Shown here piece by piece: positions 1 to 64,000 of a DNA stretch of 64,000 nucleotides. A model generated the notes under the pieces. That model did not search any database. It was given only the letters and a program-made list of their open reading frames with translations, and was not told the origin of the DNA. Source of the stretch: a phage; the sequence record NC_094493.1. One strand, written 5' to 3'. The position numbers were made by a program, and so were the translations under genes. How positions within the stretch are numbered: the stretch's first letter is position 1; every line of letters begins with the position of its first letter.

Positions 1-192
1 TACAAAATCTGAAATAGATTGCGACAAATCCACTTCATCCTCTGCCCAGTCTTGTTCTTTTTGTTTTTTGTATAGTTCAAACAGTTGTGGATATTTTTTG
101 TTGATAGAGTCGTACATACCCATTTGCTGTCCTAGAAACAGCGGATAGTCACCAGTTTTATGAGCGGTGTTCTCAGCATTAAATACAGCCAT
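1..192 (-). CDS. nrdB: Ribonucleotide reductase small subunit, N-terminal fragment; gene runs off the window start
   Basis: Minus-strand ATG at complement of 190-192 with GAGG RBS; translation MAVFNAENTAHKTGDYPLFLGQQ...DWAEDEVDLS resembles class Ia RNR beta N-termini; lies directly downstream of nrdA. Confidence 0.55.
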   Translation of the reverse strand, partial: MAVFNAENTAHKTGDYPLFLGQQMGMYDSINKKYPQLFELYKKQKEQDWAEDEVDLSQSISDFV

Positions 193-231
193 TATTCTAA
201 CCTCTAAAATGGGGCCGAAGCCCCTTTAAAA

Positions 232-2547
232 TTATAGTGCACAACTTTCGCAATACTGATCTTCAACTGAACTATCTGCAGTCAAAGGATAGTTCTTTCT
301 GGTTTCATCTTCAGCCTGTTTCTTGGCATGAAGTTCCTCTGCCAAGGAGTCACCAGCACCAACCCTAGAGTTTAAATAATACCATGTCTTCATTCCGAAT
401 TTAGTGGCACGGATAAGGTACCCTAGCTGCTCCTTCATTGAAATTTTACCATCTTTCAACTTGGTGTAGTCTATGTACAAATCCGCGCTGATTGCCTGAC
501 CTGTGAATTTTTGAATCACAGCATACATATCGATCATGTCGTTAGTATCAACGTCCCAAGCCGAAGTGTAATACTCTTTCAACTCATCATAGTCAGGAAC
601 GATAAACAGCACCTGCCCTTGTGGCGACTTTTTAAAGATAATGTGCTCACGGACAGGATAGACCCCGTTAGTGGTGTTTGTTGCCAGCGAAGAGCTTTCA
701 TTAGGCATATATGCTTCAAGAACGCTATTACGTAGCCCACCATTTTCAATGATTTCTTTACGTAACCCTTCCCAATCCTGTTTAAGAGAAGGATCTTTCA
801 CCACGCTATCGACCTCTTTGTTATAGGTGTCGATTGGTAACCAACCTTCTGGATATTTTGTTTTATGCATCCACTCGCAGACACCACGCTCTTTTGCCAA
901 CCGTAAACTTGCCTTATGCAAGCTGTAGCTGTGAAGTTCTGCAAGATCGTGAACGAGCTGTTTACTTTCAGGAGATCCGTAAGTAACCTTGTGGCTGGCA
1001 ATAAAATGTGCAACATTGGTAAGGCCAACCCCGATGGATCTGCGTTTTTTAACTGTGCTTTCCATATTTTCATACGGATATGTCATGATTTCCATAACAT
1101 TGTCAATCATAAGCACCGTATAGTATGCAACATCCTCATACTCCTCTGGAGTAACCCTCCCAGCTACAAGAGATGACAGGAAGCACAATGCAACCTCTCC
1201 ATCATCAGCATCGTACTTGAAGATATTACGCATATCTGAATAGCCTTTTGTCGGGAGGGCTATTTCTGCACACAGGTTACTTGAATAGATCACATCTTTA
1301 AAAGGTGTATGTCTATTCATCTCATCTGTCCAGTATACATACAGCCTTCCCACCTCAGTACGCTGCGTGATCAGTTCAACAGCAAGATCTCTAGCCCGGA
1401 TCCATGTTTTAGGAATACTGTCATCTTTAGCAATACGATCAACCTCTGCATCAAACTCCTCCATAGACATGGTGAAGATACCCTCATGCAGTTGAGGCGC
1501 GTGCTTATAAGAAACAAGCATCCAATCCAAATTCTTAGCCACACGGTTGATAAACGACCTATTAATACCGATGGAGTAGTCCATGGTGTTGATTCTTTTT
1601 GAAGCAACAGTCATAGGGTTTCTCAAACGGATTAGCTCATCAATCTGCGGGTCCAGTGCAAGGAATGATACTGTTGCAGAACCGCCACGTGATTGTTGTC
1701 TGTTCTCCTTAACACCAGCATCAATACCTCGATAATATGGAATCTTACCCATATGTTTAATAGTGTTACCACGAACACCATCGCCTGCAGATCTTGAGGA
1801 TAAGTAGTAGCCGATACCTGCCTGGTTAACCGTCATTGTGTACGCAACTTCACGTGCCACACCAATAGATTTTGCTGTATCGTCAGCTTTTATTACACAA
1901 CAAGATGCATACCCTGTCTTACCTGTGCGCAGCCCGTTTAAGTACGGTGTCGGGGCATTGATCTTTAAGTCGGACAGATAAGTGTATAATTTTACAACAT
2001 CGTTGATACGACGTTCTTTCGGCATATTCTTCATGACAGCCATTGCTATCCCCATAAACATCATCTGGGGAGATTCAAACAGGGTGTCTTTAAGAGTATC
2101 TTTGATCCCGTATTTGTCGCGAAACTGTTTAAGGACTGCATAGCCGTAACCGAGATCTTTACTGTGGTCAATAACAGCGTCTAAAGTGTTTAGCTCGGTA
2201 AAGCTATAACCCATATCCTCCCAATAACCTTTCTCAACCATGTCATTGTAAAATGATGGTAAGGAAGGGATCTTTGTAAACCCTCCAAAAGCCTCTTTAT
2301 AGATCTGACCAATAAGAACACGACCAGCCATACGGGAATGTGCTTCGTCTTTACGGCTAACACAAGAGTCTATAATAGCTTGGTTAACTTCTTTGGTTGT
2401 ACATCCATCATACAACCGCTTGTAGGCATCCAGTGCAATATGTGACCAATTGCCGTTACCATCGTCACCGAAAATAGCTGCCTTATTTAAACGTTCTGGA
2501 TCGAATGCCACTTCACATCCGTTGCTTTTAATTACCTTGGTGATCAA
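232..2547 (-). CDS. nrdA: Ribonucleotide reductase large subunit, class Ia
   Basis: 771 aa; N-terminal ATP-cone-like region; NLCAEIALP active-site motif; C-terminal CESCAL redox tail. Confidence 0.85.
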   Translation of the reverse strand: MITKVIKSNGCEVAFDPERLNKAAIFGDDGNGNWSHIALDAYKRLYDGCTTKEVNQAIIDSCVSRKDEAHSRMAGRVLIGQIYKEAFGGFTKIPSLPSFYNDMVEKGYWEDMGYSFTELNTLDAVIDHSKDLGYGYAVLKQFRDKYGIKDTLKDTLFESPQMMFMGIAMAVMKNMPKERRINDVVKLYTYLSDLKINAPTPYLNGLRTGKTGYASCCVIKADDTAKSIGVAREVAYTMTVNQAGIGYYLSSRSAGDGVRGNTIKHMGKIPYYRGIDAGVKENRQQSRGGSATVSFLALDPQIDELIRLRNPMTVASKRINTMDYSIGINRSFINRVAKNLDWMLVSYKHAPQLHEGIFTMSMEEFDAEVDRIAKDDSIPKTWIRARDLAVELITQRTEVGRLYVYWTDEMNRHTPFKDVIYSSNLCAEIALPTKGYSDMRNIFKYDADDGEVALCFLSSLVAGRVTPEEYEDVAYYTVLMIDNVMEIMTYPYENMESTVKKRRSIGVGLTNVAHFIASHKVTYGSPESKQLVHDLAELHSYSLHKASLRLAKERGVCEWMHKTKYPEGWLPIDTYNKEVDSVVKDPSLKQDWEGLRKEIIENGGLRNSVLEAYMPNESSSLATNTTNGVYPVREHIIFKKSPQGQVLFIVPDYDELKEYYTSAWDVDTNDMIDMYAVIQKFTGQAISADLYIDYTKLKDGKISMKEQLGYLIRATKFGMKTWYYLNSRVGAGDSLAEELHAKKQAEDETRKNYPLTADSSVEDQYCESCAL

Positions 2548-2774
2548 TTTGCTTCCTCCACTTCACTAACGTATTTATCAAGGCAGGTATCAGTATCTTG
2601 CTGGATAAAAGTATCCTCTTCTACAGAGATATTTATAATTTTACCTGTATACTCGTCATAATAGACATCATCATACATTTTAATATCGTTTGTCAGGCCA
2701 TTGAACCAAAGCCAACCAACATACTCTGCCCGACTTGCAAAACCAAGATCCTTCCACTTGGAGTTATGACTCAT
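2544..2774 (-). CDS. Hypothetical protein (76 aa)
   Basis: Start moved to internal ATG preceded by AAGGTGGTG RBS; no recognisable motif. Confidence 0.3.
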   Translation of the reverse strand: MSHNSKWKDLGFASRAEYVGWLWFNGLTNDIKMYDDVYYDEYTGKIINISVEEDTFIQQDTDTCLDKYVSEVEEAN

Positions 2775-2784
2775 CTTCACCACC

Positions 2785-3285
2785 TTAGCTTTCAATACCG
2801 AATAATTTTTCCAGGCGATGCAGATCTTCAAAATTGAAAGGTTCATCAACAATATGAATATCTTCAGCCTTTTCAGATTGTTTTGTATACTTTCTTACAT
2901 TAACACGATCCTCTACAGGGATATCATACGGGAGATCTTGAACAAGCATTGCCTCACCAGGTGCTTTATCTACATCTAAAATATCTACACCGTTATACAT
3001 TTGTGGGTATCTAAAGTCTGCACGCATGACACCAGCAAATACATCTGCCTTTCGATAATGTGTTGGCTTATTTTTGCATCGAACGTTTTTTCCACGAAGA
3101 ACATCAATACTTTTTAAATCAAACCCTACGGCAAAGAGTGCAGCTCGGAGACCGTTTCGTGTGCGAACGTTAAACCCGGGGACGGTAGATAGAAAATCTA
3201 AAGTAACTGAAATAAATGTCTTTTTAGGAATCATAACATTACTCATATCTGTCTCCATTTCTGGCTCACCAACAAAGTGAGCCAT
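2785..3285 (-). CDS. Hypothetical protein (166 aa)
   Basis: ORF in the operon between nrdA and the ThyX-like gene; no recognisable motif. Confidence 0.35.
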   Translation of the reverse strand: MAHFVGEPEMETDMSNVMIPKKTFISVTLDFLSTVPGFNVRTRNGLRAALFAVGFDLKSIDVLRGKNVRCKNKPTHYRKADVFAGVMRADFRYPQMYNGVDILDVDKAPGEAMLVQDLPYDIPVEDRVNVRKYTKQSEKAEDIHIVDEPFNFEDLHRLEKLFGIES

Positions 3286-3344
3286 TATTATAGATTATCT
3301 AATACTATTAGTCAACACAAAAGTTACCTATCGCTGTGATAGGA

Positions 3345-4328
3345 TTAACCTTTCACGAAGTGGTTATTAAGCAGTTGTCTGTGCTGAACCCACCCACAAA
3401 AGTTGGCAGACCAGAATTTACCATCACGGTCTTGATGGGTTACACCTTCCTGCCAAGTACTGATGTCTTGTGTGATTTCACATGAAGACAGGTAGTAGTT
3501 TAAACGTTCCATTGCGTTATCGTGATCCATAGGTGTTGCCTGGTGCTCGTAAGGGCTTGCATGAATACGATCCCCACCAATCAATTTTTTAGCCACACTA
3601 TCTGCCTTTTCAAACGTGCTGTCAATATTTCGATAAGATACTTGTGCACAGCAACTAGCACTGATAGACAGAGCTTCTTTAGTATCGAGAATGCAGAGCT
3701 TTCCTTCTGTGTCACGTACAGCGTAGTTAAACTCTCCGTCCAAATAAACGTGCTCTACATATGGGGTGTGCCATTGACCCGGTTTAAGGATTTCAGGAGT
3801 GCTATTCTCAAGAGCCTCCCACATACAATTAGCTAACATCTGAATCGTAGGATCCGCATCGTGCCAGCAACGGAGGTGGAAAAAATTATTCCACTCGGTG
3901 CTTGTTACAACTGTTTTCATGCGCTGGAACGGCTCCACTAAGCGGTTACATACTTGCTTATGGTAACCAGCAAGGGCGAACTTCTCTGCATGCCAAGCGG
4001 CGTTTTTTGCAGCTTCTTTCCAAAACTCTTCAGGAGTTAGCTCCATGTCAGTGTACTCTACACGGATCTTTTGATCGTGTTCCCCACCATCTTCCATTCC
4101 TCGCTTATTTACACCGAAGCGAACTGGCATTGCCGGATTCTCCACAATCTGTTGCAGCATCTTGCCGACAGGTACTGCACGGGAAGACATGGCGTTTCGG
4201 CTGAACACTCGGTGCGTCATAAGCTCTGAGTGAATAATTCGAGGATACTCTAGTTCAAAAGTGGTGATACGCTTACCTTTCTCGGAAATGCTGTCAGCAA
4301 TAATCTTTGCAGTGCACAGTTTTAGCAT
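3345..4328 (-). CDS. ThyX-like (flavin-dependent thymidylate synthase fold) protein, divergent
   Basis: THRVFSRNAMSSR matches the spacing of the ThyX RHRxxSxxxxSxR signature but with Thr in place of the first Arg; later LR...DA...IQ segment also ThyX-like; 327 aa is longer than typical ThyX. Confidence 0.45.
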   Translation of the reverse strand: MLKLCTAKIIADSISEKGKRITTFELEYPRIIHSELMTHRVFSRNAMSSRAVPVGKMLQQIVENPAMPVRFGVNKRGMEDGGEHDQKIRVEYTDMELTPEEFWKEAAKNAAWHAEKFALAGYHKQVCNRLVEPFQRMKTVVTSTEWNNFFHLRCWHDADPTIQMLANCMWEALENSTPEILKPGQWHTPYVEHVYLDGEFNYAVRDTEGKLCILDTKEALSISASCCAQVSYRNIDSTFEKADSVAKKLIGGDRIHASPYEHQATPMDHDNAMERLNYYLSSCEITQDISTWQEGVTHQDRDGKFWSANFCGWVQHRQLLNNHFVKG

Positions 4329-4528
4329 TATTTAGCTCTCCTTGTTTTAATTTTGGAAATTTCGTCTGGGTTTATGTTGGCCTTAAATGCAAGGTATCTG
4401 TTGAACATGTCAGAGCACATATCTTGGGTGATCCTAGAGGCATACACTAGCTTACCTCCTAGATCATACACCTCTAGCCAGTCACCGTATCTGACTACAG
4501 GATCGCCACCTTTAGAACATCTGCCCAT
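4328..4528 (-). CDS. Hypothetical protein (66 aa)
   Basis: Small ORF coupled between ThyX-like and HAD genes. Confidence 0.3.
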   Translation of the reverse strand: MGRCSKGGDPVVRYGDWLEVYDLGGKLVYASRITQDMCSDMFNRYLAFKANINPDEISKIKTRRAK

Positions 4529-4529
4529 T

Positions 4530-5123
4530 TCAAATACCTTCTAAAAACTTTCCTATTTTATACCAGCTATTGGCGGTATAGTCAACACTGACCTTTAACT
4601 CCTCGAATTGCTCATAAGGCGTATCTTTTAGGATTTTAATAACTTCAGGTCGTGAAGCGAATTGGTTAAGGTATTCATGCCTGTCGTCAATTATAACATC
4701 TACAGCCACATTTCCTTTGAAATGTGTGGCGTAGAAGCCGTGACCCTGGGTGTGATCGTCCAGATCCATAAAATCACTGGTCCAACGCTTTAAGAACCTT
4801 GATTTAGATGCAAGGTGACCTTTCTTGCATACCGAGATAAATGCAAGCTTGTGACCACGAGCCACCAAATCTTTCATAACCTCAATAGCCCCCTCTTCAG
4901 GCTTAAGAAAGTCGTAGAGGAATGGGTCACTCCAGAAATCAAAAGGCCCTATGATGTTTTCTTTGGGGCGATCAGGCCAATACTTTGACAGATCGTAATA
5001 CATCAGTCCATTAGAAGGTTTAGCGACTGTCTTACTGGCTGGACCATACAAACGCTCCAACCACTCCCACCATGCTGTTCCTGAATCTACCAGTGTCAAA
5101 TCTACATCAATTCCGATTAACAT
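4530..5123 (-). CDS. HAD-superfamily phosphatase, possibly a deoxyribonucleotidase
   Basis: N-terminal IDVDLTLVD fits HAD motif I (DxDxT). Confidence 0.5.
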   Translation of the reverse strand: MLIGIDVDLTLVDSGTAWWEWLERLYGPASKTVAKPSNGLMYYDLSKYWPDRPKENIIGPFDFWSDPFLYDFLKPEEGAIEVMKDLVARGHKLAFISVCKKGHLASKSRFLKRWTSDFMDLDDHTQGHGFYATHFKGNVAVDVIIDDRHEYLNQFASRPEVIKILKDTPYEQFEELKVSVDYTANSWYKIGKFLEGI

Positions 5124-5734
5124 TCTTCTTGGGCCTCTTTAGCATCAATATACTTGCACACAATCTCCGATGCACACTCCCAAGGTGCACCTTCAGGGTT
5201 TACAACATCGAACTCAATCCCTTTTATTCCGTTCTTTTCCAGACTTAGATAGGTTCTGGAATCATTTCCCCAGTCATATCCGACACGGTGAATACGGAAC
5301 AACAACAGATCTCCACCTGTGCTGTATGCGTACTCGCTAAGGCATGCCAGCTCCTCTTTGAATCCACCATCGGAGTAAACAACAACCCCTTTACCTTTAG
5401 GGAAATCTTTCTTCAAGGATGTGACTGCGGCCTTACCGAAAGCATCTTCACCAAAGATAGGTTTAATCAGATTTTCACTACAATGGATCATCCACTCTCG
5501 CGGAGAAACATGCTTACCGTCTATCATTAAGAAAGGGCAAGGCTCTTCTTTGTAGTGGCGGTCATAAAGTGCATTCCAGAGTTGAGGAGTTACACCAGCT
5601 GCCTTAATTGCCACGCTGAAGAGCATCTCCTTAACCTCACGATGGTGTGAGTTAGGAATAGCTTCCAACAAGAGATCTGCAATGTGATCCTTACCACTAC
5701 TAGGTGGGGCGTTAAGAACAATAATATCCATCAA
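5117..5734 (-). CDS. Deoxynucleoside monophosphate kinase-like P-loop kinase
   Basis: P-loop NAPPSSGKDH resembles the SGKD loop of T4 gp1-type dNMP kinases. Confidence 0.5.
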   Translation of the reverse strand: MMDIIVLNAPPSSGKDHIADLLLEAIPNSHHREVKEMLFSVAIKAAGVTPQLWNALYDRHYKEEPCPFLMIDGKHVSPREWMIHCSENLIKPIFGEDAFGKAAVTSLKKDFPKGKGVVVYSDGGFKEELACLSEYAYSTGGDLLLFRIHRVGYDWGNDSRTYLSLEKNGIKGIEFDVVNPEGAPWECASEIVCKYIDAKEAQEEC

Positions 5735-5934
5735 AAACCTCCGTGGTATTCTTCAACTGCATCAATAATACTTTTACACTTATCTACCAGCTCGTTAGCC
5801 ACTACAGCATCGTCTTCCCAAACAGCCTCTTCAATCTGATCAAGCAATGATCGCATCTTATCCATCATTTCTGGGATAAAGTTTTCTGAAAAGCTGTCTG
5901 GAACTGTTAACCTTAGTGTCATTGCGGTCTCCAA
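5731..5934 (-). CDS. Hypothetical acidic protein (67 aa)
   Basis: ORF only. Confidence 0.3.
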   Translation of the reverse strand: METAMTLRLTVPDSFSENFIPEMMDKMRSLLDQIEEAVWEDDAVVANELVDKCKSIIDAVEEYHGGF

Positions 5935-5949
5935 TCATACTATGCGTTA

Positions 5950-6408
5950 TTAGAAGTTTGTTTTTACACGTCCCTTTTCATCTACCTCATTGTTAGCTAA
6001 AAGCGTTACAAAGTCTGTGAAACGGACATGAAGAACTCTTTTCTTGTCAAGGTATCCTAAAGCCACCCCTGAAAAATTTAGCATCAAGGGGGCTAAAGAA
6101 GCTCTAGCACTGAAATGCTGTTGTTCTACTCTTCCTACACCCTTAGTGTAGGATGGGTTAAGATTGTAAGTTCTGAATCCCAGTTTTGTTGGAGCTTTAG
6201 AATTAAAAACAACTTTATAGCGTTTCTTACTCAACTTATGCTCCAGGATAAGAATTCCCTTATCACCCTTGATAAGTTGAAAATCTGTAAAGTGCTCTTT
6301 TAAGACGAAAGGTAGTGCCAGTCCCATCGCCTGCCCTCTTTGTACCGCTGTCTCACCAAAAGCTTTCGCATCAGTGAGTTCTTTGGTCAAGTCTATGCTT
6401 TTGATCAT
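5950..6408 (-). CDS. Hypothetical protein (152 aa)
   Basis: ORF only. Confidence 0.3.
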   Translation of the reverse strand: MIKSIDLTKELTDAKAFGETAVQRGQAMGLALPFVLKEHFTDFQLIKGDKGILILEHKLSKKRYKVVFNSKAPTKLGFRTYNLNPSYTKGVGRVEQQHFSARASLAPLMLNFSGVALGYLDKKRVLHVRFTDFVTLLANNEVDEKGRVKTNF

Positions 6409-7219
6409 ACCTGGTCTCCAAAATGTATTGTAGTTCTTTCTTGCCTATACTCTTCATTCCAGCAGTCTTACCTGCTTCTTCTTGAAAAGAAGAATAGCAT
6501 TCAGCAAACACTCTGTCAACACCGTCAACTAAAGATTTTATGAAATATGTCGATTCTTCAGATTTTGGGTCATCATCTCCCAATACTTTTCCAGCATTAT
6601 ACCCAACACGTCTTACACAGAAGTCGTAGTCATCTGGAGTGCTAAAAGAAAATAACTTATTCTCTCCAATCTCTACAGGATCCCTATTACACGCCTTTTT
6701 CTCCCAAATTTGGAAAACACACGGCACGTCATAAGGTTTGCCATTAAGTAAAAACGAATTCTTAGGGCACCTTTCGCTGTAGACAAGGTGCATCGACATG
6801 TCCAGTTTGTTTGCAAAAAATATTTTTTCAAATGTCCGTGGCAAGATGAAGGCTATAGCCCCTCCAAGCTCTAGCAATGATGCACAATGGTTGAAGAATT
6901 TGCAAGCTAAAGATGAATTCTTGCCAAATGGTGGGTTACCTATGAAGACATCTGCCTTGGGATGCACCTCCAAGAAGTTTGCCTGAATGCACGGTGTTGG
7001 TCCTTCAAATTCAGGATCTGGTACTAAATCGTACGACAGTATCTCTGAAAATAGTTTTGAAAAAGAACCCCTTCCAGCAGAAGGCTCAACGTATGCACAA
7101 TTCCCATACTTATCTTTTACTTTACCAACAAGATATTCTGCATACTCAGGGTTTGTGTAATATTTGTCGTTGGACTCTTTCTTACTCAAAGTGCCTCCAA
7201 AAGGAAAAGGGAGGCGCAA
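6371..7219 (-). CDS. DNA N6-adenine (amino) methyltransferase
   Basis: Motif I-like EPSAGRGSF and motif IV GNPPFG. Confidence 0.65.
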   Translation of the reverse strand: MRLPFPFGGTLSKKESNDKYYTNPEYAEYLVGKVKDKYGNCAYVEPSAGRGSFSKLFSEILSYDLVPDPEFEGPTPCIQANFLEVHPKADVFIGNPPFGKNSSLACKFFNHCASLLELGGAIAFILPRTFEKIFFANKLDMSMHLVYSERCPKNSFLLNGKPYDVPCVFQIWEKKACNRDPVEIGENKLFSFSTPDDYDFCVRRVGYNAGKVLGDDDPKSEESTYFIKSLVDGVDRVFAECYSSFQEEAGKTAGMKSIGKKELQYILETRYDQKHRLDQRTH

Positions 7220-7234
7220 GCCTCCCTCTACTTG

Positions 7235-8218
7235 TTAGATTATCTGAATCAGGGTGTTTTTCATCTCTTCTCTGGTACGGATGTTGTTACGATCACGAAC
7301 AACAGATCCACAACCTTCGCAGCGGTATGTTTTAAATGCACTCAGCTGAGTATACGCCAAAGCTTCTTCCTCGTGAAGGTGTTCTCCACCACAGCGTGGG
7401 CAACGAACCTTTGGCTCCTCGTCCTGGTAGTACAATGACATGTTTGGGTGCTGCTTAGCAAACGGGCGAGCCAGCAAATACAAGCCTTCCAGAGACAGGA
7501 TATCACCAACATTATACTCCCGCATCTGTTTAAATGCCTCAAGATCGCCATGGACACACTTGATCCACATTTCAAATGTGTGGTCAATCAGTTTCTGTCG
7601 GGCCAGTTGGAAGTATTTGCATGCATACTCTAAAGTGTTTGCATTCAAACGGAATGCCTTCTTGATCATTTTAAGGGTGTCAACCTCTTTGTAGGGGCTT
7701 GTTGGAGGCAACCCGTGAAATGCAAATCGTTGGTTGGCCCACCCGCAGTCAAAACCTGAATTGTGGGCTACTGCGACATCGCATTTATCCAGATAATACC
7801 ACAAATCCTGAATCAATTCGAGATCATTGTGAATATCCTCATCCCACATTTTGTAATCTGGAAGAGCGCAGTCAACCACACTAGGGCTGTCTAACCACTT
7901 ACCTGCGAAAGTTAGCATATAGGGCATAACTTCAATACCACAGGTTTGAATGTTGGTCTTATAGTGCCCAAAGAACCAGCCGTTTGTTGGGGATGTCTCT
8001 GTATCATACACCCAAACTTTAGCACCTTTGTGCTCTTCAAGGAAGCGCTCCGTTGCTTCTCCTACAATCTCCGACATATTCTCTTGTGCACGTTTAAGCT
8101 GTAGTCGGATCCAGCTCTCACGTGACTCACGGCCTAAAAATTCACGAGCAATTTGTCTATTAGTGTATCCTTGTTGCTTTAGTGTTAAAATTTGCTCAAG
8201 AGTTAACTTTGTCATCAT
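7235..8218 (-). CDS. DEDD-family 3'-5' exonuclease with N-terminal HTH-like region
   Basis: VYDTETS (Exo I) and AHNSGFD (Exo II) motifs. Confidence 0.55.
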   Translation of the reverse strand: MMTKLTLEQILTLKQQGYTNRQIAREFLGRESRESWIRLQLKRAQENMSEIVGEATERFLEEHKGAKVWVYDTETSPTNGWFFGHYKTNIQTCGIEVMPYMLTFAGKWLDSPSVVDCALPDYKMWDEDIHNDLELIQDLWYYLDKCDVAVAHNSGFDCGWANQRFAFHGLPPTSPYKEVDTLKMIKKAFRLNANTLEYACKYFQLARQKLIDHTFEMWIKCVHGDLEAFKQMREYNVGDILSLEGLYLLARPFAKQHPNMSLYYQDEEPKVRCPRCGGEHLHEEEALAYTQLSAFKTYRCEGCGSVVRDRNNIRTREEMKNTLIQII

Positions 8219-8230
8219 CGTTAAGATTCC

Positions 8231-8452
8231 TTAGTAAAACTGAAGAATGTCTTTTAAAGCGAAGTCACGATATTCGCCCTTGTCTACATCGAAGGCACGC
8301 ATCAACCACTGCTCTTCTTTATGATACTCTGTAGAGCCAAACCATAAATTAGGCTCAGTAACGCAGCGATCTGCAACAACACCTTTCCAGTTACGGTATT
8401 TCATCCTGATCAGGACTGAGTCGCAAGGATTGAATACCTTTTTCATCCCCAT
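8231..8452 (-). CDS. Hypothetical protein (73 aa)
   Basis: ORF only. Confidence 0.3.
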   Translation of the reverse strand: MGMKKVFNPCDSVLIRMKYRNWKGVVADRCVTEPNLWFGSTEYHKEEQWLMRAFDVDKGEYRDFALKDILQFY

Positions 8453-8996
8453 AGAAATCTCTCTCCTCAGTTTTCTTTATAAACTCCTGCATGTAGAGCT
8501 CAATAGCCTCATGCTTGGTGCACTCTGGATTAATGACAAGATTGAGATCTGATTCTGCTCGTGCAATAATCGTAGCTTTAGAGCATCTCCTCAAGAACTT
8601 TGTCATATCATCTCTGTAGTTTTTGTGGAGCGGGAAGTCGCTGTAGTCTTTCTCCAAATAGTCAGCCATCCGGCGCAACGCCTCTGATAAACTGCAATCT
8701 GTATACTCGTTACAGTATTTCATCCAGTATTTAAGCACATACCCCTCAAAGGTATTAGTGCATTGAGACAAAACACCCCTGCAACGACCAGTCAGATGAT
8801 CATGATCTAAACAAGGCTTACGAAGTGGCTCGCACAAGATCGGATCAAGACCATCCTGCTCCTCTGACAATTCTTTTCGAAAGTTGGCTATGTCCTTAGA
8901 ATCTTTTAACCACCCGTTATGAACTGGGGCTTTGACAGCTTTCTTTCTTATTTTACGCTTTGCGATAATCCCTCCAGATGAGCCCTGCCTATCCAA
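8391..8996 (-). CDS. Endonuclease VII-like junction-resolving nuclease
   Basis: CLDHDHLTGRCRGVLSQCTNTFEG closely parallels the T4 gp49 HLDHDH...RGLLCNLCNAAEG zinc/active-site block. Confidence 0.65.
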   Translation of the reverse strand: MDRQGSSGGIIAKRKIRKKAVKAPVHNGWLKDSKDIANFRKELSEEQDGLDPILCEPLRKPCLDHDHLTGRCRGVLSQCTNTFEGYVLKYWMKYCNEYTDCSLSEALRRMADYLEKDYSDFPLHKNYRDDMTKFLRRCSKATIIARAESDLNLVINPECTKHEAIELYMQEFIKKTEERDFYGDEKGIQSLRLSPDQDEIP

Positions 8997-9577
8997 TAAG
9001 CATCTGCGAGATCGGCCTTACCTTGTACCAAATTGATCCCGTCTAGGAACCCAGGTTCAGATACTTCGCAGGCCTTAACCATCAACTTTTTATCCATTGT
9101 AACAGGTTTCTTCACAGTATGCTCTTTACCTGTCTTTTTGTCAAGCTTTTTCTTCTCCTCAAAAGCAAGTTCTTCAGGAAGATGACTACGAGCAAACTTT
9201 TTGGCAGTTGTTGGTGTCACTGTGTGGACCTTAAACAGGCCGTCATTTTCACAATCAGCTAAGGCATCCCAAAGCATAATTTCAAGACCGTAAAACAACC
9301 CAGCCAGTTCACGTGTGGCATCCCCGCGTGATCCAAAGGAAAGCCCTTCCATAACCACGGTGTCAACGTGATGCGTGTGGATATAATATCTGACCTGTTT
9401 GCAGATCCAGTCAATACGCTCAGCAGCTGTTGCAAAAGAAACCGTCCCTGGTTTCTTCTCTTTTGCAGATGAGCTTTGAGTTCGTAACACAACCTTATGA
9501 ACAGGCTTTCCATCGTCCCATACAACGCAAGCTGTGTGTGTCAACGACTGGTCTATGGATAATAGACGCTCTCTCAT
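8948..9577 (-). CDS. RuvC/RNase H-fold nuclease-like protein
   Basis: SIDQSLTHTAC and VVMEGLSFGS resemble the Asp and Glu strands of RuvC-like resolvases; weak. Confidence 0.4.
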   Translation of the reverse strand: MRERLLSIDQSLTHTACVVWDDGKPVHKVVLRTQSSSAKEKKPGTVSFATAAERIDWICKQVRYYIHTHHVDTVVMEGLSFGSRGDATRELAGLFYGLEIMLWDALADCENDGLFKVHTVTPTTAKKFARSHLPEELAFEEKKKLDKKTGKEHTVKKPVTMDKKLMVKACEVSEPGFLDGINLVQGKADLADAYWIGRAHLEGLSQSVK

Positions 9578-9909
9578 GCTTCCTCATCCTCCTCTCCTTC
9601 ATCAGGAGCATAAGCCTTATCTTTGAACAAGACGAGAGAGCAAAGCTTAACATCTGTTTCCACACTGGTGAACATGCATAACCGCTCGCCCTCAATCAAC
9701 TCACAATCCTCTTTTAAAACAGCAGACCATACACGGTCATCTGCGTAATCATCTGTGTACAGGATGTATGAAATAGTGTCATCTTCATACAACCGCCACA
9801 TACCTGTGGCAACAATAAATGTATTTTTTGTTTTAATGGTCCCTGTTGTATGATCATCCTCAAAAACAGCTTCCATAATTGCATTATCTACAGAATTTTT
9901 AGTCATCAA
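9574..9909 (-). CDS. Hypothetical acidic protein (111 aa)
   Basis: ORF only. Confidence 0.3.
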   Translation of the reverse strand: MMTKNSVDNAIMEAVFEDDHTTGTIKTKNTFIVATGMWRLYEDDTISYILYTDDYADDRVWSAVLKEDCELIEGERLCMFTSVETDVKLCSLVLFKDKAYAPDEGEEDEEA

Positions 9910-11045
9910 ATTGCTCCAACATTTCTAAGAACGTTAACAAGTTTTGTTCGATCATTGAATGTTCGCTTCATATACAAACAGTCAAAAATTATACTCATCC
10001 ACTGACCTACGGAAATTCTACGATCAATACCATTGAAGTCAGTATACTTAACAACACCTTTCGGGAACCACTTCTTGTACTGATCAATAATAGCCGCCCA
10101 CATCTCCTTTGGAGTGCTGCACTGAGACAGTAGGTAGAATGCTGAGGCATCCCCGAACTTACCCTTACCGATAAGTCCTTGATACGGCTTGATGTTGTCA
10201 GCAGAGTCACCACACAGCATTTGGTATCCGAAGAACAGCATTCCGTAACCACCAACCTCTCCATTAGGCTTCATGAAGATGTTACCCATACCGTTATCGA
10301 TCAGCATAGGGGTTTCCCTTACAAAATCTCCCTTATCATTTCGCATGGGATCGAACACAAGCCCCGGTAGTGTTCTTTGGTCCTTATCAATAGAGATAAT
10401 AAACTTGTTGAACTTACCTGTTTTTTGGTAGTGGTTCCAACCTTCAAATTGCTGGATAGCTAACCAGTCGTCAGCCTCGATACCGTTGATCACTTGAGCA
10501 TTATACTGCTTTTGGAGATACTGTCTTGCATCTCCAAGCAGCAGTGGTCGAAGAGTATTGTTACGGTTGGCTTTATATCTTTCCGGCATTGGGAGATCTA
10601 GTCTGAAGTTACCTGTGCCTCCCAGCACCCCAACGCACCGATCTTCCGGAATACCGAGATAATTAAGGACTGCATTAGCTTTACACTTAATTGTGTGCAA
10701 GCAGTTCTCTACAGGATCTGGGGTTTGGATATCCAAGACATCGAAATCTTCTCGTGTCCACGGAATAAACTCCTTGCCAGCCTTTTTACATGCAGCTTCA
10801 CGGTTGGTATTCTCAGCTTTTAACCAACCACCAACGGTGTTCTTCTGCCGCCCCCAGAACTCTGTTCGTGTTTTAAACATCTTCTTACGTCCGGAGGCTT
10901 TGTGTGTTACCTCAATTGTCCTTTTTTCACAACTTGCTGCAGCTTGATATGCAACCTGATCGAAGTCATAATAAACTATAGCGTCAGGTTCAAGAAGATC
11001 AGCCAGACAATCTATGGACTCAATAAGCGGATATTCTCTACTCAA
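9906..11045 (-). CDS. 5'-3' exonuclease / flap endonuclease (T4 RNase H-like)
   Basis: YKANR and INGIEADDWLA match the T4 RNase H YKKNR / YEADD blocks. Confidence 0.55.
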   Translation of the reverse strand: MSREYPLIESIDCLADLLEPDAIVYYDFDQVAYQAAASCEKRTIEVTHKASGRKKMFKTRTEFWGRQKNTVGGWLKAENTNREAACKKAGKEFIPWTREDFDVLDIQTPDPVENCLHTIKCKANAVLNYLGIPEDRCVGVLGGTGNFRLDLPMPERYKANRNNTLRPLLLGDARQYLQKQYNAQVINGIEADDWLAIQQFEGWNHYQKTGKFNKFIISIDKDQRTLPGLVFDPMRNDKGDFVRETPMLIDNGMGNIFMKPNGEVGGYGMLFFGYQMLCGDSADNIKPYQGLIGKGKFGDASAFYLLSQCSTPKEMWAAIIDQYKKWFPKGVVKYTDFNGIDRRISVGQWMSIIFDCLYMKRTFNDRTKLVNVLRNVGAI

Positions 11046-11346
11046 AGACCCTCCTGTTAGTTATTCTGCAAGATGGTTGGATGCTGTAATGGAATGCATC
11101 ATCACTCTCTGCAATAAGTGACTCAACATCCCAATACTTTTCAAAAAGGAACGGATTAGACCCCCAGTGGTGGGTTATTTTCATCAAGGAGTCTGGTATC
11201 ATATAACCACAGATCTTAATTACATCGCCAGGTTGAATTGTGTTTTCATGAAGGTTGCTTGCCTTCTTCAGAATCATACCTTTATGATTCTCGTTTGCAT
11301 ACAACTGGACAATATCTTTATCTTCAATAATAAAAATTTTAAGCAT
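11038..11346 (-). CDS. Hypothetical protein (102 aa)
   Basis: ORF only. Confidence 0.3.
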   Translation of the reverse strand: MLKIFIIEDKDIVQLYANENHKGMILKKASNLHENTIQPGDVIKICGYMIPDSLMKITHHWGSNPFLFEKYWDVESLIAESDDAFHYSIQPSCRITNRRVFE

Positions 11347-11405
11347 ATCTAGTTCTCCTAGTTTATAGATATCTGACCGATAATATCAGATTAATAACAC
11401 TTTTG

Positions 11406-11699
11406 TCAAGACTTTTTAGTCTTTCTTGGAGAGCTTTTTGTTGATCTTTTCCTTTTGTGGTAGATTCCAAGTGCAGCGTTTTCTTGGGCGCACGTTTTAA
11501 CAGTTCTCAGACAAGAACTTTCAGCTTTAGGCAGGTTTAACTCCCACCAACCAAGCCAGTAAAGTTCTGATTCAGACAACTGCTCAGATTCAGCCTTCCG
11601 ATACAAGGCTTGCATACCTCTGATGATATCGTCCAGAGGTGTATCGAATACAAAAGCTGTCTTATCGAATTTCTCTTTTACAGGTTTCTTAGCCATCAA
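11406..11699 (-). CDS. Hypothetical protein with basic C-terminus (97 aa)
   Basis: ORF only. Confidence 0.3.
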   Translation of the reverse strand: MMAKKPVKEKFDKTAFVFDTPLDDIIRGMQALYRKAESEQLSESELYWLGWWELNLPKAESSCLRTVKTCAQENAALGIYHKRKRSTKSSPRKTKKS

Positions 11700-12153
11700 G
11701 GTAACCCTCTATCCACGAAAAGTCAGTCTTCCATTCTGGAACTTTACTAAGCTCACGCCACTCTGCAAAGCAGTCTCGGTAATAGGCCTCTGCCATACCC
11801 TTGGTGATCTTATTCACCTTAGCTAACTGACTAACTGCCTGAGCATACTTTCCACGGATATTTGCTAACCCAGGATGCACCGATGTGTGACAATCTGGGC
11901 ACAACGCTATCAGTCCGACAAGCCGGATCACTCCCTCTTCGAAAGTGTAAAGTTCATGACACTCCACTGGGTGTTTGCTGCCTTTACCGCCGCACACCTC
12001 ACAGGTGTAGTTGGCTTCTCTATAGCACTTCTTGCGGATCTTATCCCACTCACTCTTCTTCACAGCGTTTCGGAGGTTATTATACCAAGCTGTTTCTGGG
12101 ATCAGTTGCACAATAAGCCTGCGTTCAGACTTCATTAAACGTCCGTCTTCCAC
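11689..12153 (-). CDS. Zinc-binding HNH-like protein
   Basis: CEVCGG...ECHELY...LCPDCHTSVH Cys/His pattern. Confidence 0.35.
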   Translation of the reverse strand: MEDGRLMKSERRLIVQLIPETAWYNNLRNAVKKSEWDKIRKKCYREANYTCEVCGGKGSKHPVECHELYTFEEGVIRLVGLIALCPDCHTSVHPGLANIRGKYAQAVSQLAKVNKITKGMAEAYYRDCFAEWRELSKVPEWKTDFSWIEGYLDG

Positions 12154-12162
12154 GTATTCTCC

Positions 12163-12369
12163 TCACTCAAAGAAATGGGTGCGAGGACAAGATCCAGCCT
12201 CGCCTTGTTTCACAAGCTCGTAGAGCTCACCTTGACTTGTCTCATAAAGGCAAATACGTTTACCATTGTCCCGATATACATCGACAAGATACGCTGTTTC
12301 ACCTGCAAACACGACACCACAGGCCAGACATGCTGCCATGAACAAAATTGCCAACAGAAAGTCTTTCAT
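12163..12369 (-). CDS. Small secreted or membrane-anchored protein (68 aa)
   Basis: N-terminal hydrophobic signal-like segment LLAILFMAACLACGVVFA; sits just downstream of the endolysin. Confidence 0.35.
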   Translation of the reverse strand: MKDFLLAILFMAACLACGVVFAGETAYLVDVYRDNGKRICLYETSQGELYELVKQGEAGSCPRTHFFE

Positions 12370-12432
12370 GGTTAAACCCTCCTAAACATTTTATGAGGTA
12401 ACAATACCACGTCCGTGTGGTTATGTCAATGA

Positions 12433-12903
12433 TCAATCAAGGACAACACCGCCTGCCTTTTTAAACACCTCGATCAACTTCTCAATCTTCTGTTCATGCT
12501 GACCATATCCAGCACCAGGCAACGAAGCCCAGCGGGAACGGCATTTATGGATAGCCTCGTGGATACGCCCTTCGTCAATGTCGGCGAGAGCCTTGCACTC
12601 ACGGATCAGTTGCAACGCAATCTTGTCCTGACTGGCAGGGCCAAAATCTGGCAATCCTAACTGTTCCATGTAGTGTTTAGCAAACTTCTCCAAAACCTGG
12701 TAACGCCCAGCAGCGGAGGAGGTAAGTTTAGCATTTAGCTTAACGTAAACACCGGGATGCTTGCTGTAATCGCTGAACAGCTTGCCTCCGACTATGACAT
12801 CGTATCCCCGATCCTTGGTAGGTTGTCTACCATTATCTGTGCCTTCCGAATATGCGATCATATCCAAGAAAGCCTTTCGTTGAACATTTTTATCAAGTTT
12901 CAT
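12433..12903 (-). CDS. Endolysin, lambda R-type lytic transglycosylase
   Basis: Near end-to-end resemblance to lambda R as recalled: QRKAFLDMIAYSEGTDNGRQ, GYDVIVGG, AGRYQ, WASLPGAGYGQ. Confidence 0.85.
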   Translation of the reverse strand: MKLDKNVQRKAFLDMIAYSEGTDNGRQPTKDRGYDVIVGGKLFSDYSKHPGVYVKLNAKLTSSAAGRYQVLEKFAKHYMEQLGLPDFGPASQDKIALQLIRECKALADIDEGRIHEAIHKCRSRWASLPGAGYGQHEQKIEKLIEVFKKAGGVVLD

Positions 12904-13045
12904 TTTTCATACTCTCCAGTTCACTCATAACGAGCCCCGATCAGCACCACTGTGTGGTGTGGCTAGGTTGCACAGTTCATACATCAGGGCATATGTAGGT
13001 GCAAATTGAAAACACTTATTCAATTGGCTACTAAACATACCTAAA

Positions 13046-14329
13046 TTATTCCAGCACCTCCCAAGTGTCTGGGTTAACATTTCGGACGCAGATACCGACA
13101 GGGAATTGGTAGTTGTTGTCTTCTGTCCTTGCTTGATATTTGAAGGTGACAAACTTGCCGATCATTTCCTGCATTCTGTCATAGCTACGCTCCTCGTGCG
13201 TACCTTTCATCTTCATTTTAACAACAATACCTTCCTTGTCAACACAGATAAGAACACCTTCATCATTCTTATCTTTCTCAACGTCAATAACTTTCACCTC
13301 TGCGTCGTTGAACTTTTTCCATTTCAATGCTTCAGATGTTCTCTGACCGTACTCATATTTACCACAGAAGTTACGCATAATGGTACCTTCATATCCTTCG
13401 GACATGAATATACCAACAGATTCTTCGCAATGATCAACTGTGTACGCAAGCTCTGCGTCAACAACCTTGATATGGTCAAGCATCAGAGTGGTAACGGTAT
13501 CCTCTGCATCCATAAGATCCTTGCAGCGTCCAGACTCTGTTTCGGGATCCCACCACACCTTGTCGCTAGGAATATCAAAAATGTGATACTCCAGATCGTA
13601 GCTACAGTACCCACCGTAACGCAAATCATCACGAACAGGCTCAACATCGACAGGAATATCTACCTTGTTGAAGTTTTTATATGTTGATAAGCCGGACTTA
13701 ATTGCGGCATGACGGCGTTTTTTATCTGCCTCATAGTCTTTATCGATCTCGGCCTGAATCTCTTCCTGTGTGCGCCACCGTTTAGCAAGAGACACTATTT
13801 TCTGCAAAGGAAGACCATGAATGTATAGTTCCCCATCAAGTTGTTTAATCCCAGTGGTAGAATGGAAAGAACGAAGTTGCTCTAAAAGCTTTCCTTGAAT
13901 AGGGTAGGACTTATTACCACGGGAAATAAATTTAGGCTCACCATTTTGGAAAACAACAAGCAGACGAAGGCCATCTAACTTACGCAAGATCCAGCAAGGT
14001 AGTTTAAGTGCCTTGCCACGCTTCAGGTAGTCATGCACCAGCATGGGTAAAAGATCAACACCCTGCTCGCAATCTTCCATGTTTTCAACATACCCCAGAC
14101 GGACTTGTTTTTCCCACTTGCTGATAGCCTCAAGCTCGGCCTGTTGCTCAGCTGTAGTCTCATTGGCACGACCTACGTTCTTAGGTGTGCATACCGTCTC
14201 TTTGTACTGCAATTTACCGTCAAGCTTGCCAAACTCTACGATAACCTTTTCGCCATCAGTGAATACTTTCCACTGTTGGTAGCTGCCATCTTTGTTCAGT
14301 GCGTACAGTGTTGTTTTGATTTGATGCAT
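13046..14329 (-). CDS. ATP-dependent DNA ligase
   Basis: Motif I LRKLDGLR (KxDG) and EG-containing motif IV-like segment. Confidence 0.7.
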   Translation of the reverse strand: MHQIKTTLYALNKDGSYQQWKVFTDGEKVIVEFGKLDGKLQYKETVCTPKNVGRANETTAEQQAELEAISKWEKQVRLGYVENMEDCEQGVDLLPMLVHDYLKRGKALKLPCWILRKLDGLRLLVVFQNGEPKFISRGNKSYPIQGKLLEQLRSFHSTTGIKQLDGELYIHGLPLQKIVSLAKRWRTQEEIQAEIDKDYEADKKRRHAAIKSGLSTYKNFNKVDIPVDVEPVRDDLRYGGYCSYDLEYHIFDIPSDKVWWDPETESGRCKDLMDAEDTVTTLMLDHIKVVDAELAYTVDHCEESVGIFMSEGYEGTIMRNFCGKYEYGQRTSEALKWKKFNDAEVKVIDVEKDKNDEGVLICVDKEGIVVKMKMKGTHEERSYDRMQEMIGKFVTFKYQARTEDNNYQFPVGICVRNVNPDTWEVLE

Positions 14330-14598
14330 TACTCGGCCTCTTCCTTAAAAATTTTAAACATCTCTTCTTTACTCATTACCAACCAGTCTCCCATAAAGTC
14401 AACTAGCCAATCTCCCTGGTACAAGACAAGGTTACCAAAAGGCTCGACAAGCTCACACATGCGACGAAGATCTCTGGTCCGAACAGGTGACGATGTAAAC
14501 ACACCTGTATCAATCCACCGTTGCAGATCAGATACTGATGAAGAGCTTCCGTCAAACTGGTGGGCTTCTACAGGTTTAGCAAGATTAAATAACGGCAT
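14329..14598 (-). CDS. Hypothetical protein (89 aa)
   Basis: ORF only. Confidence 0.3.
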   Translation of the reverse strand: MPLFNLAKPVEAHQFDGSSSSVSDLQRWIDTGVFTSSPVRTRDLRRMCELVEPFGNLVLYQGDWLVDFMGDWLVMSKEEMFKIFKEEAE

Positions 14599-14893
14599 TG
14601 CAGTCCTCCTTCTGTAGTAGGTCTTTTATAGGATAAACAAGTAAGTGTGGATCGGAATAACGTATAGTCTTATTCTGCCACACTATGAACTTTATTACAA
14701 CCAAATTTACAATATCTTTATCACCATGTAGCCCAACACACACATTTGTCCATATTTTGTGGTTGAAGATCTTGCTATCGATGTAGATTTTAGTGTCAAA
14801 CTTATCTTCCATTCTACCTATAAGTTTGATCAGCTCCTTCATCTGGTCGCCAAACACAGCATCTTTTTCAAGATCTCTGGAATGCTTGTACAT
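14585..14893 (-). CDS. Hypothetical protein (102 aa)
   Basis: ORF only. Confidence 0.3.
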   Translation of the reverse strand: MYKHSRDLEKDAVFGDQMKELIKLIGRMEDKFDTKIYIDSKIFNHKIWTNVCVGLHGDKDIVNLVVIKFIVWQNKTIRYSDPHLLVYPIKDLLQKEDCNAVI

Positions 14894-14955
14894 AACTAAC
14901 TACCTCGCTGCATACTTTCCATAATAAGTAAAGCCGGGATTACCCGGCTATGTTG

Positions 14956-15669
14956 TCAAATATACTCTGTTACATCCTTGAAGCTCGAAGGCTTCATGAT
15001 CTTACCTTTACTGTCAAGGAATATGATAACTTTATTACCGTTGTAGAATTCTTCCTTAGCAACAAAACCTTCATATCGACCATCAAAGCGTCGCTCAAGA
15101 TCTTTAATCTCCAACTCGATGAGTTGTTCAGCAGGCATATCTGCACTGGCACCGTGTGAATACCGTAGATGGTTGACCCGTGCAAACTTGCTGTCATTCG
15201 ATTTGAGAACCTTACGCATCATCCCGCACACATCGCCGCGAAGCTGGAACAGCAAAGCTGTTGACAACTCTGCTAAGCGGTAAGCAGACGCTCTTTGCTT
15301 AGAGGTGTTTTTCGCAGCGATCAGTGTATCATAGAACTCACCAATCTTGAACTTAATACCTCGTGGATTATCAAACAGGTTTGACCACTTTTCGTGATTG
15401 TCATTAACAAGATAAGCGGCATAACTTGTGACAACATGAAGATCGCAGGCCTCTTTTAGCAAGTGATCTCCACCATCACCTTTCTCCAGCTCTTCCAAAA
15501 CTTCATTGAACTCTTCCTCAATGAAGCTAAGCTGTAATTCGAATGGTGTGTATGATTTTTTCACCTTAGCTGCCACACGGTTCCAGTTTTCCACCCAGTT
15601 GGCAGACCAAAGGTAGTTTTCAGGCTGAGACAGTTTTTCCAGGTTGTCGATCAGTTTAGTATTCAGCAT
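14956..15669 (-). CDS. Hypothetical protein, possibly MazG-like all-alpha NTP pyrophosphatase
   Basis: EEEFNEVLEELEKGD...EACDL resembles the MazG EExxE/D motif; weak. Confidence 0.3.
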   Translation of the reverse strand: MLNTKLIDNLEKLSQPENYLWSANWVENWNRVAAKVKKSYTPFELQLSFIEEEFNEVLEELEKGDGGDHLLKEACDLHVVTSYAAYLVNDNHEKWSNLFDNPRGIKFKIGEFYDTLIAAKNTSKQRASAYRLAELSTALLFQLRGDVCGMMRKVLKSNDSKFARVNHLRYSHGASADMPAEQLIELEIKDLERRFDGRYEGFVAKEEFYNGNKVIIFLDSKGKIMKPSSFKDVTEYI

Positions 15670-15682
15670 TAAAGGTCTCCTT

Positions 15683-16444
15683 TTAAAGTTCCATAAAGTT
15701 TTCTACAGTTTCAATAAATACTTTATCAGAGAAAGCGTCAACAGCACCGTTAAACCATACAGGGATCCCGCGATCCTCATATTGATAAAGGTCGCTACGT
15801 GAAATGCCACTTCCATCTGCACTCTGCGAATCATACTTGTTTACAATCAGCAGTTTTGTGCCTTTACAAGTAGCAGGAAACAATTCCCAGTTAAAATTAA
15901 TAACTGTGTTAGAACAACCTACCAGGATAACCATATCATTGCTTGTGAGAGATGTCAACAGGTCATACATGTCTGTATACTTAGGAGCAACCTCACCGAA
16001 GAACACTACATTGGGCTTAACCCAGGTATACTTACCTGTATCTACCTCCGTGTATCCGATATTTTTAATTACATCATTACCTTCAGCATCTTCGTAGGTG
16101 ATTTCAGGCAAATACCCGTGGACATGTAAAATATCTTCATGTTTTACACCAGCACGCTCCAGCAAATCATCTACATTGGTGGTAAGGTTGATCACACGAC
16201 CAGACCAGCGGGAATACCACTCAGCGATCCGAAGATGTGCAAGGTTAGGATCAACACTGCCCAGAGCTACACGACGTGCATTGTAAAAGTCATGCACCTT
16301 ATAGTAGTTCTTGGCAAAGGTGTGGATGTTGCACACCTCATCTATGCTGAAATTCTCCCACATTGCAGTACTACCAGATCGGAAAGTGGGAATACCAGAT
16401 TCAGCGCTCAAACCAGCACCGGAGATAATAATCAGTCGTCGCAT
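15683..16444 (-). CDS. Sir2-family (sirtuin) NAD-dependent enzyme lacking the zinc ribbon
   Basis: GAGLSAESGIPTFR, TTNVDDL, catalytic-His-like HVHG and PNVVFFGE motifs; no CxxC...CxxC between the HG and VVFFGE motifs. Confidence 0.75.
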   Translation of the reverse strand: MRRLIIISGAGLSAESGIPTFRSGSTAMWENFSIDEVCNIHTFAKNYYKVHDFYNARRVALGSVDPNLAHLRIAEWYSRWSGRVINLTTNVDDLLERAGVKHEDILHVHGYLPEITYEDAEGNDVIKNIGYTEVDTGKYTWVKPNVVFFGEVAPKYTDMYDLLTSLTSNDMVILVGCSNTVINFNWELFPATCKGTKLLIVNKYDSQSADGSGISRSDLYQYEDRGIPVWFNGAVDAFSDKVFIETVENFMEL

Positions 16445-16452
16445 AAGTGCCC

Positions 16453-16803
16453 TCAGTAGATGTTTTGTTTAATCTCTATTCCAAACTTTTTAAACGAGTC
16501 AGCTGCAAGCATGAATTTACGAGCCGCTGATGGATTAGAAGTATGTACGAAAATCTTCACGTTGTCAACCACGGGAGGCTTACCGAATACAAATTTTTCC
16601 TCCAACATGGATAGGCAATCGTATCCTTCGAATACTTCTCCTAGGTCGTTGTCCATATGCCACTCAGAAACGCGTCTGTAGAGCTTTCCCTTATCGTTAA
16701 TAAAATCCATAAACTCGGAGGAATTCTTCAGCCAAACAGCGTCTGGGAGCCCGTAATTTGACGGATCTCTTAAGTCATCTAGCCACACAATCAACTTCTT
16801 CAT
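16453..16803 (-). CDS. Hypothetical protein (116 aa), translationally coupled to the RNA ligase gene
   Basis: Start overlaps the ligase stop (ATGA); 9-nt gap to the Sir2 gene. Confidence 0.35.
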   Translation of the reverse strand: MKKLIVWLDDLRDPSNYGLPDAVWLKNSSEFMDFINDKGKLYRRVSEWHMDNDLGEVFEGYDCLSMLEEKFVFGKPPVVDNVKIFVHTSNPSAARKFMLAADSFKKFGIEIKQNIY

Positions 16804-17735
16804 TGCATATAGTTCTCGTTGTGGAAATAGTAATCAAGTATCTCACGGCGTTCCTGCTCCAGGAGGCAGTTCCACACATCCTCTGTGTAATTGCTACGAA
16901 TGAAGTTTACCATGCCGTAAAACTCTTCGTCAACACGTTTAAAGATATCATCATCCCAAATCTTCCAAGCTTTACCCCTCATTACGGCCTTCCGTGCCAG
17001 ATAGTATGGAGACTTGATCTTCAGCTGCAGATCATAAGGGTAGTAAGGCTTACGAATCATATACCCTTCACCTCTTGTTTCTGCAGCTAATTCTTTTGCA
17101 TAGCTGAACGGAATTTCACGCACAGTGTGAGGACGTTTTGCACCAAGGTATTTGGCAATCCCATCTAAAGCTGCTTCTGGTAGCATTATTCCAGAATCAT
17201 TATATCTGCAACCTATCAAATATGCGCCATGATCTTCCTGAACAATATGCGGATCTGAAGGGTGACAAATTTCAAACATGAATGTCATGTTTTCATTGCC
17301 CATAACCTTCTTGATAAGATCTAAATTACCACATTGCTCTTGGATGGTTTCCTTTGCAAGGTTACAATATGGAGAATCAAGAGACCCGGTTGTTGAGAAC
17401 AATAGTTCACCTTTATGAGATGATACCACACCGAGGAATCCGTTCTTTTTCTCTACCGCAGTAACAAGTTTACTGTCCGGTAGGTTGGTGGAGTTTTCTC
17501 CTAAGTTGAATACTTTTGTGAAAGGCCATGCCACAACATTCCCCTCATTGCCAACAACAATACCTCGGCACTCCAGTAAACGCGGAGACAAATGCCACAG
17601 ATTGTTGTAGAATACTTTTCTGGCATATTTATAGATCTTTAATCCAAGATCTGGATAATACCGACTGGTTACAAGACCTTTGTCTACTAGGTCATCTGCA
17701 TTAAAATACTTCATCATACGTTCCTCATTTGTCAT
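16800..17735 (-). CDS. ATP-dependent polynucleotide (probably RNA) ligase
   Basis: Motif I-like VEKKNGF (KxNG), motif IV-like EGYMIRK and KIK motif V-like segment. Confidence 0.5.
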   Translation of the reverse strand: MTNEERMMKYFNADDLVDKGLVTSRYYPDLGLKIYKYARKVFYNNLWHLSPRLLECRGIVVGNEGNVVAWPFTKVFNLGENSTNLPDSKLVTAVEKKNGFLGVVSSHKGELLFSTTGSLDSPYCNLAKETIQEQCGNLDLIKKVMGNENMTFMFEICHPSDPHIVQEDHGAYLIGCRYNDSGIMLPEAALDGIAKYLGAKRPHTVREIPFSYAKELAAETRGEGYMIRKPYYPYDLQLKIKSPYYLARKAVMRGKAWKIWDDDIFKRVDEEFYGMVNFIRSNYTEDVWNCLLEQERREILDYYFHNENYMQ

Positions 17736-17778
17736 TTTGTCAGTCTATCCTGCCACACAAATAACCTAGTGTCAACAC

Positions 17779-17807
17779 TTGAAATTAACAAAACAGTTAG
17801 GTATACT
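17779..17807 (+). promoter_or_regulatory. Sigma70-type promoter (TTGAAA, 17 bp, TATACT)
   Basis: Read directly from sequence upstream of the kinase gene. Confidence 0.4.
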
Positions 17808-17835
17808 ATCATTAAAATTAAAACGGAGGGTTGCT

Positions 17836-18246
17836 ATGTCTAAAATGCTATATATCGTGCGTGGTCTGCCAGGGTCTGGCAAATCAACACTGGCAAATGC
17901 GCTATCTTTAGAAGGTCTGTATCCACATTTTGAGAACGACATGTTCTGGTATGACGATGACGGCAATTACAACTGGGATGCAAGTAAAGTAACACTCGCA
18001 GCAAAATGGTGCAAAGATAACGTAGAAGATATGATGCGTATGGGATACGACCGTATCGTGGTAAGTAATACGTTTACAAAAGAAAAACATGTGCAGGAAT
18101 ATGTTGACATGGCAATCAGTCACGGGTATAGTTATACCGTGATCGTGGTTGAAAACCGCCACGGTAATAAAAGCATTCATGATGTTCCAGACAAGGTTGT
18201 GGATCGTATGGAACGCCAGCTTAAAAACTGCATTAAACTTAAATGA
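17836..18246 (+). CDS. Polynucleotide kinase-like P-loop kinase
   Basis: Start moved to ATG after GGAGGG RBS; Walker A GLPGSGKST as in T4 Pnk kinase domain. Confidence 0.55.
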   Translation: MSKMLYIVRGLPGSGKSTLANALSLEGLYPHFENDMFWYDDDGNYNWDASKVTLAAKWCKDNVEDMMRMGYDRIVVSNTFTKEKHVQEYVDMAISHGYSYTVIVVENRHGNKSIHDVPDKVVDRMERQLKNCIKLK

Positions 18247-18253
18247 GGAATGT

Positions 18254-18808
18254 ATGAAATACTTTGTAACAAGCGACACACACTTTCTCCACCAGCGGGT
18301 CATGGAGTTTGATTCATGTCAAAAACACAGATCTCAGTATGATCACAATCTTGACAGTATGAATGCGGGAATCATCACCAAGTGGAACTCTGTTGTGTCA
18401 CCTGCAGACACTGTGTTTCACTTGGGAGATATTGCGTGCACTAATGATAAGAATATCAACAAATTGCTCCCAGATGTTCTAAATATGTTGAACGGACATA
18501 TTATTCTTGTTCGTGGTAACCATGACACAAGGACGACTGTCAGAATTATGAAAGAGTTCGGTCATGAGGTTGTAGATTATTACGAGCTTCGCCACAACAA
18601 GAATTTGATCTGTATGAGCCATTACCAGTTTGCAAAGTGGAACAGAAAGCCTCACGGATCAGTCCAACTGTTCGGTCATGCTCACGGAACCACACAGCAG
18701 TTGTTTGGCAGGCAGTTTGATGTCGGTTGGGATGTGTGGGGGAGACTCTTACCATTAGAAGAGGCATACCGTATTGCAATGAGTCTTGCTATTGACAGCG
18801 GGGAGTAA
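18254..18808 (+). CDS. Calcineurin-like metallophosphoesterase
   Basis: Start moved to ATG (MKYFVTSDTHF); SDTHF, GDI and GNHD motifs. Confidence 0.6.
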   Translation: MKYFVTSDTHFLHQRVMEFDSCQKHRSQYDHNLDSMNAGIITKWNSVVSPADTVFHLGDIACTNDKNINKLLPDVLNMLNGHIILVRGNHDTRTTVRIMKEFGHEVVDYYELRHNKNLICMSHYQFAKWNRKPHGSVQLFGHAHGTTQQLFGRQFDVGWDVWGRLLPLEEAYRIAMSLAIDSGE

Positions 18809-18855
18809 TCCCTGCTATTTTAAAGAAAATTGCCACACAAGGAGAATCAGGAGAT

Positions 18856-19206
18856 ATGAAAGATGGGGATAAGCTGCTATATCTTAAAGTCCCCCTTGAA
18901 ATACTGTCTATGTCAAAAGTTTTGAATGACACAACTGGGGAGGTTGTTGTTCTTGACTTATATGACAAGATCGTATACTGCTACCTGCACAACTGGTATA
19001 AGCTTGGAGGAAATTCACGCTTCACACCCAGCACAAGGAAAATTGCAGCAGATGTTGGGATAAAGAAAACAAAAGCAGCAGCGTGCGTTAAAACTTTAGA
19101 ATGTGCAGGAGTGGTTGAAATATCCACACAAGGGAGAGGTAAAAGATGTACATTTTCCAAAGTTTTGCCACCAGAAGAGGTTATTCGAATGTCAACAACT
19201 GGTTAG
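18856..19206 (+). CDS. Putative HTH DNA-binding protein
   Basis: PSTRKIAADVGIKKTKAAACVKTLECAGVVEI helix-turn-helix-like segment; directly upstream of the repeat array. Confidence 0.4.
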   Translation: MKDGDKLLYLKVPLEILSMSKVLNDTTGEVVVLDLYDKIVYCYLHNWYKLGGNSRFTPSTRKIAADVGIKKTKAAACVKTLECAGVVEISTQGRGKRCTFSKVLPPEEVIRMSTTG

Positions 19207-19280
19207 ACCAGTAAAAACTTAAATATCTGTACTATAAGGATTCGTATGTTTTATGTTCGCTCTGGAACAGAGGTCAGTAA

Positions 19281-26286: not shown

Positions 26287-27843
26287 GTGTCCAAAAAGAA
26301 CCGCAGGAAACACAACGCCACAGCCAAAACTGTGAATAAATCTGGGAACGCAGGCGCACCAACTCATAATGTTCGTATGAGTGAGATCGGTTCTGGCGCA
26401 CTTTCCCAAATTATGGCAGAATCGCAATCTATGATGGTTGAGGAATTGCGTTGGCCTCAGCTGATTGCCACAGTGGAGACTATGAAATGTGATTCCACAG
26501 TTGCTACTGCCTTAGATACAAAATATGTTTTCATCACGAAAGCATTCAATGATTTTAAGATCCTTTATAATGTTAAAAGTGAAGACTCTAAGAAAGCTGC
26601 CGAGCTTATAGAGTATTCTTTGCGTAATTTGGCAAACCAACAAACTCTTCGAGATATTGCAAGAAGCGCAGCTACCTTTAACGAGTATGGTTTTTCACTG
26701 TTTGAGAAAGTATACCGCAGAGAGAAAGAAGGTAAATATGCCGGGATGCTTCTTATCGATAAAATTGCATTCCGACCTCAGGCCAGCCTGTCCAGATCAG
26801 AGCCGTTTGTTTTTGATAAGAATAGCAGAACACTGACAGGTATTTATCAGTCACCTAATGCATTTCTAAACACTCAGAATGCACGCTGGGCTGGACCTCT
26901 TGCTGCAATGCCTTCAAAAGGCTTTAATGAGCCTGAAATTTTCATCCCTGCTAAAAAGCTTATGCTCATGACCCTGTCAGGAACAGAATCTAACCCTGCA
27001 GGTGTGTCACCTATGATAGGTTGCTACAGATCTTTCCGTGAGAAAGTTCTGATTGAAAACCTTGAGGTTGTTGGCTGTTCCAAAGACCTTGGTGGTGTGC
27101 TTGAGCTGAAAATTCCTTCCAATATTTTGAACAAGGCCAGCATTGACCCGAATTCAATGGAAGGGAGAATGGTTGCAGACCTTATGCTTGACGCAGCAAA
27201 CGCCCATAGTGGTGAGCAAAGTTTCTTTATACTTCCGTCTGATAGAGATAAGTCTGGTAAAGAGCTTTACTCCATGACCCTGAAGGGGGTTGACGGTATG
27301 GGCAAGCAGTATTCCACTAAAGATTTGATTGATGCCCGTAAGAAGGCGATTCTTGACCGTTTCGGTGCTGGCTTTATTAACCTCGGTAACGATAACGTCG
27401 GATCTTTCTCTCTGTCTGAGTCAAAACAGTCTATCCATGGTCATTTTGTTCAGCGTGATATAGATATTATCACTGAGGCCTTCAATAAAGATCTTATTCC
27501 ACAGCTTCTGGCATTGAATGGTATCATCCTTGAAGATGATGATATGCCTAAACTGAAACCTGGCCTGATTGAAGAGGTGGACATGGAGAGCTTCTCCAAG
27601 TTTGTCCAGAGGATCGGTGCTGTAGGTTACTTGCCAAAAACTCCTGCAGTAATTAATAAGATTCTTGAAGTAGGTGGGTTTGATGAAAGATTTGACGAGG
27701 ACATGGATCAGGAAGAGCTAATGAAGCTCTTGGGCCAGGACATCAGTAGGGCTGGCGATGGAATGGCTGCAGGATCCACTGGCAACGGCACTTCTAAGAT
27801 GTCATCAACCAGAGATAATTCCATATCCAACATGGAAAATTAA
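26287..27843 (+). CDS. Putative portal protein
   Basis: 518-aa ORF (GTG start, GAGGGG RBS) directly after the terminase and before scaffold/capsid genes; assignment by position and size. Confidence 0.5.
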   Translation: MSKKNRRKHNATAKTVNKSGNAGAPTHNVRMSEIGSGALSQIMAESQSMMVEELRWPQLIATVETMKCDSTVATALDTKYVFITKAFNDFKILYNVKSEDSKKAAELIEYSLRNLANQQTLRDIARSAATFNEYGFSLFEKVYRREKEGKYAGMLLIDKIAFRPQASLSRSEPFVFDKNSRTLTGIYQSPNAFLNTQNARWAGPLAAMPSKGFNEPEIFIPAKKLMLMTLSGTESNPAGVSPMIGCYRSFREKVLIENLEVVGCSKDLGGVLELKIPSNILNKASIDPNSMEGRMVADLMLDAANAHSGEQSFFILPSDRDKSGKELYSMTLKGVDGMGKQYSTKDLIDARKKAILDRFGAGFINLGNDNVGSFSLSESKQSIHGHFVQRDIDIITEAFNKDLIPQLLALNGIILEDDDMPKLKPGLIEEVDMESFSKFVQRIGAVGYLPKTPAVINKILEVGGFDERFDEDMDQEELMKLLGQDISRAGDGMAAGSTGNGTSKMSSTRDNSISNMEN

Positions 27844-27910
27844 AAATTATCAACACAGGGGGTTGCAAAACCTCCTTTGGCGTGATAAAATAATCCACAT
27901 GGGGAATAAG

Positions 27911-28330
27911 ATGCCACAGGAAGAAATGATTTCCTACGAAATCATCTACGAACCGGACACTAAAGACGCTCACGGTGAGTGGATGAGTAAAGACACCATC
28001 AAAAAGGCTAAAGATAATTGGGACGCAGCATACGCCGCAGGCCTAGTTTCTGAAAACCTTTTCCACTTGACCTCTACAGATGCTTTCACTATTGAAAAGA
28101 CGTGGATTCAAGAAGAGTTTGATGTTGTAGTAATTGGTACTGAGCAGGTCATCAAGGCTGGCTCTTGGGTTGCTAAAGTTAAATACAATAATCCTGAATT
28201 ATGGGAAGCTAAGAAGGCGGGCATTGTTGGTGGCCTAAGCATTCAGGCAACAGGTAATGTTGATGAAGAGACGGGCGAAATTACCAATGTAAATTTCGGG
28301 ATCAGTGTTGTAGAAGAGGGCAATGAATAA
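27911..28330 (+). CDS. Hypothetical head-module protein (139 aa)
   Basis: Start moved to internal ATG; between portal and scaffold. Confidence 0.3.
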   Translation: MPQEEMISYEIIYEPDTKDAHGEWMSKDTIKKAKDNWDAAYAAGLVSENLFHLTSTDAFTIEKTWIQEEFDVVVIGTEQVIKAGSWVAKVKYNNPELWEAKKAGIVGGLSIQATGNVDEETGEITNVNFGISVVEEGNE

Positions 28331-29310
28331 TGTCTGAAAAAACAATCACTATTAAAGAGAAGGGTATTGCCCTGTGCCATAAGGCGCAAGGCTATAGCGC
28401 TAACAATCGGCCTGTATCTCTTTTAATGAAGAGCGATCTTAAGCCTGAGCAGTTAACAGACGATATTGTTAAGGCACTTCGCCAAGTTACTGTGGAGCTC
28501 AGTTTTGAAGAATACCTGCGTCGTTTTTTCGATATGTGGTATGACGATGCTAAGGCACTGGCTCACCTGCTTGGGTTCGAGATTGAGGAAGAAGCTTGGG
28601 CAAAAGAACACCCAGATTGGGAGTGGGCACAGGCTGATGCAGAGGCTTGTGTGCAGTGGTTAGAAGAACGTTGTGATAACGTAACCATTCACAAAGCTGC
28701 TAAAGAAGGTAAAGATTTAAGTATTGTTGACCAATACACTCTGTTGAAAACCCAACAAGTTTTTGAGCAGATGACCGCTGATCTCTTCGATGAAGAAGGG
28801 AAACTTATTAAAGCGGCGCAGGAAACCACAGAAGAAGTTGTTACAGACGCTGTGGACAATGTTGATAAATCCGCAAATACCGAGGAGAATCCGGTGGAAG
28901 ACGTAACCAAGTCTCAAGAGTACCTGGACCTGCTGAAACAGTTCGAAGAACTGAAAGCTACCAATGAAAAGGCTGAAGAAATCATCAAGGCTCAGGTAGA
29001 AGTTGAAAAAGCTAAAATGCTGGAAAAAGCTCAGGCGTTAAGCTTCACCACTGAAGAAGACCACGCATCTCTGGTCGAATTCATGCTGGATAAAGCTAAC
29101 GCTCCTGTTGTTGAATTGCTGGAAAAAGCTCAAGCTCGTATTGCTGAACTGGAAGCTAAAGTTGAAAAAGCTAAAGAAGAGTTCGCAACCACCGAGCAAG
29201 GCAAAGATGGTGATGTCGTAGTAGATGACATTGCTAAATCTGCTGAAGATATTATTGCTGAAAACGTCGCTAAAGCTCTGGCTCGTGCACGTAAAGAATC
29301 TAATAAATAA
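28330..29310 (+). CDS. Putative scaffolding protein
   Basis: Acidic, Ala/Glu/Lys-rich coiled-coil-like C-terminal half; upstream of capsid genes. Confidence 0.5.
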   Translation: MSEKTITIKEKGIALCHKAQGYSANNRPVSLLMKSDLKPEQLTDDIVKALRQVTVELSFEEYLRRFFDMWYDDAKALAHLLGFEIEEEAWAKEHPDWEWAQADAEACVQWLEERCDNVTIHKAAKEGKDLSIVDQYTLLKTQQVFEQMTADLFDEEGKLIKAAQETTEEVVTDAVDNVDKSANTEENPVEDVTKSQEYLDLLKQFEELKATNEKAEEIIKAQVEVEKAKMLEKAQALSFTTEEDHASLVEFMLDKANAPVVELLEKAQARIAELEAKVEKAKEEFATTEQGKDGDVVVDDIAKSAEDIIAENVAKALARARKESNK

Positions 29311-29331
29311 TCTGCTTAATAGGGGAAAATA

Positions 29332-29706
29332 ATGATCACCACTCAATATTCTGATATCGTGCTCGGCAAAGTAGATGCAAGCGATGCAGGTTTCAACTTT
29401 AAAGAGATTGAAATTACCCTTACTGCTGATCACGTTGCTGGCGCAGTAGTTACCAAAACTGGCACTCTGGCTAACAAAGATGGCACAGACACATTTGGTG
29501 TTCTGGTTGACCGTGCACTTCTGCCGGACTCTGCTGGCAAAGTTAATCTGGCAGAGCCTCTGACTGTGGGTCAGAAATACAAATTAGTCGTTGCTGTTCG
29601 TGGCGTTACTTTCGCTAAAAAACACCTGAAAGTAGCCAGCGGCGAAGCTGCACCTGCTGCAGTTCTGGAAGCTCTCGAAGCCAAAGGCAACAAAGTTCAG
29701 GAATAA
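29332..29706 (+). CDS. Putative head decoration protein (lambda D-like by position and size)
   Basis: 124 aa, immediately upstream of the major capsid gene. Confidence 0.4.
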   Translation: MITTQYSDIVLGKVDASDAGFNFKEIEITLTADHVAGAVVTKTGTLANKDGTDTFGVLVDRALLPDSAGKVNLAEPLTVGQKYKLVVAVRGVTFAKKHLKVASGEAAPAAVLEALEAKGNKVQE

Positions 29707-29752
29707 TCCTAGATCTTTGGGAAACAAATTTTAAAGTTATTTGGAGAAAATA

Positions 29753-30757
29753 ATGCGTAAAGATGATTTTGGTATTGTTGATTTAGGTGCTACTCTTGAA
29801 CTGGTTCCGCGCCAATATCGCCTGATCACTGGTATGGATCTGTTTGAAACCCATCTCGGCACCTCAACAATCGCACAGATCGAACGTGTTGATGAAGTGG
29901 TTGGTGATATCGCCGCTCGCCGCCGTGGTGGTGAACGTAACTACGTTGATAGCGAACGTGCACAGATCAAAAACCTGAACATCCCGTTCTTCCCGCTGGA
30001 TAAGGGCATTACTGCTGCGGACGTTCAGAACTTTCGTCGCTACTTCACCCCAGATGCACCGAAAACTGTGCAAGACGTGGTTACTCGTGTAGTTCGTCGT
30101 ATTCGTCTGAGCCACGAAACCCTGCGTGAAAAAGCTCTTTTTTCTGCAATTCTGGGTAAATCCTATGCACCTGGTGACAAAACTTGCCAGTATGACTATT
30201 ACACGCTGTGGGGCGTTTCTCAGAAATCTATCGAAATCGATCCTAAAAATGCAGCACAGGACCCGATGGAAGTAATCGAAGATGCACGTCTGCACATTGC
30301 TCTGCAGGCTGGTGACAACGCTGGTGCTTATAACATCATCGCGCTGTGCTCTCCGAAATTCTTCTCTGCACTGGTTCATCACCCACTGGTAGAGCTGGCC
30401 TACACCTACTACAGCTCTTCTCAGGAACCGCTGCGTCGTCGTCTGGGTGCAGGTGGCGAACAAAGCATTTACCGTGTGTTTGAACACAAGGGTATGACCT
30501 TTATCGAAGATATTTCTGGCAACATTCCGGACGGTGAGGCTCGCCTGATGCCTATGGGTATCGATCAGATGTTCCAGCTGCACTTTGCCCCGGCTGACAC
30601 TGTGGAAGATGCAAATACCCCAGCTCAAGAGCTGTATATGTGGTATAAACACTCTGCCTACCTGAGAGAACAGAAAATCGAATCTGAAACCTCTATGCTG
30701 GCAGTTAACACCCGTCCAGAGCTGGTTGTTAAAGCAACTCTGAAAGGTGGTGACTAA
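29753..30757 (+). CDS. Major capsid protein (lambda E-like)
   Basis: About 334 aa; size and gene order as lambda D/E; followed by a strong terminator. Confidence 0.55.
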   Translation: MRKDDFGIVDLGATLELVPRQYRLITGMDLFETHLGTSTIAQIERVDEVVGDIAARRRGGERNYVDSERAQIKNLNIPFFPLDKGITAADVQNFRRYFTPDAPKTVQDVVTRVVRRIRLSHETLREKALFSAILGKSYAPGDKTCQYDYYTLWGVSQKSIEIDPKNAAQDPMEVIEDARLHIALQAGDNAGAYNIIALCSPKFFSALVHHPLVELAYTYYSSSQEPLRRRLGAGGEQSIYRVFEHKGMTFIEDISGNIPDGEARLMPMGIDQMFQLHFAPADTVEDANTPAQELYMWYKHSAYLREQKIESETSMLAVNTRPELVVKATLKGGD

Positions 30758-30781
30758 TCACTAAGGTGATTCATCCCATAT

Positions 30782-30814
30782 GGGGAGGGGGTTCTCCCCC
30801 TCCCCTTTTTATTT
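30782..30814 (+). terminator. Rho-independent terminator after the capsid gene
   Basis: GGGGAGGGGG-TTCT-CCCCCTCCCC followed by TTTTTATTT. Confidence 0.7.
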
Positions 30815-30838
30815 ATTAGGGTTTAACAGGAGTGTCCC

Positions 30839-31693
30839 GTGAATAGAGTTGTATATCCAGTCGAGTATGATCCTCTATTAAGAGTTTTCAACAATCAGTT
30901 AAGTTTTTATCAATTTTTAGCACAATACAATCCAGAAATCAATGTTGGTTTATCAGCCCTGCTGCCACCAACAGAGTTCGTTATTGGAAGTGTTCACTAT
31001 CCATGCAGAACGATTGTAGACTTCTTCGAGAAGATTGCAAAACACACAGGCCTGCCAATTGATACTGGTATCTCAACTATCCGTATGGGTGTTATTCTTC
31101 TGTTCTTCACAGAGAACCTTGATGAAAGCACTTTAACACTGCAAAGCGGTGATGTCAATATCACACTCACCCCGTCAGTGTTTAAAGAGGTAGATGCCGC
31201 TTTCAAAGTTTCAGTGGCAGAGGGCCATCTGTGGGACCCTGAAGGGATGCCCAAAAAAGTGACCATAAACGATGAGCAATGCGATGTTGCTTATGCAGAA
31301 GATACCCAGACTTTCACCATTGAGTGGCCTAAGAAACGTTCTCAGGTTGTAAATCTTGGGCTGACTTCTACAGTAGCCCCAGAACCTGAACCAGAGCCGG
31401 AGCCACCTGTAGGCCCTACTGAACCTGGTGGTGGCAGTGAGGAATCACCAGGCCCGACCGCACAGGAGGGTACGGAAGGTACTGAACAGGATCCTGAGCA
31501 GGCACAAGAATCAAGATCTTCTCACGGCGATGTTGATGCCATACTGCACCAAGCCGCAGCTCTTAACAACGAAGATGACAAAAGTGGTTCGAAAGATGCA
31601 CTCCAAACCTTCGCCAAAGAGCACGGTGTTACCTTAAGTAAGGCAAAAACTTTCCAAAATATGATGAAAGATTTTGAGGCTGCACTGGCATAA
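30839..31693 (+). CDS. Hypothetical structural protein with PEPEPEPEP linker
   Basis: GTG start with AGGAG RBS; central Pro/Glu repeat. Confidence 0.35.
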   Translation: MNRVVYPVEYDPLLRVFNNQLSFYQFLAQYNPEINVGLSALLPPTEFVIGSVHYPCRTIVDFFEKIAKHTGLPIDTGISTIRMGVILLFFTENLDESTLTLQSGDVNITLTPSVFKEVDAAFKVSVAEGHLWDPEGMPKKVTINDEQCDVAYAEDTQTFTIEWPKKRSQVVNLGLTSTVAPEPEPEPEPPVGPTEPGGGSEESPGPTAQEGTEGTEQDPEQAQESRSSHGDVDAILHQAAALNNEDDKSGSKDALQTFAKEHGVTLSKAKTFQNMMKDFEAALA

Positions 31694-31752
31694 TTTTGTT
31701 AAGGCCCCTTCCAAATCAGGAATGGGGCTTTATTTTTACGAGGTATTTTCAA

Positions 31753-32373
31753 ATGGCATGGTATGAAGATGAAGAGATTATCCCGTCCCCGCCTAACCAT
31801 GATGGTGTAGTCGATACCCCAGAAGAACCACCAAAAGAAGATCCTGTACTTCCGGAACCTGATCCAGACCAACCTCTTATCAATATTATGAGGTTGTTGC
31901 TCGGCAATGTTGATGAGGAAACTCTCCCTGATGAGGTAATTAAAACATTCCTTGACATGGAGAAGTTGAAACTAAATTATCCGGCAGATCCTGATAAGCT
32001 ACCTCTGCTCAAGTACAATGTGCTTGTGCAACTTGTGCGGTGGCTAATGATGCAGGAAGTGTCCAGCGGTAATGCAAGTATAACTTCCCGTCTGGAAAAA
32101 ATAGGTGATGAGACCATAGAGATTCGTGGTGGATCTTCCTACGCTCAATGGAAAGATTTCCTTGATTGGCTGCTGGCACACCCAGACTATGTAGATTCTG
32201 AGCTAGATGCTTACAGCAGAATGATTATCATTGGTGGTGTTCGTGTAGATGAAGGAATTCGGGTTAAATTTAATGAAAACAGCAACGGGCCGTTCGATGT
32301 CCAGGGTATTACACCTATCAGTGGTCTAAATAACCAACCTCCTCGCCACCCAAGACGCAAACGCAGTTTTTAA
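31753..32373 (+). CDS. Hypothetical head-tail joining region protein
   Basis: Start moved to ATG after GAGG RBS. Confidence 0.3.
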   Translation: MAWYEDEEIIPSPPNHDGVVDTPEEPPKEDPVLPEPDPDQPLINIMRLLLGNVDEETLPDEVIKTFLDMEKLKLNYPADPDKLPLLKYNVLVQLVRWLMMQEVSSGNASITSRLEKIGDETIEIRGGSSYAQWKDFLDWLLAHPDYVDSELDAYSRMIIIGGVRVDEGIRVKFNENSNGPFDVQGITPISGLNNQPPRHPRRKRSF

Positions 32374-32379
32374 AAATTG

Positions 32380-32408
32380 TTGCTTTTGATGTATCTTTGT
32401 GGTAAAAT
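32380..32408 (+). promoter_or_regulatory. Sigma70-type promoter (TTGCTT, 17 bp, TAAAAT with upstream TG)
   Basis: Read directly from sequence. Confidence 0.4.
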
Positions 32409-32426
32409 ACATTAGTGAGGGATATA

Positions 32427-32885
32427 ATGCTAAAGGTTAAATGTCAAACAAAGTTCAACCTAAAGCGTTTAGATCGCTTCTACAAAGAACTTGTGAGACT
32501 TGAAAGTAAAACAATAACCTACGGCTTTTATGACGAACCTCACCCGTCAGGCTTAAATATGGCAACATTGGCAGCCATTCACAACTTCGGTTGGAACGGG
32601 CTGCCTGTTCGCAATTTCATGGAGACAGCCTTTGCATTTCACAGTACTCAACTACAGACCTTGACAGAAAAATTGTTGAGAGCTATGGCTAGAGGGTCAA
32701 GTGCAGAGGCTATTCTTAAGCAGATGGGGGACACAGGGGCCAAAGCTATCCAGTTTGTTATTGAGGCTGGGCAGTTTAGTAATCCTACTGTTAGCGAGCA
32801 GTGGGCACAAGAGAAAGGCTTCAACGAGGCTATGCGGCATTACGATGTGCTGCTTGAATCTGCAACCTTTAAGATCGGACAGTAA
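32427..32885 (+). CDS. Hypothetical protein (152 aa)
   Basis: Start moved to ATG after GAGGG RBS. Confidence 0.3.
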   Translation: MLKVKCQTKFNLKRLDRFYKELVRLESKTITYGFYDEPHPSGLNMATLAAIHNFGWNGLPVRNFMETAFAFHSTQLQTLTEKLLRAMARGSSAEAILKQMGDTGAKAIQFVIEAGQFSNPTVSEQWAQEKGFNEAMRHYDVLLESATFKIGQ

Positions 32886-32900
32886 AAATAAGGGGGTTGA

Positions 32901-33326
32901 GTGGCAGCAGGTTATAAGCTGATAGGAAAGAACAGACTAATACCTCGTAAAACATTCAAAGGTCGCCACAGAGTGTATAACAAAACAGTTGGTGGCCCTT
33001 TTGCCAACGAGGGGTTAGAACTTGAGTATGAAGAGTTTGATGTCTTAGAGTGTGTTGTGCAGCCGTTGACAGGAAGGGCGGCTAAAGATTACTCCTCTCA
33101 AATAAACCCTGAAGGTGACAGACAGTACGAGGCTTTTACAGTTTACTCCTCAACCAAGTTGTATAGTCCGGATGAAGGAACATATGCAATGGCTGATCAA
33201 ATTCAACTTCCTGACATCCGTGGTGACTTGAAATGGTTTACCGTTTTAAAATGCGATGCATATGTTACCTCTGGTGGTGGGAGATATAGATTTTTTGTGG
33301 TAGAAGAGCCTGAAGGAGAAAACTAA
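32901..33326 (+). CDS. Hypothetical protein (141 aa)
   Basis: GTG start with AAGGGGG RBS. Confidence 0.3.
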   Translation: MAAGYKLIGKNRLIPRKTFKGRHRVYNKTVGGPFANEGLELEYEEFDVLECVVQPLTGRAAKDYSSQINPEGDRQYEAFTVYSSTKLYSPDEGTYAMADQIQLPDIRGDLKWFTVLKCDAYVTSGGGRYRFFVVEEPEGEN

Positions 33327-33877
33327 TGGAAGCTTTCGAAAAAGTTTTTTCTGATCTTGAAACAACCATTGCTAAGCTCGTCAAGGTTGCCACAGGAAGA
33401 ACTGTAGTTCTGGCAGAAAGCTCTACCATACCGAAGCCGGAAGGTGAGTTTGTACTTTTACAAACCTTGGCGATCAATCCCACCACTTGGGAAGATAATG
33501 AGTTTCAAGATGCGGAGGGTAATGCTTACGTCACCCACAGCTACACTGTTACTTATATGTTAACAGCTTATCGTGGCAGGGCATATGCTGCACTTAGCAG
33601 AGTATTGCAAGCAATAAACCTTCCAATGTTTTATGACAAGTATTTCCCTCTGGGATCGTGCTTTGCCTACTCTAACAATTCAACAATCTCATCCCAAAGA
33701 GTGCCGTTGAATAAGCAGACGTATGAAAATAGAGCCACTGTGATGCTGACATTTAACGTAAGGTTTGTTGAAACAGACATTGGGGCTTTTGAGGATCTTC
33801 AGGGAATTAAGGCTGAAATAACCACACACTTCCCTTCACCCAATTCTGGTAAAGCGGTTACAGACAGTGGTCAGTAA
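33326..33877 (+). CDS. Hypothetical protein (183 aa)
   Basis: ORF coupled to the previous gene. Confidence 0.3.
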   Translation: MEAFEKVFSDLETTIAKLVKVATGRTVVLAESSTIPKPEGEFVLLQTLAINPTTWEDNEFQDAEGNAYVTHSYTVTYMLTAYRGRAYAALSRVLQAINLPMFYDKYFPLGSCFAYSNNSTISSQRVPLNKQTYENRATVMLTFNVRFVETDIGAFEDLQGIKAEITTHFPSPNSGKAVTDSGQ

Positions 33878-33949
33878 TCGTTATAATTGTGTAGTGTAAT
33901 GATTACACTGCGTGTTTGATATCCGTGCACAGATATTAAGAGGAAACAA

Positions 33950-35326
33950 ATGCCATATTTAGATAAAGTGGTAGATGTTACAGTTAACCTCGGAACCCAG
34001 CCTATTGACACTGTAGGTTTCGAAACTCCCCTGTTCATCGCTATCCACAATAACTTTACTGAGCGAGCTCGCGTATATGCGGAGCTGGATCAGATGGTGG
34101 AAGATGGTTTCGCACAAGGCTCTGCAGCGTATGAGTTTGCAGCAAAAGCTTTTGGTGGTGTATTCCCTCCACAATACGTTATGATCGGCAGACAGGCCAA
34201 AGAAAAGACCACTGTAGATTTTAAAGGTATTGCTGCCGCAGCTGATACCGATGTTGTAATGACTATTGCAAAAGGTGACTACAATACTGCCTTGATAGTC
34301 CCTATCTCTGGTGGAACAGGGGCAACTCAGATCGCAGAGGCAATGAAGGAAAAAATTGAGGCTGATGATAGCTTAGACGGTATCACCGTGCAGGCCGAAG
34401 AAGGTGTTATCACCATCACTGGTGATTGTACTGTTGGTTATCATACTGGTAACTATACGATCAAAAACATTGCTAATAGTGAAAAACCTTCTACCGTGAT
34501 CGACAAGATCAACGCTGAGCAGGATAATTGGTACTTCCTGTGTCATGAAGACCACACGGACATTGAAGCGTGTGCTAAGTGGGCTCAGGCTAACTACAAA
34601 CTGCATGTCTACTCTACTGCAGAAGATGTGACTGGTAAAGACAGCAATATTGCCACTAAACTGAAAGCTGCAAAATATGACAGTGTTGGTATGTACGACC
34701 CTCGCGCAGACAAAGACTTCCCAGAGGGCGGTATTATCGGTGCTATGGCATCCAACGATCCGTCATACGGCGACAGCTTACACTTAAAACAGATGCCTGG
34801 TGTTCTTGCACCATCCCTGACCTTGACCCAGCGCATGGCGATTTGGGAGAACAACATTAACTTCTACAGAACAATCAACGGTGTTGGTGCTTTCTGGGAA
34901 GGTAAGTGTGCTTCAGGTCAGTATGCAGACGCTATTCGTTTTGCACACTGGATCAAGTTCAGATCTGAAGAGTCCATGTTTGGGTACATGCATCGTCGCT
35001 CCAATATGGGTTTAAGCATGAAGATGTCTGATGATGATCTTCCGGTTATCAAGTCTGTCCTGATGAACAACCCAATCAACACTGGCATTAAGAATGGTGC
35101 GATCCTGACAGGTTTCGACGAAGACAATAATGTGTTCTACGACCCGATCATCACAGTTCCTAAACGTGCAGAAATCCCAACCAATCAGTTGGCTGCTCGT
35201 GTTCTGGAAGGTGTGAAAGTAGAACTGGTGTATAATAACGCCCTGCACTTCGTTCGTATCCGGATCAACGTCCTTCTGGACAAAGTTGGTTCTAAATCCA
35301 CCAATGCTGTTGCAATGACTGAATAA
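33950..35326 (+). CDS. Putative tail sheath (or major tail) protein
   Basis: 458-aa ORF followed by a 157-aa tube-sized gene and a terminator; by position and size. Confidence 0.4.
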   Translation: MPYLDKVVDVTVNLGTQPIDTVGFETPLFIAIHNNFTERARVYAELDQMVEDGFAQGSAAYEFAAKAFGGVFPPQYVMIGRQAKEKTTVDFKGIAAAADTDVVMTIAKGDYNTALIVPISGGTGATQIAEAMKEKIEADDSLDGITVQAEEGVITITGDCTVGYHTGNYTIKNIANSEKPSTVIDKINAEQDNWYFLCHEDHTDIEACAKWAQANYKLHVYSTAEDVTGKDSNIATKLKAAKYDSVGMYDPRADKDFPEGGIIGAMASNDPSYGDSLHLKQMPGVLAPSLTLTQRMAIWENNINFYRTINGVGAFWEGKCASGQYADAIRFAHWIKFRSEESMFGYMHRRSNMGLSMKMSDDDLPVIKSVLMNNPINTGIKNGAILTGFDEDNNVFYDPIITVPKRAEIPTNQLAARVLEGVKVELVYNNALHFVRIRINVLLDKVGSKSTNAVAMTE

Positions 35327-35336
35327 GGAAGCCTAG

Positions 35337-35810
35337 ATGGAAACTCAAATTTTAACTCCTTATGCGTATGACCCTAAAAAGGTCAAACTGTATCTGATGC
35401 AGCAGCGTGTCACTGGCTTCGCTGCTGACACCAAGATTGTTGTTTCAAGAAACGAAGACAACATTTATCCTCACGTCGGTGTGGATGGTGAAATGTCTGC
35501 AGCTCTGTCCCGTAACCAATCTGGTGTTATGACTGTGTCTTTGCAGAACACTTCTGTATGGAACGCTTACCTTTCTGACTGGCAGAAACAGGCATCTATT
35601 ACTGGCCTGGTATTCTTCCCGGTTCTGCTGGAAGGTAGCCAGGGCCCTGGTATTTCCACAATCGGTTGGATCCAGAAACAGCCTGACCTGACTTACGGAA
35701 CCGAAGTAGGTCAACTGGACTGGGATATCGGTATTTTGGATGCATGGCTCAACCGTGATAACATTACTGGTGCTCTCACTGGCCTCGCAGGTCTTGCAGG
35801 TATTATCTAA
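35337..35810 (+). CDS. Putative tail tube protein
   Basis: 157 aa, immediately downstream of the sheath candidate. Confidence 0.35.
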   Translation: METQILTPYAYDPKKVKLYLMQQRVTGFAADTKIVVSRNEDNIYPHVGVDGEMSAALSRNQSGVMTVSLQNTSVWNAYLSDWQKQASITGLVFFPVLLEGSQGPGISTIGWIQKQPDLTYGTEVGQLDWDIGILDAWLNRDNITGALTGLAGLAGII

Positions 35811-35827
35811 GGGCACGCTTTAGCATA

Positions 35828-35854
35828 AGCCTCACCTTCGGGTGGGGCTTTTTG
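35828..35854 (+). terminator. Rho-independent terminator
   Basis: AGCCTCACC-TTCG-GGTGGGGCT followed by TTTTTG. Confidence 0.6.
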
Positions 35855-35865
35855 CTTTTATGGTT

Positions 35866-35894
35866 TTGACATGTGTGTTTGTTTTTGGTATCAT
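35866..35894 (+). promoter_or_regulatory. Sigma70-type promoter (TTGACA, 17 bp, TATCAT)
   Basis: Read directly from sequence, ahead of the zinc-ribbon nuclease gene. Confidence 0.45.
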
Positions 35895-35923
35895 AGGTTG
35901 TAGGAAAAGTAAAGGAGATAATC

Positions 35924-37774
35924 GTGGCTAGAAAACTAAGATCAAGCACAGAGGAGTTCATTGCTAAGGCTAGGGAAGTTCATGGGGATAAGTATTCTTA
36001 CGAAAAAACTGTGTACACAGGTTGTACAAAACCTCTGATTGTAACGTGCAGCTTGCACGGTGACTTCAAAATAACTCCGCACAAACACATCTCTGGTAAG
36101 CAAGGTTGCCCGGAGTGTGGTAAGCTGGTTCGGGCAGCGAAAAAGAATAAGGGCGCTCTGTTTGTAGAAAGAGCTAAAGCTATCCACGGGGATAAATACG
36201 ACTACTCCCTTGTGAATTACAAAACTTGCAAAGATCCTGTGGAAATCATCTGTAATAAATGTGGTAAACATTTTCTGCAAACTCCTGACAACCACATTAA
36301 CACCAAAAAAGGTTGCCCCGTTTGTGGTAAGGAGAGGTCAAAAGAGAAATTGGTGGCTAGAGGAAAAGAACGTAGAGGAAAACCGAATCTTAGGCACAGA
36401 TCTTCAACAGAAGAGTTTTTAAAGAAAGTTTTCAATAAATTCCCTCAGAACAGGGATTTGTTTGATTACTCACACGTTAAGTATACAACTTGTGAGGAAA
36501 AAGTAGAGATTCATTGTAAGGTTTGTGGGTACGTTATGCATCAAAAACCTTCAGACCATCTACAAGGGAAAGGGTGTAAGCGCTGTGCTGGAATGGCTAC
36601 TTCTGCGAAAAAAGTGCCAAGTTTTCAAGAGGTGGCAGAAAGAGCCAAAGCTGTACATGGCGACAAATACGAATATTTTGAAGATTCTTATGTGAATGCC
36701 TCAACACCTATGAAAATACGTCACAAAGAGTGTGGTAACATCTTCATGCAGCGTCCGGAGTTCCATTATGGTAAAGGCCAGGGTTGTCCTCGTTGTTGCC
36801 ATAATCAGTCAACTGGCGAGAAAGATGTGCTGTCATTCATTAAAGGTATATATAGTGGTGTTGTTGAAGAGAATGCGTGGGTTTTGGAAAACTTCAAATA
36901 TCCGTCTAAGAAAAAGATGGAATTGGATATTTACCTCCCAGAGTTAAAGCTTGCTGTAGAATACAATGGTGTCTTCTGGCACTCAGTTGATCGTAAAGGG
37001 AAAGGATATCATATCCAGAAGAGAAAGGCTTGTGAGCAACAAGGAATTCGCATGCTATCTATTTGGGAATGTGACTGGCATGATTCTCGTAAAAGGCCTA
37101 TCATTGAGAGATATCTTAAAAACGCTCTTGGTGTTAAAGATGAGAAGACAGTGTATGCAAGGAAGTGCACGATAAAAGATGTGGACAATAAAACTTACCG
37201 AGATTTTATGGATAAGAACCACATTCAAGGGTATGCAACTGCTAAAGAAGTGAAGAAGGGACTTTTTACAGCCGACGGTGAACTGGTAGCCTGTATGAGT
37301 TTTAAAATACTGAAAAACAAGGATCAAAAGGTAACACCTTTCGTCATGTGGGACATGGTAAGATATGCCACAAGCTGTAACGTTCCTGGTGGACGTAGCA
37401 AGCTGTTTAAACATATCCAAAAGGAGTTTAAGATGGATCATGTTCAATCTTTTCTTGATAGAGACTACTTTACGGGCGTGTCCTATAAAGAGGAAGATGG
37501 ATGGGTTCTGGCAGAGGACGATCAGGTGTCTATCAGTTTCTGGAGTTACCGAGGGGGTAGGATGTCAAGGCAAGCGTGGTGGAAGTCTAACATTCCAGAA
37601 ACATTGAAACGTCTTGGGTTGGACGAATCCTTGTATGATCCGGAGAAAACACAAGAGTGGAATGCCAAAAATGCAGGATGTCACATTTTGGAGAACAGTG
37701 GTAACTCTCGCTTCGAGTGGCACAGCGAGGAAGGTAAAAATGACCCTGTGTATTTAAACTGGTTGAAAGGTTAA
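35924..37774 (+). CDS. Repeated zinc-ribbon protein with C-terminal Vsr-like nuclease domain; putative free-standing homing endonuclease
   Basis: Four to five ~50-aa repeats (HGDKY...C...HG...GCPxCG); C-terminal LAVEYNGVFWH resembles Vsr/DUF559-type nucleases; GTG start. Confidence 0.45.
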   Translation: MARKLRSSTEEFIAKAREVHGDKYSYEKTVYTGCTKPLIVTCSLHGDFKITPHKHISGKQGCPECGKLVRAAKKNKGALFVERAKAIHGDKYDYSLVNYKTCKDPVEIICNKCGKHFLQTPDNHINTKKGCPVCGKERSKEKLVARGKERRGKPNLRHRSSTEEFLKKVFNKFPQNRDLFDYSHVKYTTCEEKVEIHCKVCGYVMHQKPSDHLQGKGCKRCAGMATSAKKVPSFQEVAERAKAVHGDKYEYFEDSYVNASTPMKIRHKECGNIFMQRPEFHYGKGQGCPRCCHNQSTGEKDVLSFIKGIYSGVVEENAWVLENFKYPSKKKMELDIYLPELKLAVEYNGVFWHSVDRKGKGYHIQKRKACEQQGIRMLSIWECDWHDSRKRPIIERYLKNALGVKDEKTVYARKCTIKDVDNKTYRDFMDKNHIQGYATAKEVKKGLFTADGELVACMSFKILKNKDQKVTPFVMWDMVRYATSCNVPGGRSKLFKHIQKEFKMDHVQSFLDRDYFTGVSYKEEDGWVLAEDDQVSISFWSYRGGRMSRQAWWKSNIPETLKRLGLDESLYDPEKTQEWNAKNAGCHILENSGNSRFEWHSEEGKNDPVYLNWLKG

Positions 37775-37775
37775 A

Positions 37776-37804
37776 TTGACAATGCACCATAATCATGGTA
37801 AAAT
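37776..37804 (+). promoter_or_regulatory. Sigma70-type promoter (TTGACA, 17 bp, TAAAAT with upstream TG)
   Basis: Read directly from sequence. Confidence 0.5.
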
Positions 37805-37847
37805 ACACAAATATGGTGCACAACATGACTAATAAGGATGCTATAAA

Positions 37848-38321
37848 ATGGCTATAAACTTTAGACCTACAACAGAGATTGATTTAGCAGGGCACAACTT
37901 TGTGATCACCCACTGGGGACCGATGAAAGCAATGAAAAACATGCCTAAAATCGGTAAGATTGTGGCTGTCCCGCTAGGTGCTATCGGTGGATCTATTATC
38001 TCTGGTGGTCAGAATATGGCAGAGGTCCTTCCTACTGCTCTGGCTTACCTGTTCCAAGAACTTGATGATAATTCTATTGAAGAGTTATTTAAAATCTTGT
38101 TCGAAGATATTACCGTAGATGGTGTGGATAAGCTTAACCCGGATGTTGTGTTTGCAGGGCATCTGCTGGAGATGATTAAGCTGGCAGGTAAGGTTCTGGA
38201 GGTTAACTACGGCTGTTTTTTCACACAAGACGGTTTAGGAAGCCTTCTGGAGATGTTACAGCAGATGGGTATGATTCAGCAGGTGAACAACCTGGATCAG
38301 ACTCCGGAAGAGCAGGAATAA
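37848..38321 (+). CDS. Putative tail assembly chaperone
   Basis: 157-aa ORF directly upstream of the tape measure gene; contains a slippery heptamer. Confidence 0.45.
   Translation: MAINFRPTTEIDLAGHNFVITHWGPMKAMKNMPKIGKIVAVPLGAIGGSIISGGQNMAEVLPTALAYLFQELDDNSIEELFKILFEDITVDGVDKLNPDVVFAGHLLEMIKLAGKVLEVNYGCFFTQDGLGSLLEMLQQMGMIQQVNNLDQTPEEQE
38216..38222 (+). other. Candidate -1 programmed frameshift site (T TTT TTC)
   Basis: X XXY YYZ heptamer in the zero frame; the -1 frame is open from about 38207 to 38581. Confidence 0.45.
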
Positions 38322-38332
38322 GTAAGGTTGTT

Positions 38333-38581
38333 GTGAGGGCCAGTGAGTGGGCAGCCAAGAACAGTTCACTCAACTGGTTCGACTTTCTTTGGTGCAGGGT
38401 GCTCAAGAATTTCAAAGGGGAAAATTTTGAATCGCTAAATCTTGCAGATATGGCGTATTTCCTGAAGCTCTGTGAGTATCTTGATATCGAAGAATTCCTA
38501 GATACCGTCCAAAACAGGGAAATGGAGCGGGAGCAGAAGGCTGCCGCAGCTGCTGCGAAAGCTAAGCGCAGGAGAGGATAA
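38333..38581 (+). CDS. Downstream ORF of the chaperone, probably expressed as a frameshift extension
   Basis: Same frame as the -1 frame after the slippery site; GTG at 38333 is the track's nominal start. Confidence 0.4.
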   Translation: MRASEWAAKNSSLNWFDFLWCRVLKNFKGENFESLNLADMAYFLKLCEYLDIEEFLDTVQNREMEREQKAAAAAAKAKRRRG

Positions 38582-38585
38582 TCTA

Positions 38586-38623
38586 AGGGCCGGATTCCTT
38601 TTCTGGGATCTGGCCCTTTTTAT
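38586..38623 (+). terminator. Terminator-like hairpin with U-run
   Basis: GGGCCGGATTCC...GGGATCTGGCCC followed by TTTTTATT. Confidence 0.45.
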
Positions 38624-38635
38624 TATGAGGAAACC

Positions 38636-40972
38636 ATGGCTACAAACAAAATAGTTGCCACAACAGTCAACAAGATTGGCTTTGAGATAGAGAACTCCTC
38701 CTACAAAAAAGCTGTAGAGAAAATTCGCAGTATTGGGAGGGAGTTCAGGAAACTGGGCGAGGATTTTAACTCAGCCAACCCCATGAGTAGATGGCAGGCG
38801 GTAGCTGTTAAAACCCAGCAGACAATGCAGAGGGTTGCCAGACAGCAATCTCAGGCAAATGCTAAACTGCACAGAGAGAGCATAGCACAGGCCAAGAAAG
38901 AGGCTGCAGTAAGGGCTGCAATAGAACGTAGGGAGAATGCGAGACGTAAACAAGCTGTAGGTAATCTTACCGCTAAAAATCCAGAAATGGCTAGGATGCG
39001 TAAGTTCTACCAGCAGCAAGCTAAAGAGGCCAAAAAGGCTGCCAAATCTGCACCAGTGTCTTACGGTGGTTATAAGGCACCTAAGGCAAGAGTTTTGGCT
39101 AATGCCAAATCTTTCAAATATATCCCCGGTAACCCTAATATGGGTGGTGTGGCTTCCGACCCTAACCTTGTGAAAGCTCAGACAGCCGCTATGAATCGTT
39201 ATCATAGACAGCTAAGAAGAGACAGTAAAGCTGGTATGGATAATAAGCTTATGTCGGATCGTGAGGCAAGGAGAACCCACCTCTACAACTCCGCGATAAG
39301 ACTTTCTGCCAAGTATGGGGCCGGATTCCGTGGAAGCTTGCCAGGATACTCAGAGTTAGAGTCCAGGTTTGCTCGCGGGGAGATGAAGAAGTCAACCTTT
39401 AACGCCCACCTGTCAGCGCTGCAGTCTGGGTTTAAAAGCGCCACCAGCCAAACGCTTACACTAGGTGATGCCATGAGAGACCTACGTAGATCTGTTATTA
39501 ATGCAACAGCTGCGTATACGGCTTTTTCTGGATTTGCTGCGGTTAACAGATCCGGTCACATGATGGAGGGGGCAAGTGCTGCTCTTACTGCTGTTACTGG
39601 AGATCCAAACAAAGCCAACAGTGAGGTTGCGTTTGTCCAGCAAGAGGCTATGCGTCTTGGTTTTGATCTCAAATCTGGTCTTCAAGGTTACGCCCAGATG
39701 TCGGTAAACGCCAAAAACCAGATGACAAATCAGGAAGTGCATGAGCTGTTTTCTGCATACTCACAGTATGCTGCTGCTTATGGTGCCGATGAGGTAAAAT
39801 ACCAGCGCGGTATTATGGCTATCCAACAGATGCTAGGCAAGGGACAAGTAATGTCCGAAGAACTGAAGCAACAACTTGCTGAAGCATTGCCCGGTGCATA
39901 CGAACCTTTTATCAAGGCCACCAAAGAGGCTTTTGGTCTTTCTGAACTCTCCATGGATCAGTTCATGGACATGATGAAGAAAGGTGAGGTTAAAACAGCC
40001 AAGATCATGAAGTATGTGGCTAAGTACATGAACGAGGCATCTGCAGCTGGTTATGAAAGAATGCAGAAGTCTAACGTGCTGGCAGAAAACAGACTGAAAA
40101 CCTTTATCGAACTGACTCGTCAGAAACTGTTCACCCGTTGGTCTGACGAACTAACAGAGTTCTATTATACACTGATCCGCACTGGTGAGACTCTGCAATT
40201 TATGTGGGATGCCTCTGGTGATTTTGTTAGCGGGTTTGTGAGAGGCCTTAACTGGGTAGTTGGTGAACTGAACAACACTATAGTCAAGATCCGCATGTTT
40301 TTCCTTGAATGGGGGATTAAATGGGGGTTCATAACAGCTAAGACGAAGGAATATTCTGAAGAGCTTCATGACACCTTTAGCTATGCTAAATGGGCAGGGT
40401 TTGCTGCTGCCATCATGCTGGTCGTCAACGCCCTAACAAAAGGTTTTGTCATGGCATCTATGCTTGTAAAAACCTTTAAATTCCTTAGCTCTCTAAGGGG
40501 TGCAGCTGGAGTAGCAGGTGCCGCTACTACAGAAGGATCTGGTGGTGGCGCTCCGGCAGGAAAAGGGGGAGGTGGCCTCAAGACACCTGGTGGCAAAGTT
40601 GGTCTGCTCGGTAAGCTAGGTATTATCGGTACAATACTAAGCGCCGGGGAATTATTTAATGACCGTTACAACCCACTAAGTGAAAGAAATCAGCAGCTGG
40701 ATACTATCAGCGATATGATTCGCAAAGATATCATATCGGGAGGTAACGGGTTTGTTAATCCTTTGGACACCTTACCGGGCGGGACTCTTCCGTTGCCGGG
40801 TGGCCCTGGTTTTGCTTCTCAATTAAGAACTATGGAAATGCTACCTTTAGAGATCAGTGATGGGAAAATCACGATTTCAATAGATGAGGGTGAGTTTAAC
40901 AAAATATTTGATGCAAAACTTGAGTGGGAGAACAATAAAGATATCAACTTCATGTCTACCGACCTTTGGTAA
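38636..40972 (+). CDS. Tape measure protein
   Basis: 778 aa, long basic/alpha-helical N-terminal region, Gly-rich hydrophobic C-terminal segments; follows the chaperone pair. Confidence 0.6.
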   Translation: MATNKIVATTVNKIGFEIENSSYKKAVEKIRSIGREFRKLGEDFNSANPMSRWQAVAVKTQQTMQRVARQQSQANAKLHRESIAQAKKEAAVRAAIERRENARRKQAVGNLTAKNPEMARMRKFYQQQAKEAKKAAKSAPVSYGGYKAPKARVLANAKSFKYIPGNPNMGGVASDPNLVKAQTAAMNRYHRQLRRDSKAGMDNKLMSDREARRTHLYNSAIRLSAKYGAGFRGSLPGYSELESRFARGEMKKSTFNAHLSALQSGFKSATSQTLTLGDAMRDLRRSVINATAAYTAFSGFAAVNRSGHMMEGASAALTAVTGDPNKANSEVAFVQQEAMRLGFDLKSGLQGYAQMSVNAKNQMTNQEVHELFSAYSQYAAAYGADEVKYQRGIMAIQQMLGKGQVMSEELKQQLAEALPGAYEPFIKATKEAFGLSELSMDQFMDMMKKGEVKTAKIMKYVAKYMNEASAAGYERMQKSNVLAENRLKTFIELTRQKLFTRWSDELTEFYYTLIRTGETLQFMWDASGDFVSGFVRGLNWVVGELNNTIVKIRMFFLEWGIKWGFITAKTKEYSEELHDTFSYAKWAGFAAAIMLVVNALTKGFVMASMLVKTFKFLSSLRGAAGVAGAATTEGSGGGAPAGKGGGGLKTPGGKVGLLGKLGIIGTILSAGELFNDRYNPLSERNQQLDTISDMIRKDIISGGNGFVNPLDTLPGGTLPLPGGPGFASQLRTMEMLPLEISDGKITISIDEGEFNKIFDAKLEWENNKDINFMSTDLW

Positions 40973-40983
40973 TAAACTGTGCA

Positions 40984-41008
40984 GGGGGGCTCCGGCCCCC
41001 TTTATTTT
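40984..41008 (+). terminator. Rho-independent terminator
   Basis: GGGGGGCTCCGGCCCCC followed by TTTATTTT. Confidence 0.6.
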
Positions 41009-41015
41009 ATCGGTG

Positions 41016-41044
41016 TTGTAAAAACGGCTATTTTATGATACAAT
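41016..41044 (+). promoter_or_regulatory. Sigma70-type promoter (TTGTAA, 17 bp, TACAAT)
   Basis: Read directly from sequence. Confidence 0.4.
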
Positions 41045-41077
41045 ATCTAGATGGTATCGGAGTGTCCTGGAGAGGTT

Positions 41078-41962
41078 ATGCCAAGCAATATAGTTGATGA
41101 AAAAGACCTGTACAAGCCTCAAGAGGTTAAATCTCCAAAGGCTGAAAAGGCAGAACAGCAAACTGAAAGCGATGTAAAGTACACTATGTTTGTCAGCGGT
41201 CTTAACTATGGTGGTCGCAATACGGAGATGAAGGGTAAAAACTTTACTAACGATCTTGCCATCATCTTCGATCAGGTTGAGAATTACTCTTTCAAACATT
41301 CTGTTGATAAGACTGGGTTTGCGGTGGAAGATAAATCTACCCTGTCAGACCACGCTGTAATTAAAGATGGTGTATTTTCTTTTACTGGTAGGGTAAATAC
41401 ATCACCACATATAATCTATGAGCAAAACTACATTGACAGGAATACTGACTCTAAAAACCCTGCAGCGTCTATGCGACCAGGCGCTGCACTGGAGGCTTTG
41501 ACTGAGATCATTAATAAGCGCCAGTTGGTTTCTTTGGTTACCGAGGAGAGACTCCTTGAGAACTACATCATAACCAGCCTTTCTGCCAACAAGTCTGTTG
41601 GTGAAGGTGCTGCGATGGTGTTTGATGTAGAACTTACAGAGTTCCGCACATTCTACTTGAACAAGGTTGTTAATGCAACTGTATACAGCAACCCTAAGAA
41701 AGTAGGCAAGACCCAGCAAAAAGGTGCTGTCAACGACTGTAAGAATGGCAGTAACGTAGGTAACAAGAGGGACACAGGGGCATTTGCAGACACTGCATCC
41801 ACAAATGCCGCAGAAGAGTGGCAGCCCTACAAATCTATGATGTGGACGGATGAAAACGGTGTTACTCAATCTGCTGCGGATTGGTATTATCAGGAATATG
41901 GAAGACCTTCTACCATAGTCCCATCTGAGCAGGGAAACTACAACAAAGTTAACGGAAAATAA
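41078..41962 (+). CDS. Hypothetical baseplate/tail protein (295 aa)
   Basis: Start moved to ATG after GGAGAGG RBS. Confidence 0.3.
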   Translation: MPSNIVDEKDLYKPQEVKSPKAEKAEQQTESDVKYTMFVSGLNYGGRNTEMKGKNFTNDLAIIFDQVENYSFKHSVDKTGFAVEDKSTLSDHAVIKDGVFSFTGRVNTSPHIIYEQNYIDRNTDSKNPAASMRPGAALEALTEIINKRQLVSLVTEERLLENYIITSLSANKSVGEGAAMVFDVELTEFRTFYLNKVVNATVYSNPKKVGKTQQKGAVNDCKNGSNVGNKRDTGAFADTASTNAAEEWQPYKSMMWTDENGVTQSAADWYYQEYGRPSTIVPSEQGNYNKVNGK

Positions 41963-41974
41963 GGAGAGCGTGTA

Positions 41975-42355
41975 ATGGAACTTAAAGATTGGTGCATAAT
42001 CACCTTTGTGTGGGACATTGACGGCTTTCCTGATCAAACCATGCGTGTTGTTTTAGACAATGAGACGTATGAAATGCGTATGCAATGGAATGAGAGGGAT
42101 GAGTCCTGGTGGTTATCTCTTGGTCCGGTAGGTGACAGCCCTTTAGTAACCAGAAAAGTAACAGCTTGTCAAGATATTTTAGACGGACTGCATTACAGAG
42201 ACGATTTACCGAAAGGTAGATTGATGGCGCTGTCGTTTAAAGACGATCAATATTGGGGCAGGGTTGGAAGATATAACCTTGGGGCGAGATCTGAGCTACA
42301 ACTTGTATACGGCACCCCGGTTGATCTTTACAAGGAACAGCAAGGGTTAGAATAA
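41975..42355 (+). CDS. Hypothetical tail protein (126 aa)
   Basis: ORF with AAGGAGAG RBS. Confidence 0.3.
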   Translation: MELKDWCIITFVWDIDGFPDQTMRVVLDNETYEMRMQWNERDESWWLSLGPVGDSPLVTRKVTACQDILDGLHYRDDLPKGRLMALSFKDDQYWGRVGRYNLGARSELQLVYGTPVDLYKEQQGLE

Positions 42356-43359
42356 TGGCAGAGTACAGACGTAGAACATGGCGATTATTGTTTGGTCGTC
42401 CTGTAGAACATGGCGGTAAATCAAAAACCAATATCCCAAAATCTGTTGAAAAGAAAGGGGAGAGTGATTCCGGAGTTTATGAAGTTAGCTCGGACACTGG
42501 TGCTGCCAATATAGAGTTTGACATACAAAAGGACAATACCAAAGAGCCAAACAAAGGTTATGTGACAGTTTACAACCTGTCTGACGATACAGTTAACTAT
42601 CTGGATATGCATCAGGCTGATGCCCTTGCAGTTATGTTTGAAGCTGGCTATGATAATGAGAACCAGTTGATATTCTCCGGAACTGTGGAGTTTGTTGAAG
42701 ACAGATGGGAAGGTCCGACCAGAAAAACTAAGTTCATCTTTGGAGATGGCACTGAGAACATCATTAAGTGCCAAAGCACAAGATCTTATCAGAAAGGCAC
42801 ACCTCTGAACTCTGTGCTTAATGACCTGCTGAAGGATATGAACTTGCCAAAAGGTAGGGTTGTTGGTTTTGGAAACCAGACTTTGCAATACTCTATGGCT
42901 TTCTCTGGAAACACTGCAGAGAACCTCCGCAGGTTTGCAAGGCTGACCAACTCAACATTTAGCGTTCAGGATGGGGCTTTGTATTGGACCAAGGTTGGAA
43001 AAAGGTTCAAAGACTCTGTGTTTGAAATAAGTGCAGAGTCTGGGATGCACGGATCTCCTACCCCTAAAAACCCAGAACCTGCTAAAAAACGAAAAGCTAA
43101 AGCTGCTGCCAAAGGTGGTTCGACATCTAAAAAGAAAAAGAAAAACCCGAGAGAGGATGTTGGCCTTACTGTAACCACATGCCTTAACGGAGCTATCCTC
43201 CCAGAGTCCACTATTTATCTTAAAAGCAAGCAATATACAGGATTCTATAAGGTGATCACGGTGCATCATAAGGGCACCATAGAAGGAGGTGATTACACTA
43301 CAGAGCTTGGCCTTGGGGAAACAGTGGGTGGAGTTGTTGACAAAACTGAGGAGGTATAA
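42355..43359 (+). CDS. Hypothetical baseplate protein with Lys-rich patch
   Basis: 334 aa; KKRKAKAAAKGGSTSKKKKKNP segment. Confidence 0.3.
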   Translation: MAEYRRRTWRLLFGRPVEHGGKSKTNIPKSVEKKGESDSGVYEVSSDTGAANIEFDIQKDNTKEPNKGYVTVYNLSDDTVNYLDMHQADALAVMFEAGYDNENQLIFSGTVEFVEDRWEGPTRKTKFIFGDGTENIIKCQSTRSYQKGTPLNSVLNDLLKDMNLPKGRVVGFGNQTLQYSMAFSGNTAENLRRFARLTNSTFSVQDGALYWTKVGKRFKDSVFEISAESGMHGSPTPKNPEPAKKRKAKAAAKGGSTSKKKKKNPREDVGLTVTTCLNGAILPESTIYLKSKQYTGFYKVITVHHKGTIEGGDYTTELGLGETVGGVVDKTEEV

Positions 43360-44036
43360 TGGCAATAAATAGGAAAGATGCTGCTGTAAGATCCTTTATA
43401 GAAAAAATAATGAGGGACTACCACACCAGTATCAGGGCCAGAGTTGTCAGTGTTGACTACAGTATACCTTCTGCAGCCGTGCAGCCAATAGCTGAAACTA
43501 CGTTTGATGACGGAGATGTGGAGAGATACCCTCTTATCTATGACGTTCCAATTCAGGTGATGTCTGCAAACAGCGGAAAGGCAAGGTTAACACTTCCTAT
43601 TAAGGCCGGAGATGTTGTAGGATTACAGTTTTCAGAGAGAAATGAAAACAATAACGACGATCAACAAACTCACGGCCTGTTTCCCGGGTGGGCAATCACC
43701 TCTGTCCATTCAGACTCAAACGCTTTACAGATCGATCCTGATAACGTAGAGTTATGGAATGATAGGGTTTATTTTAAACTGACACCTTCTGGCGATTTTG
43801 AGCTTCAAACACCTGGTGGGACATTACGGTGCGACAGCAGCGGGGAGTTTTCTTTCACTAACGGGGCTGCCAATTTGCGAGCTGCTGTGGATGGAAATAT
43901 CAGAATGAATGGTGCCACAATAGACCCATCTGGTAGAATTATAACTGCTGCTGGTGTGGATTTGGATTCATTCTATGCAGAATATAAAGGTCATACCCAC
44001 TCTTGCCCTGATGGCGAGACAAGTGGACCGCACTAA
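43359..44036 (+). CDS. Putative baseplate spike (gpV-like)
   Basis: 225 aa; C-terminal HTHSCPDGETSGPH resembles the metal-binding spike tip. Confidence 0.45.
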   Translation: MAINRKDAAVRSFIEKIMRDYHTSIRARVVSVDYSIPSAAVQPIAETTFDDGDVERYPLIYDVPIQVMSANSGKARLTLPIKAGDVVGLQFSERNENNNDDQQTHGLFPGWAITSVHSDSNALQIDPDNVELWNDRVYFKLTPSGDFELQTPGGTLRCDSSGEFSFTNGAANLRAAVDGNIRMNGATIDPSGRIITAAGVDLDSFYAEYKGHTHSCPDGETSGPH

Positions 44037-44048
44037 TAGAGGGCTTTC

Positions 44049-44765
44049 ATGGCTACGCTTTATAGTGATATATTGATGGACCCACAGACAGGCGATTTGG
44101 CGATAGACAAAGGTCTTGAGTTGATAGATTCAAACCAAGTAAGTCTGCGCCAGCGCTTGTGGATGAGGTTTAATACGTGGAAGGGGAGCTGGTACTTTGA
44201 CGAGTTGTTTGGCTTCCCTTATATGGACTTTCTCAGTAAGAAGGTCATGAAGACTGTTCTTGATAACAAGATCATGGAAGTGGCAAGACAAGAGCCGGAT
44301 GTGCTAAACATCATAAACTTCCAGTCTACCATGGACCGAAGATCGAGAACATACCAAGCGTTCTTTGAGGTTGTTACCAAAGAGAACGAGATTGTAAGGC
44401 TGGCTTTCGTAGGTCTTGATCAGTTCACCTACCCACAACCTGATTCTGGGACAACCTCTCTCTGTGATGATGAGGGTTGGATTAAGTGGGCTAATAAACT
44501 GTACTACCTGATCAACTTCAGATTACCTAGAACCGGAGATGCCACATGGTGGAACCAGTATGCTGGTCCTGAGATGGAAAACCCGATCCCTGTAGGCTCT
44601 CTGTTGACTCAGGATAAAGATCTGCTGATGACTGAGGCAGAACAAACCATTAACCGCAATACCTGGACGCTTGCTCCAGATGAGCGCGAATACTCTGGTG
44701 TTATTGCTACCTCCAATGATGAGGCTATTGCCAACCAGTCTGGTCGTGCTATTGATGTTAACTAA
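44049..44765 (+). CDS. Putative baseplate wedge protein (gp25/gpW-like)
   Basis: N-terminal GDLAIDKGLELIDSNQVSLRQRLWMRFNTWKGSWYFDELFGFP fits the gp25/W pattern. Confidence 0.45.
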   Translation: MATLYSDILMDPQTGDLAIDKGLELIDSNQVSLRQRLWMRFNTWKGSWYFDELFGFPYMDFLSKKVMKTVLDNKIMEVARQEPDVLNIINFQSTMDRRSRTYQAFFEVVTKENEIVRLAFVGLDQFTYPQPDSGTTSLCDDEGWIKWANKLYYLINFRLPRTGDATWWNQYAGPEMENPIPVGSLLTQDKDLLMTEAEQTINRNTWTLAPDEREYSGVIATSNDEAIANQSGRAIDVN

Positions 44766-44774
44766 GGAGAAATC

Positions 44775-45443
44775 ATGGCTGTAGCTTATCCTACAATACC
44801 AATTCCAGATCTTGAAGATGCAGAAACAGTCCTGAGTGATGACTTCTTGGTTGTCAACCAGACTGATGGGACAAGAAAGGCTAAGATTGACGATGTTGTC
44901 AACGATCTTAGTATTACTAAGATAGTCTATTTCACAGAGGGTGGTTATCTTAAGAGCAAGAAGGACTTTGCTTATGACCCAGAGACTAAGCGCTACTACA
45001 CGTGGAACGGGGATTATCCTAAAATAATCCTCCCAGACTCCACTGTAGAGGGTGCTGGGGGCGTGTCTGCAAATGCCTGGTCTGTTTTTGGTGAGCTTGC
45101 TGCAACTTCTTCTGGCAGAATAGTTGATTACGGATCTATCGGTGGTCAGCTTGATATGGATCTTGAAGTTGCGGATACCTTTAAGGTTCGACTAACTTCA
45201 AATACCACAATCTCTTTTGAAAATCAAACAGAAGGTCTTGAAGGGGTGGCGAGAACTATAACCGTATGCATTACTCAGACCTCTGGCGGCAACAAAGTCT
45301 ATTGGCCTGGTAATGTTAAATGGTCCTACGGAAGAGATCCTATCCTAACATTTACAGCTGGTGCAACAGATATTTTCAAGTTGGAAACCTACGACAACGG
45401 GTTAACTTGGTACGGGGCACTGATTATCGCAGGAGCTATCTAA
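44775..45443 (+). CDS. Tail protein sharing an N-terminal domain with the long fibre
   Basis: DDFLVVNQTDGTRKAKIDDVV parallels EDDYLVVQQPDLTRRVKIGDVV in the 48078 gene. Confidence 0.4.
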   Translation: MAVAYPTIPIPDLEDAETVLSDDFLVVNQTDGTRKAKIDDVVNDLSITKIVYFTEGGYLKSKKDFAYDPETKRYYTWNGDYPKIILPDSTVEGAGGVSANAWSVFGELAATSSGRIVDYGSIGGQLDMDLEVADTFKVRLTSNTTISFENQTEGLEGVARTITVCITQTSGGNKVYWPGNVKWSYGRDPILTFTAGATDIFKLETYDNGLTWYGALIIAGAI

Positions 45444-45444
45444 G

Positions 45445-48042
45445 ATGCGTATTCAACATAACATTGATAACGTATTTCAGATGATTGAGGGGCACAGGAA
45501 GTGCCTCGATAACAACACAGGTATTACCAACACCCCTACACAAAATAAGCTAGTAAACCCTGATGGTCTTATAGCTGCAGGGTGGGCAGGTAATAAGATA
45601 AATAATGATTGGGCAATGCATGAGTCCCAAGCTGTGTTGATTCTGGGATACATTGAAGCATACAGGGCATCGAAAAGCGATTTCTATCTGGATAGGGCAA
45701 AAGATGCTTGGGAAGCTTACAATAGCCATCTTCTGGGCGCATATGCAGTAGAAAGTAAAATGCAAAGATTGTCCCACTACCCTCTATCCACAGATGGGGT
45801 TCCATCACATGGTGGGTTTAAAGATGTGGTGGTGTCTTTTACCAACGGTAGAGGAAAAATCCCAGCTGGATCTCCGACATGGGGGGAATACCTGGACAAG
45901 GCATTCCAAGCGTATAAAGGTGTGTTAGGAAGAAACACTGTAGACTCTGATGTTTACGGTGGCACAGATGCTAACCCAGATTGGACAACATCCGGATTAA
46001 ATTGGTGGGTTGAGTGGTACATAGCATGGGATGGTAACCGCTATTGGGCTAACGGGAGCATAGCCGACAGTGGGCATACGTCTATAGAGTTCGGCACAAT
46101 CCAATTACAAGATAAGGGTGTTACAGGAAGCCACAAGGTGACCTATTGTGTAAGATTACCTCAAGAGCAGGGTGGATCGGTGATACCTGCTGGATCCCCT
46201 GTAATTGTAAATCCTATAAACGTGGTTGCAGATAATCAGGCCCCAGAGTTGGACGGGGAAGAAATGTGGTGTGACGCTTGTTATCAACTCTACACCTTGA
46301 CAGGTGAGGAAAAGTATCACACCGCATTTAAACAGTCTTACAACAAGTTGCTTAATTTCAGTGATATAAACGCCTACGACAAACTGTTTAGGAAGACCAC
46401 GTTGATTAAGGCACCGTTTACAGATGGTACTTGTCTTGTTGCAGGAACAGTTCCTGTCATGAGCAGGGACAGTGACGGATATATCAATTTTAGAATGAAC
46501 GCACGCCAGCCTTGCGAAATAATTCAAAAAGGGACTACATACAAAATAGGCAGAGATGCTGAAATTGTTATGAATTTCGGAGGAGAAGGGGTTCTGTTCC
46601 AGCCACATTTCATCCTTAATGATGGCAACAATAACAAAAAACAGTACAGGATAGGTGTTCCTTTTGGAGGGGCAGAGGTAACAGAAATAGTTGCCAAGGT
46701 TACTGATTTCGTAGAGGTGGTTGGTAAAGACGGTAATCCATATCTCTTACCTAAAGAGGAAAACATTGTCGTAAGTGGTGGCGCTAGTGTTAGTATGCAG
46801 TATGATACCGACATTTACAACCACTCTGACAACTTCACCCGTTGTAATATAGTAAGAGGTAAAGTAACTTTCAATTTTGGAAGAGAGATTTCTTTAAACT
46901 CAGTAACTTATCGATCAGATGATGAGATGGTAAGGGTCAAATTTCTTGACAAAGACAGGTGGTTATGGTATGCTGATCTATATGCCACTAATGGACAATG
47001 GATAACAGAAACTCTTACTCTAGGAGATTTCAAACTAGATCCGACACAACCTCATCACACTGAAGAAGAGATTAAACCTTTCTTTGCTAATCCTAAGGGG
47101 CTCACCTCTGTAGATTTCAGCCTAAGCGACAGACAGATAGGTAATGGCTTGTTTGATCTGTACTGCGTAAACACGCTGCCGCAGTTCTATATTGCAGATA
47201 GGGATGCTTATCTAATATGGTTTAGCGTATGGATGGCAAGCAAGACAGAATCAACCGCCAAGGTTGGTGATTGCTATGTCAGAAACTACAAGCAAGGCGC
47301 ATACAGGCACACACCGGGTGTGTTCCCTGCCGGAAAGGTGATAGATAAGGAAAACTATCTCTTAGAGGAAAAGCCAAATTGGCCCTACCCTGGCATGCAA
47401 TACCCAGCAGTATACTGCATGGGTGCAGAAAACATAGATCGCCATAGATTGTCAAATACAATAGGCTTTCTGTATGACGCTCAAGTCTGGTATAATAATA
47501 CATTTAAGACAGAGGGTCCAGTTGCCTCACGTTATGTATGGCAGAGAGGTAATGAAGGGTTGACTGGTTGGTGGGAGATGGTAGATAACTCTAAGCTCCA
47601 GTCAAGATCTTTTGTTGCTGCGTGCCGCACAATCTATGAGCTCAAGAAACATAAAGAACCTGTTGATGAAAGATTATTCCTGTTCTGCCAGAAATGGGCA
47701 TGGTTCCTCAACAGATTCCAGTCATCTCATTCAGGAAATCTGCCTACAGACTTTAACACCTCTGGGGGATATTCTTATCAAGACAGAGGGGACAGGATGT
47801 GGGTGGTAGGTGAATGGCTTGCAGGTTGCTGCTGGCTAGGTCTGTGCGGGTATTCAGAGACAATACCCCAAATAGATATTGTTGTAGAAGCCTGTGTGAA
47901 GCTGCTGCAAAAGCACCACTTCATTAATGGGGATAATGTTTTAAACGGCTGCTGGGCAGTTTCTGATCCGGTTGGCTATCACTCTGGCGAAATCCTTCGC
48001 GGTCTGGGACTTTATGCTCAATACCGTGGATTGTACCTTTAA
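45445..48042 (+). CDS. Large tail/baseplate protein (865 aa), possible tailspike
   Basis: Large ORF within the tail module; no motif recognised. Confidence 0.35.
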   Translation: MRIQHNIDNVFQMIEGHRKCLDNNTGITNTPTQNKLVNPDGLIAAGWAGNKINNDWAMHESQAVLILGYIEAYRASKSDFYLDRAKDAWEAYNSHLLGAYAVESKMQRLSHYPLSTDGVPSHGGFKDVVVSFTNGRGKIPAGSPTWGEYLDKAFQAYKGVLGRNTVDSDVYGGTDANPDWTTSGLNWWVEWYIAWDGNRYWANGSIADSGHTSIEFGTIQLQDKGVTGSHKVTYCVRLPQEQGGSVIPAGSPVIVNPINVVADNQAPELDGEEMWCDACYQLYTLTGEEKYHTAFKQSYNKLLNFSDINAYDKLFRKTTLIKAPFTDGTCLVAGTVPVMSRDSDGYINFRMNARQPCEIIQKGTTYKIGRDAEIVMNFGGEGVLFQPHFILNDGNNNKKQYRIGVPFGGAEVTEIVAKVTDFVEVVGKDGNPYLLPKEENIVVSGGASVSMQYDTDIYNHSDNFTRCNIVRGKVTFNFGREISLNSVTYRSDDEMVRVKFLDKDRWLWYADLYATNGQWITETLTLGDFKLDPTQPHHTEEEIKPFFANPKGLTSVDFSLSDRQIGNGLFDLYCVNTLPQFYIADRDAYLIWFSVWMASKTESTAKVGDCYVRNYKQGAYRHTPGVFPAGKVIDKENYLLEEKPNWPYPGMQYPAVYCMGAENIDRHRLSNTIGFLYDAQVWYNNTFKTEGPVASRYVWQRGNEGLTGWWEMVDNSKLQSRSFVAACRTIYELKKHKEPVDERLFLFCQKWAWFLNRFQSSHSGNLPTDFNTSGGYSYQDRGDRMWVVGEWLAGCCWLGLCGYSETIPQIDIVVEACVKLLQKHHFINGDNVLNGCWAVSDPVGYHSGEILRGLGLYAQYRGLYL

Positions 48043-48077
48043 CATAGGGGGCTGTTTGCCCCCTTTCAGGAGAAAGA

Positions 48078-51000
48078 ATGGCTGATATTAAAGTTGTCAG
48101 AATTGAATCTCTTCCTGCCACTACCGCAGTGACAGAGGATGATTACCTGGTTGTTCAACAACCAGACCTGACTCGTCGTGTAAAAATTGGCGATGTTGTC
48201 CATGTGGATGGGACTGTTTCTCATGTAATCTCCTTTAAGGAAGGTGGTAAGTTAAACGGCCCAATGGATTTTGCCTACTTCGAAGAGGAAGACCTCTACC
48301 TGCGTTGGAAAGGCGAATTTCCACACACTGTTCCTGCACTATCTTCACCGTACTCCGATGGTGGGATTACTGACGCTGCATGGATGGTATATACTGACCC
48401 GTCCCTAAGGGAGGAGCTGGAATCTACCATTGGCGCATCTATGATCATGACAGCCGAAGGGCAGTCTGTCCAGGATGTAATGGATGTTACTGTTCAGACA
48501 GCTAACGATGCTAAAGCCCTTGCACAGCGTGTAGATTTTGGTACAGTGCACACTGTAGGTGATGTTATCCACCTTGATAACTTTGTTGGCCCTGCAGTTA
48601 TTGAAGAGGGAAGAACCACCAACTACCCTTCTGTAGCAGCTGGTGAAAAATTTCTGAACGGTGTGGTATCTCGTCGTGATACTACAACTGTTGATGGCAT
48701 TTTCCGTGGCGCTACCTCCGGAGCCATGTATACCATCGCAGTAACCAACGGTGTAGCGACAACAAAAAGAATAGCACTTCGTGATGAATTTAAACGCCTA
48801 GAGGCAAACAACCCAACAAGAACAGTTATCCGTGCTGGAGATGATTTAAACACGGCAGGGTACTTGCAGCTTGACGCAACAGGCCGTTGGGGTATGTGGA
48901 ACCAACAAACAGCCTCGTGGCAACCTCTTGCTATAGAGCAAGGCGGCACAGGGGCTAGAGATGCCGCTGGAGTCCGTATCAATATCGGTGCTTTCTATAA
49001 GCAACGTGCAGCCCTTGAGCCAAATTTCAATATCAATAACTTGACTGGTAATCAGGATGGTGTATACTACCAGCCGATGACTGCTTATGCAACTGAGGCA
49101 AATGGTTACCCTGCAGGTTCTGGTGCTGGTCACCTGATTGTTTGGCAGAACAATGCTAACGGCGGTACAGGTTGTCGTCAGGAATACTATCCATTCTCTA
49201 ACGTAGATGTTTGGTATTTAAGAACCTATCAGGCCAACACAAATCAGTGGACTGCATGGCAGCCGATGGTCAGACCTCGTAACGATGATACCTTTAGAGC
49301 GCACATCGGTCTCGGGTCTAGAAACTCCCCTACCTTTGGGCACCTTTACCTGTCTCAAAGTTCTGCTGATGTTAAGTCAGCATCAGGTATTGTTAACGGG
49401 GACAAATACAGCGCTGACGGTGTCCTTGAGCATGGATATAGGATCTACTCTGAGGTAAGAAACGACAATAAGGCTTGGTTGACAATCCACCTGCACAAAG
49501 GTGCAAAAGGATCTGAAACTCATAGATATTTAGGTTTCCGCGAAGATGGCGTGTTAGACTGCCCTAAATACATGCAGGTTGGGGATCTTACTGGTCAGCT
49601 GACAAACTGGGGTCTTGGAGAATGGATCCGTAGTTCAGGGGCAGAAAGAGGCTTCTGGGGGTCCAAGAAAGCCGCCAAGATGGTTGTCTGGGATGGTGGG
49701 ATGGACGAATCCGGTAACGGCACTCTGGAATGGGGTGTTTATAACAACCGGAAGGCCAAGTGGGAACCTTTACCTCAAGCCGCAGGTGGTACTGGGGCTA
49801 CAACTTTAGCAGATGCTCAGAATCTGTTCAAAGTTCCTATAGCAGCAGGTGTGAAAGACTTCTTAACACTGCCAAGAACCGCAGGGATGGAAGATGGGAA
49901 ATACTACCCGATCATCGTTAGAACAGATCCGTATTACGCCCCTTCGACAGGTACAGATATTACCATAGTCACCAGGTCTTCATCTGGAAATGACCCTATG
50001 AACTGTGCCACCCTGCAGTGTCACTATAGAACTGGCGGCTGGACGGACAGGGGAGACTCTTTCTACGGGGTAGTAAATTTCTACCAGAATGAAAAAGCAC
50101 TTCTTGGGATGGTTGCTCCAGCAAGGGGTAAACAAGAGTATGTTGCTTTCTATGCAGAGGCTCGTGCTTTCCCTGTCAGCATATACGCAAGTAGAAATGT
50201 TGTCGAAGTGTTTACCAGAGAGCAAGATTACCAGGTTGGGGCTGTAACAGCCAATCAGGATGGGGTTAAGTTCGTTGCACCTCTTCAGTCAGCAGATTTG
50301 AATCTCGCTATTCTTGGAGATAACAACACCAATACCAGACCTATTGTTGACTTCAAAGGTACTTCAGGGTTCTACACTGGCGGCGGCACACAGTGGCACT
50401 ATATAGGCACTGCTGAACGCTATGCTGTGATGAGCAAAATGAATATGCCTAAAGTCGAGCTATGGGCAGACGGTATTGACTACCTTTGCCCTGGTAGTCA
50501 GACCACTCGAAAAGCACTGTTCTCTAATGCAGGGTTCCAGGCTGCGTCGGAAGGAACAGAGGATCTGATCAACAACACCTTTACCTCTAAATGTGGTAAT
50601 GGTGCAAGACTGCAAGGACAGGCAGAGTTCAGATCTACTCCAGAAGCTGCTCAAGTTATTGTTCGTGATGTTGTAGGCACAGCTCATAGATTCTACAACT
50701 TCAACAAAGATGGCACTTTCTCAGCTCCGGGCGGTTTTGTATGCCACACGGGTGCAGACTGGAACAACCAGTTTGGGCCTAACAACCCGTCAAAAATAAT
50801 AGCTGGTAATGTTAACGGCCCACAAGATACCATGGTTGTAGGCGGGTTATCTGTAGGATTCTCGGGAAACTACGCTTTCCAGATTGCTGGCAGACAAAGT
50901 AACTTATACACCAGGTCTATAGAAGGTGGTAATCACCATCCCTGGAATAAGGCTATGCAACACAGGGGTCAAGGTCTTGGTTCTTCAGACCTTAACACCT

Positions 51001-51896
51001 ATCACGGATTGTGGGAAGGTATTTACCATCAGCCTGCAAATAATGATGCAACATATGATCGTCATTATCCCGTAAATGAGGCCGGAACACTTATTGTGTT
51101 GCAAAATAACGCCAATAACGGTAATGGGTGTGTTCAAGAATATATTACCTACCATGGCGATAGATTTACACGTTATGGGAATATGGTGAAACAGGTCTTC
51201 ACTTGGGGCCCGTGGACCCAAACAGGTGGTAATGGTGTTAGCTTCAGATATGGAGGAACAACTCCCGAAGGGGAAATACCGACCTCAGAGTTAAAGGTAT
51301 ATATTTCTGGAAGCCATGTTACTAATAACGGTGGCAACATGCCTGCGAATAGCGCTCATATGCACTATTGGGGCAACGGCAGCACAGGGGATCGCCCAAA
51401 CGTGTTAGAGTTTAAGGTTCTTGACGAGTCTCAAGCAAATTGGGTATGGCATTGCGGTACCTTGCCAGATAAATCAAGATATTTTGCTGTCAACGGTACG
51501 GTAGAATGTACTACTGTTAGCCAAAGTTCCGATAGGGACCTGAAGGATAACATAGAGGTCATACCTAACGCTCTGGAAGCAATTAGAAAAATGAAAGGTT
51601 ATACCTACACCTTGAAAGAGAATGGTATGCCTTATGCAGGCGTGATTGCTCAAGAGGTTATGGAAGCATTGCCAGAGGCAGTAGGATCTTTCGTAAAAAG
51701 GAAGGAAATAGAAGGTCCTACTCAAGACGGTATTCCTCTGATGACCGAGGAAAGGTTCTATAACGTTGACTACGCAGCTGTAACAGGCTTGCTTGTCCAG
51801 GTTTGCAGGGAACAGGACGATAAAATAACCGCCCTTGAGGAGCAGGTTAAAAAATTGACAGAGGTTGTTACTGGATTGCAAGAGAAACTGAAGTAA
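48078..51896 (+). CDS. Long tail fibre with C-terminal intramolecular chaperone (peptidase S74-like) domain
   Basis: 1272 aa; C-terminal SSDRDLKDNIEV...GYTYTLKENG matches the autoproteolytic chaperone signature. Confidence 0.65.
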   Translation: MADIKVVRIESLPATTAVTEDDYLVVQQPDLTRRVKIGDVVHVDGTVSHVISFKEGGKLNGPMDFAYFEEEDLYLRWKGEFPHTVPALSSPYSDGGITDAAWMVYTDPSLREELESTIGASMIMTAEGQSVQDVMDVTVQTANDAKALAQRVDFGTVHTVGDVIHLDNFVGPAVIEEGRTTNYPSVAAGEKFLNGVVSRRDTTTVDGIFRGATSGAMYTIAVTNGVATTKRIALRDEFKRLEANNPTRTVIRAGDDLNTAGYLQLDATGRWGMWNQQTASWQPLAIEQGGTGARDAAGVRINIGAFYKQRAALEPNFNINNLTGNQDGVYYQPMTAYATEANGYPAGSGAGHLIVWQNNANGGTGCRQEYYPFSNVDVWYLRTYQANTNQWTAWQPMVRPRNDDTFRAHIGLGSRNSPTFGHLYLSQSSADVKSASGIVNGDKYSADGVLEHGYRIYSEVRNDNKAWLTIHLHKGAKGSETHRYLGFREDGVLDCPKYMQVGDLTGQLTNWGLGEWIRSSGAERGFWGSKKAAKMVVWDGGMDESGNGTLEWGVYNNRKAKWEPLPQAAGGTGATTLADAQNLFKVPIAAGVKDFLTLPRTAGMEDGKYYPIIVRTDPYYAPSTGTDITIVTRSSSGNDPMNCATLQCHYRTGGWTDRGDSFYGVVNFYQNEKALLGMVAPARGKQEYVAFYAEARAFPVSIYASRNVVEVFTREQDYQVGAVTANQDGVKFVAPLQSADLNLAILGDNNTNTRPIVDFKGTSGFYTGGGTQWHYIGTAERYAVMSKMNMPKVELWADGIDYLCPGSQTTRKALFSNAGFQAASEGTEDLINNTFTSKCGNGARLQGQAEFRSTPEAAQVIVRDVVGTAHRFYNFNKDGTFSAPGGFVCHTGADWNNQFGPNNPSKIIAGNVNGPQDTMVVGGLSVGFSGNYAFQIAGRQSNLYTRSIEGGNHHPWNKAMQHRGQGLGSSDLNTYHGLWEGIYHQPANNDATYDRHYPVNEAGTLIVLQNNANNGNGCVQEYITYHGDRFTRYGNMVKQVFTWGPWTQTGGNGVSFRYGGTTPEGEIPTSELKVYISGSHVTNNGGNMPANSAHMHYWGNGSTGDRPNVLEFKVLDESQANWVWHCGTLPDKSRYFAVNGTVECTTVSQSSDRDLKDNIEVIPNALEAIRKMKGYTYTLKENGMPYAGVIAQEVMEALPEAVGSFVKRKEIEGPTQDGIPLMTEERFYNVDYAAVTGLLVQVCREQDDKITALEEQVKKLTEVVTGLQEKLK

Positions 51897-51902
51897 CTGT
51901 TT

Positions 51903-51929
51903 TGCCCTCGCTTCGGCGGGGGCTTTTTG
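51903..51929 (+). terminator. Rho-independent terminator
   Basis: GCCCTCGC-TTCG-GCGGGGGC followed by TTTTTG. Confidence 0.6.
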
Positions 51930-51935
51930 TTTGTA

Positions 51936-51964
51936 TTGCGTATTAACTCAAAATCTGGTAAAAT
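51936..51964 (+). promoter_or_regulatory. Sigma70-type promoter (TTGCGT, 17 bp, TAAAAT with upstream TG)
   Basis: Read directly from sequence. Confidence 0.45.
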
Positions 51965-51995
51965 AACTATCATGATTGTTTAACCTGGAGGCACA

Positions 51996-52586
51996 ATGTT
52001 TTTATGGGAAAGGCCTAGATACCTTCCAGATATTAGATTGGAGCTGCTGGCAGATATTGTTACGTTTAAAAGTCCGTTTACAGGTAAAACGCAAAAAGTA
52101 ACCTATGCCACACCTAACTGGAAAGGCACTTTGACGGTTTCCAATATCAGCGAGTCACAGTTGCTAGAGCTTAAGAGCTTTGTTGATCAGGTGTATAAAG
52201 ATGGAAACATCTTTCTTATTAAAACTTACGGTCACTCAGTTACAGCTAATGAGCCAATCGCCCTTGGGCCTACTGGTAACGACGATTTTTTGAAGACGGT
52301 TGGGTGGGAGCCAAACAGAGACATAGCCAGAGCTGGGGATAAAATATCTGTCAATGATGAATTGAAAGTGGTAACAGCTCCAGTGCGTAGCGATGGTGTT
52401 GGGTCTGCTGTTATAAGCATATCTCCAAGACTTAGAAAACCTATTGCCGCAGGGGACACTATGAAGATAATAACTCAATCCCCGAAGGGTAGGTTTCATA
52501 TCAGAGATATTTATAAAATTAAGCAAAAAGTCGATGCTATGCAAAAAGGTGATAATATAGTTATCAACTTCTTTGAGGATTTCTAA
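51996..52586 (+). CDS. Hypothetical tail protein (196 aa)
   Basis: ORF with GGAGG RBS. Confidence 0.3.
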   Translation: MFLWERPRYLPDIRLELLADIVTFKSPFTGKTQKVTYATPNWKGTLTVSNISESQLLELKSFVDQVYKDGNIFLIKTYGHSVTANEPIALGPTGNDDFLKTVGWEPNRDIARAGDKISVNDELKVVTAPVRSDGVGSAVISISPRLRKPIAAGDTMKIITQSPKGRFHIRDIYKIKQKVDAMQKGDNIVINFFEDF

Positions 52587-52587
52587 G

Positions 52588-53139
52588 ATGATCAGAGCGC
52601 CATTAGATAATTTATTTCTTGAAAAGCTGGAGCTTGATGGTGTTGAGATCTTAATTGCTGCAAAGCTGGAGCTACCGACAGGAACTGTCAGGGTGTGCTC
52701 AGGCACTGGTGTTGTAGTAATTGAGGGGCAACATTTTATAGGGATAGGTGGATCAGCAACGTTAACTGCTGTGTCTGAGAAAGATGCCACCAACTTCGGA
52801 TCTGTGGTAGCGACATTGAACGGGTTTGATCCTAAGTATGTGGGTGATCTTCTGAAGACGGAGTATTCCGGTTGTCGTGCCACGTTGTACATTACCGCTA
52901 TGGAGAATGGTCTGCCTGTCACAACTAATGGCTTGTTTGACGGCCTTATAACAGATATGGCTATTCAGACAGGGGAGAATAGTGCTTTGTCCATATCCAT
53001 CTCTTCCATCTTCAATAGTTGGTTAAGAGGTTTTCCTTATCGGTACACGGAGGAAAGCCACAGCTCAAGAAACGATAATGACAGATTTTTTAAATATGTG
53101 GATCAGGTGGCGAGCCGCCCGATCATTTGGGAGGTTTAA
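52588..53139 (+). CDS. Hypothetical tail protein (183 aa)
   Basis: Start moved to ATG after GAGGA RBS. Confidence 0.3.
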   Translation: MIRAPLDNLFLEKLELDGVEILIAAKLELPTGTVRVCSGTGVVVIEGQHFIGIGGSATLTAVSEKDATNFGSVVATLNGFDPKYVGDLLKTEYSGCRATLYITAMENGLPVTTNGLFDGLITDMAIQTGENSALSISISSIFNSWLRGFPYRYTEESHSSRNDNDRFFKYVDQVASRPIIWEV

Positions 53140-53564
53140 TGAGCACACACCCTCGTTTAGTGGATTGGCAAGAAAGATTGTGGAAAGTGTTTGACGAAGA
53201 GGCCACCATACCTTTTGAATGGGGATTCCACGATTGTTGCACCTTTGCGGCTAAGTGTGTTGATGCCCAATACGGAACAGATTTTCTTTCCAACTTCGAA
53301 GGAACGTATAAAACAGAGTTGGAAAGCAAAAGATGGTGCATGCTTCGTTTCAAAACTACACACCTGCCTACTATTTTTGATCTCTTTATGACTCGGCTGG
53401 ATACTCCTAAACAGGTTCAGCGTGGAGATATTGTCATTTTCGAAGGTCTGAACGGGCTCACCGCTGGTGTGTTCTGGAACAACCAGATTTGGGCGAAAGG
53501 TGATAAAGGGGTCTTTATGTTCGACATGAAAGATTCTATCGTTGTTGATGTCTGGAGGTATTAA
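53139..53564 (+). CDS. Putative tail assembly protein with NlpC/P60-like Cys-His core (lambda K-like)
   Basis: Start moved to ATG after GGGAGG RBS; FHDCCTF Cys motif; directly precedes the J-like gene. Confidence 0.4.
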   Translation: MSTHPRLVDWQERLWKVFDEEATIPFEWGFHDCCTFAAKCVDAQYGTDFLSNFEGTYKTELESKRWCMLRFKTTHLPTIFDLFMTRLDTPKQVQRGDIVIFEGLNGLTAGVFWNNQIWAKGDKGVFMFDMKDSIVVDVWRY

Positions 53565-56500
53565 TGCCAATTGCAATGATTGATAACATCGTTGCTTCTG
53601 CAAGATCTTCAAGTTATGACTGGAACGCATCCAAGGCAGCTCTGGCTGACAGCCTGAACACTGTTACCACCAGAACTCTGGATAAGATTTTTGAGGGCAA
53701 CAAATCTTACAGAAGTCAGCAAGATAGACAAAAGCTTCTCAGATCTTCTGCTGCACCTTGCTCTGTAGTGTATGGTAAGACACGTACGTCTGGATTGCTT
53801 GCGTTTTTGGAGCAGGACAGAGACAGAACTCTCCACTGTGCTATTGTTCTTGCCAACCACCCTCTGGAAGATATAGAAGATATACTTATCGACGGTAATC
53901 CTATTTCCTCGTATGGAGATCTGGTATCGTGGGAGCTACATAACGACAGAAAAACATCTGATCCTTTCATGGGTACACACTGCCCATCATGGTCACCAGA
54001 CATGATAGGTAGAGGGATCAGTTGGCTACGTGCCAGCTTCAGGTTTGACCCTAATAAGTTTCCTTTTGGGTTGCCAAACGTTACACTCGTTAAGGTTGGT
54101 AAAAAATGCTATGATCCTCGTATCAGTAAAGAGGTGTACACCAATAACGCAGCCTTGGTGATCCTGGACTATTTAAGAACGTACCTTAAATGTCCTGACG
54201 AAACCATCAACTGGGAGTCCTTTAAGGAGGCTGCCAACATATGCGACGAGGCGGTAAAAAACGCTGACGGAACCAGTGAGCGACGTTACACCATTAACGG
54301 TGAGTTTGACATGGATGAGGCCCCAGCAAGTATTATGGCAGAAATGCTGAAAGCTTGCGGTGCAGACCTTAGTTATGTTGCTGGTAAGTATGGTTTGCTG
54401 GTTGGTGCATACTATGGTCCGGCAACAATGACATTGAGTGAGGACTGTGTCTGTGGTGAGGTTAAGATCTATCCGGAAGCCTCATTTGACAAAAGATCTA
54501 ACACAATAACTGGCAGATTCACTAGTCCGACCAAAGGGTATTCTGAAACAGATTTTCCATCAGTGTTTGTCCCAGAGTGGATAGAGAAGGATGGAGAAAG
54601 AAAGATAATCGATATAGACTATCGCTTTGTTACCAGCCCTTATCAAGCTCAGCGTGTTTCTGCAATATTCTTAAGACGTGCCAGAGCTGGCAGGATTATT
54701 GAAGTCACCTGCAATATGCGAGGTTTTAAATTTAAGCCTGGTCGTTACGTCACAATGGACCTTCCAAGCATTGGTATAGTGGGCCAAGAAATGAGGGTTC
54801 TCGAATGGGAGTTCACTAAAAAGGGTGGTGTCAAGGTAAAACTTCGTCAAGATGCTAAAGAGTGGAATGATGCCACCGGGCAACTTCCGGATTCTGGCGA
54901 TGTAGATATTCCGATATCCCCATCCGGTGTAGCTCAACCGCAAAACTTCAGATACTCCGTCCTCCAAGCTGGGGAAATAACTCACGGTGTTCTGGCTTGG
55001 GACAACGTTGGGACTTACGCTCAAAATATTGTGCAGGTAAGAAAGAACGGAGAGATTGTTTGGACAGCACAGACAGTTGAGCAGTTTGTCCGAGTAGAAG
55101 GCTTGACCAAAGGGTCATACACAGCAACCGTGGTTGCAACATCTTATAAAGGTGGTGTATCTCCAGAAGCGTACTGCGAGTTTAACATTCAGGCACCTGA
55201 AGCTCCGGTTTCTGTAGAGGTTAAGCAGGGATACTTTGCTATCACCTTGATTCCGCATAGTAGGGATTTAGCAAGCGTAAGCACCCAGTATGACTTTTGG
55301 ACATCTGGTATGACAAGGTTGCCAGACACCAGTGATGCAACCGTTACTTCAAAAGCCACCCGTATGGGTGTTGGTTCAACTTGGACATCTGAAGGTCTCC
55401 AGAACGATAAGGTTTATTATTGGTATATTCGAACCACAAACGCTTTTGGTAGCTCTCAGTTTGTAGAATGCGCTGCACGCTGCTACACCTCTATTGAGGA
55501 TTTGATGCCTCAGATAGATGCTGAATTCAAAAAGACAGAAACTTATAAAGAGTTGATGAGCACTTTGGATTCCTCTATTGAAGAGGTTGAAAATCGTGTC
55601 ACAGAACTTAACAGGTACATGGATGGTAGGGTAGATGAGGCATTCCAGCAACTTGGAGACAGAATAGGTGCGGTAGTTACAGAGACAACTCAGAAGTTTG
55701 AGGATGTCAATGGCAATATCACAGCGCTGGATAGGAAACTTGTTGCTGCACAGAACAAGTTCACCAACGATCTGAACACTGAAAGTGGAAGATTGGCATC
55801 TCTGATTGAGACAACCAATAAAGCAACCACTGATCTTCTGAACAAAAAGACAGAGGCTTTAGATGAGAAATTGGTTGCCGCCAAAGGTGAACTGGTAGAG
55901 CAGATAGAGGGAGTTGAGAGCGGGTATTTAGCCGGAGATAAAACTCTAGATGGTAAGATCAATACTCAGAGAACAGAACTTGACGCAAGCATCTTGAGCA
56001 CCAACCAAGCCACTGTGGATCTTTTGAACAGGACATCTGAAACTCTGGATCAAAAGATTAGTCAGACAAACGCGACGGTATCTAAAAACTATACCACCCT
56101 TGACGGAAAGATAACTACCGCAAAAACTGACCTCAACACCTTGATTGCCAATACCAACAAGGCCACCACTGACCTGCTGAATCAGAAAACATCTGCACTG
56201 TCAGAGCAGATAACTTCTGCACGTGGGGAGATTTCTACCAACAAGCAAGCGATTGATGCTTTGGATGGAAAACTGACCTCCACAAAAACAGCGCTGGATG
56301 CTACAATTTCCGATACCAACAAAGCCACTGTGGACCTTATCAACGGCACAGCGTCAGCTATTCGTCAAGAACTTGCTGTTGCTAAGCAGGAGATCATGGA
56401 TGATGTTGGGGATGTGTCTGAGATCAGGGCTGCAGTAGCTACAACATCTAAGGCTGTAACCGACTTAGAGGGTAAAGTAAATGCTCAATGGGGCACAAAA

Positions 56501-57403
56501 ATACAGGTAGACTCCGCAGGGAATAAATATGTTGCAGGTATTCAGTTGGGGATGGAAGGGTCTGGAGGCCAAGTTCAATCCTACTTCATGGTTAGTGCAA
56601 ACAATTTTGCGGTATACAACCCAGGAAATGGAACAGCAACCCTTGCTTTCGCAATCAAGAACAACCAAGCGTTCTTGAAAGACGCTTTTATAGAGAATGG
56701 CACGATCTCCTCTGCCAAGATCGCACAAGAAATCTCGTCAAACAACTACGATGGCAACGGGTACCATAAATACGGTTGGTATATTAACAAGAACGGGCAC
56801 GCCCAATTTATGGATGTGTGGGTGAAAGGCAACATCAACGCTAGTTCTGGTAACTTCACAGGGGCAGTTAACGCCACTAGTGGTACCTTCCGTGGGGATG
56901 TTTATGCCAATAATGGTAGCTTTAGGGGCACCATAGATGCAACCGGAGGTACCTTCCGTGGTCGTGTAGAAGCTTCTGTTATCCGTGCTAACCAGTTCGA
57001 AGGTGCAATTGTTGCACACAGGACTTACGGGGATTGTGCTCCAGTATATAACTCCCAGCAAAGGGTTTGCCGTTGGAGGTGGAGATACGTAGATAACGTT
57101 TCAGGTCAGGGTAAGAACGTAACATTCTTCTTTAAACTGAATGGTACTCTTGCCAGCTCCCAACTGAATGCATGGATAGCTGGTCATCAGATCCTTGCTG
57201 GCAAGAAGTATTTTAACGACAACAACGGCATGTGTGCGGTAGGGATAACAGGTCTGGGTGAACAAACTATAGACATTGTTATCGAGATTTACACACCGTG
57301 GTCAACGTCAAGCGTGACAGGTGTCACAATCTCCTGTCCTACTGTGATAGTAAGTCGTTCAAACTCTAGCTTCCAGGGACCTTGGAACGAGTCTCACGAC
57401 TAA
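53564..57403 (+). CDS. Lambda J-like central tail fibre / tip attachment protein
   Basis: VKQGYFAITLIPH, YYWYIRTTNAFGSSQFVE, KYVAGIQLGMEG and SYFMVSANNFAVYNPGNG parallel lambda J blocks as recalled; coiled-coil repeats in the distal half. Confidence 0.6.
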   Translation: MPIAMIDNIVASARSSSYDWNASKAALADSLNTVTTRTLDKIFEGNKSYRSQQDRQKLLRSSAAPCSVVYGKTRTSGLLAFLEQDRDRTLHCAIVLANHPLEDIEDILIDGNPISSYGDLVSWELHNDRKTSDPFMGTHCPSWSPDMIGRGISWLRASFRFDPNKFPFGLPNVTLVKVGKKCYDPRISKEVYTNNAALVILDYLRTYLKCPDETINWESFKEAANICDEAVKNADGTSERRYTINGEFDMDEAPASIMAEMLKACGADLSYVAGKYGLLVGAYYGPATMTLSEDCVCGEVKIYPEASFDKRSNTITGRFTSPTKGYSETDFPSVFVPEWIEKDGERKIIDIDYRFVTSPYQAQRVSAIFLRRARAGRIIEVTCNMRGFKFKPGRYVTMDLPSIGIVGQEMRVLEWEFTKKGGVKVKLRQDAKEWNDATGQLPDSGDVDIPISPSGVAQPQNFRYSVLQAGEITHGVLAWDNVGTYAQNIVQVRKNGEIVWTAQTVEQFVRVEGLTKGSYTATVVATSYKGGVSPEAYCEFNIQAPEAPVSVEVKQGYFAITLIPHSRDLASVSTQYDFWTSGMTRLPDTSDATVTSKATRMGVGSTWTSEGLQNDKVYYWYIRTTNAFGSSQFVECAARCYTSIEDLMPQIDAEFKKTETYKELMSTLDSSIEEVENRVTELNRYMDGRVDEAFQQLGDRIGAVVTETTQKFEDVNGNITALDRKLVAAQNKFTNDLNTESGRLASLIETTNKATTDLLNKKTEALDEKLVAAKGELVEQIEGVESGYLAGDKTLDGKINTQRTELDASILSTNQATVDLLNRTSETLDQKISQTNATVSKNYTTLDGKITTAKTDLNTLIANTNKATTDLLNQKTSALSEQITSARGEISTNKQAIDALDGKLTSTKTALDATISDTNKATVDLINGTASAIRQELAVAKQEIMDDVGDVSEIRAAVATTSKAVTDLEGKVNAQWGTKIQVDSAGNKYVAGIQLGMEGSGGQVQSYFMVSANNFAVYNPGNGTATLAFAIKNNQAFLKDAFIENGTISSAKIAQEISSNNYDGNGYHKYGWYINKNGHAQFMDVWVKGNINASSGNFTGAVNATSGTFRGDVYANNGSFRGTIDATGGTFRGRVEASVIRANQFEGAIVAHRTYGDCAPVYNSQQRVCRWRWRYVDNVSGQGKNVTFFFKLNGTLASSQLNAWIAGHQILAGKKYFNDNNGMCAVGITGLGEQTIDIVIEIYTPWSTSSVTGVTISCPTVIVSRSNSSFQGPWNESHD

Positions 57404-57411
57404 CCTTTAAA

Positions 57412-57437
57412 GCCCCGCTTCGGCGGGGTTTATTTTT
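57412..57437 (+). terminator. Rho-independent terminator
   Basis: GCCCCGC-TTCG-GCGGGGT followed by TTATTTTT. Confidence 0.6.
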
Positions 57438-57446
57438 ATGCTCAGA

Positions 57447-57475
57447 TTGACTATTGTTACAAAATTTGGTAAAAT
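57447..57475 (+). promoter_or_regulatory. Sigma70-type promoter (TTGACT, 17 bp, TAAAAT with upstream TG)
   Basis: Read directly from sequence. Confidence 0.5.
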
Positions 57476-57508
57476 ACCTTGTAGAGATTTTCATACCGGA
57501 GGAGTGAC

Positions 57509-58999
57509 GTGGCTAAGTATGGATTGACAGAGGCTGGTTTCGTTATACCAACCCTAAATGACCTAATCGTTGAAACTAAGCAAAGCCTGATCCGTGCTTT
57601 TGGCGAAAACTTCAACGTACAGAGTAACTCCGTTGCAGATAAGCTGACCACTATCTTCAACGAGCGAGAGTATCAACTTATTCTTATGGCAGCATCTGTA
57701 TACGCATCACAGACGCTGTATGGGGCAGAAGGTATTTACCTAGATGAACTTCTTGGAAGACAGGGTATTTACCGAAGAGGCCGTTCTAAATCATCAGGTA
57801 CCTGCCAGTTGACGATCAACACAACTGTGCCGTACAATATGATTTACGATTCCAAAACTTATACGCTGGATAGTGGCAACTTTGTTCTTAGCAATGATGT
57901 GCAAGTGGCAGGGAATCTTATTGCTCACAGAATAAATGCTCCAGACCTAAGGATTGGTAAATACAACTTTCAAATTACCAACCAGACAGATGGAAGTATC
58001 AAAACAAAAAGTCTGGTTTTAACAGATAAGGCTCTGGACTCTTCTGATCTGCCAAGCTTTTACGGAGAGATTAAGCAATTCATTGTAGATAATACAACTC
58101 TGTTAAACGACGATTTGATTCAGATCGATATGTTGACAGGAACGTTGTGGATAGGATACAATTCGAATCTTGATCAAGTTGGACTTAATAGTAGGGTAGA
58201 TTTTAGAGTATCCCCGATTGTAGGGGAAAGAACTATCACCCTAGATGTTATCGCCAACGAGGCTGGTGAGCTGTCAAGAGAGGCAGAAACCGTGACAACA
58301 ATGTCACCTACTCCCAGTGGATTTATCAAGCTTACCAACCGAGAAAGATTCAATGAGGGCAGGGATGTTGAGAAAGACTCAGAGTATCGCTTAAGAGCTT
58401 CCAGCACAAAACAGTTAACATCTAAGGCTACCCGTCCTGCAATCCTTAGCGCTGTAAGCGAGGTGAAAGGTGTTGAGAAAGTGAGAGTGTTCTCTAACAA
58501 TACCGATAAAACTGATGCTAAAGGTATACCTCCTTACAAGTTCCAAGTGGTTGTGTTTGGTGGTGCAACGGAGGACATTTGCCAAGCGCTTTACCAAACT
58601 ATCGCCTGTACGAACAGGACTTATGGTAATATTTTCTACGATGTCACTACATCTGACGGTCAAACTGAAAGAATTTATTACTCCAAGGCAAATACCTACC
58701 GCCTGGATGTAAGAATTACCTACTCTGGTGCTGCGCTTTCCACAACCGAAAAAGATGCCATTGTAGAAGCTCTTTTACAGGTTGTTAACGGACTGGATGT
58801 TGCAGATACGTTGTACAATATCCAATTGGTTGGTGCTGCATCCGCTGCTGTGTCAATAGGCAGATTTAATAGACTGGTAATTCAAGTTAAACCTGTGGGG
58901 GCTTCTGATGAAGCTTACACTACAAACGATATTGTTGCAAACATGACCGAGGTGTTTGACCTCGATGAAAGTAATATAACTTTCCAACAAACTATTTAA
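57509..58999 (+). CDS. Putative baseplate protein (496 aa)
   Basis: GTG start with GGAGGAG RBS; position in tail module. Confidence 0.35.
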   Translation: MAKYGLTEAGFVIPTLNDLIVETKQSLIRAFGENFNVQSNSVADKLTTIFNEREYQLILMAASVYASQTLYGAEGIYLDELLGRQGIYRRGRSKSSGTCQLTINTTVPYNMIYDSKTYTLDSGNFVLSNDVQVAGNLIAHRINAPDLRIGKYNFQITNQTDGSIKTKSLVLTDKALDSSDLPSFYGEIKQFIVDNTTLLNDDLIQIDMLTGTLWIGYNSNLDQVGLNSRVDFRVSPIVGERTITLDVIANEAGELSREAETVTTMSPTPSGFIKLTNRERFNEGRDVEKDSEYRLRASSTKQLTSKATRPAILSAVSEVKGVEKVRVFSNNTDKTDAKGIPPYKFQVVVFGGATEDICQALYQTIACTNRTYGNIFYDVTTSDGQTERIYYSKANTYRLDVRITYSGAALSTTEKDAIVEALLQVVNGLDVADTLYNIQLVGAASAAVSIGRFNRLVIQVKPVGASDEAYTTNDIVANMTEVFDLDESNITFQQTI

Positions 59000-59010
59000 G
59001 GCGGCGAGAT

Positions 59011-59697
59011 ATGGCAGAGATTAAGTCGGATGTTAACCACATCCACACTCTGCCAGATTTTGTTCAGGGGGGTCTTGACTACCTTCCTGGAGATTTTCTG
59101 GCTGAGAAGGTTAATTTGGTCACATTCTTAACCGTGTACCTTAAAAGGTTGGAGGATGTTGATAAGATGCTGGTAGGTTTGGCTGAAGGAAGATTGCTTA
59201 ACAATGCCAGCGGAAGATACCTTGATGAAGTTGGTAATCAACTTGGTATTCTTAGGAATGGACTTTCAGATGCTGATTTTCGTGCCACACTAATTATTCA
59301 GCAGGCTGCAGCATCAAGGGGCGGGACTCGCGAAGATGTCATCTCCACCTTGCGACAATTGTTCGGAAGAGACAATTTCGATACGTGGAAAGGAGACAAC
59401 TTCAGGTTTGACATAAATATTAGAAAAACTTGCTTTGACATATTGCAGTCCATCGATCAGATCTTAGATATGCTACCATTACCTTGTCATTTGCGTCTTA
59501 CAGAATCGCAAGGGCAAGCTTTTGGTTTTGAAGGGGACTCTACAGCTCTTGGCTTCGGATCAGTGTGGGAAGAAAACCAATTCGGAGTTGGTGGGCTGGC
59601 TACTTTGCTATATGTTCCTGACGTAAGACCTGATTGGGACACCACAACCATTTATTGTGAAAGTATTACAGTAAACGCAACTAGACAGGAGGGTTAA
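59011..59697 (+). CDS. Putative baseplate protein (228 aa)
   Basis: ORF coupled to neighbours. Confidence 0.3.
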   Translation: MAEIKSDVNHIHTLPDFVQGGLDYLPGDFLAEKVNLVTFLTVYLKRLEDVDKMLVGLAEGRLLNNASGRYLDEVGNQLGILRNGLSDADFRATLIIQQAAASRGGTREDVISTLRQLFGRDNFDTWKGDNFRFDINIRKTCFDILQSIDQILDMLPLPCHLRLTESQGQAFGFEGDSTALGFGSVWEENQFGVGGLATLLYVPDVRPDWDTTTIYCESITVNATRQEG

Positions 59698-61769
59698 TGG
59701 CAACAGCTGTTTTTAAACCTTACCGTGATTACTCTACAATGGCTGCACAGTTTCATTACCGAACAGTTCAGGATACTGCCGTTCCTGGTAGGGATTATAA
59801 TCATGCTGAGGGCGATGTAACTATCCCAATTGGGGCAACCAGTATTGAGATCCCCGTGGAAATTGTTGACAAATTACCCAACAGGTTACCAAGAAGCTTC
59901 TTTATGGAGTTTTCATCAAAATCTCAAGGAGTGATGATTGGGACACAAAGGGCGAAATGTACAATAGTTTCAGATGAGAATCTTGACAGGATAGCTTGGG
60001 ATACTGTTGAGGAGAGAATGTTTCACCCAAGATATTGGGTTACAACCACTCAGCAGACTGAAAGTACCTGTATTGTTGCAGATAACAACTGTTGTATTAA
60101 CCGTTTAGTGTCAAGAACATATGGAGGTATGGCCGGGTGCATTTGGGAAACAGTTGATAAGTATGACCATTTCGGTATTGGGTTTGATGATCACTATGAG
60201 ATGAGAAACACCAAGCTTTGGTTCAGAATGTCAATAACCAATGCCAGCAACTTCTCCACCCCTGAAAAGATGATTATGACTGTAGACCTTGTTGATGGCA
60301 CAATCATCTATGTTCCTTTAGCTCAATATGCTGCCAGCATCTCAGAGGATAAGAATGTTGCAGAGATTCATATTGATTTCGAGGACTGCGTCGGGATGGA
60401 TCAGAACAACAACATGATGGGTGTTGATCCTCGCCAGGTGAGAAGGATTTTAATACCGCTTATGCCTAAAGATTGGGTAAGTAATAGCACAGACCCGAGA
60501 ACGGAAAATGTAGAGTGTGAGTTGCGCCTAGATCTGCTTCAGCCAGACACGGGCTGGAAAATGATGCAACTTAACAATATTCAGGTTAAAGAGCACGACG
60601 TTGGGATCTGCACCGCATATGACGATATGTGGAACGTATCTCCTTTAAGGGTGTTGAACAATATCAAGCGTCTGGGCTATACCGGAACCATAAACCATTA
60701 TGTTGGTATGAGTCATTATTATGACTACACATGGTCAGGAACCCAATGGTCTATAAACAGAACAGGAGCGCTAAACGCTGCAGCTTATAAATGGCATGAT
60801 GATTTTATGTACAATGCCAAACGACATAACTTCGACGTTATGCAGTCTGTAAGTTTTGAGCTTTACAGCGATGCCTGTCCGTTGGAATGGACCCAAAGAG
60901 ACTGGAACGATAACTACGCTAAAACAGGGTATACACCTTGTAGCTACCTCCTGTCTCCAACCATTGAAGAGGGTATGAATTTCCTTACTGCAGTATTTAA
61001 GAATTTTGCATCAGCCGCTATGAGAAACAACCTGCCAGTGATTATGCAGGTTGGTGAACCATGGTGGTGGTACAATACCGATACTCGTAGACCTTGTATT
61101 TATGATTACCCTACAAAGCAGGCGTTTTATGATGAGACAGGTGAGTATGCATTAGATATTGGGACTATTGACGATCCTAAAACTGGCGGTGTTTACGACA
61201 AGTATGTAGCATTTTGTCGTGGTAAGCTTGGCGCTCGTATTGCGGCTATTTCAAAGGCAATAAAGGCACACGCTGCATCAGCTCAGATGACAGCTCTGCT
61301 GTTTTTCCCAACCATTATGGAAACCGAGCTTACGCAAAAGCTGAACCTTGCTGACCAATATAAAAAAGAAGCAGGTGCTCTTGATTTCTTCTGCACCGAG
61401 TGCTACGATTGGGTAATGCAGGGGGGTATTGAAAAGGCAAAAGAGTCTGTAAACATACCTATCGTTAAGTTAGGTTGGCAACCGTCTGAAATACAATACC
61501 TTGCAGGGTTCGTTCCTAGTAAAGAGCTTGCTCCGGTATATGGCTACGACCCAACTAGGAATTACCAAGAATTTTTATGGAGATGTATTTGCGGAAACAT
61601 GGCAACTATAGAGTATAGATACCCTGAGGTAAAACAGTATGTGTGGGCATACCCGCAAGTAATGTCTGACAGCATCACTGTTACCGCTAGAGATTCTACC
61701 GTGCTTCATATGGGGCAGGTTGCTCTGAAAGGGTATGTAGAGGATGTTGTCCCGCCAGACTTCTCATAA
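59697..61769 (+). CDS. Hypothetical tail protein (690 aa)
   Basis: Large ORF upstream of the tail-fibre gene. Confidence 0.3.
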   Translation: MATAVFKPYRDYSTMAAQFHYRTVQDTAVPGRDYNHAEGDVTIPIGATSIEIPVEIVDKLPNRLPRSFFMEFSSKSQGVMIGTQRAKCTIVSDENLDRIAWDTVEERMFHPRYWVTTTQQTESTCIVADNNCCINRLVSRTYGGMAGCIWETVDKYDHFGIGFDDHYEMRNTKLWFRMSITNASNFSTPEKMIMTVDLVDGTIIYVPLAQYAASISEDKNVAEIHIDFEDCVGMDQNNNMMGVDPRQVRRILIPLMPKDWVSNSTDPRTENVECELRLDLLQPDTGWKMMQLNNIQVKEHDVGICTAYDDMWNVSPLRVLNNIKRLGYTGTINHYVGMSHYYDYTWSGTQWSINRTGALNAAAYKWHDDFMYNAKRHNFDVMQSVSFELYSDACPLEWTQRDWNDNYAKTGYTPCSYLLSPTIEEGMNFLTAVFKNFASAAMRNNLPVIMQVGEPWWWYNTDTRRPCIYDYPTKQAFYDETGEYALDIGTIDDPKTGGVYDKYVAFCRGKLGARIAAISKAIKAHAASAQMTALLFFPTIMETELTQKLNLADQYKKEAGALDFFCTECYDWVMQGGIEKAKESVNIPIVKLGWQPSEIQYLAGFVPSKELAPVYGYDPTRNYQEFLWRCICGNMATIEYRYPEVKQYVWAYPQVMSDSITVTARDSTVLHMGQVALKGYVEDVVPPDFS

Positions 61770-61781
61770 TCAGGAGATAAA

Positions 61782-62822
61782 ATGTCAAAACCTAGTTTTC
61801 CATTAGAGATTTGGGCAGAGGAGGATCAGGTTCTGCCTAACACCCACAGACAGAACAGGCTACGCCCGATTGATGATTTGTGGAGAAAAGGTTGGGATCT
61901 TGGTCAAAAGCCCTCATGTGAAGAACTTAACTATATTTTCAATATGCTCGGAACTTGGGCAAAATACATTGCTGACGAGCAGATCCCCGCTCAAGAAGGC
62001 CGTTATCTGGTACGTGATAATAACTTGAGTGATCTTTTGAACATTCCTGTTGCCCGTAGAAACCTTGGGATTATTACTAAGGAAGAGGCAGACGCCAGGT
62101 ATGTAAAAGTTACAGGTGATACAATGACAGGCCCATTGGGTTTGCAACGTATCAACTTTAAAGCTGCCGAGACAGATAAGGCTTGGATAGAGACAACTAT
62201 TGGCCCAGATAAGACAACTCTCGACTTTGGGTTAAGTGATAATACCGGGTCGTTTGATGATGGTGGTACATCTACAGTAGATGCGTTTCGTTGGAGATTC
62301 CAGCCAACTCAGCCGGATATTAATCCAGAGTTCACTTTGATGTACCTTAACGCGATCACGGCTAACCGTGCGCTGTTGAAAGTGGTCGGCAATGTTGAAG
62401 TTGTCGATAACATGAGGTGTAATAACCTTACTATCAGCAATACAGCAACATTCACCAACTGTAATGTGGCTAGTCAGTTGACGACTGGGTCAGTGTATGT
62501 TAATGGTGGTGCAAGTTGTGACAGTATGGTTGTAAGAAGTCAGCACTGTGTTGTCGGTAACAGAAATGTGGTGCGCTCTGTGAATGGAGTGACGGCTAAC
62601 GGTAACGGTGATGTAACAATCACTATCCCGCAGACAGGTGTGCAAGACATCAGAATCGGTGCAAGACTTGTTGACGGCGTTTCTGAATCTCCAATTCGCA
62701 ACGGCTACGTTGTCACAGGCTGGCATTTCGGTGACAAAAAAGAGATGCGTGGTTCAACCTACTGGGCAGGACCTTTACAAAAACTTGTAAATGGTCAATG
62801 GATCACTGTTAATTATGCATAG
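61782..62822 (+). CDS. Tail fibre protein
   Basis: LSDLLNIPVARRNLGI motif common in fibre N-terminal regions; followed by an assembly chaperone. Confidence 0.5.
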   Translation: MSKPSFPLEIWAEEDQVLPNTHRQNRLRPIDDLWRKGWDLGQKPSCEELNYIFNMLGTWAKYIADEQIPAQEGRYLVRDNNLSDLLNIPVARRNLGIITKEEADARYVKVTGDTMTGPLGLQRINFKAAETDKAWIETTIGPDKTTLDFGLSDNTGSFDDGGTSTVDAFRWRFQPTQPDINPEFTLMYLNAITANRALLKVVGNVEVVDNMRCNNLTISNTATFTNCNVASQLTTGSVYVNGGASCDSMVVRSQHCVVGNRNVVRSVNGVTANGNGDVTITIPQTGVQDIRIGARLVDGVSESPIRNGYVVTGWHFGDKKEMRGSTYWAGPLQKLVNGQWITVNYA

Positions 62823-62836
62823 ATCGGAGGACTAGC

Positions 62837-63421
62837 ATGAAAATACTTCAAGAGTTTAAACTTTACCAACCGGGATCTGGCGAATACCACGCCAACAAGG
62901 AAACCAAGGAGCTGACCCCCCAAGAGGTTGAGGATTACACCGCATACACTGGGTATTTTTTACGTAATGATGATGGAGATTGGTATGTGCAGTCACGAAC
63001 ATTACGACAAGAAAATCCGGGTTGTATCTTCCTACTTGTTGACGAGAAGGGAATTCTTAAGACATCTACAGAAGAACCTGATGCCTTATGGCCTGCTCCA
63101 GGTCTTCGTGTGGTTATCGCCAAAAAAGAAGAGGTACCAGAAAACATTATGCTTCACCACGACGCTTTGCGTTTAGTTGGTGATGAATTTGTCACAGATA
63201 ATGAATTCTTTGTTCAACAGGCAGAGGGTGTCATAGAGACAGAACTTGCTTGGGCTACTGCTAGAATTGGTGCCTATCAAGACATGATTGACCTTGAATA
63301 TGATCTTACTGATGACCAGAAACGTAACATCAGAGATTTGAAAATGTACAGGGTAAAACTTCTTGAAATAGATACATCTAAAGCCCCTGACATTTTCTTC
63401 CCGGAGCGACCTACCCTCTAA
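62837..63421 (+). CDS. Tail fibre assembly protein (Tfa-like)
   Basis: C-terminal YQDMIDLEYDL...YRVKLLEIDTSKAPDIFFPERP resembles Tfa chaperones. Confidence 0.5.
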   Translation: MKILQEFKLYQPGSGEYHANKETKELTPQEVEDYTAYTGYFLRNDDGDWYVQSRTLRQENPGCIFLLVDEKGILKTSTEEPDALWPAPGLRVVIAKKEEVPENIMLHHDALRLVGDEFVTDNEFFVQQAEGVIETELAWATARIGAYQDMIDLEYDLTDDQKRNIRDLKMYRVKLLEIDTSKAPDIFFPERPTL

Positions 63422-63432
63422 GAGGAGGTGTT

Positions 63433-63747
63433 GTGGAGTTGGATTTGGCGGCATTGTACGGTATCTGCATGGGTACCGTTGTCCCGATCTGTGTATGGGC
63501 TTTCAACCAGTGGCACACCAAATGGAAAGGCATTTCCAAAAGGTTGGATGAACTGGAGAAAGACCTCATCTTAGTGAAAAACAGTATGGTTACAAAAGAT
63601 AAACTTGATTCCGTTATCGAGACCCGGTTAAGCAAGCTAGAGGCCGATATTAACGACCTTAAGCAGGATGTCAGGACAGATGTCTCCGGTATCCGAGCTG
63701 ATGTACAAAAGATTTTGCACATGCTCGTAGAGCATAGTAAAAGGTAA
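63433..63747 (+). CDS. Hypothetical membrane/coiled-coil protein (104 aa)
   Basis: Hydrophobic N-terminus then coiled-coil-like region; GTG start. Confidence 0.3.
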   Translation: MELDLAALYGICMGTVVPICVWAFNQWHTKWKGISKRLDELEKDLILVKNSMVTKDKLDSVIETRLSKLEADINDLKQDVRTDVSGIRADVQKILHMLVEHSKR

Positions 63748-63777
63748 ACAAAGGTCAGAACGGAAAGGACTCCGTTC

Positions 63778-63806
63778 TTGCATTTTGTTCTCTAAAGTGT
63801 TAAAAT
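63778..63806 (+). promoter_or_regulatory. Sigma70-type promoter (TTGCAT, 17 bp, TAAAAT)
   Basis: Read directly from sequence, ahead of the second fibre gene. Confidence 0.4.
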
Positions 63807-63836
63807 AGTCCTAAGGAATTTTCTCAGGAGAACGCG

Positions 63837-64000
63837 ATGACTAAACCAGTTATCCCTCTTGATATTTGGGCCAATCAGGATGTTGTGCTTGAAAATACGG
63901 GAGAGTTGAATAAGTCTCAACCAAAAAAAGAAGAGAGATTGAAAGGTTGGGATATGACACAAAGAGTGGCATGTGAAGTTGTTAACTTTGAACTTCACAC
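63837..64000 (+). CDS. Second tail fibre paralogue, N-terminal fragment (runs off window end)
   Basis: MTKPVIPLDIWANQDVVLENT...LKGWDM parallels MSKPSFPLEIWAEEDQVLPNT...RKGWDL of the 61782 gene. Confidence 0.45.
   Translation, partial: MTKPVIPLDIWANQDVVLENTGELNKSQPKKEERLKGWDMTQRVACEVVNFELH

Follow-up and report, generated by a model that had tools for sequence, protein, structure and literature searches.

The question raised by this locus is whether the tail assembly chaperone of an rV5-like phage is made as a single protein or as two isoforms, a short one read entirely in the zero frame and a long one that would arise from a -1 frameshift into the overlapping downstream ORF. The locus lies in a phage sequence of 64,000 nucleotides (NC_094493.1), which was analysed as a whole and is referred to here as the window. 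Judged from its sequence, the window is that of a contractile-tailed, rV5-like myovirus (Vequintavirus, Vequintavirinae), because positions 37780-38640 are identical to those of Escherichia phage I29 (100%) and nearly so to those of rV5 (DQ832317, 99.4%); 121 phage records match this region at 80% identity or more.

The genes follow the order sheath, tube, chaperone, -1 ORF and tape measure (Table 1); in this phage alone, an HNH endonuclease gene separates the tube gene from the chaperone gene. Two overlapping ORFs are thus found between the tube and tape measure genes, as a G/GT-type pair requires. The upstream one, which the initial annotation took for a tail assembly chaperone, matches Pfam Phage_TAC_15 (PF21822, E=2.3e-23, residues 15-129) and phrog_3840 'tail assembly chaperone' (E=5e-69) and precedes the tape measure gene, all of which supports that identification. 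The chaperone is presumed to have the tape measure protein as its client, and the C-terminal domain of the long isoform, by analogy with lambda, to have the tube protein as its partner. The promoter upstream of the chaperone gene corresponds to the site annotated as promoter P51 in rV5 DQ832317, and the strong terminator, which adjoins the -1 frame stop, is annotated in both rV5 and Murica; together they delimit a compact transcription unit.

Table 1. Features of the chaperone locus and its surroundings, in coordinates of the window.
Feature	Position	Strand	Details
Tail sheath gene	33950-35326		DUF3383
Tail tube protein gene	35337..35810	+	Pfam KPP10_Orf10; structural protein in rV5 annotation
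Extra HNH endonuclease ORF	35924-37774		616 aa; between tube and chaperone genes
Sigma-70-type promoter	37776..37804	+	TTGACA-17-TAAAAT with TG extension; consensus match 11/12
Tail assembly chaperone gene, zero frame	37848..38321	+	Short isoform, 157 aa; Pfam, PHROGs
SD-like GGAGG, putative stimulator	38198..38202	+	13 nt 5' of heptamer; from sequence
Slippery heptamer T TTT TTC (X XXY YYZ)	38216..38222	+	Codons 123-125, Cys-Phe-Phe
Dual-coding overlap	38223..38321	+	Zero frame, 32-aa tail; -1 frame, HTRRFRKPSG and start of linker
Post-slip motif RRFRKPSG, -1 frame	38228..38251	+	Translation; conserved across aligned -1 products
Gly/Ser/Asp-rich linker of long isoform, -1 frame	38252..38317	+	Alignment; length varies among relatives
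Conserved C-terminal domain of long isoform, -1 frame	38318..38581	+	Predicted helical; ~80-87 aa; stop 38579-38581
Downstream ORF, start as listed 38333	38333-38581		82 aa
GTG, possible start	38333..38335	+	AAGG 6 nt upstream (weak SD); 82-aa product; this clade only
Intrinsic terminator	38585..38624	+	14-bp stem with 8 GC pairs and T tract
Tape measure protein gene	38636..40972	+	Pfam TMP_3, E=1.9e-18

The initial annotation had placed a T TTT TTC heptamer in the zero frame at 38216-38222, about 100 nt before the chaperone stop, with a -1 frame open as far as 38581 and a fusion of about 245 aa, and each of these statements agrees with the sequence. Because the codons of the chaperone start at positions divisible by 3, the heptamer is read as TG T TTT TTC, that is, in the X XXY YYZ phase, and the distance between it and the TAA at 38319-38321 is 96 nt. 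The -1 frame is open for 124 codons from 38207, being closed by stops at 38204-38206 and 38579-38581, and the computed length of the fusion is 125 + 119 = 244 aa. Moreover, as a consequence of the -1 stop at 38204-38206, the heptamer occupies the very start of the sole segment in which the two ORFs could be joined by a -1 shift, and no other X XXY YYZ heptamer is present between 38207 and 38321. A +1 frameshift was also considered and rejected, the +1 frame closing 1-20 codons past the chaperone stop in all loci.

By itself, the heptamer is not rare. The window holds 16 copies of TTTTTTC, with ~20 expected, in-phase X XXY YYZ heptamers amount to 0.3% of codons in window ORFs of at least 150 aa, and for the 37-codon overlap the chance probability is ~0.11 for any in-phase heptamer and ~0.006 for T TTT TTC. 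The absence of enrichment and the first of these probabilities are what could be said for a chance coincidence of a heptamer and an open -1 frame without function. Nonetheless, the window has 58 in-phase heptamers, and only that at 38216-38222 precedes a long -1 ORF (119 codons, with 37 for the next best), and the comparative data presented below effectively refute this explanation, which is regarded as extremely improbable.

A tblastn search with the chaperone matched 490 phage records, the lowest identity being 28%. The comparison set was built from 15 annotated loci, 36 IMG/VR loci and the window locus, which together gave 45 distinct sequences spanning Vequintavirinae, Stephanstirmvirinae (e.g. 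phAPEC8) and Aeromonas Plateaulakevirus. The IMG/VR loci were retrieved with the peptide pattern [VIH][NY]Y[GA][CP]FF[TGK], which is biased to Phe-Phe and has no bias to particular codons; since the pattern was a peptide, codon choice in these loci was free to vary. T TTT TTC occupies the same aligned position, with its phase unchanged, in 44 of the 45 distinct loci (28-100% amino acid identity), although these loci are related to each other and the counts are not independent events. The phages that carry it include Seunavirus PVP-SE1 and Klebsiella, Certrevirus, Henunavirus and Avunavirus phages.

The Phe-Phe pair is also kept at the protein level, and amino acid constraint explains part of the conservation of the heptamer. 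However, the synonymous positions are equally fixed. Codons 123-125 have a pairwise synonymous diversity of 0.00, versus 0.51-0.55 over codons 1-115; the third position of codon 123 is always T, whichever residue is encoded (Cys TGT in 29 loci, Pro CCT in 15 and Ser AGT in 1); and F124 is TTT and F125 is TTC in 44/44 loci, whereas the invariant Phe102, used as a control, is TTC in 26 and TTT in 18. The exception to the heptamer is the Rheinheimera phage Barba5A, which is without the T run and has instead, three codons downstream, the heptamer of lambda, G GGA AAG, leading into the same -1 motif, FR.PSG (FRIPSG). In divergent relatives, then, both the slip site (44/45) and the relation between the two frames (40/40, see below) are conserved beyond what amino acid constraint would demand, and the comparison as a whole goes far beyond anything expected by chance.

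The protein encoded by the -1 frame is conserved as well. Right after the slip, the relatives share the consensus (H/R/Q)x(R)RFR(K/R)PSG, with HFQKP as its counterpart in Citrobacter phage Moogle. The C-terminal domain that follows the linker has the motif L.W[FY][DE]...L[KR]L.EY[LI]D.[EQ][ED][FY] in relatives and matches phrog_10409 (unknown function, E=8.5e-51), which is held in PHROGs as a separate family. This domain is located 35, 44, 47, 53, 62 or 98 nt past the chaperone stop, a distance of 2 mod 3 in 40/40 loci; as all six spacings obey this rule, the insertions and deletions in the spacing have always preserved the -1 relation.

These data bear on a second explanation, in which no recoding takes place and the downstream ORF is a small gene in its own right, with GTG 38333 as its start and a product of 82 aa, the heptamer being merely two Phe codons. 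For this phage, such a start is present, with AAGG 6 nt upstream; the Murica annotators put an RBS and a CDS at its counterpart, gene callers give proteins of 80-82 aa for the downstream ORF, and PHROGs holds it as a family of its own. However, in many other lineages the first -1-frame ATG, GTG or TTG past the chaperone stop lies within the conserved domain, 24-81 nt inside it (at +81 nt for the clade of Klebsiella phages, at +33 nt for Certrevirus and between +24 and +33 nt for further lineages), so that independent initiation is unable to yield the domain in those lineages. Also, the -1 frame is open and conserved as protein (RFRKPSG) before any start, within the chaperone ORF, and the preserved frame relation over six spacings, together with the invariant synonymous positions of the heptamer beside another invariant Phe that varies freely, would be difficult to reconcile with two separately translated genes. 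Initiation at GTG 38333 is confined to this clade and cannot account for the family-wide pattern, although it could occur in this phage alongside the frameshift. As a substitute for the frameshift, the independent gene is therefore quite improbable.

Searches with the 244-aa fusion and structure prediction of its extension add little. Among the 73 homologues retrieved from 5.8 billion proteins, no natural in-frame fusion is found; all of them have 149-159 aa and cover ~50% of the query, and so the search gives no extra support. The AlphaFold2 (AF2) models of the -1 extension, obtained with four sequences, have a mean pLDDT of 51, with residues 1-32 devoid of structure and helices thereafter, and because of this low mean value they are unfit for a fold search. 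In the predicted fusion the slip junction reads FFHTRRF; the junction peptide contains NYGCFFHTRRFR, and the tryptic junction peptide is VLEVNYGCFFHTR.

A third explanation leaves the long protein in place and changes its origin. RNA polymerase, instead of the ribosome, would slip in the T6 run and add one U, giving a minority mRNA that encodes the same 244-aa protein. The run is homopolymeric, and the insertion of one U gives an identical product. To slip efficiently, bacterial polymerases require a run of about 8-9 identical bases (A or T) or more, and the T6 run is shorter than this. In the 44 loci the run is exactly T6, never longer, and always ends in C; moreover, it is always in the X XXY YYZ phase, even though polymerase slippage tolerates any phase. 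The G GGA AAG of Barba5A is a classic ribosomal slip site that cannot support polymerase slippage. Precedents for the transcriptional route come from the literature, where polymerase slippage on T-rich tracts is documented in the Atkins 2016 review (PMC5009743), and a non-translational mechanism was argued for T4-like chaperones by Vladimirov et al. 2022, as this work is listed among the references of PMC12846349. Nonetheless, a run of only six bases that is never longer, and its replacement by G GGA AAG in Barba5A, disfavor transcriptional slippage, which is considered improbable as the source of the long isoform.

Turning to the ribosomal slip, no downstream RNA structure that could stimulate it is apparent: single-sequence folds of 38223-38330 and 38190-38290 are no better than those of shuffled sequences (z = -0.6 and -1.2), an RNAalifold analysis of 11 relatives yields no covariation and no more than a weak hairpin, of which the heptamer itself is a part, and Rfam returns no match apart from a chance-level GcvB (E=0.77). 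A downstream stem-loop or pseudoknot of the dnaX or IS type, which would be placed 5-9 nt past the heptamer, was accordingly rejected as stimulator, the three approaches being negative. Upstream of the heptamer, at a distance of 12-14 nt, 33 of 44 relatives have an SD-like match (4 nt or longer), and 11 lack it. The Glu codon in this element is GAG in 31 cases and GAA in 7, versus 146 and 329 elsewhere in the same genes; as the sequences are related, this bias and the conservation of the element give only a hint of a role. The slippage is probably stimulated by the heptamer itself, and the upstream GGAGG may add to this in the present phage. According to Sharma et al. 2014, U_UU.U_UU.C shifts at >0.1% without stimulators in E. 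coli, belongs to the efficient H_HH.U_UU.Y class and is used by IS elements, U_UU.C being the second-best A-site tetramer; the spacing of GGAGG also falls inside the range of 6-17 nt upstream in which SD-like stimulators were sought in that work.

The short isoform has features of its own. In the AF2 model of this form (mean pLDDT 66, with 70-87 across most of the core), the last helix predicted with confidence extends to residue 121, and confidence is low over residues 126-157, which puts the slip at codons 124/125 at a domain boundary. On this prediction the chaperone fold would be whole in both isoforms, which would differ only beyond the slip. A Foldseek comparison of the model with the PDB gave no significant match, the best being 5ir0 (Vibrio PLE ORF19, E=0.5). 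As the slip lies ~32 codons ahead of the stop, the short form bears a substantial private C-terminal tail, of 32 aa and beginning TQDGLGSLLEML, and the zero-frame protein past the slip is conserved among relatives as FF(T/G/K)K.GFG.L..LL...G.

Both frames of the overlap are thus conserved as protein, and its synonymous diversity drops to 0.27 (codons 126-135) and 0.39 (codons 136-157), versus 0.51-0.55 upstream. This is the pattern expected of a dual-coding segment. An unusually early slip, kept across families at 54-102 nt before the stop, would create such a segment and with it room for conserved private elements in both isoforms. A tentative extension of this idea, which is doubtful at present, is that the two isoforms carry mutually exclusive functional C-terminal elements, the GFG.L..LL...G tail in one and RFRKPSG in the other, with the conserved SD-like GGAGG as the sole stimulator tuning their ratio. 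If this were true, it would represent a variant of the G/GT logic and not a new mechanism.

Taken together, the long 244-aa isoform is probably made by ribosomal -1 slippage at 38216-38222, a reading to which a probability of about 0.85 is assigned from the sequence comparisons. In the mechanism proposed here, the chaperone mRNA would begin at the promoter (37776) and end at the terminator (38585), and most translation would stay in the zero frame and give the short chaperone of 157 aa. A minority of ribosomes would pause with tRNA-Phe on UUU in the P site (codon 124) and on UUC in the A site (codon 125); both tRNA-Phe would move one base backwards and re-pair cognately with UUU UUU, and translation would resume in the -1 frame from CAC (38222), with no downstream RNA structure taking part. 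The resulting isoform would consist of residues 1-125, RRFRKPSG, a flexible Gly/Ser linker and the helical C-terminal domain. By analogy with lambda gpG/gpGT, both isoforms would coat the tape measure protein through their shared N-terminal domain, and the rare C-terminal domain would recruit the tail tube protein. Also as in lambda, a fixed low long:short ratio would be set by the slip efficiency. We infer the slip itself, its efficiency and these binding partners from the anatomy of the locus, its homology, the conservation of nucleotides and protein, and the preservation of frame.

In the databases, this gene is recorded otherwise. None of the 15 annotated rV5-like and related loci examined has a joined CDS, and GenBank lists the C-terminal domain as a separate hypothetical protein. 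The downstream ORFs called in relatives have very different lengths, or none is called, because many lineages lack a usable start. In rV5 itself, a CTG at the heptamer is the annotated start of ORF50. The paper on the rV5 genome and proteome makes no mention of a frameshift or a chaperone, although tail assembly chaperones form no part of the virion, and a search of the literature on Vequintavirinae, Vequintavirus and Phapecoctavirus in combination with frameshift or chaperone found no description of the site. It is an ordinary device, well known from phages, and unannotated so far in rV5-like and related genomes. More than 100 rV5-like genomes, many of them from phage-therapy candidates, list the C-terminal domain as 'hypothetical protein' (phrog_10409), and the same separate listing is found in Seunavirus, Certrevirus, Phapecoctavirus and other related genomes. 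The correct annotation would be a joined CDS with ribosomal slippage.

A comparison with known systems places the site among the chaperone frameshifts of tailed phages. In lambda gpG/gpGT (Levin 1993; Xu, Hendrix and Duda 2004, 2013, 2014), as in the arrangement proposed here, the overlapping ORFs lie between the tube and tape measure genes, the -1 slip takes place on a heptamer without an obvious RNA stimulator, and the rare long isoform has an N-terminal chaperone domain common to both products (PMC5009743). The heptamers differ, although that of lambda is used by Barba5A, a member of the chaperone family described here; also, the slip would occur ~32 codons before the stop in the present case, and the tail is contractile. 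E. coli dnaX has a comparable SD-like element ~10-14 nt upstream of a homopolymer-type heptamer; however, dnaX also needs a downstream hairpin, none being found here, and its shifted product is the shorter one, whereas it is the longer one in this phage. The P2 E/E+E' genes are reportedly (Christie et al. 2002) another chaperone pair of a myovirus, with a -1 slip on the T-rich heptamer T TTT TTG, and are said to belong to a different protein family.

Closer to the present case, a conserved GTTTTT -1 frameshift was argued in 2025 for the chaperones of Vandenendeviridae (Pakpunavirus Adele) and Andersonviridae (PMC12846349). That work links both families to Vequintavirinae on grounds of virion architecture and leaves the Vequintavirinae and Stephanstirmvirinae chaperone locus unanalysed. 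In both sites, a T run preceded by G or C is situated near the 3' part of TAC-N, and both arguments draw on an uninterrupted -1 frame over divergent alleles. The Adele-type site is GTTTTT, whereas that described here is a full T6 in the X XXY YYZ phase, 54-102 nt from the stop.

The nearest annotated counterpart is found in the Citrobacter phage Moogle (Felix-O1-like, Ounavirinae; KM236239), whose genome announcement states a translational frameshift in the chaperone (PMC4319497) and whose record has the 'tape measure chaperone' as a joined CDS. The Moogle chaperone belongs to the same Pfam family, PF21822, and is followed by the tape measure gene; it has an identical T TTT TTC at the aligned position, where hhalign (probability 97%) pairs its LEANFGSFF with LEVNYGCFF of this phage, and a GGAGG 13 nt upstream of the heptamer. 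Its -1 extension opens with a related basic motif (FFRGKHFQKP versus FFHTRRFRKP). However, the identity between the chaperones is only ~25%, the Moogle extension is shorter (~95 aa versus 119 aa), and a joined CDS is present in Moogle and missing from the rV5-like and related records examined. In Moogle, 42 nt separate the site from the stop, compared with 96 nt here; the larger distance, which the initial annotation had regarded as greater than usual, is thus real and is a trait of the family (54-102 nt in relatives).

The likeness to G/GT pairs proposed in the initial annotation is therefore supported by conservation in relatives and by the homology with Moogle, and on the same comparisons the candidate site is a -1 site of the G/GT kind, homologous to the one annotated in Felix-O1-like phages. 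With it, the range of the T TTT TTC chaperone frameshift, so far Felix-O1-like and Pakpunavirus-like phages, comes to include Vequintavirinae, Stephanstirmvirinae and Plateaulakevirus, which shows the site to be ancient and common to these myovirus lineages. Among E. coli phages, it would also serve as a clean natural case of a U_UUU_UUC shift site poor in stimulators. The understanding of recoding and of tail assembly is unchanged by it, and its value would reside in the correction of the annotation and in an unusually long dual-coding overlap.

The chaperone unit, comprising the tail assembly chaperone ORF and its extension in the -1 frame, is cut off by a strong intrinsic terminator from the tape measure gene, which starts at 38636, and a scan of the interval between the two found no promoter-like site. 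Because a terminator intervenes and the scan gave no such site, the tape measure gene would have to be expressed by read-through or from a promoter that went unrecognised.

Upstream in the tail module, an inserted HNH/homing-endonuclease ORF separates the chaperone promoter from the tail tube gene. This ORF is present in only 4 of the 117 related phage records (two at 96% identity and two at 85%), whereas a gap of about 160 nt takes its place in rV5, V18, Murica and I29. From this distribution, the HNH ORF looks like a recently mobile element within the tail module.

Features in the window and in the related phage loci
Feature	Sequence	Position	Strand	Details
tRNA call, 99 nt	window	22213-22311	+	ARAGORN; four-base "anticodon" atcc; inside tRNA cluster 21744-22556
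HNH/homing-endonuclease ORF, 616 aa	window	35924-37774	+	phrog_559, E=2e-122; Pfam DUF723 and treble-clef zinc finger
Intrinsic terminator, strong	window	38585-38618	+	14-bp stem
"Putative DNA binding protein" gene	Barba5A (MK719709)	1820-2458	-	
Tape measure gene, annotated as two CDSs	V18 (NC_041937)	2357-3861		2357-3196 and 3193 onward

Within the tRNA cluster, one call carries a four-base "anticodon" that ARAGORN could not assign; on the Rfam tRNA model this stretch reaches 35.5 bits, which exceeds the gathering score of 29. Possible readings are a pseudo-tRNA, a tRNA interrupted by an insertion or intron, and a tRNA whose anticodon loop is odd. No connection with the slippery -1 site of the chaperone ORF is evident.

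The V18 record gives the tape measure gene as two successive CDSs sharing a 4-nt overlap, which suggests a split gene or a sequencing frameshift there. In the Rheinheimera phage Barba5A, an opposite-strand gene for a "putative DNA binding protein" sits after the chaperone extension and before the tape measure gene, breaking the chaperone-tape measure adjacency that is otherwise conserved.

Follow-up and report, generated by a model that had tools for sequence, protein, structure and literature searches.

The 64,000-nucleotide stretch of DNA analysed here (sequence record NC_094493.1; referred to below as the window) is part of the genome of a Vequintavirus, an rV5-like myophage, and includes the gene for a long side tail fibre. 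The question raised by this locus is whether the fibre ends in a self-cleaving intramolecular chaperone of the peptidase S74 type and, if so, at which residue the mature protein would terminate. Self-cleaving chaperones of this kind are textbook knowledge for endosialidases, for T5 pb1 and for S16 gp37. A preliminary description of the window had proposed such a domain from an SSDRDLKDNI...GYTYTLKENG signature near the end of a fibre of 1272 residues. Both strings are present in the ORF (...VSQSSDRDLKDNIEVIPNALEAIRKMKGYTYTLKENG...), whose coordinates, 48078..51896 on the + strand, agree with that length. The analysis presented below makes it very probable that residues 1151-1272 constitute a functional, self-cleaving S74 intramolecular chaperone. 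The features relevant to this conclusion are as follows.

48078..51896 (+), lateral (side) tail fibre precursor gene; ORF of 1272 aa, 139.4 kDa
48213..48386 (+), N-terminal Tail_spike_N attachment domain (TSP1/gp66-type), aa 46-103; PF18668, E = 2.6e-10
51225..51527 (+), distal tip of the mature fibre, aa ~1050-1150, beta-rich; placed from homologues, the LL12 junction and model strands
51393..51395 (+), codon of R1106, candidate folding-sensor arginine in a WG..R motif; placed by alignment
51528..51893 (+), intramolecular chaperone / peptidase S74 domain, S1151-K1272; 122 aa, 13.7 kDa, pI 4.8
51528..51530 (+), codon of S1151, predicted nucleophile and N-terminal residue of the released chaperone; kept in 49/49 homologues
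51543..51545 (+), codon of K1156, predicted general base of the Ser/Lys dyad; kept in 49/49 homologues
51681..51767 (+), predicted beta-hairpin, aa ~1202-1230; model strands E163-171 and E183-191
51771..51890 (+), C-terminal 40-residue helix, aa 1232-1271, predicted trimeric coiled coil; model helix H193-232
51904..51933 (+), intrinsic-terminator-like hairpin, GCCCTCGC-TTCG-GCGGGGGC followed by TTTTTGTTTG, 8 nt past the stop codon

The fibre gene and its C-terminal domain

Judged by its sequence, the product of ORF 48078..51896 is the orthologue of rV5 gp41 and of MaxBurger bas54_0027. All three share the same length, the same gene position and the SSDRDLKDNI motif; rV5 shows 94.7% nucleotide identity, and the MaxBurger protein (annotated as "lateral tail fiber protein", 1272 aa) is 94% identical at the amino acid level with no gaps, differing only by allelic substitutions that affect about 12 of the 122 chaperone residues. 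The locus occupies the position of rV5 gp41, with a gp42 orthologue on one side and a Dit-like gene on the other. The 3.8 kb surrounding the domain are 94-96% identical in nucleotide sequence to O157 typing phage 14, JES2013, rV5 and many BASEL isolates, and at least 76 phage genomes retain the intact ORF in its entirety. The PHROG family phrog_6578 ("tail fiber protein") matches the fibre from end to end. At the N-terminus, where the Tail_spike_N attachment domain lies, the fibre matches in sequence the same end of tailspike and fibre proteins in the PDB. Two antisense ORFs overlapping the end of the gene (51474-51881 and 51770-51973) were rejected as genes because no PHROG family matches them and the coding region around them is strongly conserved.

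Residues 1151-1202 score 55.6 bits (E = 6.3e-15) against the Pfam family PF13884 (Peptidase_S74, "chaperone of endosialidase"), whose gathering score is 22, and span positions 1-57 of its 58-position model. This is far beyond chance. The domain, whose boundaries are S1151 and K1272, is placed at the extreme C-terminus and takes up the last 122 of the 1272 residues; about 30 tail-fibre PHROG families align across this same part of the protein. Thus, the peptidase S74 assignment of the preliminary description is borne out by the Pfam match, as it is by the Ser/Lys dyad and the model fold considered below. The range it gave, 51520-51896, runs from the middle base of the S1148 codon to the last base of the TAA stop and covers residues 1148-1272 (125 aa); the exact domain corresponds to nt 51528-51893. 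No second copy of the domain was detected in a six-frame translation of the 64 kb window probed with a profile of the domain and its homologues (E <= 10), nor was the domain found in the 10 other tail proteins of the window.

Searches of the PDB with the domain profile retrieved the S16 gp37 tip (6F45, E = 1e-19) and the MyRF intramolecular chaperone (ICA) domain (7DC3, E = 3e-10), followed by 8JOV (a tail fibre), DT57C LtfA (8HQZ) and the GA-1 chaperone (3GUD). A search with the single sequence did not reach T5 or K1F, for which profile and fold searches were needed.

Catalytic residues, predicted cleavage site and predicted fold

The reading frame at the start of the domain is V1147-S1148-Q1149-S1150-S1151-D1152-R-D-L-K1156-D-N-I. 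A search of 5.8 billion proteins yielded a set of 51 homologues, 49 of which cover the S1151/K1156 site; the S-x4-K dyad is kept in every one of these 49. Equally invariant, in all 51 sequences, is the core G1188-x-IAQE...PE1200 (GVIAQE...PE). In a seven-sequence alignment that includes T5 pb1 and K1F gp17 (alignment A3), the invariant residues are G1099, R1106, S1151, K1156, G1188 and Q1192. S1151 and K1156 align with S1264/K1269 of T5 pb1 and with S911/K916 of the K1F endosialidase endoNF, and the dyad is also aligned with 3GUD, 6F45 and 7DC3. Specifically, S1151 corresponds to the first residue of 3GUD, the released GA-1 chaperone (SDERHK), and to the serine mutated in MyRF 7DC3. The Ser/Lys pair, S587/K592 in MyRF, is the catalytic dyad of the solved homologues (PMC4690869, PMC8326128), and the scissile bond lies on the N-terminal side of the serine, T1263|S1264 in T5 and P586|S587 in MyRF (PMC4690869, PMC8326128).

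By homology, the predicted scissile bond of the present fibre is S1150|S1151, between nt 51527 and 51528. The earlier suggestion that the mature fibre ends near residue 1150 was therefore as exact as homology allows, and the homology-based prediction agrees with it to the residue. The predicted products are a mature fibre of residues 1-1150 (125.7 kDa), ending in ...TVSQS, and a chaperone of residues 1151-1272 (13.7 kDa). The C-terminal semi-tryptic peptide of the mature form would be YFAVNGTVECTTVSQS, with a monoisotopic mass of 1704.77 Da before Cys alkylation; the tryptic peptide spanning the predicted cleavage site is YFAVNGTVECTTVSQSSDR (2062.93 Da). Peptides from the chaperone itself are DNIEVIPNALEAIR, GYTYTLK, EIEGPTQDGIPLMTEER, ITALEEQVK and LTEVVTGLQEK.

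An AlphaFold2 monomer model was made for aa 1040-1272 (a 233-aa query). Its mean pLDDT of 73 denotes moderate confidence, with blocks of 88-96 over query residues 201-233, the last 30 or so residues of the protein. The model shows a beta-rich tip, with strands at aa 1072-1138, and, past the cleavage site, an alpha/beta body made of short helices and strands, with helices at query residues 114-158; the hairpin and the long C-terminal helix listed above follow. When the model was compared to the PDB with Foldseek, the top three matches, each with a probability of 1.00, were 4UW8 (T5 pb1 with its chaperone), 3GW6 (the endoNF chaperone) and 7DC3. The TM-scores were low (0.3-0.5), as is expected of the monomer model of an intertwined trimer. 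We use the fold search as corroboration only: in the model, the alpha/beta body, the hairpin and the C-terminal helix appear as expected for an S74 domain. In the T5 chaperone, an alpha/beta domain bearing a long hairpin, the "tentacle", flanks a coiled coil (PMC4690869), and PCOILS had indicated a coiled coil in rV5 gp41 (PMC3606486). The modelled hairpin at aa ~1202-1230 is predicted to be the counterpart of the tentacle of T5 pb1 and endoNF.

The solved structures have a further element at the active site, a sensor arginine contributed by the neighbouring chain of the folded fibre (PMC4690869, PMC8326128). Since this arginine completes the site, cleavage occurs only after correct folding of the trimer (PMC4690869, PMC8326128). 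The sequence alignments suggest R1106 as a candidate for this residue, its role being assigned from PMC4690869 and PMC8326128. An arginine occupies the position in 7/7 sequences of alignment A3, where R1106 pairs with R1250 of T5 pb1 and R897 of K1F endoNF, and in 38 of the 43 homologues that are not gapped at this position. The spacing is peculiar, as 45 residues separate the arginine from the serine in this fibre, compared to 14 in T5 and endoNF. The greater distance is accounted for by a subfamily-specific insertion of ~31 residues, modelled as two strands forming a beta-hairpin (aa ~1107-1137). Two other placements of the sensor were tried and discarded: position 1137, at -14 from the serine, is an alanine, and R1134 (-17) is not conserved among homologues. 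The insertion occurs in a subfamily comprising Vequintavirus gp41, E. coli prophage fibres and T1-/T5-like side fibres.

Because the insertion falls between the WG..R motif and the serine, the cleavage checkpoint may be built differently in this subfamily. We regard it as unlikely, though conceivable, that the checkpoint departs from that of endoNF and T5 in the residue used or in its geometry, or else that the released tip recruits a separate adhesin.

Fate of the domain in the virion

By analogy with the solved homologues, the domain would trimerise, act as a chaperone and be cleaved off. The following sequence of events can be proposed. The C-terminal helices of three precursor chains would come together in a trimeric coiled coil, which would set the chains in register and template the folding of the beta-structured tip (aa ~1050-1150). 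When this tip has reached its correct fold, the active site would be completed by an arginine of the neighbouring chain, for which R1106 is the candidate; K1156 would then activate S1151, allowing it to attack the S1150-S1151 peptide bond. This attack would release the 13.7 kDa chaperone (S1151-K1272) and leave a mature fibre of 1150 residues and 125.7 kDa whose end, ...TVSQS, exposes the receptor-binding tip.

No biochemical demonstration of cleavage was found in the literature for this fibre or for any Vequintavirus orthologue; two sets of virion data bear on the matter. Mass spectrometry of rV5 virions identified 8 gp41 peptides, amounting to 8.1% coverage, the most C-terminal of which is YGGTTPEGEIPTPELK (aa 1058-1073). 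The presence of this tip peptide in the rV5 virion proteome indicates that the distal tip is part of the virion. None of the 8 peptides comes from the chaperone, an outcome with a chance probability of ~0.4 (0.38-0.45); as such, it is consistent with release but is not evidence for it. The second set of data comes from cryo-EM of MaxBurger virions in the RBPseg study, where the S74 domain of the TC12 fibre has no density (PMC12143355). The maps have resolutions of 7-9.5 Å, and the fibre in question, RBP_11, is probably bas54_0027, this being the only S74-bearing fibre. Vequintavirus genomes have a single place matching the S74 domain. The absent density, in a phage whose orthologue is 94% identical to the present fibre, is the best outside support for release of the chaperone.

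These data also bear on the reading that the mature fibre keeps the S74-like domain for good, as a structural cap or coiled-coil tip, whether because no cleavage takes place or because the cleaved domain remains firmly attached. Room for it is left by the fact that cleavage of this fibre is deduced by homology, by a mass spectrometric coverage of rV5 too shallow to exclude C-terminal peptides and by the unusual spacing between the candidate arginine sensor and the serine. However, strict conservation of both Ser and Lys would be superfluous in a purely structural cap, and the domain gives no density in MaxBurger virions (PMC12143355). Together, these observations render permanent retention of the domain very unlikely.

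Another reading accepts that the chaperone is cleaved off and holds that the tip so exposed is not what binds the receptor but docks a separate small adhesin, in the way that S16 gp37 docks gp38. It draws on the best sequence match in the PDB being S16 gp37 (6F45), whose tip carries gp38, and was suggested for MaxBurger by the RBPseg authors (PMC12143355). The surroundings of the gene do not favour it. The fibre ORF is followed by the terminator-like hairpin, which has an 8-pair stem with 7 G-C pairs (the region has 3 such sites versus 0.3 expected), and then by an ORF that matches a distal tail protein PHROG (Dit-like) and has no Pfam match. With a terminator and then a Dit-like gene at this position, no gene for a trans-acting chaperone or a gp38-like adhesin adjoins the fibre. 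A small gene of the TAP/gp38 family (Caudo_TAP/Tfa/gp38-type) was not found directly downstream of the fibre gene, and a scan of 13 neighbouring tail proteins gave no match to a GP38 family. Moreover, adhesin density is absent from the MaxBurger map (PMC12143355), and the homologous tip-plus-chaperone cassettes of E. coli prophages are terminal fibre proteins. Docking of a separate adhesin thus appears highly improbable. The window does contain a Caudo_TAP gene, which sits behind a different fibre gene (62837-63421). As to the possibility that the S74 match arose by chance or marks a degenerate domain that has lost its function, it is refuted by the Pfam score (E = 6e-15), the profile match to 6F45 (E = 1e-19), the intact catalytic residues and an intact ORF whose full length is retained in 76 phage genomes or more.

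An exchangeable cassette and its relatives

Release of a self-cleaving chaperone from the fibre, the reading that we favour, can be set beside the distribution of this segment among other phages, which is modular. Among E. coli prophage fibres and the side fibres of T1-like and T5-like phages there are relatives of aa ~1050-1272 with 45-70% identity, in which conservation is stronger in the chaperone half than in the tip half. The tip, the presumed substrate of the chaperone, and the chaperone itself travel as one exchangeable cassette spanning aa ~1050-1272. Alleles of the LL12/EmilHeitz type, present at the same locus, are 90% identical to the present fibre over aa 1-1049, and identity stops at ~1049. 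In this class of alleles (the 75%-coverage class), a 430-aa lectin-like head (phrog_1419, with a weak Laminin_G_3 match) replaces the S74 cassette, and an extra ORF of 110 aa (phrog_1361) is found directly downstream of the head. This ORF may encode a trans-acting assembly factor. The comparison of alleles agrees with the report that LL12 gp41 is without pfam13884 (Piya et al. 2020, PMC7229145), and the lectin-like head of the EmilHeitz allele is visible in the virion map (PMC12143355). The lack of a separate chaperone gene next to the present fibre and the occurrence of an extra ORF in LL12-type alleles are consistent with a chaperone functioning in cis.

Among characterised systems, T5 pb1, the top Foldseek match, is likewise a long side fibre with a C-terminal chaperone, an S-x4-K dyad, a WG..R arginine, a coiled coil and a beta-hairpin. 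Identity over the aligned region is only ~22%, however, and the bullet-shaped tip of T5 has no sequence similarity to the tip of this fibre. For T5 pb1, the purified mature protein, unlike the precursor, was shown to block adsorption. In K1F endoNF (3GW6, the founding member of MEROPS S74), S911/K916 and, by alignment, R897 have conserved equivalents and the fold matches, but the chaperone folds the triple beta-helix stalk of an enzymatic podovirus tailspike, and identity is ~18%. S16 gp37 (6F45), the distal long tail fibre of a Salmonella phage, is also a myovirus fibre and has an SSDRRIK motif; its tip carries the separate gp38 adhesin encoded downstream, whereas no such gene lies by the fibre studied here. 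The eukaryotic MyRF ICA domain (7DC3) belongs to the same domain family and shares the Ser/Lys mechanism and cleavage on the N-terminal side of the serine. MyRF differs in that no stalk arginine is used and the ICA domain remains on the membrane (PMC8326128).

The presence of an S74 domain in this fibre is already known, and it is ordinary, inasmuch as the same domain has been published for the near-identical fibres of rV5 and MaxBurger. Both the 3GW6 match and PF13884 were given for rV5 gp41 by Kropinski et al. (2013; PMC3606486); Piya et al. (2020) placed PF13884 at residues 1151-1200 of the same protein (PMC7229145); and the RBPseg paper mentions an S74 domain of Vequintavirinae fibres and its absence from virion maps (PMC12143355). 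The main value of the present analysis lies in annotation and engineering. The mature receptor-binding fibre would be residues 1-1150 and not 1-1272. Recombinant expression or host-range swaps must carry the tip and the chaperone as one cassette (aa ~1050-1272), and the junction at which natural alleles recombine, aa ~1049, shows a point at which exchange is tolerated.

Exchange at the lateral tail fibre's distal end

Sequence comparison showed the LL12-type Vequintaviruses, whose fibre alleles lack the S74 domain, to share 90% identity with the 1272-aa fibre across residues 1-1049. Beyond this point, the tip and chaperone of the fibre are replaced by a 430-aa lectin-like head (phrog_1419). 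The LL12-type allele also carries an additional 110-aa ORF (phrog_1361), possibly encoding a trans-acting assembly factor. The distal exchange is a natural allele swap. Its junction coincides exactly with the end of the second copy of a domain of ~80-100 aa found twice inside the fibre, the two copies being ~31% identical. The positions of these features, and of a hairpin after the fibre gene, are:

Window ~49023-49262 (aa 316-395): fibre repeat copy 1, …GVYYQP…AGHLIVWQNNANGGTGCRQEY…
Window ~50976-51224 (aa 967-1049): fibre repeat copy 2, …GIYHQP…AGTLIVLQNNANNGNGCVQEY…
Window 51225 (fibre aa ~1049) onward, and 3448-5072 in the LL12 sequence (L002): allele-swap region
Window 51904-51933: strong hairpin resembling an intrinsic terminator (TTCG loop, T-run), located 8 nt past the fibre stop codon

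The authors of the RBPseg study proposed a "mobile pseudo-domain" as a facilitator of recombination (PMC12143355), and the internal repeat of the fibre may be such an element. Given the position of the terminator-like hairpin, the transcription unit appears to end with the fibre gene.

Fibre homologues in public records

The full-length fibre gene of this E. coli Vequintavirus (window 48078-51896) is 91-94% identical to sequences in 18 GenBank records named "Campylobacter phage". These unannotated entries, ~128-143 kb in size and listing C. jejuni as host, look like Vequintaviruses with doubtful host labels. In one database homologue of the C-terminal part of the fibre (P0110), an unrelated N-terminal part is joined directly to the chaperone. 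Since the fusion point lies downstream of the SD..K motif, the catalytic Ser and Lys are absent; this protein probably arose by recombination or as a chimera in assembly.

Other proteins of the tail module

Additional tail genes of the window, and the Tail_spike_N segment of the fibre, are as follows:

Window 44775-45443: 222-aa gp43 orthologue, with Tail_spike_N
Window 45445-48042: 865-aa gp42 orthologue; the MaxBurger annotation reads "lateral tail fiber protein with glycosidase domains"
Window 48078-48386: Tail_spike_N of the fibre
Window 59697-61769: 690-aa ORF, rV5 gp34 by position
Window 61782-62822: 346-aa ORF, rV5 gp33-type short fibre by position
Window 62837-63421: 194-aa ORF following the latter and containing the tail-fibre-assembly domain Caudo_TAP (E = 8e-12)

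The N-terminal Tail_spike_N domain (CBA120 TSP1/gp66-type) was matched in both the gp43 orthologue and the fibre (E ~2e-10 each). Its presence in the two proteins suggests that the fibres are attached to each other, or to a shared adaptor, in a branched complex. The gp42 orthologue gave no Pfam match at E <= 0.1; its sole match in Pfam and PHROG was to a PHROG tail-protein family. The 690-aa ORF matched the TIM-barrel and N-terminal domains of "non-contractile tail sheath protein" (E = 2e-79), as well as a Calx-beta domain. The former family name is not expected for a baseplate-region protein of a myovirus.

Whereas the predicted chaperone of the fibre, the gp41 orthologue, would act in cis, the Caudo_TAP protein acts in trans. 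The latter is a trans-acting chaperone, representing a second strategy within one tail module.

Follow-up and report, generated by a model that had tools for sequence, protein, structure and literature searches.

A distant common plan underlies the tail tips of siphoviruses and the baseplates of myoviruses, but the two are treated as alternative endings of a phage tail. A stretch of 64,000 nucleotides of phage DNA (record NC_094493.1, hereafter the window) raises the question of whether a single phage encodes both. The initial annotation of this DNA described a lambda J-like tip protein and a preceding K-like protein inside a contractile-type tail module, and proposed that either siphovirus-type tip genes are mixed with a myovirus-type baseplate or one of the two sets had been misread. 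The phage is a Vequintavirus sharing 96.8% identity with phage rV5. Few coliphages are isolated more often than the rV5-like phages, which also serve in therapy cocktails.

Results

The coordinates previously given for the 141-amino acid protein (53139-53564) and the 1279-amino acid protein (53564-57403) were exact. The tail-tip feature extends two genes further upstream than had been reported, starting at position 51996, and the four genes, each with homologues in tail-tip loci, follow the fixed order Dit-like, split hub, NlpC/P60, J (Table 1). Terminator-plus-promoter units of the phage's own type are found on both sides of this cassette. The left hairpin closes the upstream fibre gene, a homologue of rV5 gp41, and marks the left edge. 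A GGAGG ribosome-binding site (51987-51991) is located 3′ of the extended −10 element and is followed by the ATG at 51996. This promoter-like site was missing from the promoter scan because its −35 region matches at only three of six positions; it aligns with the scanned promoter on the right side and with its counterpart ahead of the wedge gene in phage SSE121. The right promoter-like site was the best scan site in the region, serves the wedge gene starting at 57509 and marks the right edge. A recent insertion with foreign base composition was ruled out, as the cassette has the GC content and skew of its flanks and is bordered by signals typical of the phage itself.

Table 1. Features of the tail-tip cassette and its edges (positions in the window)
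Feature	Position	Strand	Length or residues	Basis or sequence
Terminator-like hairpin	51904..51923	+		GCCCTCGC-TTCG-GCGGGGGC, then T-run; scan and sequence
Promoter-like site, extended −10 TGgTAAAAT	51956..51964	+		Read from sequence; consensus match only
Dit-like gene (rV5 gp40 homologue)	51996..52586	+	196 aa	PHROG 1302, synteny
gpL-equivalent gene (rV5 gp39 homologue)	52588..53139	+	183 aa	Family profile against pb3; PHROG 2048
DUF6950 gene (rV5 gp38 homologue)	53139..53564	+	141 aa	Pfam, AF2/Foldseek
J-like gene (rV5 gp37 homologue)	53564..57403	+	1279 aa	Pfam, PHROG, phmmer, BLASTP, AF2/Foldseek
J-like region: hydrophilic N-terminus	53564-53749	+	aa 1-62	
J-like region: hub domains II-IV	53750-54865	+	aa 63-434	
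J-like region: J-type Ig/FN3 domains	54950-55519	+	aa 463-652	
J-like region: coiled coil, four repeats of about 50 aa	55520-56431	+	aa 653-956	
J-like region: J tail-tip beta-structure	56432-56968	+	aa 957-1135	
J-like region: C-terminal domain	56969-57400	+	aa 1136-1279	
Terminator-like hairpin closing the cassette	57410..57431	+		AAGCCCCGC-TTCG-GCGGGGTTT, then T-run; scan and sequence
Promoter-like site (TTGACT, 17-nt spacer, TAAAAT; TG before)	57447..57475	+		Scan: 10/12 matches

The window encodes together a sheath (DUF3383), a tube (KPP10_Orf10), a chaperone, a tape measure, a tube initiator, a plug, a hub and a Baseplate_J wedge, as identified by Pfam and PHROG, and with a spike and a sheath initiator it holds the gene set of a contractile (myovirus) tail. 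The sheath and tube candidates of the earlier reading were borne out by these matches. The protein described as a gpV-like spike with a His-rich tip matched the phage spike N-terminal domain model (1.4e-9), and its C-terminal end, ...KGHTHSCPDGETSGPH, has an HxH motif. The 238-amino acid protein described as gp25/W-like is a gp25-like sheath initiator, as shown by phrog_120 and, for its homologue, by PF10934. Profile searches, which could have undone the mosaic by reassigning the sheath, spike and wedge candidates, reassigned none of them. The contractile-tail proteins of the window share 96-100% identity with their rV5 counterparts, and contraction of the rV5 tail has been seen by electron microscopy (PMC3606486). 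The spike of SSE121, a phage without the cassette, has the same overall length and keeps the C-terminal HxH, while its last residues differ. The C-terminus of the tube protein is not altered beyond a single F-to-L difference in the full translation.

The likeness of the 1279-amino acid protein to lambda J is far above chance and includes the lambda J blocks, the J-type Ig domains, the J tail-tip domain and the hub fold. Pfam models Phage_Tail_Tip (1.2e-38, 132.4 bits, cut-off 22) and Ig_J_second (1.4e-30, 105.9 bits, cut-off 27) were matched, and Ig_J scored 24.7 bits, slightly below its cut-off of 29; both the Ig/FN3 and the tail-tip domains of J-type proteins are present. The match to PHROG 31, 'central tail fiber J', had an E-value of 3.4e-163. 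A phmmer comparison with lambda J (PDB 8iyk; 1.5e-28) aligned amino acids 497-678 with J 666-844 and amino acids 957-1116 with J 844-991, and BLASTP against lambda J gave 3e-18 and 2e-17. The AF2 model of amino acids 63-434 had a pLDDT mostly between 85 and 97, and when it was searched with Foldseek the siphovirus hubs of T5 (pb3, 1.1e-22), lambda (J, 1.8e-17) and RcGTA (virion chain 6tba_8A, 439 residues, 5.2e-15) were retrieved, as well as those of T1, Chi and JBD30. The predicted structure of this region has the N-terminal gp27-like hub domains (HD II-IV) of J-type proteins. RefSeq names the protein 'central tail fiber J'. The NCBIfam model lambda_TipJ, which denotes orthology to lambda J proper, gave 153.9 bits against a curated cut-off of 1950, and BLASTP found no similarity between the C-terminus and the receptor-binding domain of lambda J. 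A J that closes a non-contractile tube would be encoded directly after tape-measure and Dit genes; the J-like gene instead comes about 11 kb after the tape-measure gene, with the genes for the myovirus hub, spike, sheath initiator and fibres in between.

The preceding gene was said to have an NlpC/P60-like core, as lambda K does. This holds at the level of the fold, while the sequence falls below Pfam NLPC_P60 and identifies the protein as DUF6950 (PF22262; 2.5e-33, 115.5 bits, cut-off 27, amino acids 6-140 of 141). The AF2 model (pLDDT 95.5) matched MepS (2.6e-5, TM about 0.6), LytE (4.6e-3) and RipD (3.6e-3) in Foldseek, in keeping with the papain-like NlpC/P60 fold of lambda gpK. Because a DUF6950 protein with this fold precedes the J-like gene, the 141-amino acid protein resembles lambda K in position and fold, but the likeness does not extend to the JAB domain, a conserved catalytic His or a significant sequence match. 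There was no hit to the JAB/MPN N-terminal domain of gpK, and a second domain is excluded by space because the single DUF6950 match already covers nearly the whole chain. BLASTP against lambda K found nothing, and hhalign of a 51-sequence DUF6950 profile against K gave a probability of only 10.6%, with the DC and QRGDV motifs aligned with K residues 60-129. Searches of the PDB found nothing with the single sequence and only a non-significant match to CwlO with the profile (E about 1). D32-C33 is invariant among the 51 sequences and no His is conserved across them, which leaves the family without the Cys-His catalytic pair; the position of the catalytic His of CwlO aligns with a non-His residue (Thr or other). 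The protein is annotated as a hydrolase in the AlexBoehm record and as 'cell wall hydrolase protein' in BASEL.

The two upstream proteins had no Pfam match above threshold. The first cassette gene probably encodes a Dit-like (distal tail) protein, judging from the name of PHROG 1302 ('distal tail protein', 2.2e-50), from synteny, as its family opens the collinear cassette in about 80 siphovirus-type loci, and from sub-threshold Pfam hits to DUF2460, which two of 13 family members gave with a best E of 0.053. Neither the single sequence nor a profile of close siphovirus homologues matched the PDB significantly. For the gpL-like protein (PHROG 2048, 1.5e-67), no PDB match was obtained with the single sequence or with a profile built only from close siphovirus homologues; a deeper profile of 74 sequences reached the N-terminal residues 15/37-179 of pb3 of T5 and DT57C (E 2.1e-5 and 1.2e-7), and four of the 74 family members matched PF09931, 'baseplate hub N-terminal attachment domain'. 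The hub of lambda is split between gpL (HD I) and gpJ (HD II-IV) (PMC13243795). The N-terminus of T5 pb3 is matched by the gp39 family and its later part by the J N-terminus, the same split as in lambda. By these sequence matches the gpL-like protein is hub domain I, the Dit-attaching part of a split baseplate hub.

Queuovirinae and other siphoviruses carry these four genes, at up to 60% identity and in the same order, after the tape-measure gene (directly 3′ of it in Nonagvirus SE1 and Vibrio phage K376), and this order was found in about 80 IMG/VR loci, on contigs of about 10-80 kb, most of 20-60 kb. In tblastn searches the J N-terminus had at least 95% identity in 116 records, those listed being Vequintavirus-type genomes of 130-143 kb or partial records, and the next best match, in siphoviruses, was 57.6%. 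A sister lineage with baseplate proteins 80-92% identical has the cassette at the same site. None of the four genes is present at that site in SSE121 (Seunavirus) or nieznany (Phapecoctavirus), where all the flanking tail genes are found in the same order. The tblastn matches also include a Mesorhizobium phage protein annotated as 'megatron'. Two other matches stand apart: a Salmonella homologue (P0043) lies in the remains of a degenerate prophage, where J is truncated, and the oddly classified record 'Escherichia phage DCP80' matched at 22% identity.

The cassette is under purifying selection. The pN/pS ratio was 0-0.06 for all four genes, with the wedge genes in the same range; within the genus it was 0.03-0.06 for the DUF6950 gene. 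Compared with locus L011, 259 of the differences in J are synonymous and 34 non-synonymous; the corresponding counts for gp39 are 39 and 0. Several lineage-specific changes in the cassette point to an altered role. Siphovirus and Vequintavirus J proteins alike begin MP.A.I, but the Kyte-Doolittle hydropathy of the N-terminal 19 amino acids is at least 1.6 in 60 of 73 siphovirus homologues (minimum 1.44) and 0.31 in Vequintavirus, and conservation of this new N-terminus matches that of the hub (84% versus 83% with the sister lineage). At equal hub divergence (about 60%), identity was 33% for Dit versus 46-54% in siphovirus-siphovirus pairs and 39% versus 49-57% for gp39, while gp38 had no extra divergence (47% versus 35-44%). 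The divergence is greatest in the tube-facing parts, which could be a sign of a changed role; relaxed constraint, instead of a new docking partner, could also produce it. The coiled coil of J comprises 304 amino acids versus about 90-110 in siphovirus homologues, and all the variation among the J allele lengths of 1199, 1279 and 1381 amino acids lies within it. Across the 116 Vequintavirus-type records, identity in the C-terminal 183 amino acids never falls below 80%, and in 114 it is 90% or higher.

The J-like homologue gp37 was reported in the rV5 virion by mass spectrometry, on the basis of four peptides and five spectra (4.2% coverage), only one of the peptides being clean and fully tryptic (PMC3606486). 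The other three, gp38-gp40, are absent from the 19 virion proteins listed in those data, which are shallow, with only 15 spectra for the sheath (PMC3606486). In the mass-spectrometry supplement, none of five tryptic peptides sought from gp38-gp40 was found, nor was the gp37 peptide that was sought. Genome-wide receptor screens with rV5-like phages reported the NGR glycan and the LPS core as the only receptors (10.64898/2026.04.02.716166). A full-text literature search found no account of the cassette in rV5-like phages.

Discussion

The combination of genes described here is really mosaic because the myovirus tail set is genuine too, beside the siphovirus-type set; the results support the mosaic at the gene level, and the physical tail may be a mosaic as well. 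We know of no structure of any Vequintavirus baseplate. The most likely role of the cassette is that of a domesticated accessory fibre for host binding. An ancestor of the rV5-like myoviruses would have acquired it from a Queuovirinae-related phage, between the lateral-fibre genes and the wedge genes, and retained it since. The four genes would be transcribed as their own late unit, and assembly of three J chains, three gpL-like chains and a Dit-like ring would yield a closed, empty mini tail tip, with the DUF6950 protein aiding assembly or riding along as a minor component, like lambda K. This complex would no longer conduct DNA. Its attachment site would be on the contractile-tail baseplate, most likely peripheral, from where it would display a long trimeric fibre consisting of Ig domains, about 300 amino acids of coiled coil, a beta-structured tip and the conserved 144-amino acid C-terminal domain. 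The ligand of the fibre would be a conserved host surface structure. To this explanation as a whole, namely that 51996-57403 is a complete four-gene siphovirus tail-tip cassette (Dit-like, gpL-like, DUF6950 with the NlpC/P60 fold, J-like) that was acquired and serves as an accessory fibre, we assign a probability of about 0.6.

The tip complex could instead be a single central cap. The iron-tipped spike would then lie inside the Dit-like ring and split hub, and the contractile tail would bear a true central fibre, the J-like protein, as its RefSeq name has it; receptor binding by the fibre would open or shed the cap, helping to trigger contraction. The lumen of a siphovirus tip complex holds the trimeric C-terminus of the tape measure. 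The spike could occupy that place, three-fold symmetry is common to all the parts and the spike, and the replacement of the hydrophobic J N-terminus of the siphovirus homologues by a conserved polar segment would suit such an arrangement. The low spectral count of gp37 would fit three copies per virion, but the mass-spectrometry data are too shallow for copy counting. We know of no other membrane-piercing spike that is covered by a cap, which also counts against this arrangement. Spike length and HxH are unchanged in the cassette-less SSE121, even though the last residues differ, and the about three-fold expansion of the coiled coil is what would be expected of a side fibre that reaches past a bulky baseplate. 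Moreover, little obvious room is left in phi92, a phage with the same baseplate plan as Vequintavirinae: there the wedge's inner pin domains are packed onto the hub and the spike (PMC13450770). On balance we regard the central cap as unlikely. Somewhat more doubtful still is the possibility that the virions are true hybrids in which a central siphovirus-style fibre senses the receptor and the opening or release of the captured tip gates contraction; we know of no contractile injection system for which such a coupling has been described.

A different function would follow if the DUF6950 protein were an active cell-wall endopeptidase on the fibre or baseplate, so that the cassette added peptidoglycan cutting to binding. 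Its best fold matches, MepS and LytE, are active endopeptidases, the invariant Asp-Cys is at a helix start, the place of the nucleophile in papain-like enzymes, the gene is under purifying selection within the genus, and a hydrolase annotation exists (AlexBoehm). However, the matches include RipD, a non-catalytic NlpC/P60 protein, the catalytic-His position is Thr or another residue and no His is conserved in the family, Pfam NLPC_P60 is not reached by sequence, the protein was not detected in rV5 virions, and a peripheral baseplate fibre would not reach the peptidoglycan, all of which make enzymatic activity rather improbable. The cassette could also be expressed without becoming a stable part of the virion, as an assembly scaffold, a secreted or decoy complex or a module unrelated to adsorption. 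The weak detection of gp37 alone among the four proteins and the genetic screens, which assign the cassette no receptor, would agree with this; yet one high-quality tryptic peptide came from purified virions, purifying selection is strong over the whole 1279-amino acid fibre including its C-terminal domain, the architecture is of the fibre type with a conserved distal domain, and the cassette has been maintained in two lineages whose baseplate proteins differ by 10-20%. A non-virion role is consequently very improbable. As for a misreading of one gene set, which would leave a plainly contractile or plainly non-contractile tail, its only footholds are the K-likeness that is invisible by sequence and the Dit-like and gpL-like proteins that stay below the Pfam thresholds. 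Both sets pass independent profile and fold tests, and the about 97% identical rV5 has a contractile tail by electron microscopy; this alternative can be practically dismissed.

Both tail endings are encoded in this one phage. The second is complete, specific to the genus and under selection, and it has been remodelled on the sides where a tail tube would have been. If the complex is on the virion, a whole tip assembly, beyond a fibre gene, would be graftable onto another tail type for host recognition, which, if true, would be useful for host-range engineering.

The myovirus side of this tail can be compared with the baseplates of phi92 and phiTE, with which it shares the core: tube initiator, plug, hub, iron-binding spike, sheath initiator, heterotrimeric wedges and wedge-attached fibres. 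Homologues of all these components are encoded in the window. The cryo-EM papers on phi92 (PMC13450770) and phiTE (PMC11972413), on whose descriptions this comparison is based, describe no J-like, Dit-like or DUF6950 component; the absence of the cassette was checked in the Seunavirus and Phapecoctavirus genomes.

On the siphovirus side, the closest system is the set of tip genes of Queuovirinae (SE1 gp05-gp02; Seuratvirus, JenP1-type), which has the same four genes, order and Pfam content of J. Identity to SE1 in tblastn was 54% (amino acids 48-721) and 49% (amino acids 895-1095) for J, 46% for DUF6950, 39% for the gpL-like protein (SE1 gp04) and 45% for the matched part of the Dit-like protein, and local alignment to the SE1-type loci L013/L015 gave 60% for the J hub and 33% for the Dit-like protein. 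In Queuovirinae the cassette ends a non-contractile tail after the tape-measure gene, whereas in Vequintavirus it lies among myovirus baseplate and fibre genes. The Vequintavirus J lacks the hydrophobic N-terminus, has about 200 additional amino acids of coiled coil and ends in another C-terminal domain, with 17% identity; divergence of the Dit-like and gpL-like proteins is unusually high.

The lambda tail tip (gpM, gpL, gpK, gpI and gpJ; PDB 8iyk, 8k35 and 8xcg) follows the same logic of Dit, split hub, NlpC/P60-fold protein and J. The J proteins of lambda and Vequintavirus have the Ig domains and the tail-tip domain in common and match directly in sequence and fold, but the LamB-binding domain of lambda J is unrelated to the Vequintavirus C-terminal domain. 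Lambda gpI has no counterpart gene in the cassette, lambda K has a JAB/MPN half that its Vequintavirus counterpart lacks, with no significant sequence similarity between the two, and BLASTP of the cassette proteins against lambda L and M found no similarity. No Cys that could bind the Fe-S cluster of lambda gpL is conserved among the Vequintavirus gpL-like protein and its seven aligned siphovirus homologues. In structure, the J N-terminus is best matched by pb3 of T5 and DT57C (PDB 7zhj, 7zqp and 8hqz; TM 0.66-0.68), in which one hub corresponds to gp39 plus the J N-terminus, with the first approximately 180 residues matching the gp39 family profile. Pb3 itself is a single chain that closes a DNA-conducting tube and has no long J-type fibre. 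The tail tip of RcGTA, g12-g15 (Dit, hub, NlpC/P60 peptidase and megatron), has the same four-gene order and domain families, with a remote sequence relationship; DUF2460 and PF09931, matched weakly here, are what we take to be the families of g12 and g13.

Results

A megablast search with nucleotides 48000-58000 matched 122 phage records. The best match was Escherichia phage V5/rV5 (96.8% identity over the whole query), and the window was therefore assigned to the genus Vequintavirus, myoviruses of 130-140 kb. The contractile tail of rV5 has been seen by electron microscopy (PMC3606486). All tail genes of the window lie on the plus strand in the rV5 order, and their products share 96-100% identity with the rV5 proteins and with those of the BASEL phage AlexBoehm. 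Eighteen records matching the 10-kb query (MG0656xx; about 96.7% identity for those listed) are titled 'Campylobacter phage' and give Campylobacter jejuni as the host; their sequences are those of rV5-like coliphages, and the host labels therefore look doubtful.

The initial annotation had located two open reading frames, of 141 and 1279 aa, with exact positions, and the likeness to lambda J that it claimed for the larger product held in every test (Pfam, PHROG, matches to lambda J and fold). The 1279-aa protein matched the Pfam families Phage_Tail_Tip (1.2e-38) and Ig_J_second (1.4e-30), with Ig_J slightly below threshold, and PHROG 31 'central tail fiber J' (3.4e-163). Lambda J (PDB 8iyk) matched at 1.5e-28, with residues 497-678 corresponding to J 666-844 and residues 957-1116 to J 844-991, and BLASTP against lambda J gave 3e-18 and 2e-17. 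Pairwise comparison found no likeness between the N-terminal third and lambda J. With 28 homologues in the alignment, AF2 nevertheless modeled the N-terminus confidently over residues 63-434. In Foldseek searches this part matched T5 pb3 (1.1e-22, TM 0.66-0.68) and lambda J (1.8e-17) and also T1, Chi, JBD30 and the RcGTA virion; Mu gp44-type myovirus hubs reached only about 1e-8. The model places residues 63-434 among siphovirus baseplate hub proteins. A hub-like HHpred match for this protein was already noted by the rV5 authors (PMC3606486).

The preceding gene had been credited with an NlpC/P60-like core, as in lambda K. Fold and position bore this out, and the JAB/MPN half of K is missing. 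The 141-aa protein belongs to Pfam family DUF6950, and BLASTP against lambda K gave no match. Its AF2 model (51 homologues, pLDDT 95.5) matched NlpC/P60 endopeptidases in Foldseek searches, including MepS (2.6e-5, TM about 0.6) and LytE, as well as the non-catalytic RipD. In a viral structure library its top matches were DUF6950 proteins from other phages, with NlpC/P60 proteins next. A comparison of the DUF6950 profile with lambda K was statistically weak (10.6% probability), and in it the invariant Asp-Cys and the QRGDV motif align with the NlpC/P60 half of K. Cys33 is invariant in the family but there is no conserved His, so that peptidase activity seems doubtful. In a sister rV5-like lineage (loci L090 and L092) the DUF6950 protein shares no more than 58-61% identity with that of the window, against 83-87% for the Dit-like and gpL-like neighbors and 73% for J; either much faster evolution between the lineages or replacement of this single gene may account for the low value.

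The feature is larger than these two genes, and two upstream genes were added to it, giving a cassette in the order Dit-like, gpL-like, K-like, J-like (Table). GenBank notes for the rV5 homologues gp40, gp39, gp38 and gp37 liken them to tail proteins encoded one after another in the Yersinia siphovirus PY54. Neither the Dit-like nor the gpL-like protein had a Pfam match above threshold, and PDB searches with shallow profiles of the two gave no match. The 183-aa family was deepened to 627 cluster representatives, from which a 74-sequence alignment was used. This profile matched the first 180 or so residues of pb3 from DT57C (1.2e-7) and T5 (2.1e-5), and four family members matched the Pfam 'baseplate hub N-terminal attachment domain'. 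In lambda the hub is split, with domain I on gpL and domains II-IV on gpJ (PMC13243795). Since the family matches hub domain I of pb3, which lambda puts on gpL, the 183-aa protein is the gpL equivalent, and with the N-terminus of J it adds up to one whole hub.

Table. Features of the tail region and of related loci
Feature	Coordinates	Strand	Evidence or remark
Dit-like gene	51996-52586	+	PHROG 1302 'distal tail protein' 2.2e-50
gpL-like gene, 183 aa	52588-53139	+	PHROG 2048 'tail protein' 1.5e-67
DUF6950 gene, 141 aa	53139-53564	+	Pfam DUF6950 2.5e-33; NlpC/P60 fold by AF2
J-like gene, 1279 aa	53564-57403	+	Pfam, PHROG, PDB 8iyk, AF2 fold
Intergenic regions with promoter-like site	35811-35923, 37775-37847, 51897-51995, 57404-57508		
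616-aa ORF	35924-37774	+	between tube gene and tail-chaperone gene
Sheath initiator	44049-44765	+	C-terminal extension, last 33 codons; …TWTLAPDEREYSGVIATSNDEAIANQSGRAIDVN
Second wedge protein	59011-59697	+	C-terminal extension, last ~19 codons; …RPDWDTTTIYCESITVNATRQEG
690-aa fiber protein (rV5 gp34 homologue)	59697-61769	+	PF23845 1.9e-79; PF23844 9.7e-13
DUF6950 gene, sister lineage	L090:10001-10426, L092:10001-10426		
Dit-like gene, Salmonella phage SE1	L006:7264-7855		annotated as 124 aa; homology runs on in overlapping ORF 7466-7855

A tblastn search with the J N-terminus returned two classes of matches. At 95% identity or more there were 116 records; among those listed, every one is a Vequintavirus-type genome (130-143 kb) or part of one. 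Below 60% there were 349 records, headed at 57.6% by siphoviruses of the Queuovirinae genera Nonagvirus and Seuratvirus, with genomes of about 60 kb. Sister myoviruses were located through the wedge protein, which is 60% identical to that of the window in Seunavirus SSE121 and 33% in Phapecoctavirus nieznany. Both keep the whole tail and baseplate gene order, and the 16 kb on each side of their wedge genes gave no tblastn match to any cassette gene; in SSE121 the wedge gene lies directly behind a fiber gene. A more distant rV5-like lineage (two metagenomic contigs and one contig of an E. coli assembly), with baseplate proteins 80-92% identical to those of the window, carries the cassette in the corresponding position. 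Most simply, the cassette was acquired once, by an ancestor shared by the two lineages that bear it, after the split from Seunavirus.

The 690-aa fiber protein matches the TIM-barrel and N-terminal domains of a non-contractile tail sheath protein family (PF23845 and PF23844), in accord with its published tie to phage N4 gp65 and NGR/ECA recognition. Its homologue has another position in nieznany and did not turn up in the 33-kb stretch of SSE121 that was searched.

Several results indicate that the cassette is in use. Compared with four Vequintavirus genomes, the four cassette genes of the window show almost only synonymous differences, with pN/pS of 0-0.06, and the wedge genes behave alike. 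The base composition of the cassette is that of its flanks. On both sides it is bordered by intergenic units of the phage's own type, in which a terminator with a UUCG loop comes before a promoter-like site with TGGTAAAAT, and a unit of the same type precedes the wedge gene of SSE121. Promoter-like sites ending in TGGTAAAAT or TGGTATCAT are common to the tail-cluster intergenic regions, and a GC-rich TTCG-loop hairpin occurs in three of the four window regions as well as upstream of the SSE121 wedge gene; hairpin plus promoter-like site appears to be the standard punctuation between late transcription units of this phage. In a shallow mass spectrometry data set from purified rV5 virions, gp37 was reported from five spectra with one good tryptic peptide, and gp38-gp40 were not listed (PMC3606486).

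Where the 616-aa ORF lies, the genomes of rV5 and AlexBoehm show nothing but a short intergenic spacer. The ORF contains four repeats of a DUF723/treble-clef zinc-ribbon unit and, in its C-terminal part, a nuclease-like motif (…LAVEYNGVFWH…). Of 117 Vequintavirus-type records only 4 carry it, two of them at about 96% identity and the other two as partial matches at 85%, and it looks like a free-standing mobile endonuclease-type insertion. The upstream sheath-tube region (33900-35870) is 94.1% identical to rV5, against 98.8% downstream (37750-38400), a contrast that could reflect an insertion-linked co-conversion tract or plain recombination.

Several features of the cassette proteins differ from those of their siphovirus homologues and point to a changed role. 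Siphovirus J homologues start with an Ala/Gly/Ile-rich hydrophobic stretch; over 19 aa its peak hydropathy reaches 1.6 or more in 60 of the 73 homologues and is 1.44 at the lowest. The Vequintavirus J starts with MP.A.I as in siphoviruses and goes on with polar sequence (hydropathy 0.31). Between the two myovirus lineages this polar segment is 84% identical, against 83% for the hub. Divergence was then compared between pairs whose hubs are equally far apart (about 60% identity). Two siphoviruses at this distance share 46-54% identity in Dit and 49-57% in their gpL-like proteins, against only 33% and 39% between Vequintavirus and its closest siphoviruses. DUF6950 is if anything better kept (47% between Vequintavirus and siphoviruses, 35-44% within siphovirus pairs), and hence the parts that would face a tail tube have changed most. 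The coiled coil between the Ig and tip domains of J is 304 aa long, against about 90-110 aa in siphovirus homologues, and holds all the allele length variation (1199, 1279 and 1381 aa). At 17% identity, the C-terminal domain bears no relation to its counterpart in the closest siphoviruses; among Vequintavirus-type records it is at least 80% identical in all 116 and reaches 90% or more in 114.

Discussion

The initial annotation had suggested, as one of two readings, a mosaic of siphovirus-type tip genes and a myovirus-type baseplate, and at the gene level this interpretation is supported: a siphovirus tip complex has most likely been domesticated by a myovirus. The raw observation is not new, since RefSeq ('central tail fiber J', 'distal tail protein', 'tail protein') and BASEL ('lateral tail fiber protein with fibronectin type III domain', 'cell wall hydrolase protein') already label cassette genes. 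In the literature, no paper was found in which the four genes are described together as a siphovirus tail-tip cassette acquired by capture, or in which this cassette is assigned a location. The BASEL paper calls the assignment of genes to fibers in the rV5-like group unclear, and according to the phiTE paper no other vequintavirus has been studied structurally (PMC11972413). The 2026 structure of phi92 is that of a phage without described cassette genes (PMC13450770).

In our hypothesis, a Dit-like ring, three gpL-like chains and three J chains from the cassette form a tip complex that is closed and empty, with the DUF6950 protein as an assembly factor or minor component. This complex would no longer conduct DNA and would anchor an extra long trimeric fiber on the contractile tail, the ligand presumably being a conserved surface structure. 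The fiber would most probably sit at the baseplate periphery; a central position of the tip complex, as a cap over the spike, is improbable. Two C-terminal extensions, of 33 aa on the sheath initiator and of about 19 aa on the second wedge protein, are possible docking sites. Both lineages with the cassette conserve them, and SSE121 and nieznany lack them, a correlation of only two against two.

Compared with lambda, the J-like protein is no strict orthologue of J (NCBIfam score 153.9, cut-off 1950), nor is the 141-aa protein one of gpK. In Nonagvirus SE1, homologues of all four genes lie directly behind the tape-measure genes in identical order, with tblastn identities of 39% for gpL-like and 46% for DUF6950; J matches in two blocks, at 54% and 49%. 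The record of its Dit-like gene suggests a frameshift or sequencing error. The cassette layout of Vibrio phage K376 is that of SE1, and the same layout recurs in about 80 IMG/VR loci on contigs of about 10-80 kb, mostly 20-60 kb.

Follow-up and report, generated by a model that had tools for sequence, protein, structure and literature searches.

Two fibre genes with similar N-termini lie close to a single chaperone gene at the end of the phage sequence NC_094493.1, which raises the question of what the second fibre is for and whether the pair forms a variable host-range cassette. The window is the whole stretch of DNA analyzed here (64,000 nucleotides). Positions 61782-64000 encode a 346-aa fibre, a Caudo_TAP chaperone, and a 104-aa protein with one transmembrane (TM) segment, followed by a hairpin, a promoter, and 54 codons of a second fibre. 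All the elements named in an earlier note, which was made from the sequence alone, were found in place.

This end of the window is the short-tail-fibre (STF) locus of an rV5-like myovirus (Vequintavirus), a coliphage. Its DNA was 98.8-99.4% identical over 5 kb to that of rV5, JES2013, and O157 typing phage 4, and gene order and gene sizes matched from rV5 gp36 to gp30. The four genes are rV5 gp33, gp32, gp31, and gp30; in rV5 itself (98.8% DNA identity) the gene sizes (346, 194, 104, and 347 aa) and the intergenic sequence all match the window, with a few substitutions only. BLAST split the match to rV5 and others into two pieces spanning 5,866 bases, which looked like an 866-bp insertion. This was rejected: the rV5 layout is the same as that of the window, and the additional piece comes from the 62-nt 3' end of gp30, which is paralogous.

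The locus is already known. The paralogy of the two fibres, their detection in the virion, and promoter P030 were published in 2013 (Kropinski 2013 Virol J 10:76, PMC3606486), and a description of two STFs appeared in 2021 (BASEL; Maffei 2021, S5C/D Fig, PMC8594841). The latter reported for Vequintavirus two paralogous STFs and a chaperone, homologous to Mu GpS and GpU, and nothing substantive in it differs from the window. What we add is how old the duplication is, which gene it displaced, how the tips behave in a sister clade, and that tip and chaperone co-vary. The features of the locus are as follows.

57410..57475, + strand: hairpin terminator (57410-57431), then promoter TTGACT-17-TAAAAT with an extended -10 (57447-57475); rV5 P036 (rV5 Table S4)
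57509..58999, + strand: baseplate wedge 2 protein, homologue of rV5 gp36 (Pfam Baseplate_J; PDB phiTE Wedge 2, E 1.7e-158; phi92 gp145)
59011..59697, + strand: baseplate wedge 1 protein, homologue of rV5 gp35 (PDB 9mjn/9cuy "Wedge 1 protein", E 6e-67; phi92 gp146)
59697..61769, + strand: 690-aa virion protein, rV5 gp34, adjoining the fibre upstream (matches to Calx-beta, NCTSP_N, and TIM-barrel_NCTSP domains)
61782..62822, + strand: short tail fibre paralogue 1 (STF1), rV5 gp33, 346 aa (phrog_4465, E 1e-171; PDB matches)
62837..63421, + strand: tail fibre assembly chaperone Tfa, rV5 gp32, 194 aa (Pfam Caudo_TAP PF02413, E 8.4e-12, above the gathering score; phrog_136, E 2e-36)
63433..63747, + strand: rV5 gp31, 104 aa, GTG start (phrog_5345; one hydrophobic/TM segment at about residues 3-25, then a predicted coiled coil)
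63757..63778, + strand: hairpin with an 8-bp stem and loop AAGGAC, directly past the gp31 stop (flagged as terminator-like; fold -17.5 kcal/mol, z -4.1)
63778..63807, + strand: promoter rV5 P030, with -35 TTGCAT at 63778-63783, a 17-nt spacer, and extended -10 TGTTAAAATA at 63798-63807 (rV5 Table S4C; footprinting; motif family)
63826..63830, + strand: Shine-Dalgarno AGGAG of STF2 (read from the sequence)
63837..64000, + strand: short tail fibre paralogue 2 (STF2), rV5 gp30, first 54 codons in the window (matches to rV5, JES2013, and typing phage 4)

The STF2 fragment in the window was identical to that of rV5, JES2013, and typing phage 4 at 163 of 164 nucleotides and at all 54 amino acids. 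The full STF2 protein (347 aa) comes from near-identical phages (99.4% over window 59000-64000); examined for a fibre-like distal domain, the complete second gene was found to have one. STF1 and full-length STF2 shared 42% identity over 346 aa (BLASTP E 7e-93); 42.3% has been reported for gp30 and gp33 (PMC3606486). A profile of the N-terminal domain recognized the 54-aa STF2 fragment with an E of 4e-29, and across the window and a 29-kb reference locus its only matches were STF1 and STF2. The similarity of the N-termini is thus far above chance, as had been proposed. It had also been proposed that the two fibres diverge after this point, which is not the case: similarity spans the entire protein, with identities of 38% in residues 1-110, 44% in residues 111-255, and 48% in residues 256-346. 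Similarity is lowest in the N-terminal third and peaks at the C-terminus, where about 15 final residues are nearly the same in both proteins. The 62-nt 3' end, with 82% identity, is the sole notable DNA repeat between the two genes. Judged by these alignments, STF1 and STF2 are full-length, collinear paralogues. Mass spectrometry of rV5 virions detected gp30, gp32, and gp33 (PMC3606486), as well as gp34 (rV5 Table S3 of the same paper).

From N- to C-terminus, STF1 is made up of a docking domain, a region of collar repeats, and a tip resembling that of Mu gpS. In PDB searches, its residues 1-118 matched the phiTE STF (9cuy_c) with an E of 1.4e-19 as a single sequence and 2.5e-25 as a profile; the homologous region of the phiTE protein is residues 3-92, and the match in STF1 is also given as residues 1-111. 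The collar repeats matched gp92 in 9zd7 (E 4e-21), and residues 284-344 of the tip matched residues 438-502 of Mu gpS (5yvq_A; phmmer E 1.7e-6, profile E 1.6e-10). Pfam and NCBIfam searches gave no significant match for STF1, STF2, gp31, gp29, or a 157-aa membrane protein of related genera. An AlphaFold2 monomer of STF1 built on a 9-sequence alignment had a mean pLDDT of 35.5 and was unusable.

The docking domain is homologous to that of phi92 fibre III (gp147) and of the phiTE STF (gp236). These phages have a single fibre copy, whereas there are two here, and the distal part of the phiTE STF is a coiled coil with an Ig-like domain instead of the Mu-type tip. Outside the genus Vequintavirus, identity to STF2 was about 23-40% over the full length and fell to matches of the N-terminus only. 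Mu gpS and gpU have a homologous C-terminal tip and a Caudo_TAP chaperone immediately downstream, as in the STF1 locus. In Mu, inversion of the G segment alternates the S and S' tips, each with its own chaperone (U or U'); in contrast, the locus described here has two complete, co-expressed genes, one chaperone, and no invertible segment. T4 gp12 is a functional analogue: this short fibre attaches to the LPS core and commits the virion to contraction. T4 relies on gp57A instead of a Caudo_TAP protein. Our PDB sequence and profile searches returned no T4 gp12 chain at E values up to 1 (phmmer) or 0.1 (profile); similarity to T4 gp12 by HHpred has been reported for both gp30 and gp33 (PMC3606486).

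The Tfa gene starts 15 nt past the STF1 stop codon. A Tfa-like chaperone and a small membrane-like ORF had been placed between the fibres, and a Caudo_TAP protein and a one-TM protein are indeed there. The only chaperone in the locus is gp32, and STF2 lacks a separate chaperone gene. A phmmer comparison of Tfa with the PDB yielded a spurious match only. Across the family, the identity of the tip correlated with that of the Tfa C-terminus (r = 0.91). In one discordant pair, R7 and GAP31, the fibre body was 76% identical, the tip 40%, and the Tfa C-terminus 17%, and in Seunavirus-like phages tip and Tfa are exchanged as a unit. Most likely gp32 folds the tips of both STF1 and STF2, because the extreme C-terminus is common to both and because tip and chaperone co-vary in the family. 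The STF2 tip is strongly derived in the rV5 lineage (43% identity to STF1 over residues 290-346), so we infer its use of the same chaperone from the common last 15 or so residues.

The first fibre would belong to the transcription unit begun at promoter P036. The last gene before the hairpin, gp31, encodes exactly 104 aa in every genus examined. We weighed a lysis function (holin or spanin) of the small membrane proteins but set it aside, because the putative holin of rV5 is annotated elsewhere (gp129). Five of the eight stem pairs in the hairpin have changed on both sides across lineages, and the covariation was above that of shuffled and slid controls. The hairpin is probably a leaky intrinsic terminator closing the upstream unit. 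The T-tract is interrupted and the hairpin is absent from the rV5 terminator list of Kropinski 2013 (PMC3606486), so termination may be weak or absent.

The -35 hexamer of P030 overlaps the end of the hairpin by position 63778; the -10 hexamer TAAAAT lies at 63801-63806 and the TG of the extended -10 at 63798-63799. The published P030 string, TTGTTCTCTAAAGTGTTAAAATAGTCCTAAGGAATTT, corresponds to window 63786-63822 and was listed as a putative late promoter of a T4-late-like motif class (Kropinski 2013, PMC3606486). The hairpin and promoter elements are kept in lineages only 70-77% identical in DNA, with TTGCATTTT and TGYTAAAATA invariant, and both hexamers and their 17-nt spacing are invariant in seven sequences from three lineages. 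The window contains five perfect matches to TTGNNN-N14-TGKTAAAATA, each lying on the coding strand a short distance upstream of an ORF; chance would yield 0.3 copies of the 10-nt core per strand. In each of the five, TTG sits exactly at -35 and the spacer is 17 nt long, so that, rather than the T4-late-like class of the rV5 paper, they would be extended -10 promoters of the sigma-70 type. The TTGCAT promoter was missed by a consensus promoter scan, as its -35 fits just three of six bases; phylogenetic footprinting and the motif family support it instead. The proposal that the second copy stands behind a hairpin and its own TTGCAT/TAAAAT promoter is thus borne out by conserved elements, fixed spacing, and compensatory changes in the stem.

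Neighbour-joining trees built on residues 1-255 placed the clades of STF1 and STF2 as sisters, each with the same three lineages, and left the single-copy fibres of Avunavirus and Seunavirus outside both. According to these trees, the duplication is a single old event common to the three lineages. Between lineages, N-terminal identity was 75-87% for STF1 and 62-80% for STF2, against 38-40% between the two paralogues; identity to the single-copy outgroups was 54-56% for STF1 and 38-51% for STF2. STF2 and its terminator-promoter occupy the place of a 157-aa polytopic membrane protein of the sister genera, which is kept in every Vequintavirinae genus examined other than Vequintavirus. In a metagenomic sister clade (L008, L012, and L013) with one Tfa, the last 58 aa of the paralogues were 88-95% identical and the differences were mostly synonymous; gene conversion probably contributes to the near-identity of these tips.

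The best overall explanation, to which we give a probability of about 0.72, is that the phage has two trimeric paralogous short fibres served by one chaperone, expressed from two transcription units, and used for terminal binding to the LPS core. In phiTE the N-terminus of the short tail fibre docks on the Wedge 1 protein (PMC11972413), and an N-terminal domain of about 70-110 aa would likewise dock each fibre here on Wedge 1, encoded two genes upstream of STF1. Beyond this domain each fibre would continue as a collar and shaft and end in the Mu-gpS-like tip. STF1, Tfa, and gp31 would close the unit begun at P036, the conserved hairpin would attenuate transcription after gp31, and the overlapping P030, as an extended -10 sigma-70-type promoter, would set transcription going again for STF2, gp29, and gp28, a 581-aa fibre. 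The terminal receptor of Vequintavirus is an outer-core glucose of LPS (PMC8594841). If they act like phi92 fibre III, Mu fibres, and T4 gp12, the short fibres would make the final, irreversible contact with the LPS core that triggers contraction; phi92 fibre III (gp147) and the phiTE STF sit on the wedge as six downward-pointing trimers and have been proposed to bind irreversibly. Plausibly the STF1 and STF2 tips bind two LPS core variants, because the tips of the rV5 lineage differ in loops just before the common C-terminus. The sister clade has the same tip on both paralogues, so two receptor specificities cannot be the general reason for two copies. The receptor-screen literature held nothing specific to gp30 or gp33.

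It is also conceivable, though we consider it unlikely, that the two short fibres are architecturally distinct elements with one chaperone and different docking positions or partners: STF1 on Wedge 1, and STF2 elsewhere on the baseplate or on the gp28 fibre, with a role in geometry or signal transmission. We weigh this idea because the N-termini split early, because the sister clade keeps both copies with near-identical tips, and because STF2 arrived with its own terminator-promoter, replacing the polytopic membrane protein of the other genera. The N-terminal domains diverged to 38-40% and were then stable within each paralogue, and STF2 lies farther than STF1 from the single-copy outgroups. 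With only 38% identity the two docking domains may not use the same Wedge 1 site, and single-copy relatives offer only six such sites (phi92 data). In the sister clade the common tip is under purifying selection, yet both copies are retained; STF2 would be transcribed in one unit with gp29 and gp28, and the phiTE fibres contact one another (PMC11972413). However, the STF2 N-terminus scores strongly on the same docking-domain profile (E 2.5e-38), so it may still use the same site, and rV5-lineage tips are not alike in the two copies. If the distinct-elements idea held, the arrangement of baseplate fibres in Vequintavirus would be one that neither phi92 nor phiTE shows.

There is a slim chance that STF2 is redundant and matters for dosage or timing, its promoter boosting or re-timing the supply of fibres, or that the two chains form heterotrimers. 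The conserved promoter behind an attenuating hairpin would fit such a role, as would the identical sister-clade tips and an extreme C-terminus identical in both proteins, where trimerisation of Mu-type fibres is nucleated. On the other hand, a divergence of 58% maintained for a long time, with each copy strongly conserved, argues against redundancy, and shafts that differ by indels would disfavour regular heterotrimers.

The earlier note had taken the pair for a host-range cassette, in which a common baseplate-binding N-terminus carries exchanged distal receptor-binding modules that vary between relatives. Three observations lean this way: the part of the tip just before the C-terminus differs in the rV5 lineage (27% identity around columns 301-330), Seunavirus-like phages swap tip and Tfa together, and across genera the N-terminal module of the STF family does sit on many different distal parts. 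Neither the module swapping across genera nor the tip-and-chaperone swapping of the Seunavirus type separates STF1 from STF2 here. For STF1, 93 records reached 99% identity or more and another 22 fell in the range of 95-99%; STF2 was at least 95% identical in 115 records, and its tip was at least 90% identical in all 115. All sampled rows at 95% identity or more had two places per record (places exceeded records by 116 overall), and relatives outside the genus had one. While both STFs were near-invariant in about 115 genomes, the lateral fibre gene gp41 (48078-51896) showed a spread of 80-99% identity and outright allele replacement. The distal parts had been thought to be swapped, but the paralogues are collinear over their full length, with the N-terminal third least alike, and a search of 50,697 phage records found no donor of the STF2 tip; outside the genus, identity reached about 43% at most (tblastn, 89-aa tip). 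The 6-kb locus showed no flanking inverted repeats, its sole inverted pair being 19 nt long with 79% complementarity, and no invertase is annotated in the loci of the relatives compared. The BASEL study found no allelic variation (PMC8594841). The STF locus is therefore among the most conserved parts of the tail, not a variable host-range cassette, and that reading, already largely refuted by the conservation data, is very improbable.

For the genus, the question of two fibres and one chaperone can now be framed as a contrast, with different tips on the paralogues in rV5 and the same tips in the sister clade. Phages like rV5 are widely used in biocontrol of E. coli O157 and in therapy, and our results correct the place where their host range is encoded. 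For strain specificity one should look to, or engineer, the large lateral fibre genes and not the paired short fibres, which form the invariant part of the adsorption apparatus, the one that meets the terminal receptor.

From 57.5 to 64 kb, the window is spanned by a run of plus-strand genes separated by short gaps or none:

57509-58999, +, Baseplate_J protein of 496 aa (Wedge 2 in the PDB search), rV5 gp36
59011-59697, +, Wedge 1 homologue of 228 aa (E 6e-67), two genes upstream of STF1, rV5 gp35
59697-61769, +, virion protein of 690 aa with Calx-beta, NCTSP_N, and TIM-barrel_NCTSP domains, rV5 gp34
61782-62822, +, short tail fibre paralogue 1 (STF1), 346 aa, rV5 gp33
62837-63421, +, tail fibre assembly chaperone (Tfa), 194 aa (Pfam Caudo_TAP, E 8.4e-12; phrog_136, tail fibre assembly), rV5 gp32
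63433-63747, +, gp31, 104 aa, GTG start, one hydrophobic stretch (residues 3-25) ahead of a heptad-rich tail
between gp31 and STF2, spacer of 89 nt
from 63837, +, short tail fibre paralogue 2 (STF2), rV5 gp30, 54 codons before the window end

The region 59000-64000 matched 117 phage records, 115 of them over most of the query with 95-99.4% identity; all 115 belong to the genus Vequintavirus (rV5-like coliphages), and the top match was O157 typing phage 4 (99.4%). The annotated records have the same gene layout and supply the rest of STF2 (1,044 nt and 347 aa when complete). Next on its 3' side come an 88-aa protein, a fibre of 581 aa, and an Ig-like domain protein of ~1,880 aa. The STF2 portion in the window was identical to theirs at 163 of 164 nt and 54 of 54 residues. 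Given the same layout and near-identical sequence, the window genes correspond to rV5 gp36, gp35, gp34, gp33, gp32, gp31, and gp30. Every element listed in the earlier note was found: the fibre, the Tfa-like chaperone, the membrane-like ORF, the hairpin and promoter, and the second fibre ORF.

Between 16 and 21 GenBank MG0656xx records titled "Campylobacter phage" (host Campylobacter jejuni) are ~99% identical to rV5-like coliphages over 59000-64000; that host assignment is probably an error or due to contamination. The gp34 protein, in which a Calx-beta domain is joined to N-terminal and TIM-barrel domains of the kind found in "non-contractile tail sheath" proteins, matches Gp64 in PDB 9lc0 (E 3e-24). 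The Seunavirus-like R7 and GAP31 lack it at this position; in both, a protein of comparable size (~712 aa) lies upstream of the wedge genes.

The earlier note described the two fibres as sharing a conserved N-terminus and then diverging. With the complete STF2, the alignment it called for runs end to end (42% identity, E 7e-93), and identity rises toward the C-terminus, from 38% at residues 1-110 to 44% at 111-255 and 48% at 256-346. The most similar block is the last ~15 residues (QKLVNGQWIT), and the least similar are alignment columns ~205-260 and 295-330. Between the two genes, only two DNA repeats are noteworthy, one of 62 nt at the 3' end (82% identical) and one of 28 nt. Searched with an N-terminal domain profile, the window and a 29-kb reference locus gave only STF1 and STF2. 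This end-to-end similarity indicates that STF1 and STF2 are full-length, collinear duplicates rather than genes with a shared N-terminus and a diverged remainder. The 42.3% identity of gp30 and gp33 had been reported for rV5, together with the detection of gp30, gp32, and gp33 by virion mass spectrometry, and recognition of two LPS chemotypes was suggested as possible (Kropinski et al., 2013; PMC3606486).

PDB searches by sequence and by profile matched STF1 residues 1-118 to the Pectobacterium phage phiTE short tail fibre (E 2.5e-25), residues 72-124, the collar motif, to "short tail fiber gp92" in 9zd7 (E 4e-21), and residues 284-344 to Mu tail fibre protein S (E 1.6e-10). In phiTE, the Wedge 1-binding joint consists of fibre residues 3-92 (PMC11972413). 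In phi92, the one homologue is gp147, which is fibre III, present as six wedge-borne trimers and proposed to act in irreversible binding (PMC13450770). When 1.84 billion representative proteins were searched exhaustively, 334 relatives were identified, only 21 of them at E 1e-30 or better. In about 60 of the best 150 of these 334, the match was confined to the first 60-135 residues and always fell at the relative's own N-terminus; many others matched the collar motif alone, repeated in very large fibre proteins. An N-terminal module with varied distal parts is thus a trait of the wider family and not of this gene pair.

A single short fibre is encoded in Av-05 (Avunavirus) and in the Seunavirus-like R7 and GAP31, in the order STF, Tfa, 104-aa protein, 157-aa polytopic membrane protein, 87-89-aa protein, and ~585-aa fibre. 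The genes for the 104-aa and 157-aa proteins overlap by 4 nt in these phages. The 157-aa gene lies between the 104-aa and ~88-aa genes at:

L004:6949-7422, Av-05
L005:6997-7470, R7
L007:6961-7434, GAP31

Matches to the 157-aa protein were found in 107 phage records covering at least seven genera, including Avunavirus, Seunavirus, phiTE- and CR-type phages, Septuagintavirus, and phages of Klebsiella, Erwinia, and other hosts. The match counts leave no place for the ~115 Vequintavirus genomes, and the protein was not found in any two-STF locus retrieved; in Vequintavirus the hairpin, the promoter, and STF2 fill its slot. Metagenomic contigs provided two more two-STF lineages, L009-L011 (76% DNA identity) and L008/L012/L013 (70%). 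In trees built on residues 1-255, STF1 and STF2 formed sister clades that each contain all three lineages, with the single-copy fibres outside both. This topology points to one duplication, which would predate the split of the three lineages. STF2 evolves faster than STF1. The gp31 protein, a membrane-anchored coiled-coil encoded directly 3' of the chaperone, has a constant length of 104 aa across the genera examined; it could conceivably act in fibre assembly at the membrane.

The fibre tips, the Mu gpS-like C-terminal parts, were compared with the chaperone. The paralogue pairs of the metagenomic sister clade L008/L012/L013 are:

L008:5913-6953 and 8001-9065
L012:1921-2961 and 4001-5056
L013:1924-2964 and 4001-5065

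Within these pairs the last 58 residues are 88-95% identical, the codon differences are 12-23 synonymous and only 3-7 non-synonymous, and substitutions co-vary per genome (S, P, and E in L012 vs. G, A, and K in L008). The few non-synonymous changes and the within-genome co-variation indicate purifying selection on these tips with occasional gene conversion (concerted evolution). The STF2 tip of rV5 and L009 is derived, with 43% identity to the STF1 tip and 93% between the two lineages. Across eight genomes, tip identity correlated with identity of the Tfa C-terminus (r = 0.91). R7 and GAP31, with 76% identity in the fibre body, 40% in the tip, and 17% in the Tfa C-terminus, represent, judged from their sequences, a genuine swap of the tip and chaperone module between closely related phages. 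Tip and chaperone are thus exchanged together. That the lone gp32 serves both STF1 and STF2 is thereby supported, not proven.

The short-fibre locus is conserved, not variable. Identity to STF1 reaches at least 99% in 93 records and lies at 95-99% in 22, and identity to STF2 is at least 95% in 115. Each of the 115 has an STF2 tip with at least 90% identity, and outside the genus no phage matched it above ~43%. Maffei et al. (2021; PMC8594841) described two paralogous short tail fibres and a chaperone, homologous to Mu GpS/GpU, with no allelic variation and with an outer-core LPS glucose as the terminal receptor. The lateral fibre gene at 48078-51896 varies instead: 3 records have 99% identity or more, 37 have 95-99%, 45 have 90-95%, and 36 have 80-90%. 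Typing phage 4, the closest record in the short-fibre region, nevertheless has a replaced lateral fibre allele (L002:127-4898; 1,479 aa with a further ORF of 110 aa downstream, vs. 1,272 aa in the window), which places the real host-range variation of the window at 48078-51896. The fibre pair seen in the earlier note is real, and its interpretation needs correcting on two points, since the paralogy is full-length and the supposed host-range cassette is conserved.

The hexamers proposed for the STF2 promoter (TTGCAT/TAAAAT) were correct and belong to a family. TGKTAAAATA occurs at exactly five sites in the window (32400, 37796, 51956, 57467, and 63798) vs. 0.3 expected per strand, always on the coding strand with an ORF 30-45 nt downstream. 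Five TTGNNN-N14-TGKTAAAATA promoters thereby punctuate the late structural operon:

32376-32409, coding strand, TTGCTT, rV5 P056
37772-37805, coding strand, TTGACA, rV5 P051
51932-51965, coding strand, TTGCGT, rV5 P040
57443-57476, coding strand, TTGACT, rV5 P036
63774-63807, coding strand, TTGCAT, rV5 P030

In all five, TTG of the -35 hexamer lies exactly 17 nt upstream of TAAAAT, a fixed spacing that identifies them as extended -10 promoters of the sigma-70 type. Three lie directly 3' of putative terminator hairpins (about 51905-51930, 57410-57431, and 63757-63778). The last hairpin folds at -17.5 kcal/mol (z -4.1), and its final base doubles as the first of the -35 hexamer. Among seven sequences from three lineages with 70-77% DNA identity, TTGCATTTT, TGYTAAAATA, the 17-nt spacing, and the loop AAGGA were unchanged, and the spacer and stem were variable. 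Both sides of the stem changed in five of eight pairs; the covariation score of 0.417, vs. 0.213 for shuffled alignments, was reached by 0 of 500 shuffles and lay above all slid controls. With so few sequences (n = 7), this covariation is suggestive. The putative late promoter P030 in Table S4C of Kropinski et al. (2013; PMC3606486) is the exact window sequence 63786-63822.

Phages 99% identical to the window had already been described with this feature. What the present analysis adds is incremental, namely which gene STF2 displaced, how old the duplication is, the apparent concerted evolution of tips in the sister clade, and the promoter class with its conservation.
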